DNA of 51,575 nucleotides, filler included, from Jimgerdemannia flammicorona (lineage: Eukaryota), in assembly GCA_003990765.1 (NCBI GenBank). It is 2 parts of 2 records of this genome, joined end to end, with 100 filler letters (N's around TTAATTAATTAA, not from the genome) between each part and the next. Parts side by side here need not be neighbours in the genome. Positions count along the whole stretch, not along the records: positions 1 to 25,749 come from RBNJ01000798.1; 1 more part is not named here. One strand, written 5' to 3'. Both the position numbers and the translations under genes were made by a program. Shown here piece by piece: positions 1 to 51,575 of this stretch (position 1 is its first letter; every line of letters begins with the position of its first letter). The notes beneath the pieces were generated by a model. The model had not been told where the DNA came from. It saw nothing but the letters and a program-made list of their open reading frames with translations, and did no database searches.

Positions 1-254
1 AAAAAAAAAAGAAGAACTCAACAAGGATATCAAAAACAAAAAAGGAAAGAGTTGTAAGTATACAACTCTATATCACTGAAATCACAGCAACCTTTGGCCA
101 ACTAGCAGAAATTCCCACATTTAGATAACAAATGAGAACAGAAATCTCGGACATCGGCAAGGACCAAGGTTGGAGAATAGTTGAAGCCAACAATGCACAA
201 GAAGATTCAGATGAAGAGAGTGAAGATAATTGAAAAACATCAGCCTATGCTACC

Positions 255-600
255 TGCCAGATCAAGGATTGTGTCTTTGAAGCTATCATCGATACAGGAG
301 CTGGAGGATGTCTCATCACTAAAAAAGCAGTAGACCACCTAGGCTGGGAGATAGAAGAAGCCACCAAATTGGTGTTTGTAATGGCTGATGGAACATGAGT
401 AACACCTTTGGGAAAGATCTGGGATGTACCAATCAAGTTCGGTGAAGCTACTATCCCTGTAGATGTCATTGTCACCAATGCAACCAACTACAATATCCTC
501 ATTGGCAATCAGTGGCTGCACAAAGCCAAGGCAATGATCAACCTCAGTGCACAGAAGATGCAAATCGTCTACTGGGGAAAGAAGATCAGAATTCCCATCA
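255..600 (+). pseudogene. Retropepsin aspartic protease domain of G1
   Basis: IKDCVFEAIIDTGAGG...MADGT*VTPLGKI...NILIGNQWL; one in-frame TGA. Boundaries approximate. Confidence 0.9.
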
Positions 601-911
601 ATGTCCATAAAGGAGTCCACCTGGAGATAGAGGAGGAACAAGAGGAAGAAGCCTATATGGTTACCATGAAGAAAGGAAAAGGCAAGCAATTGGCAGAGAA
701 AGAATGGTATACAAGAATTGCAGATGGCTACGCCCCACTAGGAAGGTGCCCCCATGGTGAAAGAATGTACTGTGCCCAGCACTTGGATTGCTGCTACTCT
801 TGTATCATTGAGGTGAAGAAGATCACTAACAAGCTAAAGAAGAACCAGGAGGAACTAGAAGACAGACCACCAGAATTATTGGATGACAGTGATGATGAGG
901 ATGAAGATATT

Positions 912-1330
912 ATAGTCAAGATATGAAGGATTCACCCTGTTGCAGTCATGCCACAGTACAAGTCGGAGAATGTAGCTGGAATGGACCTATCTACTACTAC
1001 ACACACAATACTCGAACCACAGACCACTACCATTCTAGGAACAGGAATTGAAGTAACCATCCCAACAAACCATGTTGGAATCCTCAAGATAAAGAGTAGC
1101 CTAGCAAAAAGTGAAATATCTATAGAAGGAGGAGTCATTGATTCGGATTATACTAGAGAAATCCTTCTCCTTGCCAGGAACCACAACCCAACAATCCCAT
1201 TTAAAGTAAGAAAGAAGGATCGGCTGGTGCAAATGCTCATCCTACCTGTCCTTAATCCAAGAATCAAGGAGGTCACAAACATCAGACAAACACAATGAGG
1301 AAGAGCTGGATTCGGCTCTACAGGAAGAGG
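912..1330 (+). pseudogene. Trimeric-type dUTPase domain of G1 pol
   Basis: All five dUTPase motifs in the protease frame: AGMDL, KSSLA, GVIDSDYT, DRLVQ, *GRAGFGSTG. The two TGA stops are explicable as CGA>TGA. Confidence 0.95.
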
Positions 1331-1499
1331 AGTCCTTACAGCAACTAAGATCACTAAGTTTGAGCACAAGAAGGAGGAAAGCCAAGACAAACACACCTAT
1401 ACAATCAGAAGAAACTTTCCCCTCAGGGAAGAATTGCAGGGCCTCTTGCTTACATTCGAGGATGTACTGGCTATGGATTTCAAGGACATCAAGACCAAG

Positions 1500-2844
1500 A
1501 AACCCTTGTGTTATCATGATGTCAATACTGGAGATGCAAAGCCAATCTATCAGAAGGCCTGCCCCATTACACCAGCATACAGAGAATGGCTCAAGACAGA
1601 GATCAAGGAAATGGAGGAATCTGGTATCATTGAAGAAGCCAGTAGCCCTTGGTCCTCCCCCATCATCCTTATACCAAAGAAAGAAAGCCAACTAGGAGAA
1701 TTTACACCAAGACTCTGCACAGACTATAGAAGACTCAATGAGGTCACAGAGAAGGACAGACAACCATTGCCAAACATTGGCAATATTCTTATCATGCTGG
1801 GGAATGAATCATGATTCTACACCACCCTGGATCTGTTCTCACGATTCTACCAAATCGGCCTTACACCTGAGGCCAGCAAAATATCAGCCTTCATCACCCC
1901 CAATGGAACCCATGTCTATCTCTGCATGCTCTTTGGAATGTGCAATGCACCAGCAAGCTTCCAGTGAATGATAAATAGCATCTTCAGAGATATTATGGAA
2001 AAATGGTTGATAGTATGTAGATGATGTGATCATCTTCAGCTGAACAGCCAAGGAGCACTTGGAACATATTGAGGAAATCCTCAGAAGGCTTCACAAACAT
2101 GGCCTCTACATTAAGCCCAAGAAATACAAGTTCAGAGAAGAAGAAATCGCATACCTTGGACACATTATCAACTGTAAAGGAACACACACAGACCCCACAA
2201 AGATCAAGGCAGTGGCAGCATACCCAGTATCTACCAGCATCATGGAAGCCTGAGCCTTCATGCGACTTGTATCCTACTATAGAAGATTTATTAGAAGATT
2301 CTCCCACATCACCAGCCCTATCTATGATCTGTTCAGAAAAGAGGTTATATTCCAGTGGACTCAGCAGCAGCAACTAGCCTTTGATGAGCTCAAGACTAGA
2401 TTGACCCAGGCCCCAATCTTGAGAAGACCTGACTGGACTCAGGAGTTTATTCTGCAAACAGATGCCAGTACAATGGGACTTGGAGCTGTCCTTGCACAAA
2501 AGAAAAATGGTGCCAAATATGTGGTAGCCTATCTCAGCCGAGGTACCCATGTGGCAGAGCAGTCCTATGAGTCTTATAAGCTGGAATGCCTTGCAGTCAT
2601 CTGGGCTGTAGAAAAGTTCCACTACTATCTGGCTGGAAGACACTTTACCATCCAGACAGACCACTCAGCACTCACCTGGTTGCTCACCACCAGTGAGCCC
2701 AAAGGGATCTATGCTCGATGGATCATGAAGCTGCAAGCATATGATGTCACAATCACCCACCACCCTGGAAGAACCAACACCAATGCTGATGCCCTATCAC
2801 AGATGCCCCAAAGGACCCCACCCCCACAAAACCACCATGAATAA
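1500..2844 (+). pseudogene. Reverse transcriptase + RNase H of G1
   Basis: SSPWSSP, RLCTDYRRLN, LDLFSRFYQI, FGMCNAPASFQ, YVDD, LGHII, FILQTDAS, TIQTDH. Frameshift near 2000. Confidence 0.95.
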
Positions 2845-4029
2845 GGAGCTATACTATAGAATCATCAGCTACCTGGGGCAGCAAAAGATGCCCCCGCATC
2901 TGGAAGAATGGACAAAAATAATTATTTATCAGACATGGAAACAATTTGAAACTGATGGAGAAACACTCAAGAAAGGACAACAATTTGTCATCCCCGAGCA
3001 CTGGAAGAATCAAGTAATAAAAGAAGTACATGAACAGGACACATAGGAGGAACAAATATATATGACAAAGCGAGAAGATCCATGTGGTGGCCCGGAATGG
3101 AAGAAGATATCAGACAATTTGTCAGGACTCATAACAGATGCCAGAAACAGAAACAAGACCAATGGGATCAAGCCCCTGGATTAGCAGACATCAAACCAAT
3201 ACCATTTTCCCACATTGCAATGGATGTAATTGGCCCTCTACCCCTGACATTGACTGGCAACTGATATGTCATTGTAATAGTAGATCTATTTACAAAATGG
3301 GTAGAGGCTGGACCCCTGAAGGAAGCCAATGCACAGTCAATTGCCAATTTCTTTCACAGAGAAATCATCTGCTGATTCAAGACCCCAAAGCAAGTTACTA
3401 CAGACAGAGGAACAGAATTCGTCAACCAGGTCCATGAGGTTCTTTACAAGAAGTATAAGATTCAATACATCAAGACCACAGCCTATTATCCACAAGGAAA
3501 CAGACAAGCAGAAAGAACCAACAAGACCCTCAAGAACATCATTGCCAAGATCTGTGATGAATATGGAAATTGGGACAACTATCTACCAATAGCATTATCC
3601 ACTCTGTGGGATATACGATCACAAAGCACCCATTTTATACTGCAAGAAATGCTATTCGGGGAAGAAGGTTCTGGTGGAAGTTTGTCAGCAACTAATGATG
3701 CAATCTGGAAGCATGTGGACATGGAGATATGGAGATTGCATCAAATTAGGAAAAAGGCAGAGGATTACATAATCAAGACACAGTTACTATAACAGAACAA
3801 TGTGGAAAAAACCCACAAGCCTCTGGAGATTATCAAGATAGGAGATGAAGTCCTAGTATATCGGAATATGGTAGAAGCTTCTTGGTCACGAAAATTGGAG
3901 CCCAAGTGGGAAGGACCTTATCTGGTACAAGATATAAAAGGGACTACTTTCTGGCTATGAAAGCCCTTAGGCACAATAATCCCCACCACCATTCATCAAA
4001 ACTGACTCAAGAAGTATCATGGCCAATAA
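2837..4029 (+). pseudogene. Integrase of G1 (HHCC-like, DDE core, GPY/F-like C-terminus)
   Basis: WWPGMEEDI...CQ, PFSHIAMDVIGPLP, VDLFTKWVEA, TTDRGTEF, AYYPQGNRQAERTN, KLEPKWEGPY; ends ...KKYHGQ* at 4029. No chromodomain seen. Confidence 0.93.
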
Positions 4030-4042
4030 CCGAAGCACTGCG

Positions 4043-4345
4043 ATGGCACTCAAGATCACTAGTGCTGCCCAAAGAGCCATCAAAAGACAATAGCACACCA
4101 CCAAGCCTCTGACCATAGAGGCATACTATGAGGATATTCAGAGCATTGTGCAGACTCATCACTCTCATATCTTGCACTTTAGAGCCTATCAATATCAGGC
4201 AGAATTTCAAGAGTACTTCAAGCTTGGACAGGTGCTCAATCAGGATCCAGCAAAGACCAAAGAGGACTGGATTGCCAAGTATCAACTCTCCCACTCACAG
4301 ATTACTATTGCCACAAGTTATTCCGAGAAGATGAACCAGCAATAG
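4043..4345 (+). pseudogene. Putative accessory ORF between integrase and 3' LTR of G1, unknown function
   Basis: ATG at 4043 opens MALKITSAAQRAIKRQ*HTTKPLTIEAYYEDIQSIVQTHHSHILHFRAYQYQAEFQEYFKLGQVL..., ~100 codons with one internal TAG (possible CAG>TAG). May continue to ~4490. Confidence 0.45.
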
Positions 4346-4497
4346 ACCACCTGAGAGGAGTAACTCCCACCGACTTCGAGAAAGTGAGAAGACATCATTG
4401 GGAAACAGTTATGCAGCAAATTGCACAGTATAAGACCATACAGATGATTGAAGCCTGGGAGTTTGAATAGATGCCTCAGGGATGAGACTATCTATTC

Positions 4498-4506
4498 AGG
4501 AGGAAG
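4498..4506 (+). other. Polypurine tract of G1
   Basis: AGGAGGAAG directly before the LTR TG. The same TATTCAGGAGGAAG context precedes the G2 3' LTR. Confidence 0.85.
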
Positions 4507-4507
4507 T

Positions 4508-4972
4508 TGTAATGGTATAGCCAAATTTGGAAGAAGGAAATATAGAATAGACACTTGATCACACCCAGTCCCAAAGTAGCATAGCCTTATAGTTAGCAGT
4601 CCTCAATTTCGACATTGTCTAAATTCTTAGACATTGTCTAAATTTTTAGACATTATCTAAATTGAATGTCCTGATCTAGTATAGTATTTAGACATTGTCC
4701 AAATATTTTGACAAAGTCCAAATGACTCATTTATTACTTAGCCACCCTCTCATAGCTAGCAAACTTGTATAAATAACCCAGTATCTTAGAGTGAATAAAC
4801 CTGAGATCGAAAGTGTTAGAAAAAGAACAAGTATACCGATAAAGGGACTTTTGGGATTACCTCTTAAACACATTTGGCCTCAAGGAACTACTGACTCTGG
4901 GAGTCAAGAAAACAAGAATTCAAGATAAAGAAATCTGATGTACTTGCCCATCTTAGCATCTGCTACATTACA
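4508..4972 (+). repeat. 3' LTR of G1 (465 bp)
   Basis: Perfect terminal inverted repeat TGTAATG...CATTACA; TATAAATA at 4768; AATAAA at 4794. Confidence 0.88.
4607..4722. promoter_or_regulatory. Array of five 17-bp palindromic units (consensus TTTAGACA-T-TGTCTAAA) in LTR U3
   Basis: Units start at 4607, 4626, 4645 (19-bp period) and 4687, 4706, ending ~45 bp upstream of the TATA box. The regulatory role is inferred. Confidence 0.7.
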
Positions 4973-5115
4973 ATAGCTAATATTAGATATAAGCAGCTAT
5001 AATGTGAGCTATATATATAGCATATCAGCTTGTCAGACTGTGCTTGTCCAGACTTGTAAGGGCAAGACTTACAAATCTTAGCTAATGTAAATCTCATTTT
5101 AATCTTACTTACAAA

Positions 5116-5680
5116 TTTTATTTTATTTTATTTTATTTTTATAGTTATTTAGACTTTATCATTTATTACTAAGTCAATCTATACCCATATAATATACAAT
5201 AACCTCACCCCTTACCCAATCCCCCTGGGGGGTCTACTCTCTACTCCTTTGTAATTAAAGATCACCAGACTATTGACCACTCCAATCCTCCCCCCACTCT
5301 GTTCATAAATCCTTTCTAATAGATATTAATAATGACTACTCTGGGGGCCCCACTTCATCCATCAACCAGATATGACATTCCCCATCAATCTCTTTTATCT
5401 CACTAACTACTCTTCTAAGCTTATTATCTTTTTCTCCTCAAAAACATACAGTTAATATCTAGTCAACTTTATCAATACTGCTAAAGTCCAACTAATAGTG
5501 AGCTACTTTTGATCAATATATCCCACCAATCTTTTTCTCAGATTATCCCCATGATCTCTATCATTATCCACATATCTCTCTATTTTAAGATATCTACTAA
5601 TCTCTATCCAAAAACCTCCTAAAGCCTTTTACTCACTAAGCCAATATTCAGATATATGTATAATTCTCCCACCTATCTGC
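5116..5680 (-). mobile_element. 5'-truncated 3' end of the LINE family with (TAAAA)n tail
   Basis: Reverse complement aligns with ~25205-25749 (e.g. ccaatccccctggggggtc vs ccaatccccctaggggggcc); tail at ~5116-5140. Confidence 0.8.
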
Positions 5681-6260
5681 TCACAAATCTCACTCTAACC
5701 TCACTATAAAACTCACTACAAATCTTACTCAAATATCACTATAAACCTTACTCAAACATTATTACAAATCTCAATCAATTAGAGCTTATGTAGAATATAC
5801 TGATTCATATAAAATATACTAAATTTCCAATGTATTTTTACTGTTTGGAGTTATATGATAGATACTAGTTTACTACTTATATATATTTATTCATTCATCC
5901 TCTATCTATCTTTAGATAACAAAATTGTCAATAATAGAATATGTGCTTACTACTATTAATTAATCTTTAACTATCACACCTTATATTGCTATCTCACTGC
6001 TCTCTAGCATACTGCCCCCCAGCTCACTGACTTCTGTTCTAGGCTCTTCTGTTTCTGGCTTCTCCTGCTGCTTGCTACCCCAACTCACCACCTCTCAGTT
6101 TACTGTGCTTCAGCTTGCTCACTGCTCCAAACTCCCCAATCCCCAGTTTACTACTCAGAGCTTATTCTCTGCCCCTCAGCTTGCTGCTCTCCAGTTTGTC
6201 TCACTACTTCTTAATTACTTTCCAGCTCTTGATCCCACTCAAGCTCTCAGTTCTCACTAT
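5680..6260. repeat. Degenerate short tandem repeats (ctcactacaaat-like at ~5680-5780; cagctcactgctc-like at ~5990-6260)
   Basis: Recurrent CTCACT-containing units of roughly 12-15 bp, visible by eye and heavily diverged. Confidence 0.45.
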
Positions 6261-6599
6261 TATAAAATACTTTTAAAATATTAAAAGTTCAAGAACTAAA
6301 TTTAAGAGAAATGCCAAACTATTAGATGATATATCTGAGAATAAATCTGAGGATATATCAGATATCTTTACTAGTTTATTATTATTAACAAGTATGAGAA
6401 AAAAAGAAAAAAAAAACCTAGTAATAGCCAAGTATAAATTCATATCATAAAGATAGTTTTATACATTATACTAATAGTTACAGTCATAAATTTGATTAGT
6501 TATAAAGGTAGTTGGTCATAGGAGTAATAAGTCATAAGAGTAGTTGATTATAACAGTGATCAGTTATCAGTCATAAAAATGGTCTATTATAAGTAGCTG

Positions 6600-7646
6600 A
6601 GATTCTAATCTAGTCTCATATATCTTTATTCAAATAGAATTTCCAAAGCAAGCTTATTAGTTGCAACTATTATACAACTTAGAGCTATATATCAAAGGTC
6701 AGCAATATCAATAATCTTAAATAACATCTCTAGAAGTATCATAATTCTATACTCTTATCTCTCTAGTATACTAAGAATTCTTATTGGTCTAAGATAGATG
6801 ATATTGTAAGTATAGATAAAATGGAATTCAAGAAATACTTAGAATTTTGATCAGTTAATTGTCAACTTCATTATCACTAGATATCGGTCATTGTCCACTA
6901 TTGAAAACTCTGGCTTCAAGTATCTACTTTATATATTATACTCTATTCTAGCTCTTCTATTGGCTGATATGATTTCACAAGTTATTTACAAGGAATTCAA
7001 ATTATTGTAGACTGCAGTAAAAGTAAGGCTAGCAGGATTTAAGTTAAAGGTATTGCTTATATTTAATTATTAGATATCAGATGTTAATATCAAGATCTTT
7101 CTCGGAATAATAGTCTATTGAATGATATTAATTACAAGATATATAATATTATCTTAGACTTTGTAAATATCAACAAAATAACACATATGGATACCAATCT
7201 TGCAAAGAGTCTAGAGCTAGTAATAGATAATTTATTACTTAGTGACAATCAAATAATTACTATTATATATAACAATACTAGTAATATTAATAGTCTGTTT
7301 GGGAATCTCAATCATCTGCTTACTCATATATACTATTTCAGATATATATTGAATCTTGTCAATTATAATACTCTTGGTTCGCTTAATGAGCTTATTGGAA
7401 AGCTACAGATATTGATAAAGAAGATCAAAAATTTAGTTTAATAATAAGTACAACTGATAAAAATCTATAAATTATCTTGAATTTCCATTTTGAAGCCTCT
7501 ATTAGATATTATAACAAGATAGAGTTCTATATATAAAATGTTAACATATGCTCTAGAGATTTATTAGATAAGATTTTTTATCTATTTGTAGAATTAGAAG
7601 TATTTTGATACTAAATAAATTGATATTACAATCAAATAGAGTCTAG
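6600..7646 (+). mobile_element. Decayed hAT-superfamily transposase, N-terminal/central part
   Basis: BED-finger remnant (NNLK*HL*KYH near 6710-6740), IITIIYNNTSN (for ..ITxDNASN), HIYYFRYILNLV (for HIxCxAHxLNL), and LLDIITR*SSIYKML at ~7499-7543 (for DVxTRWNSTYxML). Confidence 0.8.
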
Positions 7647-9211
7647 TGTAATAGTGAACTCAAAATGATGATATCAGCACAAGAGACAGCCTTTTCTTAT
7701 AAGCCACCAGATTGGAGTACAAGAAGATCATATGGCATGACTCACCTAGGCTATAAGATGAGTAATGATGATCAACTATAAGACATTGTGACCACAAGAT
7801 GAATATCTTGAGAAATATAAAAGAAGGATCAAGAAACTACTATAGCAGCAGCTCAAACAAAGCTTACAGAAATAGTTCTAAAGACTTACTACAAACAAAT
7901 ACCTGTCACTTACCAAACCTCAAGGTCCAGGAACTACCAAGGCCCCTTAGTCTAGGAAAGAATATTCCAAGACAACAGAAGAGCCATAAGGATCAATACA
8001 AGAAGGACTTCTAGTCTCAATCTAGGTACTAGTAACCCCTATCATTATATCCTCTACTACTGTGAAATGGAAACAAGGATCACTATTACTATCAAATATC
8101 TCTGGATATAGCAGGAATATGAAATAGGAAACCTCCTCTGCTGGAAATTCCCTCAGGCCAGTTACTAAGAAATACAAGATACTACCTTTATAGATATATA
8201 TGAAATAAGAACAGCTAAGAAGATTCATCAGGTCTTCAGGTATGTACCATGGTAAATCTACAATATAGAGTATACTAGGATCTCAGACTTCAAGGAACTA
8301 TCAGCCTGCTGTACCAATGCACTAGAGGCTATGGTGGCCACAGAAGCCCAGTCTATACCACCCTCAATAATAATGAGGTAGGAGGGTTCTGGAATCCCAT
8401 CCTTAAGGACAATTCTGATCAATTCCTGCAAGAATTGATCTCAGCATTCCAAGGCCCCAGTATCTAGGTTAGACCTTTCCAAGACCCCACATTTATTCCT
8501 TATTTTGTGGAAGAGAATGTCATAGATTGGGGAGCCCCCACCACTGCTGAACATGATGATGTTATCAACAATGACATCATCCTACATGATATGTGTGAAT
8601 TATGTGAAATATGCAATATATATGAAATGGAAGAAATGTTTATAGATCTCATTTCCTTCAGCAGCAATGAAGATGAAGTCCCTATGATCCTGAACATTCT
8701 GCTTTAAGTTCTTGGTAATACTGAATTTTACCAGTATTCTTTTTCTGTGTAACTGTTATTCTTCTGGCATTCTGATCTTGTGTAACTTAGAATTTCTTCT
8801 GGCATCTTTTTCCTGTACCACTGAAATCTCCTGATATCTTGAACTTATACAACCATTTATACAGATACTTGAACTTGTACTTACAACTGTAGTTTACTGT
8901 ATTCTGGGATTTTATTTGATTATTGGAATTTATATTTAGCTTTATAACTTAGCAACTATTGAATTATATTTTGTATAAATATTCCTCTTATTTCCTTTGA
9001 AATAAAGCCAGTTCCAGTTCACTTACCCTCAATTCTACACAAGCCATCTAAGAGATAACAAGACAGTTTAAAGATAAGAAGTTTGAGGACTATAAGACCT
9101 TAGAAAGGTACTCCAGTAAGAACTTACTTATAACAAACTTGTAGTTAGTCTAAGAGAATATCTTAAAGAGAATCTGATGTATTTGAAGGACTCAGTAACT
9201 TCTATGTGACA
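7647..9211 (+). repeat. 5' LTR of G2 (1565 bp)
   Basis: TGTAATA...TGTGACA; collinear with 14889-16393; TATAAAT at 8974; AATAAA at 9001. Confidence 0.93.
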
Positions 9212-9214
9212 ACT

Positions 9215-9228
9215 TGGTACCCATTGGT
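9215..9228 (+). other. Putative primer-binding site of G2
   Basis: TGGTACCCATTGG 3 nt after the LTR end; TGG complements tRNA CCA. The cognate tRNA was not identified. Confidence 0.6.
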
Positions 9229-9259
9229 TGGTGATTCAAGACAAATCTCTCACTTTCAA

Positions 9260-12200
9260 GATGAAAAACAAACAACTACCACAACAACTACCCTGACTAC
9301 AAGAGTCACTCCTGCAAGAATTCCAGATAAGATAGAAATGCATCTCCTCACATTCTATAGATATACTACCAAAGGGTAAATCCTGATCTTCATTGAAGAC
9401 TTTGAACAATTTTCCACTATATCAGCTCTCAATATAGATACACAATTGGCCCTTCTACCTATCAGCATCAGAGGACCTGCTCAAGACAAGTCCAATATAG
9501 CCACCAATGTTGATACTAGTGCAGCCAAACTTGCCAATATGAAGAACTTCCTCAGAACCTCATACTATACTGAAGAGATCAAGCAAGCTCTCAAGGATTA
9601 ACTCAACACTATCTGCTAGAGACTTAGTGAACATCCCAACTCATTACTTCTGAATCTGCCACCGGATTGTCTTGGCTGACTAAGATGATGCTCTCAAGAA
9701 ACAAATAGCTAATTCAACCTTTCTCAAAGGAGTTTACCCTGAAATTGTCCTAGAAATCCAGTCTACCCCAGCTGCTCTGATCCTTGATCAGAAAGTGGTC
9801 TTTGTATAGAGATATTGGACCACCAGACACCCTGCCAAACACTCAATGAAGAGAATAACTAGCATTAAGATAGAGCTATCAAAGCCAACCAGTATCATAT
9901 CTACTATAGTTGTAAACAGAAAATCATCCCCACCTACCCCCAAGGTAGCCAAAGCTGACCCAGTGGAGGAACTTACCAAGCAGTTTGCTGAGATGAATGT
10001 ACACCTTGGTGATGTTGTTAGAGAAGTCTGAAGTGCCAACAGGAGACCAGTATAGAGATTTGCAGTTGCTATAGAAGAATGCAATATCACATGTTTCAGA
10101 TATAGAGAAGAAGACCACTATGCAAAGAATTGTATGACTAAAACAAGATACAAAGCCCAACCATATAATACTACCAGAACTAGAGAACAAACTAATACAG
10201 TCATTATTGAGTAGATTAGTGATACTGATGATGAAGAATACTATGAGTAGTCTGAATTCTACCCTATTACTGAAGGTACCAGAACCTGGTCCAAGCCCTA
10301 TGACAAGAAGGGCAATAGCAAGCCAGTTGGAAGACCAAAGAAGACTCCAGCTATTACTATTCAAAGCAAGACCCAATCTAAGGAGATTGATCAAGATATA
10401 GAGTTAGATGAAGCTGTATGCCAGATTATTTGAAGGCACTACTCCAGTCTCAGTTGAAAGTGAAAGCAACAAAGAACAGAAGCTATGCAAGACCAAGATT
10501 CACTAGTATAATATCTATAAGAATCTCTAGGAACAGAAGGTCAATGCTACTTTTGGACAACTAGCTGAAGTCTCTGCCTTCAGACTGTAGTTGAGAGTAG
10601 GACTTATAATCACTATCAAGAACCAAGAGTACAAGATTGTAGATGCTCACAACGTACAAGAAAAATCTAAAGACTCAGGTAAGAAATCTGAAGACCAGTG
10701 CAAGACATCAGCCTATACTCCATATCAGATTGAAGATTGTATCTTTGATGCCACCATTGATACTGGTACTGGAGAATATCTTATAAGCAAGAAGACATTT
10801 GACTGCCTAGGCTGGAAAATTAAAGAGTCCATCAAAATGGTCTATGTCACAGCAGATAGTATAGAAGCTACCCTCCTAGGCAAGATCTGAGAAGTATCCA
10901 TCAAGATAGTAGGGGCTACAATTCCAGTAGATGTGATTGTTATAAGTACCACCAACTATGATATTCTCATTGGCAACCAATGGCTTCACCAGACCAAGGC
11001 TGTCATTGACCTCAATACCCAGAAGATGTAGATCAACTATAGAGAAAGAAAGGTATGAGTCACTATCAATATCTACAAAAGAGTACTACTAGACATGGAG
11101 AAAGGAGATGAAGAAGATAGAGAAGTCTTCATACACTTGATATACATGAATAAGAGCAAGACACCCAAGCTCAAAGATGAGCCAGTGGTATAATAAGATC
11201 ATTGATGGCTATGTCCCTCAGAGAAGATGCCCCCATAGTACCTAGATATACTGCTCTAAACACCTGAATGACTGCTGGTCCTATATCAGTGAAGTCAGGT
11301 AAATCCATCAACAGAAGTATAAGCAAGAAGCAGCTGAACCAAAAAGGGAAGCTGAAGAAGATGACCAGCCCCCAGAGCTTCAAGCTGAGATTGATGATGA
11401 AGAGGAATAAGAACTATATATCACTCTTAAGGTCAAGAAGTTACACCCTAAAGCCAAGATCCCAGAATGTAAGACTGAAGGAGCCATAGGAATAGACCTT
11501 GTCAGCATTCAAGATGCTATCCATGAACCACAAACCACCAATCTACTTGGTACTGGAATTGGAGTCAAGTTGCCAGAAAACCATGCTGGAATTATCAAGA
11601 CCAGAAGCAGTCTGGCCAAAAGCAAAATCTCAGTTAAAGGTGGAGTAATTGACTCTGATTATACTGGTAAGATCTTCCTCATAGTTAGGAATCACAACTC
11701 CATCAACTCATTCAAAGTCAAGAAGCATGACAGGATTGGCCAGATACTGATCTATGAAGTCAAGAATCCTAAGTTCACTAAAGCCATCAAACTCATCAAG
11801 ACTAAGAGAGAAGAATAAGGCTTTGGATCTACTAGAAGAGGAGTCTATGCTGCTACTACGATTACCAAACTTGAGCACAAGAAAGATAAGGACCAGAATA
11901 AGGACACATATACCATTGGAGAAAACTTTCCCCTAGAGGAATAACTTCTCAAGATCCTATATCAGAATGAAGGAATACTCACTATAGCCTTCAGAGATAT
12001 CTATAATCAAGAATCCAAGTACTACTATGAAGGTGACACTGGTGGTACCAAGCCCATCTACCAGAAAGCCAGACCTATACCACCTGCCTACAGAGAATAG
12101 CTGTGAGCAGTACTCAAGAAAATAAAAGAAGCTGGAATCATCAAGTAAGGTATCAGCTCCTGGGCTTCACCCATTGTCCTCACCACAAAGAAAGCAAGTC

Positions 12201-14530
12201 TAGAGAGTTTGCCCTAAGACTCTACATTGATTATAGAAAGCTCAATGCAATCACCAAGAAAGAAAGGCAGCCCTTGTCAAATATTCAAGAAATCATTACC
12301 ACTCTTAGAAGTAATGCCAAATACTATACCACCTTGGATCTGTTCTCAGGCTTCTATCAGATTGGTCTCACTCAAGATATCAGTGAGAAATCAGCCTTCA
12401 TTACACCTGATGCCACCTATGTCTACCTATGAATATTATTTGGAATGTGTAATACTCTAGTAAGTTTTTAGCTAATGATGAACAGAGTCTTCAGTAATGA
12501 GATTGGAAAATAGCTCTTTATCTATATAAATGATGTGATCATCTTCAGTAACATTATACAGAAATATGTCAAACACATACAACTGACTCTCAAGATGCTC
12601 AAGGAGCATGGTCTCTATATCAAGCCTAAGAAATGCAAGTTTGTAGCTCAGGAAATTGCCTATCTAGGATAAATCATCAGGAATTCACATAGACCCCATG
12701 AAGATTGAGGCTGTTGAAGTCTACCCAAGACTCAGAACAGCTACAGAAATCCATGTCTTCCTTGAACTGGCCTCCTACTACAGAAGATTCATCAAAGAAT
12801 ACTCTAATATTGTAGCACCTATCTATAAGCTACTGAAGAAGGAGACCAAATTCGAATAGACTAAAGAATATCAAGAAATCTTCAATGAACTCAAGATCAG
12901 ATTAACCCAAGCACCCATTTTCAGAAGACCAGATTAGAACCTAGAGTTCACCCTATAGACAGATATAAGTGCTATTGGACTTGGAGCAGTTTTAGCTCAG
13001 AAGACAGATTGACATGAATATGACATCTTCTATGTAAGCTGAGGTATCCATGGAGCAGAACAGAACTATGAGTCATGCAAGCTTAAATACTTAGCAATAA
13101 TTTGGGCAGTAGACAAGTTTTACTACTATCTGGCTAGAAAATACTTCATTATTCAAACAGACTATTCCACTCTCACCTGGCTATTCCACACTCTGAACCC
13201 CAAAGAAATATATCAGATAAATCTACAGGCTACAAGAGTATGACATTACTATCAAGCACTACTCAGGAAGAACCAATACCAATGCTGATACACTCTCAAG
13301 AATATCCCAAAACACCCCATCAAGACTATTTAATATGAATAAGGAGCTATATTATTGATTAATCAGCTATCTTGAGCAGTGGAAGATGCCCAACCACCTT
13401 GAACCCTGGACTATCACTATCATCAACTGGACTTGGAAACAATTTGAACTTGATAATACCATACTTAGAAAAGGAGGAAAGCTCATAATATCTGAACACA
13501 AGAAGTATCAAGTAATGGAGGAAGTATTTGAACAAGGATACCTAGGAGGAATCAATATATATAATAAAGTAAGAAGAACTATGTGGTGATCTAAGATGGA
13601 AGAAGACTTGTGCCAATTTGTCAAAGAGTATAATAAGTTTCAGAAACAGAAATAAGATCAGCAAGACCAGATATCTAGATCATCAAGAATTGAGCCTATT
13701 TTCACTATATCACAATAGATATCATTGGACTACTACCAGTGATACTATCAGAAAACCACTACATGATAGTTATTATAGATCTCTTTACTAAATAGATAGA
13801 AGCAGGAGTACTACAAGTAGCCAATGCTCTCTCTATAGCTGACTTCCTGTACTGAGAAATCATCTGCCACTACAAGACACCAAAGCAAATTACCACAGAC
13901 TGTAGCTCAGAATTTGTCAATGGATTCTATGAGATAATGTATCAGAAATACAAGATTCAGCATATCAAGACCACTGCATACCACTCTCAAGGAAATGGAC
14001 AGACAGAAAGAATCAACAAGACTCTCAAGAACACTCTGGCAAAGATCTTGGACATATATGACAATTGGGATAACTATCTCCCAACTGCTCTCTCTGTCCT
14101 ATGAGATATATGATTACAGAGTACACACTTTACCCCAAGAGTACTGCTCTTTGGAGAAGAAGATTTCAATGAAACCTCAGCTATAAATCTGGATCTAATA
14201 TGGAGACAGATTGACTCAAAAATCTGGAAACTACACCAAATCAGAAAGAAGGCTGAAGATTACATCATTAAGTCACAAGTACTGACAAGAAAGAATGCAG
14301 AAAGAATTACAAGACCCTAGAACCTATCCAAATTGGAGAAAAGGTCCTACTATATTAAAATATGGTAGAAGTCTCATAGTTATGAAAACTGGAGCCCAAA
14401 TGGAAAGGACCCTTCATGTATGAGATATCAAGGGAACTATCTTCTGGCTTAGAAAACTCTCAGAGACCATACTGTCTATCATAATATACAGGAACAGACT
14501 CAAGGAGTACCATAAACCTATACAAGAGAA
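9260..14530 (+). pseudogene. gag-pol of G2 (many stops and frameshifts)
   Basis: CFRYREEDHYAKNC at 10092-10133 (CX2CX4HX4C with TGT>TAT); ATIDTG; dUTPase ~11430-11842 (RSSLA, GVIDSDYTG, GFGST); LYIDYRKLN, LDLFSGFYQI; integrase ending KLEPKWKGPF. Ends approximate. Confidence 0.92.
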
Positions 14531-14888
14531 GCAAAATATGATAACCACCCACAAGGTTCTAGTCTACAAATCATCAGCATGTCCTGTAACCAGCAGATAA
14601 TCTGTCTGGACTATTCTCTAAGAGATATGGCACCAGCAACTACTCATCTATAAGACTTTCAATGCCAGAGGAGTTTGAATCATCAATTGATTGGTCAAGA
14701 TCAGAATTAGGCCATGGCTCAATATAAAGGTAGTGACCCTTCACCATCATGTCAAAATATATAGGGAAGATGCCAGCCCATAAATACTACTTTTTGACCC
14801 CCTGCCAGAGGTTATGAGATCAGCAAATTTTTTAGACTAGATCAATAAATAAGGATATTCAAGAGAAGATCCTTATTCAGGAGGAAGA

Positions 14889-16393
14889 TATAATGATGAT
14901 CTCACAATGATGATATCAGTACAGGAGACAGCCTTTCCTTACAAGCTACCAGATTAGAGCATAAGAAGATTATGGCATGACTCACCCAAGCTACAAGATG
15001 AGTAATGATGACCAACTATGAGCCATTGTGACCACCAGATGGATATCTTGAGAAATATAAAAGAAGGATCAAGAAACTATAGTAGCAGCAGCCCAAACTA
15101 AGCTTACAGAAATAGTTCTAAAGACTTACCATAAACAAATGTCTGCTGTTTACCAAACCTCAAGGTCCAGGAACCACCAAGGCCCATCAGTCCAGGAAAG
15201 GATGTTCCAAGACATCAGAAGAGCCATAAGGACCCATATAAGAAGGACTCCTAGTCTTAACCTAAGTACTGGTGACCCCTATTATTATATTCTCTATCAA
15301 TGCAAAATGGAAACAAGGATCACCATTGCTACCAAATGCCTCTGGATGTGGCAGAAATATAAAATAGGAAACCTCCTCTGCTGGGAATTCCCTCAGGCCA
15401 GTCACTAAAAAATATGAGATGCCACCTCTATAGATGTATATGAAATAAGGATAGCTAAGATGATTCAGGCATCCACTATGATCAATTCTCAACTTGGAGT
15501 ACACTAGAATCTCAGACTTCAAGGAACTGTCAGCCCACCATACCAATGCACTAGAGGCCATAGTGGCCACAAAATCTCAGTCCACTATCACTCTCAATAG
15601 TGATCAATTTCTGCAAGGATTGATCTCAGCATTCTAAGGCCCCAGTATCCAGATTAGACCTCTCTAAGACCCTATATTTATTCTTTATTTTGCAGAAGAG
15701 AATGTCATAGATTGGAGAGCCCCAACTGCAGCTGAACATGATGATGTCATTGGTGATGACATTATCTCATGCAACATGCACAAAGTATGTGAAATGCACA
15801 ATACATATATGCAAAATGAGTGAAATGTTTGCTGATCTTATTTTCTTCAGCAGTGATGAAGATGAAGCCCCTATAATCCTGAACATTCTGCTCTAAGTTC
15901 TTGGTAACACTGAAATCTATCAGTATCCTTTTTTTGTATAACTATTATTCTTCTGGTATTCTGATCTTATATAACTCAGAAATTCTTCTGGCACTCTTTT
16001 TCTATACTACCAAAATCTACTGATATCCTCAACTCATACAACTATTTAAACAGATACTTGAACTTGTACTTATAACTATAGTTTTCTGTGTTTCAGTATT
16101 TTATTGATATTTATATTTAGCTTCATAATATAGCAACCATTGAAGTATATTTTGTATAAATATCTCTCTTATTTCCTTTGAAATAAAGCCAGTTCCAGTT
16201 CACTTACTCTCAATTCTATACAAGTAATCTAAGAGATAATAAGACAGTTTAAAGATAAGAAGTTTGAGGACTATAAGACCTTGGGAAGGCACTCTAATAA
16301 GAACTTACTTATAACAAACTTATAGTTAGTCTAAGAGATACACCTTGGAGAGAATCTGATATATTTAAAGGGCTCAGTGACCACTATGTGATA
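14889..16393 (+). repeat. 3' LTR of G2 (1505 bp)
   Basis: TATAATG...TGTGATA, i.e. both terminal dinucleotides mutated to TA; ~50-bp internal deletion near 15600 relative to the 5' LTR. Confidence 0.93.
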
Positions 16394-16580
16394 CTAGATA
16401 TATTATATACTATAGATAAGCAACTGAGTGAAATATCTAAAGATGCACAGCAAAAATTTTAATTAATTTGCAGATTTTTCAAGCCTTTTGCCAAAGTAAC
16501 AATCATAATATTAGCTTTGAAATATTCTGTACTAGTAGCTGTTATTTTACTATTTAATTTACTATAGGAGTACCTCAAGA
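16394..16580 (+). mobile_element. Continuation of the hAT transposase after the G2 insertion
   Basis: LICRFFKPFAKVTIIILALKYSVLVAVILLFNLL matches the hAT LxPFxxxTxxxSxxxYPT segment that follows TRWNS. Confidence 0.7.
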
Positions 16581-18950
16581 TATTATTAATATAGCTTGAA
16601 CTTGTGAATATTTTAATCAGATATATATATTGGTGAGATAGCAACTCAATATATCAGCATATAACTTATATTATTCTATCAGTTTTATATCATTTATTAG
16701 TAATGTATAAAATAAATGACCTATGCAACTTTAATAAAAATGCCTCTCTTTATAACAAAGATTATAAGCCCCATTAGTACTAAGCAGCTAAAGCAATATA
16801 CCTCTGAATATACACTATACTAAAATATCAAATAATGATCAGTTTAGCAATTTAAGCTTAGAAATAGATATGCTAATTATGAGTAATCTAGTAATAACAG
16901 TTCATGTTGGTACAACAAATATAAGTACCACAATAGATATGGGAAATACAGACTCAGGTTAAAGTGTAAATACAGCCAAGAGATCTATCCTGATCTTAGA
17001 TATGAAAGATTATATGATCTGGGTATTCTATATAATAAATATTCTTGACAAATATAACTTAGTAAAGTATATAAAGCCACAAGAGCAAATTCAAAATTAC
17101 AATACTGCAATTGATCATCAAGTATTATATAAGAATATATTCATATTGTTAAATTCTCTAATGAAGCTCATAATATATATATAATAACTTATAAGATGTA
17201 GGAGACTCTATATAGTCATCATATATAAATATCTATATTAAATCAATTCTATATAAAATCACAGCTATTCAATCTTTAAATAAACCCTAAGGAGACTATC
17301 TATAAATATACCAGTCATATCAATGAGCTGATGAATTAGGTGAATTCCTTAAGTATATCAATATAGTATATAAGCAATAAAGACAAAGTTCTGGCTCTTA
17401 TAAGAAACCTTTCTAAAGTATATTATATTAGAGTGGCAGCTATATAGGAATATGACAAGCTTGCAGATTATGTCCATATACTAATGAGCCTTATAAATGA
17501 GAAAATATATCAAGGAAATAGTATTACTAACAATGACAAAAATATATTCTATAGATCCCACAGATACTGTACCAAATAAGATCAAAAGTGTGGACAATAA
17601 TAAGGCCAACAAATCCAAACTCAAAATCAATATGATAACAATCAGTCCATCTAATCCATTAAGTATAATAGTTACTGTAAATATGTGGCAAATATAGATA
17701 TAGAGAAGACTATTTTTATTACTGAAAAATGATAAAGAGAATAGTGAAAGTAAATATGGAAGCCAATATTAGTAATATGAGAGCAGCAGTAAGAACTATT
17801 GTAGAAATAGCAGAAGCTAGCAAGAGAATGCAAATACTGCTGAAACTGATGAAGGCAGTATGTTTTTTATACAAGCAATATATATAGATCACAGTTCTAC
17901 TATCAAATCTACCTATCCATCATTAATGAATTCTGATCAATAGTAAAATACTTTTCACCTAATAAAAAATAGCAATGACATCAGTATACCTAACTATATA
18001 TCTAATAAATGCACTAATATAGCTAATAATAATGATGTCTGGTTGATAGATTCAGGAGCCACATCACATATGATACTATATAGAGAACAGTTCTCAATAT
18101 ATAAGCCTTTTAAGTTCTCTATATCTATCAAACTAGGGGATAACAATATCATCTATGTTTAAGAGAAGTAGAATGTGGAGATATATTTTTATAGTAATGT
18201 TGTAGAATCTACTAGTATCTTTCTAGATATACTATATATATATTCTAGAAATTAGCAAAAATCTCTTTTTCATATGGAAGATAATTTCATATAGCAATAA
18301 AGAGATATATATATATGCAAAGGATATAATAGTATATAATTTATATAATAATATGATAATGACAGCCTTAAAATATAATTATCTTTATATAATCAATAAG
18401 ATACTGAATAGGTAAAAGTCACTATATATATAATAACTATGTTTAACATATCTAATATATGGTATCAATATTAGGACATATTGGTAAGATGAGCCTCAAA
18501 TTTATAGTAAGGAGTGAATCTATCAGTATATTATTGCTAAATATATATCCTAGAAACAATTTCTTCTGTGAGAATTGTACTGCAAATAATACATCTCAGT
18601 AATTATTTGAAGAATGATTGAAGTATGTCTCAGAGATCGTGGATCTTGTCTATACTAATATATGTATATAGCCATATATATATGCTATTATACTCTGGGA
18701 AGAAGTATTTAAGTATATTTATTAATAATTATTTGAATAAAGCATATGTATATTTCTTATTAGCAAAGAGTGAAGCCTTGGAAAAATTCAAAGAATTCAA
18801 TATAATAGCCAAAATAAGATAAGATATAGAGTGTATACTATATGATCAGATAATAGATACAAATATATCAAGATTGTTTCAAGCAGTTTCTGAAATAATA
18901 CAATATATATTATCAAACAATAGCTCTTTATATGTCTTAGCAGAATAGAA
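16581..18950 (+). mobile_element. Ty1/Copia element 5' part (short LTR, PBS, gag, protease, integrase), cut by a LINE
   Basis: LTR end TATAACA at 16757 followed by GATTATAAGCCC (decayed GGTTATGGGCCC-type PBS); WLIDSGATSHM at 18040-18072; protease directly followed by integrase (FCENC, DLVYTNIC, GKKYLSIFINNY, KSEALEKFKEF, QNR). LTR start uncertain. Confidence 0.85.
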
Positions 18951-19913
18951 TCCTGAATGTTTACTAGTTCTCCAAGCTGTGGTATGTGGCATATTACTTA
19001 GACTTTCTGGCCTTAGTAGTGAAAAGGCTGATGAAACTGGCTAGAGATTGGATTTGAACAGGAAGAAGGTCCCAGATTAGTTGGGATACCCTTGTAGAGC
19101 CAGTGGTTAGGGGAGGCCTAGGCCTTGTAGACTTCCCTAAGTGGCTATACTGCCTGTGAGCCTAGTGGTTGAAAAGGGCTATTGAACTATAGGGAGGAGG
19201 CTAGGTTCTGCTGATACAGAAGGTATGGGAGATGAGATTCTCACCCTGGGGGTCCTCAGGAGATTTGCTCTCTCTGGTGGGTCTGAATGGAAGCTGATGG
19301 CTACAGTATATATAAGATCTTCTAGTGGGGAGTAGTGGATGGAGTACACCAGATAGGCCTATGCTGGTAAGGCAATGAGGGGGGGGAGGTGTGGGGCTCT
19401 GCTATGTAGTAATGAGACAGACTGTTGCTAGGGGGGGTTCTGCTAGCTAAGTTTGTTATTGGTGATGGGGTTGAGTGTCAGTGGAGACTTAGCCAGAATC
19501 TTTGGCTGAGTAGTTGACAGGCAGTGAGGATTGGTGAGGAGTGAGACATCTGGTCCTGGAGTGGTGAGGTGTGGCAGTGACTTCCTTCCAAGTTCTGGGT
19601 GATGTGGTGGTGCATACTGTAAAGGAATATTATGTTGAACTTCTATGCTGGGCATCTGGTGGATGATGGCAGATTGGATTGTGAGGAGTGTTATAATGTA
19701 GAGCAAGCTGGGGGTTTTGTGCAGACACCAGAACATTGGCTGAGAGAGTGTGAGGTTTTGGGGGACTTTTGGATAGCTATAGGGGACCAACTAGGTGTAG
19801 AAAGGAGGCTAGATAGAGAGAGAGATTACTGAGAGGATTTGAAATCTAGACTAGTGGGAGGTGTTGGCAATTGGTGGCTCACTGTAGGGTGGGTTATTAC
19901 AGTGTGGGTAGGC
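18950..19913 (+). mobile_element. 5'-truncated LINE fragment (ORF2 C-terminal part)
   Basis: Collinear with ~24445-25410 of the full-length copy, including the CEEC...EHWLREC motif; stops abruptly where the full-length copy begins. Confidence 0.9.
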
Positions 19914-20058
19914 ATACACCTTTCTCTTCATATTACACAAACTTCAAGTAATAGTTTTCAACACAATGTGGAGAAAAGGTATTATAAAAATCTCATTGAG
20001 CAAGAGTTCTGATGTACATGCTGGGTCAGGTAGACCTGGGGCTTTCAGCTAGCAGCAT

Positions 20059-21980
20059 GTGGAGAGAGGTTATAGATTGGAGATGGGGGCTTTTGGAGAG
20101 TCAAAGGGTGGTGAAGGCTCTGGAGGAGGACCAGTGTCTGGTGGATCTGGGGGAAGGCCTGGTCCCTCCAGCTTTGCCAACAAGGTGAAGGTGAGTGGAT
20201 GGCCTGCTGGAACCAGGGCTGGCACTGCTGATGGGAAGGGCAAGGCTAGCATCAGGAGGGAGAGTGGCCCTCAGGGGGGAGAGGTGAGCATTGGGGCTGG
20301 AGAGGCTGTGACTGGGGGTGTGACTAGTGATGAGAGTATGATAGGGGATCAGAAAAAAAAAAAGAGATATGATGGCTGATGGCCAGGTGGCGCAGGGGCT
20401 CCCAATGCAGAAGGGGGACCTGGCAGATGGTGTAATAGGGCTAATGGTGGCCCCATTACTCAAGAAGTCGATCTTGGAGTTTGTGGCTACCTTGTGCTTT
20501 TGGGGCTTAGCAGTGATGGTGAGGATGGTCCTGGGGCTTATTTTGAAGCAGGTGGCTGGAGCAGCCTTGGTGAAGTTCCTGAAGAGTCTGGAGGGGGTTG
20601 AGGTGGGCTTTGAGGAGGCAGGCCCACTGGATGAGGCCCTGAAGACTAGAGTAGTGGTTAGGGAAGTGGTGGTCCCCATGGTGCAGTGCTTGAGATGGGA
20701 CCCCAGAGTGGTGCAGCTTCTGGTGAGGGGGGTACTGACAGTGATGAAGGAGGAGACTAGGAGGAGGGTAGAGGAGGTGATGGTAGAGTATGGTGACATG
20801 GTGGACATTGGCTTCCAGATGTGGGAGGGGACCATATTCAGGACAGATGATGTCAATGTCAGAATTCAGCTGGCAGGGAAGGAGGCCACTGAGAAGATGA
20901 GTGACTGGCCCTCAGTGCTAATGTGGGGGGCTTTTATCTGTAAGGTGTTGAGGGTGAAAGAGAGTGAAGAGGAGGAGGAGGACTTGTTGGAGGCTCTGGA
21001 GGATTTGAGTGGTGCAGTTGAGAGGAGGGCAAAGGTCTGGAGAGTGTTTGAGGTGTCAACACATCTGGAGATTGTGGATGGGAAGCATATTCACACTGAC
21101 AAGAGGCAGTGGGAGTGGGCACAGGGATGCAAGAGGCAGAGGGAGCTATTGGCAAGTATGATAGGAGAGGCAAAGAAGAAGGCAGATGGGGCTGAGGTGT
21201 CTGGGGGCATCGAAGTTAGTGTCTGGACTAGTAAAGGAGAAGGGGAGGTGGAGGCAAGCAAGGAAGGAGCTGGGAAGGTACTGAGTAAGGACCCCTGTAC
21301 AGATGGCACATTTGAGGTCTGAGAGCAGAAATTGGATGCCATCCCCCCCCCCCTTATCAGGAGGGGCCTGGCTGTGAAGAGAGGGACAATAGCAGATGTG
21401 CTGATGCAGGGAGCCCAGTAAGTGCACTTTGGGGTCCCCAATGTGGCAAAAGGGTTCCAGGTGGTGACAGTTGGTGAGGACGAGCTGGTGGATGTTCCTG
21501 AGGAGGAGTGGGATAAGGCTGCCAGTATAAGAGCTGATACCACTATATTGGATATAGGGCAGCCAGGGACTCCAGGTGGGGAACCTGCTGTAGATAAGTA
21601 AGGTGATGGATAACCTTGTAGCTGAGGAGTTGGAAGAGGTGGACCTATGTGTAATTCCTGAGGAGCATTTGGTGGAGGTACTGAAGGTGGAGATTCTGGT
21701 GATTTTCATGAAGGAGGAGGGATATGAGGTTGATAAGGTGAGAGAGGAGGAGCTAGCAGTTGTTACTGGTGAGTGGGCTGCCTACTGTTGGACAGAGCAT
21801 CATGATTTGCGGCTCTGGCAAGAGGTCTGTCTGGAGTATCATAAGGACTTTGAGGAGAGAGAGGATGGGGCAATGGCTGAACTTCTGGAAGGGTTGGAGG
21901 TACAGGAAGCTGAGAAGAAAGAACTAGCAGCAGAACATGACTTGGACTTAGTACAGGAGGAGTTGAATGTGGATTTGTAG
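20059..21980 (+). pseudogene. LINE ORF1 (Gly-rich N-terminus, acidic C-terminus; no recognised domain)
   Basis: Consecutive ORF pieces 20059-20379, 20369-21322 and 21603-21980; homologous text in the second copy at ~27700-29621. Start codon uncertain. Confidence 0.75.
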
Positions 21981-22011
21981 AGGATGTATATGAGATATAA
22001 CATTATTTCTT

Positions 22012-25000
22012 ATGAACAGTACAACCAACATTTTCTCTTTGAATGTGAATGGGTTAAGGGGATCTGGGTAGCGTAGGAACATTTTTACTTGGCTTAAGGG
22101 ATTGGAGGCTGATCTCTTTTTACTGCAGGATGTATGGTGTGAGGATGAGGAAAATCAAGTGGAGTGGACTAGAGAATGGAGAGGGGCTACTGCTTGGAAT
22201 GGCAAAGTGGTGATTCTGGTGAGGAAGAGTAGAGGAGACTTGGGTGGAATTCAGAGCTATGGGGACTGTTTGGTCTGGGGAGAATAGTACTGACCTGGGT
22301 GGGAATCAGTAAGGGTTGGCTCTTGCTACTGCCCTGCAGTTAGGGGTGAGCAGATTGAGTGGATTAGGGATCTGTTGGAGGAGGGTGTTTTCTTGGAGGA
22401 AGGTGTCGATGTTCTGAGAGGTGACTTTGATATGGTGCAGGATTCTCAGCTAAATAGAACTGATGGAGGAAGAAGTGCAGGGGGGAGGAGTGGTGGACTG
22501 AATAAGTAGGAGGAGGTGGAGAATCTTAGCTCCTTAGGGGATATGGGTAGAACACTGTGGGGTGAAAGGAGGGTTTATATATACTGGATAAATGGACTAG
22601 ATACAAGGATTGACTGGCTTCTGACAGCCAAGTGTTGGGGTGCTAATGCTTGGAGGACTCTGGAGGTAGAGTGGTGCCCTTGGTCTGATCCCTGGGGGCT
22701 ATTGGGGCAGGGACAGTTTGGGGGGAGTGGAGATGGACCCAGACATTGGTACCTTAACTCCTCTCTGCTGGCCAAGAAGGGGTTGTAAGACACATAGGTA
22801 GAGGATGTCCAAGTGAAGATTGCCAATAGATACATGAGAGATCATCTGTGGAGGTCCAGTGGATGAGGTTGAAGGAGGTTGAGAGGGTTTATTGGGGAGG
22901 GCTTGGTAGGGAGACTGGGAGGCAGAGAAGGAAGTGAGTACAGTATGCTTCTAATAGACTAATTAGATTGCAGATGAAGTGGGCCGAGTTGCTTCATTCT
23001 GAAGGGGTAGAGGATTGGAGGTTGGAGCGGGTGAAATTGGAGGTAATGGAGCTGCAATAAATATTGTGAGCAGAGGAGAAGATCTAGATGAAAGGAATGG
23101 CTGTCAGACTATAGTGGCAGGGGCTTGAGGAGGGAGAGCAGTCCACTAGATACCTCTCGAGGCTTCTCCAAGCTAGGAGGGTGTGCCACTGATGGGATGG
23201 GGTCTTGGATGCCAAGGGAGGTATGGTGCATAGCATACAGCAGATCTTGGGAGTACTGAAGGAAAAATGGTGGGGTCTGTAGAGTGAGGAGGAAGGGGGG
23301 GCTGAGGAAAAGGCAATTGAAGATACACTGGAGGAGTGGGTGCCACTGCAAGTAGAATAACTAGGTGATTTGATCTTACCAGTCCAAGAGGAGGAGATCC
23401 AGAGAGTCCTTGCAGCAACTAAGCTAGGGACAGCACTAGGAGAGGATGGGTTATCTTGGGACTTCTGAAAAAAGATGCGAAGGTTTCTGGAGTATTAGGA
23501 GAGATGGCTGCCCTCTGTGACCATGTTCTTCATAATGGCAAGTGGGTTGGTGAGCAGGACTTGGGGCTGTTGGCCTTATTGTACAAAGATAAGGGGAGGA
23601 GGGAGGACTGGAAGAACTGGAGGCCAATCATGCTTCTGAATATGGACAGGATGATGGTGACTAAGGTGATTATTGCAAGGCTACAGAAGGTTGCCCAAAA
23701 GGTTCTGGGTGAGGAGCAGCAAGGCTTTGTAGGAGGTAGGCTTATCAGAGATGAGACTACCTGGGTGCATGGTATCATTGAGGGGGCCCGGGCTTGTGGA
23801 CTGGATGGTAGACTGGTCTTTTTGGACCAGGAGAAGGCCTATGACCATGTATAGCGGGTATGGCTAGGCAAGGTACTGGATAGAATTGGTGTTTCCCCAA
23901 GGTTTTGGGCTTCTATACTGAATTTGTTGGAAGGCAGTAGGGTAGCACTGTTGTGTAATGGTCATAGGGGTTTGGCATTTCCTTTGTGAAGAAGAGTTCC
24001 TCAGGGAGACCCACTGTCTCCTATCCTTTATGCCCTTTCATTGGAACCTTTGATGGATAGGATATATCAGAGGGTGGCAGGGCTCTCTATATATAGTGTG
24101 GTGTGGAAGGTGGGGGCTTATGTGGATGACAGAGTAGTTGGACTTGGATCAGTAGTAGACATTGTAGTACTCAAGACAACAGTGGAATGGTATGAGGTGC
24201 ACTCTGGAGCAAAACTCAACTGGCATAAGTGTGAGACAATGGTGTTAGAGAATGGGCTGGTGAGAGGGAATGTCATTGGAACAATTGTCCCCACAGGAGA
24301 GGTGGTGTAGTATTTGTACATCTTCCTCTCTGTATATTGGTCTGTCTTGCCACAAGTGTGGTGGGAGAGGAAGGTGGCCATTTGGGGAGAGACTCTTAGA
24401 GGTTGGGGGAGTTGCCACATCTCTCTGGCAGAGTGGGTGTCAATTCTGAATGTCTACTGATTCCCCAAGCTATGGTATGTGGCCTATCACTTAGACTTCC
24501 CAGCTTGGGTGGTGAAGAGACTGATGAAACTGGCTAGAGATTGGATTTGGACAGTGAGGAGGTCCCAGATCAGTTGGGATACTCTTGTAACACCAGTGGT
24601 TAGGGGAGGACTAGGCATTGTGGATTTCCCTAAGTGGCTACACTGCCTGCAAGCTTGGTGGTTGAAAAGGGCTGTTGAACTACAGGGAGAAGGTTGGGTA
24701 CCACTGCTGCAGAAGGTGTGGGAGATGAGGTTCTCTCCCTGGGGGTCCTCAGGAGATTTGCTCTCTCTGGTGGGCCTGACTGGAATCCAATGGCTGCAGT
24801 ATAAGGACTTCTGGTAGGGGGTGGTAGATGGAGTACACTGGATAGGACTGTACTGGCATGGCAATGAGGGGGAGGTGCTGTGGGGTCCAGCTATGTGGTG
24901 ATGGGACAGACTCCTTCTGAGGAGTGTTCCGCTTGCTAAGTTTGATATTTGTGATTGAGTGGAGTATCAGCAGGGTCTTGGCCAGGATCTTTGGCCAAGT

Positions 25001-25628
25001 AGTTGGCAGGCTGTAGAGATTGGTGAGGAGTGGGACTGGGCAGAATTCTGGTTGTGGAGTGCTGAGGTGCAGCAGTGGCTTCCTCCTAAGTTCTGGGTAG
25101 TATGGTGGTAGTTGCTGAGGAGGAATATCATGTTGAATTTCTATGCTGAGCATCTTATAGAGGGTGGCTGTTTCGATTGTGAGGAGTATTATAATGTAGG
25201 GCAAGTTGGTGGATTTGTGCAGATGCCTGAACATTGGCTGGGAGAGTGTGAAGTTCTGGGGGACTTTTGGATAGCAGTAGAAAATCAGCTGGGTGTGGAG
25301 AAGAGACCAGATGGAGAGAGAGATCACTGGGAGGATTTGAACTCTCAGCTAGTGGGTGGTGTGGGCAATGATTGGCTCACTGTAGGGTGGGCTTTAGCAG
25401 TATGGGTAGGGCTGGCTGGAGATTGGCTCTTTGTTTTTCGAGGAGAGGCAGCAGATGGGTTTACAGGAGAAGTTATTGAGGTGGGAGGAGTTGATGGGGG
25501 ATCTGCTGACTGGGTGGTGGGTGGGTTGGGGTCTCCAGGGTGATAAACATCATTGCCTGGTAGAAGGAATCTGTAAACAGAGTAGTGGGTGGGTGGAGAT
25601 GGTATTAGATAAAGTAGTCTTTTATTGA
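22012..25628 (+). pseudogene. LINE ORF2: APE endonuclease + reverse transcriptase + CCHC
   Basis: SLNVNGL, LLQD, GDF, TRIDW, WSD; GEDGL, KNWRPIMLLN, QQGFVGGR, LDQEKAYD, PQGDPLSP, AYVDD; CFDC-x17-HWLGEC. Confidence 0.92.
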
Positions 25629-25749
25629 GTTGGGGTGAAAGAGTGGGGCCCCCCTAGGGGGATTGGATAGGGTTGGGCATTGTGTATTATTTAGATGATA
25701 GATGGTGTTTTAATAAAGGGAGAAGTCCAAGTGACTATAAAAAAAAAAT

Positions 25750-25849
25750 NNNNNNNNNNNNNNNNNNNNNNNNNNNNNNNNNNNNNNNNNNNNTTAATTA
25801 ATTAANNNNNNNNNNNNNNNNNNNNNNNNNNNNNNNNNNNNNNNNNNNN
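25750..25849. other. Assembly gap with artificial linker
   Basis: 44 N + TTAATTAATTAA + 44 N = exactly 100 nt; the 12-mer gives stops in all six frames. Confidence 0.97.
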
Positions 25850-25861
25850 AAAAAAAAAAAA

Positions 25862-27400
25862 AGGACATTTAGTACCCTTTCTCAACTAAACTCACAGAGA
25901 AGTCTATAAGCTAAACCTATCAGAAAATAGCAAAAAGTCCTAGAAGAAAGGAAAGGCCCCTCTGTGACCCAAAAGACAGTAAAGCCTTCCACCAACATTG
26001 GAGAAGAATTAACACTACAGTAATGGCAATAACTAGTAGAACTCTTCAACAAATATCAAGATATCTTCACTACTAATTATGACAACCTACTATACAACCC
26101 ATCATATGTACTACCACAGTATAAATATGAGAAATGCAACACCCATCCAGCAGAAACTCTATAGAATACCCCATCATCTAAAGATATTTGAAAAGGAACA
26201 CATTTAAGAACTCTTAGACAATAGAGTCATCTGACCCTCTATTAGCCCTTAGGTCAGCTCTATATTTATTATATCAAAGAAAGGAGAATGGAGACTCTAT
26301 ATAGACTATAGGAAACTCAATTCAGTCACCAAAAAGGATGCCTATCCTTTCCCCAGAATTGATGACCTCTTGGACCAGTTACAAGATACCAGATACTTCA
26401 GCAGTATAGATCTTTTTGCAGAATTCCATGAGATCTCCATGGATCTCAAAGATATTCAGAAGACAACCTTCCTTACCCTAGGAAAACTATTTGAGTACCT
26501 CTGAATACCCTTTGGACTTTGCAATATACCTCCCACCTTCCAGAGAATGATGAACTCAGTCTATGACTCATTGATCTACTACTATCTAATTGTATATATG
26601 GATAATTCTAACATCTATTCAGCAAATTTTGAGGAATATCTGTACTATCTAAAAGAATTCTTCAAGCTCACCTATAAGAACCACCTGAGACTCAATGCTA
26701 AGAAATGCTACTTTGGGAAACAGAAACTTAAATTTCTTAGATTTATAGTTTCAAAATAAAAAATCCATACAGACTCAAAGAAAATCAAGAAGATCAATAA
26801 TTGGCCAGTACCCAAGATCTCAAAGAAAACACTATCATTCCTAATACTAGTATCTTACTACAGAAGATTTATCAAGAACTTTGCTCAAAGTGCTGCTCCA
26901 ATCTGAATCCTTCTCAAGAAAGAAGTATCTTATAAATAGATAGAATCACAAGAAGAAGTCTTCAAAGAACTCAAGCACCATATAACTACAGTACCAATCC
27001 TTGTATATCTCAATCTACAGAAGCCATTCATCTTATATATAGATACTTCTAAAGATGGCCTTGGAGCAGTTCTAGTTCAAAAAGAACATAACTAATAATA
27101 TCATATAATAGCTTATGCAAGCTGAGCTATCAATCAGCAGCAGATCAACTATGGCAGTACTAAATTAGAATACCTTACAGTTATATAGACAGTTACTCTA
27201 TTCAAACATTACCTTATCAGAAAAAAGTTCATCCTGATAACTGATCATACTACTCTCAAATAGCTATTTAATCATAAAGAACCCACTGGAATCCTGGCTT
27301 ACTGGATCCTTATTCTTCAGGATTATAAAATTACTATCATTTATAAAATAGGAAAAGCTCATAACAATTTTGATATACTTTCCTACCAACTCCAATAAAC
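25862..27400 (+). mobile_element. Third Ty3/Gypsy fragment (RT + RNase H), distinct from G1/G2
   Basis: KKGEWRLYIDYRKLNSVTKKDAYPFPRIDDLL, PFGLCN, YMDN (YMDD with GAT>AAT), FILYIDTSKDGLGAVL, ITDH. Confidence 0.92.
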
Positions 27401-27417
27401 CAGAAGAAGAGTGTACT

Positions 27418-27438
27418 GAGGAACTATACTCTAATAAA

Positions 27439-27477
<39 letters not shown>

Positions 27478-27485
27478 ACTATACT
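27418..27485 (+). mobile_element. Poly(A)-tail-only retro-insertion flanked by a target-site duplication
   Basis: GAGGAACTATACT (27418-27430) + CTAATAAAAT + A32 + GAGGAACTATACT (27473-27485). Confidence 0.85.
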
Positions 27486-27519
27486 TTAAAGGAAGCTTCT
27501 CTGACCATCAAAGTACAAG

Positions 27520-30030
27520 ACATCTTTTCTTCAGTAACATTCAGGTTACACAACCTTTTGATAATACTTTCAACACAGTTTCTAGAGAAAAGCTACTAGT
27601 ATTATAGTAACCAATGAGTATCTTAAGGTACATACTGGGCAGGGTGGCCTGGGTACATTCAACTGGCAGTATGTGGAGAGGGGCCCTGGCTTGGGGGAAA
27701 GTATGAGGGGCCTGCTGGCAGGAGGACATAGTAGGGAGAGGACAGTTCTGAAGGTCAGGAGATAGGAAGGGTAAGCTTTATAGATAAGATGAAGAGAGGT
27801 CAGCAGAGAGCTGAGCTGGAGGGCTGGCTTAGGAGGAGTAAGGAGATAGTGAAAACTGCAGAGCAGCAGCCTCAAGGGGGAGTCTCTCTGGGGGGCTGGA
27901 GTAGTAAGACTAGTGGTGTAGGAGCTGAGGGGGTGACTGTTGATGAGAGCTTGATAGATAATTAGAAAAAAAATCTAGATAGAACTGCTGATGGTAGACT
28001 AAGCAGTGGAAAAGACATAAGGTCTAGTGATCTAGCAGATGGTGTAATGGGACTGGTAGTGGCACTATTACTCAAGAAGTCAATCTTAGAGTTTGTAGTC
28101 ACCTTGTGCTTCTGGGGCTTAGCAATGATAGCAAAAATGGTCCTGTGGCTGATTGCCAAGCAAGTGGCTGGAGCAGTATCCATGAAGTTCCTAAAGAGAC
28201 TAAAAGGAGTATAGATTGACTTCAAGGAGGTTGGACCATTGAAGGAGGCTCTGAAGGCAGAGTTGATAGTTAGAGAGATATATATTCTAATAGTGTATTG
28301 CTTGAGGTGGGACCCCAGAGTGGTGCAATTGCTGGTGAAAGGGGTGTCCACAGTGACTGCTGAGAAGATAAGGAGGAGAGTTGTGGAAGTCATAACTGAG
28401 TATAGCGAGGTGATCAATGTTGGGTTTCAGGTCTAGGAGGGGACCTCTTTCAGGACTAGAGATATTGATGTTTAAATTCAGTTAGCAGAGAAGGAAGCTA
28501 TCAGGAAGGCTAGAGACTGGTCTTTGGTGATGATCTGAGAGGCTTTCTTGTATAAGGTGATAAGGGTGAAGGAGAGTGAGGAGGAGAAAGAGGATCTGCT
28601 GGAGGTACTGGAAGAGCTGAGCAGTACTGTGGAGCAGAGGGCTAAGGCTTGGAAGGTATATGTTGAGTTGATGCATTTGGAAGTAATAGATAGAAAGAGA
28701 ATTCAGATAGATAAGGAGTAGTGGAAAAGATCCCAAGAACATAAAAGGCAGAGAGAGCTATTGGTGAAACTGGAAAGCAGGATAAAGAAGGATGCTAATG
28801 GCATTGGAATCATGGAGAGAGCCAAGGAGAGCATCTGGGCTAGTAAGGATAGAGAGAATACAGAGAAGGAGTCAGAAGGGAGAGAGGAGGTAAAGGAAAA
28901 TAACTCTTATATAGATGGCACCTTTGAGATCTGAGAGCCTTCCCTGATCCCTATACTACTTATTAGATAAGATCCAGCTTCCAGAGGTAGGGTGACAGAG
29001 GATATATCTATGCAGAGAGTCCAGAGAGTATACTTTAGAGTTCCAGAGATAGCAAAGGGGGGGTAGGTAGTATCAGTAGATGAGGATGAACTAGTGGATA
29101 TTCAGGAGAAGGAGTGAGATGAGACTACAAGTATAGGTGCTAACATCTTGATACTAGATAGAGGGAGGCCAGTAACTCCTAGGAGGAAAGAGGTGGAAAA
29201 TCTGCTATAGATGTACAGGATGATGAACAACTTTACAGTAGAGGAATTGGGAGAGATGGACCTATAAGTGATAAGTGAAGAGCAGTAAGCATATATTCTG
29301 CATGGCAAGGGAGTAGTGGAGGTGCTGAAGGCAAATATTCTTGTAGTTTTTCTAGAGAAGAAAGGATATGAGGTTGATAAGGAGAGAGAGGCTGGGCTGG
29401 CAGTTACTACTGATGAGAGGGCTGCTTTCTGTTGGGTGGAGCAGTATGGATTACACCTCTGGCAGAAAGCCAGCCTAGAATATTATGAAAAATTCAAGGA
29501 GAAGAAAGATGAAGAGCTCACTGAACTTCTGGTTGAACTGAAGGCTAAGAGAACTGAAGAGGAAGCAGAAGCTGCAGAACATAATCTGGACCTGGCTCAG
29601 GAGGAGATGAATATAAAGTAGTAGAGGATATGCTTACTATTATACATTATTCCTTATAAATAGTATAACCAATATTTTCTCTTTAAATGTGAATAGGCTC
29701 CAGGGTTTGTTTCATTGATGAAACATTTTTGCTTAGCTGAAGGGATTGGAGACTGATCTCTTTCTTTTGCAGGATGTCAGGTGTGAGGATAATTTGGATA
29801 AACTGAAATGAACAAAAGAATGGAGAGGGGAAGCAGTTTGGAAGGACAAGGTTGGGATTCTGGTCAGGAAGAGCAGAGGGGAGATATGGGATGTACAGAA
29901 CTGGGAAGACAGGCTGGTCTGGGATAAATGAATTCACACTGATCAGGAACCAGTTATGGTTGGATCCTGCTACTGTCCTGTGGTGAGGGGTGAGTGGGTA
30001 GAGTGGGTGAAGGGTCTCCAGGAGGAAGTT
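27520..30030 (+). mobile_element. Second LINE copy: 5' UTR, ORF1 and start of ORF2; 3'-truncated
   Basis: Collinear with ~19914-22385 (DLADGVMGLVVALLLKKSILEFV, WDPRVVQLLV, FSLNVN, LFLLQD); homology ends near 30026. Confidence 0.9.
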
Positions 30031-30871
30031 GAGGAGGACAAGGTGCGGTTGAAGATGACTGTCACGAATGCGATTCGGAAGGGCTGAGCAAAGGAGAAGG
30101 GTAAGCTTATTTCGCTCATTTCGAAGATGGTTTCAAGCAGGAGGATATTATTCCGCTTTGAGAACTTCCATGACGTCCTCGGGAGTCACGTTTATGGTTT
30201 CGGTATGGATGAGGTAGGTGGTGAGGGAGACGACTATTTTCGTATCGTGGTCTGTGAGTCGAAGGATGCCGTCCAAGAAATCTAGAATTCTGAACCTTTT
30301 GATAATTATAAATCCCTGCCGTATGAGTTCCAGCAACCACTCCGAAGCAAAAACGAACATGGCGGCTACAACGAACTCCAAAGGTGTCGTACCGTAGTGG
30401 CGACCGATTTTCGAAATATACGGGTACAGGTTCGTCCGCATCATCATGTCGATTACATCCGAAAAATCCTCTAGCGTATCGCGCCTGCAGATAGATTGGA
30501 GAACCTCGTAATCGTTATCGATATTCTCGGCCCAAACGCCGTACATATCACGAGCATGGCGTACGAGCTCGGCGACGGTACGATCGTCGAGTCCATGTAT
30601 TGGCCGTTCCATAATGGTTTGGAAAATGTGACGAGGCAGACGAGCACCCATATTGAGCATCACAGAGACCGGTCGGTTTGAGAACCTTTGGGTAAATGGC
30701 GAGCATACAATCAAATGCTCGCCACCGGTCGAACTGATTCAGGGCCCACTTAGCGACTGTCACGGGGTCGCACGAAACATGGCGGAAGAGAGAGGGGACA
30801 AGAGACCAGGACGAAGGGTGAATGAGGAAAATGAGAATGTCAGAGAGAATATCGAAAGGGAGAGTTTCCAT
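30030..30871 (-). pseudogene. F-box-like gene, frameshifted and cut at the TE boundary
   Basis: ATG at 30871: METLPFDILSDILIFLIHPSSWSLVPSLFRHVSCDP (F-box-like). Frame change near 30680 into the 188-aa ORF, and a further open frame after ~30150 (NNILLLETIFEMSE...) running into the LINE. Confidence 0.6.
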
Positions 30872-30952
30872 GTGTTGAAATATGCAACTCGAGTAACGAG
30901 TGGCTTGGACGGATGTAAACGTCATCAATGGTGATCATCACTCTGGACGTCA

Positions 30953-31750
30953 TCAATTTGCAACGCGTAACTTGAGCATCAATAAACATTCCTTCCTTCG
31001 TCGTTTCTCCTGGATTATACAAAATCTCAACACCATGGAAGAGGTAAGTGCGCTGGGGAATGAATTGAAAGAAAGGTGGAGTGAGATGGCTTCATAGTAA
31101 ATATGTGTCGCCTCCTTGTCACAACGTTTGAGCATGGACAGTAAAAATGTAGTCAATCTGCACCTGCATGACCTCATGAATCTTTCAGTGCTGTGCAAGC
31201 TAAATGCGAATGAGTACGACTCATTTTTTCAACGCGATTCCGCATACGGATAGCGCGGTTGCTATCTCCGCCTGACTCTTGACCACTGTCTTGCCGACGA
31301 ATTTGACTTGACATAAACTTTGCTGGCACATTTGACTTGAGTAGTACGGTTCTGAGATGCGCTATCTTGGCTTCAGCCGCCTCCTCAAAGAGACCGTCGA
31401 CTTTGATAAGGTTCGTCACCTGGTCTCCGTTGGTTTGGGATGGGGATGACGAGGCGTTGTTCTGGATTTATGTTTTCCGGTTTGAATGGCAATTCTGCGA
31501 CTACTGCAGCTGGGACAGCAAGGCTGGTGACGTTGGTGAGGAGGATCGCTGCTTTGCTACAGTATTTTGATTTGGCCTCCGATGTTTTTTGTCTGAATGG
31601 CAAAATTTGTCGCTGGTACGTTGCTGCTCTAGAGGTTCTTGTATTGAGCAGCGAAAGGTTCTCGTTTTGCGCTGCGTCATTTTTGACCTGCGACGTCCTC
31701 CATCTTCCAGAGGCTCGCCGCTTGTGCTGGTTCTGGAGGAGTCCAAAAGA
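30953..31750 (-). pseudogene. Possible degraded coding region, unidentified
   Basis: Chain of overlapping minus-strand ORFs (31501-31746, 31385-31603, 31174-31419, 30953-31198); no motif recognised. Confidence 0.25.
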
Positions 31751-34700
31751 ACTACAGATAAGCAGGCGTTTCCAAATACACCAACCTCAACAAACCAAAC
31801 CAGGGACCAGTCGTCATAGGGGCGTGGCGCATATTGGTTATTTTCTTTTTATTTTTTTTTTAAAAAAACTAATTCACAAATCGCATGTGCGCTTTAATGA
31901 ACAGTCCTTGCGTACGAAGTTATTACGTTCGGCATCGCTTTGTCTGGCAGTTTATTTCTTCCACTCCAGCTAATGTCACCGATGTGTTCGGACGTCCTCC
32001 GGCCCTCCAGCACGTATCCCTGGCTATGGAGTGACCGAATGTGTCCACCGCGATGTAGATTGCAAGGAATCTATTTATTGTATAAATAGAAATTCTGGAA
32101 ATACAAGAGTGAAAATATTGTATGTCATGCGTCAGCCTGCACCATGCCTACAGCACCCGCGAGGATTTTTCTCTATTAAGTTGTGGCTGCATACCAGTTT
32201 GGCTGCTGTTCCCGAACCTCAAATTGGATATGGGGAACCGAGATTGGCCCACGAGGACCCACGAAAACAAGGAACGCCAGCCATTTAACCGTTGCAGATT
32301 GCTCTAATCTTGATGCAACTCATCTGTCGGTCCACTAGTGGAGTTGTTACAGTGCCCTCTCACAATTGGGTTGCATCAATATAATAACAGAGAGTAAAAA
32401 AAAAGCTTCAGCGTACAACCGAAAATCAAATCATTGCAAGGCTCATCACGCATAAGCAGAGCAGACAATTATCTCACATGTCGAGGGATCTCACTGATAC
32501 ATTCGTGCGGTTCACACGCCTGGCTAATCTGCCCCTTCGCGTACAGGCATAGTGATAAATCAAATATCTCTGAAGAGAGCGCTGTGATATTGTCACTCCA
32601 CAGGAACAAAGTAACCAGTGGTATATTTACAGCTCAACTCTCCACACTTTAGCCAAACCCACACCACCACCAAACGCAAGAATGGCCAAGCAATCCGTTT
32701 TATTCCTCCTCTCTCGCCGCCCAGACACTCCTCGCCCACCGCTGCCAATCCCATCCCTAACCCCATCACTGAGCTCCAAGAGCGAGGACGCTGCGACATG
32801 GCATACTGCGTAAACAAGGATGCGTGTTGCCAGGACAACAAGCTGAACTGCTTTAACGTGGTACCGATGACGAGATTGAGAAGCGGTGCGGCACCTGCAA
32901 TGACTTCGGTGGTAGTGTGATAGCCTCGGGTGCGACTGCCTCAATAGGCGTGACCTCGCTAAGGAGAAGCGGTGCGATACCTATTGTTTCGACTACCCTT
33001 TCGGCTATGGTGCTTGCAACAGCTTCGGAACCTGCGCTCCATACGGCGGCTACGGCTGCGGGTATGACGCCTGTGCCCCATGCGTGGTGAGAACCGTAAA
33101 CACGTGGCGTGCAATATGTGCAAGGGGCTTATTGCGCCAAGGACCACTGCTGCAATTATTGTGCTTCTAATTGCTATGTTAATACCCTCTGAATGAGATG
33201 TCAGGTTGCCAGAGGGTTGGCATTGTAAATAGAACCGCAATATGTGAGGAGCTTAGTTTGTACATATGTTCTTAAGGGTATATATGTATAGTTCACAACA
33301 TCAGAAGACAAACGAATTCGTGGTGTAAAGTAGTGAAATAAATAAAACCCATCATGAATACCAGAATGAAAGCAAAATGTAATCCCACCGGCTGAATTGA
33401 ACCCTCAATACATCACTGTTTCTAAAAGGGAGTTATGGTTCGACCTCGGAATCGACAATTACACACGCTCCACATCCCATATACTCTACATTTTTCTCCG
33501 TTGTTGGCCAAGCTTATAGCACCCTGTTAAATTTCAAAGTGAAACATCCCCACTCAGGCTGATTAGTTTCCATATAAACTGCCCACGGGGACTATGTACA
33601 TCAACCTGCACTGGCGGCCGAGGCGTGGCATCGCGTTGCGTTGGACGCTCCATAATTCACTCTCCTTTTCAAATATTGATATAACAATGCAGGCATCTCG
33701 AAATTTACACATACAAATACATGGAATATATGTTCAATATGTGCCGCGCAGCTTGCCGTTTAGCCCTTCCACCCTTCTTCGCTACGGCAGCGCGACCAAC
33801 ATCCACAGTCAATACCTCCCTTGCTTCACCTCCAAAAAGGCTGGGTGAGATGCTGGGAGCGGTGCTAGCGGTGCAAGACAAAGCGGCGCTGACGATGCAG
33901 TGGGCGTTGCCAGGTCACATAGTCGTAGTTGTCCTCATCGTCATCGAAGTATGATCTCCGGCATCACTGAATTAATATCATCGATGTTGTCCTCCACACT
34001 GCCAGCGGATTGAATAACAATTTGTGGTAGAGTGAATAAGAATGTTAAAATGTCTCATGCGCCCCAACGTCTTTACCAGCCTCGACGATCAATATTTTCA
34101 TTGCATATCGCCTCTGTCGAACCCTCTAGATTCCTAACCATACCCAATCCCTCAAAATACATTTTACCAACGTACCCAATCCCAATTTATACCGCGTTCA
34201 CTTTGGCATCGCCTTCCTCCTGTAGCAATTGTCGCCACCAAAGTAGGGCACGCCAAAGTGGTCGATATAGATTGTCCGCTCGGAGAGCTTCCCTGTTGGT
34301 GAAAGAACGGATGGATGCAAACAAAGTTGCAGAATCATAAAGTATCACATAAAACAAAATATAACTATCCTTGTGCATCCCGACACCCTATATGACCATG
34401 AGAATAAATTGGCATACAATATGTAAATATATCTTTTGGTGCCGAATTTCCATATGCCGGGTAGTAACTAAGTAACTTAGTGCACGGAGTAATGCCTTGT
34501 GCTTTGACGGGGTAGGGCCGTTGACGGATGGTCGGTTTCTTGACCGAATTGGTTTTGTTTGGCCTAGGTAGAGGATGTGAACTAGTGAGCACTAGTACTT
34601 AGTCCTGTTGTTTTGGACGCGCTCCTCGCTAGAAAAAGTGGCTTAGCCACATGCTGACAGTGATACCCGTTGTCGTTCTTTTCACGAAGTTGTAATCTGA

Positions 34701-37103
34701 ACCAACACTATATATATATATATATCGGCTTTGTTTTTATTTTTTTATTTTATTTCGTGACAAAAGTCATACTATTACAGATACAATGACATATCTTGAC
34801 GACCTGCTCGATTTTCGATGACCTAGACCGGTTTCGCCCTTGCTCAAGAGGCTCATCAGTTGGCATAAGAACTAAAACCAGAACGCGGAAACAGAGAGCG
34901 TTGAGAGCGTTCAAACAAAAAAAATTGTTTTTATTGGGGGTTACGCGTGACGTCGTTTGATCACATATAGTTATGAACGTAGTAACAATTGCCGCTTAAC
35001 ATTCATGCATTCCCCTGCCTAAGTTAGTGCCGATTTCAGATAGACGCCAGTTTCAGTGGTTAGCATTTCAATCTGTTTGGGCATCCCTCCCACAATAAAC
35101 GGCCCCTTTGCTTTAACGCGAATGCCTTGGAAACGTATGCTTCCATATAGCCAAATTCATCTGTTTCATTCACATTTATACATTTGTTTACATTCTACGG
35201 TTCACGTCTTCGTATTTTATGCAAAGGACACTTTGCCTACGTAATGTTCTCGCCACGATTCATTTATTTAGCTGGGCGAAGCGGTGACTGAGTCTAGGCC
35301 TGGACTCTTATCTGACATACAAAATAAATAAATAAAAATAATACTTGTAGCCAACATTGATACCCTTTTGCTTGGGAATATTGAATATTGCGACCGACAG
35401 ACTGTACACACCTACAACTGATTTAATCAACAGCAATGTATATACCTAACTTGGCTCATATATTAAGGCCGCTAAAAGTCTTCCTTTCTGCCACCGTCAC
35501 CATCCTTTTTGGTATGCGTATCGAACATGATATGCTTCAACATGATGCGTAAGTTTTTTCTCGTCAATATTGCCACTTTCTCTATTTCTCACTCAGCTGT
35601 GAATCATAGCCAACGCTGTTTGTCCCTTCCTAGGGATTTGAAACGACCACCAACACCAACCCAATCGAGGACGCCGCCAGCACGTCGAAACACCTGCCAT
35701 TACCTTACAATTTGGATTCATAGTGATCGTTGGTGAAATTGATTGCCTGGCAAGTCATTCCTTTTTTTTCTCCCTCTCTCATCGAATCATTTAAAGCCCT
35801 TCTTCCGAGGCCGAGCACATTAAGCCACCCAAACAGAGACATAGAAAACACTCCCTCGCCCGTGCCGCTTTCTCAATTTTCCTTACTTCCTCCTCTCTTT
35901 AAAATCTTACGGAGCTGGCACGAGGTCTTCGAGAAGCAGTAGCGGGACGAGCATGTGCGGTGTGCGCTCCGGGCAGTACACTGGGGCTTGGATTATATAT
36001 TTTTAATTTGCTAGATTGGCGGCTTCACACTACTGCGAGTCTTCCTATTGCTGATGCAACCTCGCAAAGACCGCCGCATTGCAAAGGTTTCACTCCCTCG
36101 GTATACTAAATGTCGTAGATTACCCGCGAAAACTTTCTCCTGATTTGCGGAGAACATATTATGCCAATTGCGGAAAAAGAAAAAGTACCGTTTATTCCAT
36201 GTTAATCATGCCGATGTCTTGTTTGATAAAACCCTTTACGAGCTAGTTAGAGAAAGGCGCACGGGGAGGGGTTCTTGGATTTCATACCGCTCCCGGGGGT
36301 TTGAGAAAATGTAGATTCATTTTACCGCTCCTTCATCTACTTTTCCCTGGAACTAGTCATTTCGAGGGGTGAATGTTCAGACAAAGGAAACACTTGACAC
36401 TTGGTATGTATTATGTATAGCATAGATTTATACAAGTCCAGTCTCCTCAGGCAGTTCCACTCTAATTCTCCACATTCTGCTTTATTGTCACTGTGGAAAG
36501 ATCCTCTTCTGCCTAGCCCTGGATAAATGTGAAAGGTCAGGGTAACGACCGGTCGTCCACCTCCACGTCACAACATCATCGGAGACGAACTACTGTTGGC
36601 TTTCTGGGAGTTATGGAGGTATGCACAACTCGGGTAATAATGGATTTTATTTTATTTATTGCCTGATAACTCGGTTCAGTGTCCTTTCTGTTATGCTCAA
36701 TTATTCAAGGAAGTATTTTTAAATAAAGTATATACATGGGCTGTAATTTGGGAGAATAAATTCCTGAGCAATGATTGGCCACTGAGCGGCAATGGATCGA
36801 GGAGCGAGGATGAACTGCTGGGTGATGTTGGACTGGATGAGCGAATGTGGAGGGCGAATGTGGTCCGGACGAGTGAACGAACGTGGATTGGATAGATCAT
36901 GTGCGAGAGCATGTATGAGATTACGTGAGACAACCTGTCAGACCGTCTCAGCCTCGTCTCGGTCTCGTCCCGGTCTCGTCCTGACCGAGATTCCGCACGT
37001 CCCGTCCCGTTTCTGCGCCACGATTCACATATAAGCTAAAGGGGATTCTTTCCACAACCGAAATCACACCTCAACCATCTCAAACATAGCATTTATTTCT
37101 CTC

Positions 37104-38617
37104 ATGGTTGAGCAATCCGAAAGTGGTCTTAGTCTCAGGGACGACATTGCCTCCATCTGGAAAGACCCAACTTACCACGATGTAACAATCGTCTGTGCTG
37201 ATGGTGCCGAACTAAGCGCATGCCGTGCTGTACTGGCTTCAAGGTTTGTCAGATTCCCGGTCTAATTGTGTCAGTTGTTTTTCATGACACTTTAATCACA
37301 AATTATTTCATATGGTCTCTTAAAAGATGCCCATTCTTCAAGGCGATGTTGTACGGGAACATGCGAGAAGGTTTCTCTCATCGCGTCGCCCTCACCGACA
37401 TCACCTCTGTGGTGCTGGACATCGTCCTCGGCTATATACATACCGAAACCATCGACAACACTGTCGACATTTCCGTCGCGGTAGGGATATACCGCGCAGC
37501 AAGCTTTCTCCTCCTCCCCAAGCTCATGAAGATGGTGCTGGAACGCGCACATGACCTCGCCGATTTTGGTGTCGCCTCGTTACTTCTCAACGAAGCAGCC
37601 GCCACCATCCCCTGGAGTGAAACCAACAAAGACCTGTACGACGTGCTCCTCGACCCATTCCGCGCTTATAAGCTCGCCATCGGCGAGCTGACAGAGCTCT
37701 CCGAAGAAGCCCTTGAGCTGCTCCTCACCGAGGCAGCGACTCTTGCCACGCCTGAGCATGACCTGCTGCTGTGCGTTGTCGACTGGGTCTGGGCGCGAAA
37801 CGAGAATGCGCCATCAGCTTCAGAGCGCCGGGTTATTCTGCATGACATCAACGAAATGGTTGCAAGGTGCAATGGCATGGTTCAGCTGGGAGAAGGCGCT
37901 CCACGCACCTTGCTGCTTAAAATGATGAGCCACTTTGATCTCACGCTCATCTGCCCACATCGACTCAAGAGCCTCGCAGAGGTAGTTGACTTCTTTATGG
38001 AGACCTCTCCACACTACATGGCATTTTGTCATCATGCCTGCAAGAACACCATATGCCCTATAGGGCATCCGTCTGAATGTCGTGGAAAGACGCGTCACAA
38101 AACCAAACCCCGGTGGGATCGATCGAAAGTGGGTACTCAAGTGATCATTCGGGAAGATGGCCAGGTTGTGGAACTTCCATCAGGGGCTTCGAAACAGACA
38201 ACGCAGACAGCACGGCTTTCCGTCCCCTGGACAAAGGTTCACAGTGATCTATGCGAATGGGACATTGTCGTTGAATCCATTGGCTCGTATGACAACCGCG
38301 GCGTCTGTACGATTGGGCTCGTTGGAGAGGAATTTGCACATTTTGACGGTTCCATGGTAGGCCGGCCGTCTGCTTGGGCTTTCCAAACCTTTACTGGCCA
38401 ACGTATAATTGATGAAGCAAAATGTCTCAACTACAATTATGGTAAACGTATTGAAAATGGCGATGTCATAACCTTGCATTTGAATTTAAATGATCATACC
38501 TGTGCCCTTTCGATCAACGGCTTCAATTACGGGACGGCCTGGAGCAATCTCCCTGATAAGGTGTATCCTGCCGTGACCTTATTTCAACAATGCAAGTATC
38601 GGATAAAGAATTGTTGA
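37104..38617 (+). CDS. BTB/POZ-(BACK-like)-SPRY/B30.2-like protein, 476 aa; exons 37104-37243 and 37327-38617
   Basis: Exon 1 YHDVTIVCADGAELSACRAVLASR joined across an 83-nt GT..AG intron to CPFFKAMLYGNMRE (BTB); EHDLLLCVVDW (BACK-like); CTIGL...GDVITLHLN...NGFNYGTAWSNLPDKVYPAV (SPRY-like). Confidence 0.9.
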
Positions 38618-40441
38618 GGTTAAATTATGCATGAATGGACCATCTACTCTAAGCTTATATGAATGTTGTTTTTATACCAAAACCTGACCCAAAATTTTAT
38701 GCGCTATATTAATTTATCTCTTAACTGTAATATGGCATGTCTTTTTATATCTTATTTAAGCAGTTCTGTTAAAAAAAATGGTGATCAATGTTAATACAAT
38801 AACTTTCCCTGTTTCATTGTTGATTGTAGAAGTCTAACAGTTGAGCTCTGAGATTCAAAATCAAAGCCAACTTAAAATAATTTTGCATTAAAATTTATGA
38901 TAATAATTATACATAATAGAATTTGGATGGAAAGAGTTGGACGAACAACGACATTGTTAATTTCAAAGGCCACTGCGCCTTATAGTCATTTGCGATAATG
39001 TCACGTAGCTGGTTCAACATATAATTAAACATTATCTTTTTTTCATAGCTCACAAGCTCCTTACAATATAGACTGTTATTTAATTGGGAGATAAGATTGG
39101 TTCCTAATTGAGCGTACTTATTTCGTAATTGAACGAGGAGGTCTTGTTAGATATAACCTCAATGTTTTCCCCAATCTCGGTTCTAGCCTTCGGCTGGAAG
39201 GCTCTGAACTATAGAGGCGACCACAAAGCGAGTTCGAAACCCGGCCTTGTAAGCTCACTAGGAACGGCCTAACAATTTGACCATAACGCGTCATAGTGAT
39301 CGTTTGTCAATGCCCGACGAGTCGGCCTACCTTTTTTTGTGTTGGTAATCACAATACTTGGTCAAAATGTCATTTTTTATTTTTTTTATTTTATTTTTCC
39401 TTCCGCTCATCGAAGGTTCTTTCTTGTTTCTGCCGACAACAGAAAAGCATGGTTTACAAGTCTCCTCTCTCATCGAATCATTTCAAACTCTTCTTCCGAA
39501 GCCGAGCGCATTAAGCCACACACACTGCGGCTCAGAAAATACCCCTTTGCCCGTGCCGCCTTTTCAATTTTCCCAATGACCTCCTCACATCCTCCTCCCT
39601 TCAAAATATCATAGAGGTGGCGTAAGGCTTTCGAAACAGCTGCGGGGCGAACACGTACAGTGCGAGCTCCGGGCGGTACCTCCGGTGGTGGTTGAGTTTG
39701 GGCTGAGGTTTGTTGTTGTCGGGGGAAGGCCTCAAAGGCTAGGCTGAAATGATTGGTAAGGAGGAGGCAAGAGTTTAGTCTCAGCTAGCTGCGGTTGGTT
39801 GACATCGACAGTTTATATCATTCTTTAATTAATGTAGCGATCTTTTGTCGTTGCTTAGGGTAATATTGAGACATGTCCAAGGTGACTAAAACTGAAGGGG
39901 AAGGGTGAAGGGTCGGCTGTAATATCTGGCGATCTGACTTTCGGGCGCTGTTTGTTATCTTTGACCAATTTAGCGTTATTAATGGGTATGTTGTGAGGAA
40001 AACGCACTCGGTTCGACCGCTGCTCCCATTGACCAGTAGAATACTCCCCGTTGTCACCCTCAGTACGTCACGCAACGTGATTCATCCCAGAGTACGTATC
40101 GTTCTTGGGAGTAAAGAAAATGTAAGACAACACGACACAACCCCTCGCCTGCTATATGGGACTATTTTACATCAACCTGCGCTGGGCCCGAAGCGTAGCA
40201 TAACAATGCGATGCCACAATTTAATACATTTTCTATGTGCTGAATCGACAATGCAGGCATCGTGACATTTACACATACAAAGTGCATCGAATGATTTTCA
40301 AATATCTATGCCTATGTGTCGCGCTGCTTACCACGGAAATGGGTACATTTGTCAGCAATAATCTTGTCAACGCTGCAAGGGGAATCTTTCTACAGCCGAA
40401 ATCACACCTCAATCATACTAAACATAGCCTTTATTTCTCTC

Positions 40442-41767
40442 ATGGATGAACAATGCGAGAGTGGTCTTGGTCTCAGGGACGACATCGCCTCCATCTGGAA
40501 GGACCCAAAATACCGATGTGACCATCGTCTGCGCTGACGGTGTCGAGCTAGGTGCATGCCGTGCCATACTTGCCTCAACGTTTGTCAGATTTCCAGCCTA
40601 GTTGTGTAGTCATTTTCCATGACACCTTTCTCACACCTGATTTTATGTGGTCTCCTAAAAGATGCCCAGTCTTCAAGACGATGCTATACGGAAACATGCG
40701 AGAGGGTTCCTCTCATCGCGTCGTCCTCAAACGACATCACCTCCGTGATGCTCAACATCGTCCTAGGTTTTATTCACACCGAAACTATTGACAAAACTGT
40801 TAACGTTTCCGCCGCGGTAGGGATATACCGCGCAGCAAGCTTTCTCCTCCTCCCTAAACTTATGAAAATGATGCTGGAACGCGCACATAACCTCGCCGAT
40901 TTTGGTGTTGCCTCGTCACTTCTCAACGAAGCAGCCGCCGCCATCCCGTGGAGCGAGACCAACAAAGACCTCTACGACGTGCTCCTCAATCCATTCCGTG
41001 CTCACAAGCTTGCCATTGGCGAGCTGACCGACCTTTCCGAAGAGGCCCTCGCACCTTGCTGCTCAAAATGATGAGCCATTTGGATCTCACACTCATCTGC
41101 CAGCATTGACTCAAGAGCCTCGCAGAAGCGGTCGACATATTTGCGGAGACCTCTCTACACTATATGGCATTTTGCCATCACACCTGCAAGAACAACATAT
41201 GCTCTACGGGTCATCTGGCCGAATGTCGTGAAAAGGCGCGTCACAATACCAGTCTTCAGTGGGATCGATCGAAAGTCGGTTCTCAAGTGGTTATTTCGGA
41301 AGATGGTCAGGGTGTCGAGCTTCTATTTGAGGATTCGAACCTTTCGCAGATAGCACGGCTTTCCCTCCCCAGGTCAAAGGTTCACAGTGATATATGTGAA
41401 TGCATTGGACCGTATGGAGACCGCGGCGTTTGTACAATTGGCTTCGTGGAGAGGAATTCACAGATTTTGATAATTGCATAGAAGGTCAGCAATACAGTTG
41501 GGCTTCACCTACAGATATTTATATGATGTAAAACACCTGCTCAATAACAATTATGGCAAATTTATTGAAAATGGCGTGGTCATAACATTGCATTTGAACC
41601 TAAATGATCATACTTGTGCTCTTTCGATCAATGGATTCAATTACGGGACGGCCTGGAATAATCTCCCTAACAAGGTGTACCCTGCTGTGATTTTTTATGA
41701 ACAAGTATCGGATAAAAGATCGCCGAGGCGGAATAATGCAAGGATACTTCATCTACTCTTAACTTAG
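40442..41767 (+). pseudogene. Pseudogenised tandem paralog of the BTB-SPRY gene
   Basis: Collinear with 37104-38617 but with frameshifts (~40513, ~40730), loss of the 190 nt equivalent to 37714-37903, and an in-frame TGA near 41107. Confidence 0.9.
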
Positions 41768-43351
41768 CAATATGGATACTGTGATCGCTCTATACCGAAT
41801 TCTAGTGAGTTGTGTGTTGTAGTTGTAGCCATTTATTTTTTTCGTTCGCATCTTAGCTGTAAGCTGTTATTGCCTCCATATTCACCTTAAGTAGTGCTAT
41901 TTACAAAATGGCGCTCGAATGTTATCACATGTTTCATCTTTGAATGTGGAAGAGCTCTGCATTCGATCCAGAATCAGAACTCGCATCATTTGTGACAGAC
42001 CTCAAGCTGACATGAAATAGTTTTTGTATTAAAATTTATTATAATGATATACATATGATAGAATTTGGAGACCCAGACATTGAAAGAGTTGGACGAGCAA
42101 GTGCGCCAAAATGAATAGTTTCAAAATCCACTGCGTCTTAACAATGCCACGGACATCACGTTTTCCGCTTGTAGTTGGTTCAACGTCTATTTAAACCCGA
42201 TCTTTTTCATAATGCAAGAGTCTCTTGCAATATAGACTGTTGGAAGTGCCGCTGCCAAATGTAATACGTATAAGTGCGTTCAAATCAAAACCAACCTTAT
42301 TTTATTGGGAGATAAGGTCAGTTTTCATTTGAACGCACTTATTTCACAACCCAACGAGGAAGTGCTGTTATAAAATTAATAGGCGTGACAAGGGTGTTCG
42401 GTTCTAGTCTTCGGCTTGAAGGCTCCGAACTGTGAAGGCGACCACAAAGCGAGTTCGAACCTCGGCCTAGGGAATGGCGTAAAAATTTGGCCACTAGAAC
42501 TCTCGTTTTCTGATTCGGCGTGGCTCCCGAATATATAACTATTGTCAAATCAGGGGAACTGACACTCGGCAAGGAATTCCAAATCAGCCTACTTTCTATT
42601 TTTCTCTATATATCCTCTCCCATTTTAACAGGCAAATAAGCTTCCGATAAATCGACGCGGTTCAGTTGTGTTTTCTAGTTTGATATTATGCTTTCTGGAA
42701 ACGTTTTGACATTTCTTCACGCCAATAACTGATGCACCATTATGTCATGCGCGGACACGCCGACAAAAGCGTTCGTTCAATCGTTGTTAATTTAAATTTG
42801 GAATTGAGGGGGGTTTTTTGAGATACCAATCAAGGCTTTTCCTTTTTTTTTTTTTTTTTTTTTTTTTTCGAATCTATAAACGAGAGTATATCAAAATCGA
42901 GATAGGTATATTTTTCTATTGCTGGTCTATCCACGGTGAGAACGCAATTTCCGCTATTCATGCTGACAACAGTTCTGTCATAAATCGTCAATCGTTTCAA
43001 TTCCCTTCCAATAATTTGTGAAGAAAGCTACAAGAGCAAATGCGTTACATGAGATACTCCTTGGGATGTAAACATGCAATGCAGCCCATCTGATTTCTTT
43101 GCGAACGTTATCATTTGCCTAACTCTCATCGTAGTTAGGGTCCTCAGAACCACCGTACCACCTCGGATCGCACACGTTAGACGCACCATAACAAGAGAGC
43201 AAATGTGTAGTGCATGAAAGCCAAGGTGCAGCAATGAATACCCCGGAAACAGACCCACGCACAATTTTTGTAGTAGAATAAATTGATATGGATGAAGAGC
43301 CCTAAACCTGCAGGATGACGGTGAACAAGAAAATTTGATGCGATAGTTAGC

Positions 43352-45148
43352 TTAAAGGATCGAGTCATCGATGTAACTTTTATAATAAACGGTATGAGGC
43401 GGATCTTCGAACAATGATTCTTCATGATTCTGATCCAAGCCGATGGTTTGGCAAAAGAGCGATGCGGTCCACCCATTACACTCATCTATGTCGTCAAGAT
43501 GAACCAAATGGTATAGAATTCTGTTGGCGATGTGGGGCTGAAGGACAGTGTTTTCGATTGACAAATGACTTGTGCGAATTTCTTGCAGTTTCCTAGTTTT
43601 CACTATCCTCGTTATTGGCGAAGGGAGAGGGAGGGTGAGCAACTTGAGCCAAGGAAGCGACTCGAATTGTTCGAAGTGTGGATTATCTCCGTAGTGTTTA
43701 CAAGCTCTGTATTCCGGATTAGCTGGGACAATATATCCCTGACCGTCAGGATGGCGTTGTTGATCCGGCTCGCTGTCCCAAGGGAAAATCCGACCGAACC
43801 GGTTCCGGCTGTAATATAGGTCTACTATATGGCTTTGAGCCCGGCGGCGGAGACGAAATTCGGCTTCATTTCCACCACAGTAATATTGTTGTAGAGTTGT
43901 GGCAAGGGTGACGGTGGCAATTTGAGTGTTCTTCAAATTAGGGCAGCTCCGGGCAGTTTTGCTTCCGTTTTTCAACACAAAATTGGCTCTACTGTGTAAT
44001 TCTTTTATTTTGGCAATGAAAGAATTAGAATATTTCCTTTCGAGATACTCGAAAGGGGGGTGTTTCTCGGCTGCCGCGGTGTGATATTGAGTACTGTCGA
44101 GTAAGAACACCCCGCCGGTGTTACCCGGAAGCGTGCCGTGGCCAAGTCTCTCACTTCCATCGAAATATTCGAACGGTTTTTTATCTGAGTGGTATCGGGC
44201 GCGGTATGTCTGTTTGTTGGGCAGGCCAAACCTCCACTCGAGATCTGCACCGGTCAATCGGATTGGAACCTTGGAGATTCTGGATGTAGATCCCTCGGAA
44301 AGCTTGTCCTGAGTGGAAAGGGCCAGATTTGACCAGTTCGGCTGCCTGGAGGCACTCATGCGTGATCTCTCCTTTATGGAGAAGGGACATCGGTTTGATA
44401 TGTAGCTGTTTCTGATGATTGGCTTGCCAACATCGGATTCTTCAATTTTCGGTTTAACAACTTCAGCCAATCCGTGGGAGGAACTTTTTTGAATGCGTTC
44501 GTGCCATTTTTGGAAGGGTTTTGAGTCAGTGACATCCTGTGTCGCATGCCTTTGTACAATCATCTGTACGGTAAGAAGAAAATCCTTTGCTGCCGTAATA
44601 ATCGCCTTGGCTACTGTTATGGTTATTGGGAAGGTCGGTGTTGAGTTGTGTGTTTCGTTATTCTGCAATTGTCCGATTTGGGAACATCTGGTTGGGTCGA
44701 TGAAAAGAGATGTACCGGTCCGTTGCACTGGGTATTCGCCGGCCCAGGCAGCCCATTCCAACGACCTAGGGGTGGTTACTTTATAGTTCGCGTTGGGACC
44801 AGCATTTTTGGAGTAGTTAGGGTCTAGGAGATTCTCGTCGCCCTCGTCGCTTGGTTTGCCATATTCTCCGGTGACTGCCTTGAAGAGGAGGAATACGCGT
44901 TTGTGTGAGCTTAGGACGGTGTTCCTGACTCCTCCAACGCTGATTTCGGTGTTTATGCCACGAACCTGTCGCATATTCTCTGCGACCTCTGATATCCCGG
45001 TGGCAAGGGAATTTTCGGTCTTCACCATTGTAAGAGTTTCGGCGATTTCTGATGTCCTGGTGCCAAGGGTATTTTCGGTCTCCACCATTGTGTGTGTTTC
45101 TGCGACTTCTGATATCCTGGTGCCAAGGTTGTTTTCGGTCTTCACCAT
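43352..45148 (-). CDS. Hypothetical 598-aa protein with three N-terminal 20-aa repeats
   Basis: Uninterrupted 1797-nt ORF, ACAATGG start context, TATAAG ~90 nt upstream; no domain recognised. Confidence 0.75.
   Translation of the reverse strand: MVKTENNLGTRISEVAETHTMVETENTLGTRTSEIAETLTMVKTENSLATGISEVAENMRQVRGINTEISVGGVRNTVLSSHKRVFLLFKAVTGEYGKPSDEGDENLLDPNYSKNAGPNANYKVTTPRSLEWAAWAGEYPVQRTGTSLFIDPTRCSQIGQLQNNETHNSTPTFPITITVAKAIITAAKDFLLTVQMIVQRHATQDVTDSKPFQKWHERIQKSSSHGLAEVVKPKIEESDVGKPIIRNSYISNRCPFSIKERSRMSASRQPNWSNLALSTQDKLSEGSTSRISKVPIRLTGADLEWRFGLPNKQTYRARYHSDKKPFEYFDGSERLGHGTLPGNTGGVFLLDSTQYHTAAAEKHPPFEYLERKYSNSFIAKIKELHSRANFVLKNGSKTARSCPNLKNTQIATVTLATTLQQYYCGGNEAEFRLRRRAQSHIVDLYYSRNRFGRIFPWDSEPDQQRHPDGQGYIVPANPEYRACKHYGDNPHFEQFESLPWLKLLTLPLPSPITRIVKTRKLQEIRTSHLSIENTVLQPHIANRILYHLVHLDDIDECNGWTASLFCQTIGLDQNHEESLFEDPPHTVYYKSYIDDSIL
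44969..45148 (-). repeat. Three tandem 60-bp coding repeats
   Basis: MVKTENNLGTRISEVAETHT / MVETENTLGTRTSEIAETLT / MVKTENSLATGISEVAENMR. Confidence 0.93.
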
Positions 45149-45927
45149 TGTGTGAGATGAGATTTGGTGTTGGCGTTTGGCTGACTAAGCTCCTTCACGT
45201 AGAGAAAAGAGACTGACGAATCGGTTGAATTTCGCTCTTATATGCATTTCCTGAAAATCAAAAATGGATTTGCTGTTTGAAATATTGGACCCACCCCACA
45301 TGCATTAAAGAAAAAGGAGAAACAGCTGACAAGCGCCGAGTGCAAGTTCAAAAAACATATGGTGTCTCCGATGAGCAAACGTTGATTGTGGCTGGAATCA
45401 CTCTCATGACACGATGATATACCGCGATAGAATTTCGTAATTCAATCATACCTTCTGCGCATCAAGGAGTGGTTGGAAGCGCTGACAACCAACATTTTTC
45501 GGATGGGATAGCCTCACGTGACTCGGTACAGATCAAAATCCTCGATGCCCATGAACAATGATGCACGCATGCACTGAACTCGATGAGCAAAGATGTATAT
45601 TGAACCATTACATTAGAAAATTATAGTATGTTTTCTGTGGTTCCAATGTAATCTGACAACTGCGACTTAAGTTTCAAAGGGAATCCGCAATGTAGTCACC
45701 GTCGTCATAACTCGGGTCCATGCCAGATTGGCGTATGTCATAACAGGTGTATATGATAGCGGCAATTGTATTTTCGTATGCGTCATGCATCTCACAAGTG
45801 AGTGATGCATCTTTTTAGGCTACGTCTCAGATCTACGTCACTCGTAGTTCTCAACTCTCAATTTAGTCTGTCTTTAATGCCGCTCTCTCATACTATCCCC
45901 AACAGTAGAATATAACACACACAACCA

Positions 45928-46878
45928 ATGAACACACTTTTCAAACCCTGTGCCACCATCTTTCCCATGGAGCTCGTGTTCGTCGTCTTGGAGATCGCCC
46001 TCCACACCAAGGGCCCTATCATACCCCTGCTGCTCATCTGTAAAGCATGCTACCAGTTCCTCATTCCGCGCTTCTACTGCGAGATTCATCTTAACTCGCA
46101 GCAACTACTCCGCTTCGCGCGCATAGAGGACTATAGCACCCTCTCCGCTCATCTCCGCCACCTCACCTTTAACGGCTACAACTCGTTGGCCAAGCTCTCC
46201 GGGATCCTTTCGAACGCCCACAATCTCTCCTCTCTCACCCTTAACATCACCAAAACCTCCGACGACCCCCGGGACTTCATTATTTTACTCATCGCAGAGT
46301 CGATCCCTTCAAATCTGAAATCGTTACGTATCGCCGGCCCGGCCTTCATGCACTTACCCACCACTACCACCAGCCCCAATTTCCCAAACCTGCGCCTCGT
46401 CGAGTTCGACAGATTTCCTTGCGACCGGTCTGGAATCGGGAATATGTGTATTGCTCGCCTGGCCAACAAGCTCGCTGGCCAGAACCCGCCGCTGCAGGCA
46501 CTCCTTATCAAGAATAACAAATATTTCAAGCCGGAACTGCTCAAGGCCGTCATCAGCGATATCGGCGCTGAGCTACTATACCTCAACCTCGAGGGTAGTC
46601 AGCTCAACGGAACGACACTGCGCGCCATTGCTAACCAGCTGCCCAAGCTGCGCGCCCTTGCTGTTGGGAGGTGCGATGATATCACCACAGAGGACCTTGA
46701 TCGCTTCGTCGAGAGGAACGCCGAGGTCAATGCCAACGTGAACGGAAGAGTTGGGTTGGACATTTACGTGGGCCGGTGTCCAAAAATTTGCATTGGAGAT
46801 CTACGCATGAAATGTAGGATCCGTCATGGCACTTCCTTTGAGATACAGGAGGTGAAAAATGAGTTAAACCTCGTATAA
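45928..46878 (+). CDS. F-box-like / leucine-rich-repeat (RNI-like) protein, 316 aa, intronless
   Basis: FPMELVFVVL...LLLICKACYQFLIPRFY (F-box-like); LxxLxL repeats (LRHLTF, LSSLTL, LKSLRI, LLYLNL, LPKLRALAVGRCDDIT). Confidence 0.8.
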   Translation: MNTLFKPCATIFPMELVFVVLEIALHTKGPIIPLLLICKACYQFLIPRFYCEIHLNSQQLLRFARIEDYSTLSAHLRHLTFNGYNSLAKLSGILSNAHNLSSLTLNITKTSDDPRDFIILLIAESIPSNLKSLRIAGPAFMHLPTTTTSPNFPNLRLVEFDRFPCDRSGIGNMCIARLANKLAGQNPPLQALLIKNNKYFKPELLKAVISDIGAELLYLNLEGSQLNGTTLRAIANQLPKLRALAVGRCDDITTEDLDRFVERNAEVNANVNGRVGLDIYVGRCPKICIGDLRMKCRIRHGTSFEIQEVKNELNLV

Positions 46879-47328
46879 AGAGAAGCAGTCTTTGATTCCC
46901 GCGAGCGTACTCATTCGGCGGGAGAACGTTTTCAGACGACGGAATCAAGGAAATAAAAGCGGCGAGGAAGGACATAGCTCGATATGTCTTGTTCCTCTTG
47001 CGTCTCGGTTTGTCAAAAAACAAAATCAACCTAATTTCGGATTTGGAAGCATAGTTTCCTCGTTTCAGTGGAACCTGGCAATGTCCGTATACATGTATTG
47101 ATTGTTGACGTATCGGTTTATGGACGTGTATTCAACTCATTCGAGGTACTGAGGTAGTTATAAATGATAAGGGGTAGGGTTTCACTTGGTGGGCTGTTTA
47201 TTGGCCGGTAAAGTAATAAGTTGAACTCATTGTGCATGAGGAAGTAGGTGCCTTATATCATTATTTGACATGATCTTGATTCCGAATCCATCTTTGGAAA
47301 AGTCAGCTTTATTTTATTTTATTTTATT

Positions 47329-47362
<34 letters not shown>

Positions 47363-47835
47363 TGGTTACAAGAATTTTAGTGAGTCAATCTGTTGATCGC
47401 GTTATTCTCATGATTCACTCGTTCGTAAATATCGAATGTTCAAAAATAGGTAGGTTTCCAGCTTAAAGGCAAGAGTTATTTCAAATATCAAAATGCATGG
47501 TGCAGGTAATTACATAGATTGCGATTGGTGGATTGTATTATCACATGACCAACACATCTCGTTATTATAATGGAACGTCTCAATGTGTGAGCGAGATTTA
47601 AATGGTTGGATAAATTGTGATAATGTTATTTTGACATGTTTACACGACATTGTGCAAATGATAACATATGACGCTTATTCGCCTGACAAAGATATGACCT
47701 TGGCGCAAACATTCCAAGGTTCAGATATCTCGAAAATAATAAAGGTAGGGAAGGAAGAATGGTGAAAAGAACTGCAAGCGTTTACGTTCCATTGTTTAAT
47801 TCTCTTCGATTTCTCTGCAGCATGTGCATACAAGT

Positions 47836-50082
47836 TCATTTCGCCGCCGCTGCTGCAGCCAGTCCTTCCTCCACGCGTTTGCCATACTCGGCATTGGCGC
47901 GCTTGAAATTCGCGACCTGCCGCTTCTGAATGGTGGAGTTGGCGTTCTTGAGGTGACCGACAATGTTGTTGATCAGGTTGTCTCGCTCGCCCGGAGACAT
48001 GACGCTGTTTGAAGATGATCAAGATTTGTCAATAAAGCAGCAACTGGAGCTACACAGAAGATGAAGAGAGGCCACACTTACCGATACAGATTACCGGCCT
48101 GCACGAAATCGTCGTCAGTCAGTTCGTACGTGAACCGGCCCGTAAATCCTGAGACGGCGACAGCAAGGCTAGCGCCTTTAATGTTTTGCTCCCTGGGTCC
48201 TGTCTGGAATGAGTTGGGTTCGTAGTTCGGCGCAGATCCTTGGTTGCCGTTGACGGTCATGGGGCTGCAGACGAGTCAATACAAATAAACAGGATGAGAT
48301 GCATTTTTCTAACTGGAATAATATTTATATTGAAATTGCTGGCTCACCCATCACGTTGGTGGTTCGCGACGCCGCCTTTGACGCGGTATGGCGAGTTTAT
48401 CGGGATTTGTAGGTAGTTGGGGCCTAGGCGATGGCGATGAGTGTCTGGATAGGAAAAGAGACGACCTTGGAGCATGCGGTCTTCGGAGACGTCGATACCT
48501 GATATTGTTTTTTGAAATGGATGAGATTGTGCATGCAAATTCCCAAAATTTATATACGGAGTGCAAAATTATGTCAACTAATACCAGGGACGATGTGCGA
48601 GGGCGCGAATGCCGCCTGTTCCGTTTCAGCGAAATAGTTTTGAGGATTGCGGTCCAGGACAAGCTTGCCGACTAGAATGTGAATATCATGACGTTAATAC
48701 GCACGACTCAACGTAAATTCACACACTTTATTCCCTGCAATTAGTACTTACCAGGAATTAAAGGGTAGTCCCTATGCGGCCAAACTTTGGTCACGTCGAA
48801 TATGTTCCAACGGTACGTCTCCGCGTCCTTGGGCTCCATAATCTGAACAAAAACGCTCCAGGATGGGAAGTCGCCGCGTTCGATCGCGTTGAACAGATCC
48901 TCGGTCGCGTGGTCCGGGTTTTCACCATTCAGCTTGACAGCTTCCGCGTCTGTCAGGTTTCGGATGCCCTGGTCGGTTCTAAAGTGCCACTTGACGTATT
49001 TGAAGTTGCCTACGTTAAAGAATGAGAAAAGCAGTAGCGCGATTAGTATTGGTGTGCCGTGATCGGGTATGCGATGGTGGGGAATGAAATGGCGCATACC
49101 GTCGTGGTCAACGAGCTTGAAGGTGTGCGAGGAGAAGCCATGCATGTGGCGGTAGCTCTACGTCAATGATATTACATAAATTCATCAGAGGACGACGCCA
49201 AAGGGCAAACCAAGATGCTATTTCAATCAAGATGCTACTAACATAGGGCGTCCCGCGGTCAGAGAACAGAATAGTCACTTGATGAATCGACTCGGGCACA
49301 AGCGACAGGAAATCCCAGAATGCATCGGCATCCTTCAGGTTGGTCTGTGGGTTGCGCTTCTGGGTATGGATGAAGTCTTGGGTACCACAATGTAAAAATT
49401 GCATGTCAGCCTAGCCAGAATTAGAGTTACAATCGCCCAAGCCAAATTTCAACTTTACCTGGGAACTTGAGAGGATCGCGAATGAAAAATATAGGTGTGT
49501 TGTTGCCAACCATGTCCCAGTTCCCCTCCTCCGTATAAAACTTGATGGCAAATCCCCTGGGATCCCTCGCGGTATCCGCGCTGCCCTTCTCACCGCCGAC
49601 AGTAGAGAATCGGGCGAAAACGGGCGTGCGCTTGCCGACCTCGCTCAGGAAGTCTGCGCGGGTGTACTTGCTGATGTCGTTGGTAACCTCTGCGATTCAT
49701 CGAAAAGCGTAGATTTAATAATGGTATTGCGTGTCGCGTTCGGAGATGGTCATGACTGCGGTCTGTTCTTACCGAAGTAACCATGGGCGCCGGCACCCTT
49801 GGCGTGGACGACACGCTCGGGGATGCGTTCGCGATCGAAGTGGGCTAATTTATCAATCAAGTGAAAATCTGAAATCAAGCTAGTGGGTTTTCAAGGAATC
49901 GACACATACGAAGGTGATCAATTTGCATTCAAACCAAAGGAGCTGGCTGTAACACAACGCACCAATCCTTGAAAAGAGGCAGGTGTTACTTCTTACACAG
50001 GGCCATTAACACCAGCGGTCACTGACGTCTGATTGTTGTCGACGGGGTTCCCGTTGGATGTGGTCAGAACGTGCGAAGTCAT
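47836..50082 (-). CDS. cat: Monofunctional small-subunit haem catalase, 487 aa; exons 50082-49997, 49879-49773, 49689-49459, 49376-49243, 49157-49100, 49009-48752, 48671-48585, 48498-48348, 48264-48082, 48004-47836
   Basis: [15 protein letters not shown] (distal His), [18 protein letters not shown] (Asn), [14 protein letters not shown] (proximal Tyr); nine GT..AG introns give an open 1464-nt CDS. Confidence 0.97.
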
Positions 50083-50156
50083 TTTTGCTACTGTTTGGTG
50101 TTCTTTGTTTCGATTTGATAGAAGCGACATGCAACCCCACCACGCGTTCCACGCTT

Positions 50157-50163
50157 TTTTATA
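50157..50163 (-). promoter_or_regulatory. Candidate TATA box of the catalase gene
   Basis: TATAAAA on the minus strand ~75 nt upstream of the ATG. Confidence 0.55.
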
Positions 50164-50866
50164 CTCTTGTAAGGCGCTATCCACAATTCGCACGCCATCC
50201 TCTATCGGTAACACCCCAAATTATTTTAGGGCCGACTGTATGGCATTGCGTGCGCGAACGGCGATTTTCCGCGACTCAGCGAAAAGTTGAAAATTGATCC
50301 AAACGAACGTCCGAAGCGCCCGTCGATCTAATTACTGTATCAGGCTAAAGCCGTTTAGAGAATGACATACCTTCTGACGTATTTCTTCCATGGACTAGAA
50401 CGCCACGGGCTCTGAAATAGACATACATGGATTGATACCTTTGTGTGCTGAAACGTTATCGAGCATCTCGTGAGAATGCATGCATTTGTCAGCATATTGG
50501 AGCGTTATTCACCATTGCGGAGAATAAGTTCTATTGTCCATCTTTTCCTTCAGCAGAGCGGCGCCAAGACAATACGGCGGTGTTTTCATTTCCCCTCCAG
50601 CGACTTCCCACCTCTGCGTTATTGCTTTCTTGGCCTCTAATGGTCGCGCAGACTGTTGTTTGAACTTTGGTACTCAATTACAAATCCGAGAAGCATAGTT
50701 AAATGTCACGCCGCGATCGCCAAAACCTTGGACAAAACCTAGCTACCAGACGGCTCTGGAAAACTTGCCACGTTCATTCCAGTGGTACATTTCATTTGGT
50801 CACGCCCTGTTCCAAAAGTGGATTGTGGCTTCTCTGATTGGTGCTCGATTAGACCATAAAGTTGCT

Positions 50867-51440
50867 TTAATCACTCTTGATAAGAAAAAATTGGTTTAAT
50901 GCCTTGCAATCCCTCGGTCGGGATGTGGCAGGCGCCGCATGTCTTGCTTTTGTAAATTTACTTGTGTATGCTTCCGTCCACCAAGAGCGGTGGGGCCATG
51001 TGACCAGATGCGGCGTTGTCCCCTGCGCAATAGACAGCAGCACTGGTTCATAGTGTGCGACGAGCCTCTTGGTGGCGGCCATTTCGATATTGTTGAGGCT
51101 CAGGAAGCCCTCGCGCTGCAAGAGGAGATCTTGGAAGAGGCTGGAAATGCCTTCTTATTGTGAATCTATAACTTGATTGGCCAGAGGAAACGTTGTTGCT
51201 TTTAGTTAACGAAGGAAGAGTTCTTTGAACCTGGTGAGGTCTTCCATCTGCTCCTCCGCTGAACGGTAGTGCCATCAAGAAATACAAATCATTTTTGAGG
51301 ATAGATAAGAGCTTTGTACCGTGATGGAGCTGGTGGAGTGACTCCGTGGGAGGCGATGAGATCGTTCGGAGTTGACTAAAATACTGTCCATCCATTGGAT
51401 CGATCGTGAGGTGCGATGCGGCGGTGTGCGTTTGTGGCAT
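50867..51440 (-). other. Possible fragmentary coding region, unidentified
   Basis: Two overlapping minus-strand ORFs (51048-51440, 50867-51121); no motif recognised. Confidence 0.2.
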
Positions 51441-51575
51441 TTTAAGGGGAAACGCAGATCGCTCCAGAGATTTCTGATGTATTTTGTAATTAGGGGCGGA
51501 TAGTTATGGGCAAAAACACGAAGCAAGGCATAAGAAATGAGTTTCAGTCTTGGTCATGTCTTTTTTTTTTTTTTT

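Follow-up and report, generated by a model that had tools for sequence, protein, structure and literature searches.

Evidence for a single protein-coding gene within the U3 region of decayed fungal Ty3/Gypsy LTRs

In the window, by which we mean the whole 51,575-nt stretch of DNA analysed here, sense reading frames lie behind the integrase gene of an LTR retrotransposon and inside both of its LTRs. The initial annotation interpreted them as several small accessory proteins, one of them encoded from behind integrase across the polypurine tract (PPT). Which of these frames encode protein, and do they belong to several genes or to one? The frames themselves (the post-integrase frame, 15139–15408 and ~8374–8707) read exactly as originally described. 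Taken together, the evidence makes it highly probable that decayed Gypsy LTRs carry one selected protein gene in U3 and that the post-integrase frame is due to chance.

The element and the stretch between pol and the PPT

The frames belong to an old, dead Ty3/Gypsy element that spans positions 7647–16393 (Table 1). Paired LTRs with TG..CA ends, a TSD, a PBS and a PPT beside the LTRs and the order PR–RT–RNase H–INT identify it as such, in agreement with the annotated Gypsy element with a 1.5-kb LTR. The complete pol order is PR–dUTPase–RT–RNaseH–INT, with Pfam matches to RVP_2, dUTPase, RVT_1, RT_RNaseH(_2), Integrase_H2C2 and rve, in this order. A pol protein search returned 159 matches at E up to 1e-10, the best of which are 45–49% identical over about one fifth of the query; PF00692 is absent among the best 120 of these 159 matches listed, and no close pol relative with an integrase tail fit for comparison is found among those listed. 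The proposed fungal host is borne out by a catalase exon that is 80% identical to Jimgerdemannia and 66% identical to Endogone, with other Mucoromycota and Zoopagomycota next in order. Together these features describe a dead Ty3/Gypsy retrotransposon from the genome of an Endogonales-like member of the Mucoromycota.

Table 1 Features of the element, in positions of the window
Feature	Position	Strand	Remarks
TSD CTAG	left copy 7643–7646, right copy 16394–16397	.	
5′ LTR	7647–9211 (1565 bp)	+	ends TG...CA; PBS-like ACTTGGTACCC directly 3′
TATAAAAG motif, 5′ LTR	7816–7823	+	75 nt upstream of the U3 ORF start; ATG-free leader between
U3 ORF, 5′ LTR copy	7899–8707	+	decayed; start codon ATA; natural stop TAA at 8705
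Main LTR promoter, 5′ LTR	8974–9006	+	TATAAATA at 8974, AATAAA at 9001
Internal region gag-pol	9212–14600	+	decayed, scattered over three frames; PR, dUTPase (11411–11818), RT, RNase H, integrase
Non-coding spacer, pol stop to PPT	14601–14878	+	annotated earlier as post-integrase frame; 5–6 stops per 95–96 codons in each + frame
Polypurine tract AGGAGGAAGA	14879–14888	+	adjoins the 3′ LTR start at 14889
3′ LTR	14889–16393 (1505 bp)	+	
TATAAAAG motif, 3′ LTR	15056–15063	+	75 nt upstream of the U3 ORF ATG
U3 ORF, 3′ LTR copy	15139–15896	+	decayed; ATG kept at 15139; natural stop TAA at 15894
Main LTR promoter, 3′ LTR	16155–16187	+	TATA box TATAAATA at 16155, AATAAA at 16182

The two LTRs are 84.9% identical (1273/1499 ungapped columns) and differ by 193 transitions and 33 transversions. 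G-to-A and C-to-T changes have turned the ends of the 3′ LTR from TG...CA to TA...TA, the CpG count is zero in both LTRs, and at the arginine columns of an intact relative (P0241, described below) the window copies show C, H, Y, W or Q in 18 of the 46 aligned residues. The LTRs decayed via CpG loss.

The pol frame stops at a TAA (14598–14600) about 30 codons 3′ of the NRLKEY motif, and a sister element at 202–4112 does so in the same way. Around and beyond this stop, the frame behind integrase (frame 14001; asterisks denote stops) reads ...TSR*SVWTIL*EIWHQQLLIYKTFNARGV*IIN*LVKIRIRPWLNIKVVTLHH...DPLPEVMRSANFLD*INK*GYSREDPYSGGRYNDDLTMMISVQETAFPYKLPD*S and contains 7 stops in 119 codons, compared with 0.066 per codon expected from composition. 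Stops number 6, 5 and 5 in the 95–96 codons of the three + frames of 14601–14888, and the longest open run in 14530–14888 amounts to 48 codons, shorter than the mean of 58 in shuffles (P 0.77). A Pfam search with six frames of the spacer at E up to 10 gave 0 credible matches, and no protein-level similarity was found between the spacer and the sister element at 202–4112. An ORF from behind integrase across the PPT is thus not upheld, given chance stop density, an unremarkable open run and no family match. The stops of this frame had been called compatible with transitions, which is true of every stop codon and constitutes no evidence; the last of them (TAG 14955) is indeed TGG in the 5′ LTR. 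The PPT-crossing frame is simply pol continued beyond its own stop at chance stop density, i.e. noise, and the spacer from the pol stop (14598) to the PPT is non-coding. A chromodomain remnant in 14530–14888 was also considered and was rejected on a Pfam search of six frames without match; for PF00385, the domain whose presence at the integrase C-terminus marks the chromovirus branch of Ty3/Gypsy, six frames of 14400–14901 gave no match at E up to 10, a search that a decayed remnant could escape.

A single sense ORF within U3

Frame 15139–15408 is open from 15061 and extends over 115 codons; it lies, like the second frame at ~8374–8707, upstream of the TATA box (TATAAATA at 16155/8974), as annotated. 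For the 3′ LTR alone, a run of 115 codons is modestly unusual (P 0.012–0.025, shuffles), and the longest open run of the 5′ LTR is not unusual (P 0.14–0.19). The latter value is what one would expect if all frames, those in U3 included, were open by accident in a decayed repeat rich in A, in which C-to-T and G-to-A changes only add stops, so that 'de-mutated' frames look more open. Consistent with this, the two LTRs have some three quarters of their stops in common across all six frames (21–29 of 27–41 per frame), and the post-integrase part is at chance level. The LTR frames become clearly non-random only once outside relatives are added.

Two such relatives were found, so that the case for the U3 ORF rests on three independent sequences: the window element, P0241 and L001. 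An exhaustive HMMER search (phmmer) with 15061–15405 against 1.84 billion representatives gave a single match, P0241 (E 1e-25, 76% identity), an intact protein of 247 aa, known as a protein sequence without genomic context, whose residues are collinear through both frames in both LTRs. L001 is a metagenome contig of 1345 bp from a diverged sister family; it carries no internal retrotransposon part, and its assignment as an LTR is based on homology, on depletion of CpG (o/e 0.10) and on the TATA/AATAAA layout. Its frame is open over 343 codons (323 aa from the first ATG), a length reached by 0 of 2000 dinucleotide shuffles, the maximum of which was 203. Downstream of the ORF come TGTATAAATA and AATAAA, the same layout as in the window LTR. 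Other searches added no relatives: a word-index protein search with half of the 5′ LTR copy (8279–8704) yielded four candidates, none at E up to 10, and missed P0241; a relative search with a two-row alignment found no relatives among 45 candidates in viral contigs and 41 in genome contigs; and for the sister element at 202–4112, nothing similar to the U3 ORF at the protein level was found in 4000–7646.

The two LTR frames are therefore halves of one sense ORF wholly in U3, present as a decayed copy in each LTR, with an intact length of about 270–320 aa. In the 3′ LTR it starts 250 nt inside the LTR and ends 259 bp 5′ of the TATA box at 16155. This copy has premature stops at 15406, 15415, 15479, 15635 and 15665, an 11-bp deletion (~15463), an in-frame 45-bp deletion (~15600) and a 4-bp insertion (~15808); the 5′ LTR copy has premature stops at 7953, 8109, 8166, 8253 and 8465 and a 1-bp deletion (~8355). 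Stop 15406/8166 is common to both LTRs: either the ORF was broken before insertion, or the same CAA-to-TAA change occurred twice. An ORF already broken at insertion would imply that the protein is dispensable in cis.

The annotated alternative, several separate small accessory proteins of which one starts behind integrase and overlaps the PPT and U3 in the manner of nef, takes the window copy at face value, where the frames are separate and one of them passes through the PPT and, counted from the 5′ LTR start, has 40 codons without a stop. We regard it as most improbable: the relatives read both LTR pieces as one protein, split in the window by stops and frameshifts (one ORF of ~270–320 aa); the PPT-crossing frame closes at three stops common to both LTRs (15003–15011) and is at chance level upstream of them; and the U3 ORF begins 250 nt inside the LTR.

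Codon-position statistics separate the time before insertion from the time after it. Differences between L001 and the window at codon positions 1/2/3 number 80/53/119 for the 5′ LTR (236 codons) and 80/48/119 for the 3′ LTR (220 codons), and a nucleotide-only alignment gives 70/46/109 and 66/43/105. In frame, pN/pS is 0.37 (5′ LTR) and 0.33 (3′ LTR), compared with 0.89–1.33 in shifted frames; omega is not measurable because synonymous sites are saturated (pS 0.71–0.79). Fixed differences that predate insertion are distributed 45/29/85 (p 1.6e-7), and those that arose between the two LTRs after insertion 35/25/31 (p 0.46). Like a coding gene, the U3 ORF is open in independent copies and shows an excess of third-position and synonymous differences in this specific frame. 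These patterns indicate that purifying selection acted on it during the active period of the lineage; since insertion, the window copy has decayed neutrally through transitions (C-to-T and G-to-A) and small indels.

The same data decide on chance as an explanation. An intact 247-aa relative, a 343-codon frame in a sister LTR that is 57% identical (0/2000 shuffles) and a frame-specific third-position excess (p 1.6e-7), controlled by shifted frames and by post-insertion differences, contradict it for the U3 ORF, where it has become exceedingly improbable; it stands only for 14601–15060. The initial annotation had proposed to judge the frames by whether less decayed copies keep the stops and lack a codon-position bias. 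The relatives are free of stops (P0241, 247 aa; L001, 343 codons) and the bias is present, which favours the U3 ORF and sustains the proposed sense coding capacity in U3. Conservation of U3 might also reflect cis-acting DNA or RNA elements (enhancers, RNA structure) rather than protein, as U3 regions hold promoters and enhancers, and U3 of the fungal element crapaud is under complex selection according to the accessible part of PMC10787394. Cis elements, however, yield neither 3-periodic substitutions (45/29/85) nor open frames of 247–343 codons, and we consider this explanation very unlikely.

A further reading, in which the U3 ORF is a host gene or gene fragment transduced into the LTR, P0241 is a host gene and the constraint is that of the host, is unlikely but carries more weight. 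In its favour, the protein is an orphan, only the amino-acid sequence of P0241 is known, and LTR retroelements capture extra ORFs, as the available portion of PMC5408684 describes for bdelloid elements. Against this, a single match in 1.84 billion representatives leaves no wider host family visible, the ORF of L001 sits with an LTR-type TATA and AATAAA tail and repeat-like CpG depletion, and the position of the ORF is unchanged between two LTR families whose identity has otherwise fallen to about 45% (57% within the ORF and 45–46% in the LTR downstream of it, L001 compared with the window).

The predicted protein and its expression

The U3 protein is predicted to be soluble and acidic (pI about 4.6) and has no Pfam or PDB relative: Pfam searches with all frames of both LTRs, P0241 and the L001 ORF gave nothing credible, and the best hit of a PDB profile search was at E 0.24. 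It starts with MSAV/MPAI (MSAV at 15139), carries a conserved basic patch near the N-terminus (DIRRAMRxxxRRxPSxNL), has a predicted helical core and a strongly acidic C-terminal third, and closes with a conserved hydrophobic P-x-x-LNF-x-L. Hydrophobic segments are absent, with maximum Kyte–Doolittle 19-residue scores of 0.59 and 0.47. AlphaFold2 models of both intact relatives are poor (pLDDT 38.3 and 37.6). Rev/Rex/Rem-like RNA export factors combine an arginine-rich RNA-binding motif with a leucine-rich export signal; the U3 protein has a conserved RRAMRTRSRR-type patch and, at its C-terminus, PLILNFLL. We tentatively suggest a trans-acting nuclear accessory factor, an assignment that we consider possible rather than probable. 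Its basic, helical N-terminal part may bind nucleic acid or a host protein, and its acidic, hydrophobic tail may recruit host machinery in a transactivator-like or SUMO-interaction-like manner, which would raise the element's own expression.

Two routes of expression can be envisaged. The distance from the TATAAAAG motif to the ATG downstream of it is 57 nt in L001 (75 nt in the window), and the motif and an ATG-free leader occur in 3 of 3 sequences and are conserved between the two LTR families. From this arrangement, 57–75 nt upstream of the first ATG, we infer at close to an even chance that the U3 ORF has its own promoter, bearing in mind that a motif as simple as TATAAAAG lies here in A/T-rich DNA and that a 75-nt ATG-free leader arises by chance in about 3 of 10 cases. 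The own-promoter transcript would end via the LTR's own AATAAA, and every LTR, solo LTRs included, would then be a self-contained gene. Alternatively, a spliced subgenomic RNA that includes the 3′ U3 may be translated, as in U3 genes of complex retroviruses; we see this as a serious possibility, somewhat short of even. If own promoter and nuclear function are combined, the LTR would be a gene cassette (own TATA box, ~300-codon ORF, poly(A) signal), and all LTRs, including solo LTRs, would express a predicted trans-acting nuclear factor, either a transactivator or a SUMO- or chromatin-linked anti-silencing factor, that boosts or protects expression of the family. This combined model is speculative, and we rate it as rather unlikely in its entirety. 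The anti-silencing role put forward in the initial annotation is likewise conjectural.

Comparison with known systems and implications

MMTV sag (the 'LTR ORF') is a sense ORF of ~300 codons in U3 of both LTRs, encodes a type II membrane glycoprotein of a vertebrate retrovirus and can in principle be expressed from RNAs containing the 3′ U3 or from own promoters. The U3 ORF resembles it in being sense, wholly within U3 and present in both LTRs; unlike Sag, its product lacks a hydrophobic segment and has no sequence similarity to it, and the host element is a fungal Ty3/Gypsy element without env. The nef gene of HIV/SIV is a 3′ accessory gene that starts upstream of the PPT, overlaps it as well as U3 and encodes an N-terminal MG myristoylation signal. 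Both are accessory genes at the element's 3′ end, in U3, but the U3 ORF begins well inside the LTR with MSAV/MPAI, and the stretch across the PPT does not code for protein in the window element. Transactivators of the foamy-virus Tas/Bel1 and HTLV Tax type are small accessory proteins of the nucleus. They possess an acidic activation region and target the LTR of their own element; foamy viruses use a second, internal promoter, and genes of this type sit between env and the LTR, not inside U3. For the U3 protein, which shows no homology to them, they serve as a working analogy only.

Additional ORFs (aORFs) of plant and rotifer LTR retrotransposons are typically located internally, either 5′ of gag or in the segment that separates pol from the 3′ LTR, and brtn of the element Boty is antisense. 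In the accessible parts of the respective sources, lineage-specific aORFs are described in Ty3/Gypsy elements of plants (PMC7264820) and rotifers (PMC5408684), brtn is an extra ORF of the fungal element Boty (bioRxiv 10.1101/2021.04.13.439636), and an 'add. ORF' is drawn for a fungal element in PMC2864245; in the available text of PMC7264820, 'in/within/inside the LTR' occurs 0 times. The U3 ORF is likewise a lineage-specific extra ORF of Ty3/Gypsy and differs by lying wholly inside the LTR. PosPlaTy3-5 of Postia placenta carries, like the window element, a dUTPase between PR and RT (PMC2864245, accessible part); unlike the dUTPase-bearing fungal Gypsy elements described there, the window element has a Mucoromycota host, no detected chromodomain and a gene in its LTR. 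In the literature covered on ORFs inside retrotransposon LTRs, no case besides MMTV sag was found; most subscription journals lie outside this coverage, so this is not proof of absence.

The finding bears on how LTRs are viewed. They usually count as regulatory DNA and nothing else, are masked by annotation pipelines and are taken to evolve neutrally when insertions are dated. Selection on the U3 ORF means that part of the LTR evolves non-neutrally in active lineages. If the gene is real, retrovirus-like placement of accessory genes arose independently in fungal retrotransposons, and solo LTRs may still encode protein. Should the gene-cassette model hold as well, the element would extend U3 genes, and with them the 'complex' type of LTR retrotransposon, beyond the vertebrate retroviruses and would assign a protein-coding role to solo LTRs. 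The U3 gene by itself would already offer, through its orphan protein family, a handle on how retroelements face heavy methylation and mutation-based silencing in TE-rich mycorrhizal fungi.

The Gypsy element and its surroundings

Self-comparison of the window yields two direct repeats (7649–9209 and 14891–16391), the LTRs of the Ty3/Gypsy element. The 5′ LTR begins with TGTAAT and finishes with GTGACA; the 3′ LTR reads TATAAT...GTGATA, which equals the ends of the 5′ LTR after G-to-A and C-to-T changes. CTAG lies on the flanks of both LTRs, and ACTTGGTACCC follows the 5′ LTR. Between the LTRs, read-through translations match the Pfam families RVP_2, dUTPase, RVT_1, RT_RNaseH, Integrase_H2C2 and rve, in this order, scattered across three frames with many stops. 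Gypsy elements with a dUTPase between PR and RT are already known in fungi (PMC2864245), and the element has a backbone like theirs. The LTR pair is 84.9% identical (1273/1499 ungapped columns) and differs by 193 transitions, 33 transversions and seven indels. CpG is absent from both LTRs and occurs four times in the internal part; its observed/expected ratio is 0.00–0.02 in the element versus 0.94–1.06 in the window's genic half. Stop-ridden frames, LTR divergence and CpG loss together show that the element is old, dead and heavily transition-mutated.

Along the window, the CpG ratio is 0.00–0.36 in the transposon-filled part (1–30000), where TpG and CpA are in excess, and 0.94–1.06 in the genic part (31000–51575), a contrast suggesting that methylated CpG has decayed by mutation in the repeats only. 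At C/T sites among the LTR differences, the next base is A in 52 of 115, and 17 more have A or G, so transitions outside CpG contribute too. The catalase exon shares 80% identity with Jimgerdemannia flammicorona and 66% with an Endogone species, followed by Syncephalis, Mucor, Mortierella and relatives at 50–60%. It places the host in Mucoromycota, nearest Endogonales, in keeping with the fungal lineage named in the initial annotation.

Coordinates of features in the window and state of the U3 reading frame in the two LTRs
Feature	Position	Details
Second dUTPase-bearing Gypsy (sister element)	202–4112	pol 67% nucleotide identity to main element; decayed, truncated by window start; dUTPase at 927–1298
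5′ LTR	7647–9211	1565 bp; alignment
U3 ORF start, 5′ LTR	7899	ATA
U3 ORF premature stops, 5′ LTR	7953, 8109, 8166, 8253, 8465	
U3 ORF indel, 5′ LTR	~8355	1-bp deletion
U3 ORF natural stop, 5′ LTR	8705	
AGGAGGAAGA	14879–14888	adjoins 3′ LTR
3′ LTR	14889–16393	1505 bp; alignment
U3 ORF start, 3′ LTR	15139	ATG retained
U3 ORF premature stops, 3′ LTR	15406, 15415, 15479, 15635, 15665	
U3 ORF indels, 3′ LTR	~15463; ~15600; ~15808	11-bp deletion; in-frame 45-bp deletion; 4-bp insertion
U3 ORF natural stop, 3′ LTR	15894	
LINE-like element	Exo_endo_phos ~22036–22632; RVT_1 ~23609–24244	both + strand
Internal direct repeats of LINE-like element	18949–19843/24442–25341; 20417–22279/28029–29923	
GC skew over LINE-like element	19000–25300; 28000–30000	extreme strand asymmetry, +0.43 to +0.49 (G >> C, + strand)
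Further Gypsy RT-RNase H fragment	26274–27326	+ strand, between LINE-like copies; long simple repeat of stop-codon triplets on its flank, near 25.9–26.1 kb
471-aa open frame	37202–38617	BTB-like and SPRY-like features by eye
Decayed partial duplicate of 471-aa frame	40610–41481	3.3 kb downstream; repeats 37396/40732, 88% identity
Catalase exon	48741–49157	minus strand

The stretch between integrase and the 3′ LTR

The initial annotation described an accessory ORF running from behind integrase across the polypurine tract (PPT) into U3. It is a continuation of the last pol frame beyond that frame's stop. The pol frame reads ...IIIYRNRLKEYHKPIQEKQNMITTHKVLVYKSSACPVTSR up to TAA 14598, ~30 codons past the LK.Y motif that closes the integrase GPY/F module. 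The corresponding stop of the sister element lies almost equally far from where the DNA alignment ends (92 nt vs 87 nt). The continued frame contains 7 stops in 119 codons (14601–14957), for a composition expectation of 0.066 per codon, and the three + frames of 14601–14888 hold 6, 5 and 5 stops in 95–96 codons. The longest open run in 14530–14888 is 48 codons (1000 dinucleotide shuffles average 58; P 0.77), and the frame ends inside the LTR at three consecutive stops (15003–15011) common to both LTRs. With an E cut-off of 10, Pfam searches of all six frames returned only two chance-level rows and no chromodomain, and the post-integrase region of the sister element contains neither a counterpart of the spacer nor similarity to the U3 ORF. 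With stops at chance level, no credible Pfam match and no likeness in the sister element, 14601–14878 is therefore the ordinary spacer between pol and PPT, and the PPT-crossing frame is noise. Its last stop, TAG 14955, does correspond to TGG in the 5′ LTR, which shows a post-insertion change and nothing more. That its stops are compatible with transitions is likewise true, but the same holds for any stop codon and is hence no evidence.

One decayed reading frame in U3

Within the window, the 115-codon open run of the 3′ LTR (15061–15408) modestly exceeds shuffled sequence (P 0.012–0.025), and no open run of the 5′ LTR is unusual (P 0.14–0.19). About three quarters of the stops in every LTR frame are common to both LTRs. 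Since C-to-T/G-to-A mutation can only add stops, 'de-mutating' would open all frames. From the window sequence alone the LTR frames would pass as probable noise, a view overturned by two outside relatives. A minus-strand open frame of 104 codons (15262–15576) lies antisense to the U3 ORF and is most simply explained as a side effect of the coding frame on the sense strand.

A word-index protein search with a 5′ LTR piece found no relatives. Exhaustive phmmer comparison of 15061–15405 with 1.84 billion representatives gave a single match and no other relative in that library: P0241 (E 1e-25, 76% identity), a protein of 247 aa without stops that ends ...DDDDEAPLILNFLL. It is collinear with frame 15139–15408 and then with frame 8374–8707/15482–15896, the window pieces being 62–68% identical to it, so the two LTR frames make up a single ORF between them. 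The further sense frames annotated inside both LTRs are thus real, though not several small proteins. A search of the metagenome collection with P0241 yielded one locus, the 1345-bp contig L001. In it, frame 3 stays open over 343 codons, with 323 aa counted from the first ATG, a length reached by 0/2000 shuffles (maximum 203). The CpG observed/expected ratio of L001 is 0.10, and its ORF stop is followed by TGTATAAATA and then AATAAA, the layout of the window LTRs, to which it is 57% identical over the ORF and just 45–46% downstream of it. L001 is, judged by its sequence, a diverged sister LTR retaining the same gene.

We compared L001 with each LTR in codon pairs derived from tblastn. Differences at codon positions 1/2/3 number 80/53/119 over 236 codons (5′ LTR) and 80/48/119 over 220 codons (3′ LTR). 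A nucleotide-only MAFFT alignment (L001 69–707), in which protein scoring cannot bias position counts, gives 70/46/109 and 66/43/105, respectively. For the tblastn codon pairs, pN/pS is 0.37 (5′ LTR) and 0.33 (3′ LTR) in frame, compared with 0.89–1.33 when that alignment is shifted by one or two bases; synonymous sites are saturated (pS 0.71–0.79) and no omega is given. We further divided the changes into (i) pre-insertion, where the LTRs are alike and both unlike L001, and (ii) post-insertion, where the LTRs are unlike each other. Codon periodicity in U3, proposed in the initial annotation as a check, appears as a third-position excess among pre-insertion changes (45/29/85, p 1.6e-7), whereas post-insertion changes are distributed 35/25/31 (p 0.46). 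The ORF evolved under purifying selection during the active time of the lineage and has drifted since the death of this copy.

At 18 of 46 aligned Arg residues of P0241 the window copies have C, H, Y, W or Q, a trace to be expected from CGN decay. Both LTRs carry the same premature TAA (15406/8166) at a position that is Gln in the relatives. Either the ORF had already been broken by the time of insertion, or CAA changed to TAA twice. The shared stop hints at transposition of a copy whose ORF may already have been broken, the protein then acting in trans or being dispensable. Three independent sequences, P0241 as protein only, show that U3 holds one real, selected orphan gene, decayed in this copy. 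The observation behind the initial annotation is partly confirmed and its interpretation partly supported.

Position, expression and possible role

The U3 ORF starts 250 nt into the LTR and ends 259 bp upstream of the main TATAAATA (16155), which AATAAA follows at 16182; it lies wholly in U3, upstream of the TATA box as first annotated. In both LTRs a TATAAAAG motif precedes the start codon by 75 nt; in L001 the spacing is 57 nt. The intervening stretch contains no ATG in any frame in 3/3 sequences, although TATAAAAG is a simple motif and about three in ten 75-mers would lack ATG by chance. The ORF start is the first ATG after TATAAAAG, and the TAA of the motif closes the frame upstream. A second promoter in U3 at TATAAAAG, with a transcript that would terminate at the poly(A) signal of the LTR itself, has a nearly even chance of being the expression route; a spliced subgenomic RNA using the 3′ U3 is an only slightly less likely alternative.

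Extra ORFs of plant, rotifer and some fungal Gypsy elements generally lie in the internal region, and the nearest analogue of the U3 ORF by position is MMTV sag. The two occupy the same place, but Sag-defining protein features are absent from the U3 ORF protein, so this gene sits at the position of sag and outside the sag family. Examples of extra ORFs in Gypsy elements come from plants (PMC7264820), rotifers (PMC5408684) and the fungal element Boty, with its ORF brtn (bioRxiv 10.1101/2021.04.13.439636). The literature surveyed, which included few subscription journals, returned mostly MMTV and no case of an ORF inside a retrotransposon LTR.

P0241 and the L001 ORF match no Pfam family and have no sequence relative in the PDB (best E 0.24); AlphaFold2 models from shallow alignments reach pLDDT 38.3 and 37.6 for the two intact relatives. 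The protein has a pI of 4.5–4.6 and no hydrophobic segment. Conserved features include F-x-DIRRAMR-x3-RR-x-PS-x-NL, MWQEYE, IHQIFRHAPW, DNPDQF and PYFVEENLIDWR. The protein's last third is acidic, with a net charge of -17 over the last 67 residues of P0241 and a terminal P-x-x-LNF-x-L. DVID-like repeats and an acidic run ahead of the hydrophobic end presumably resemble SUMO-interaction motifs or acidic activation domains. The protein could, as a rather doubtful proposal, be a nuclear trans-acting factor that would raise the family's own expression.
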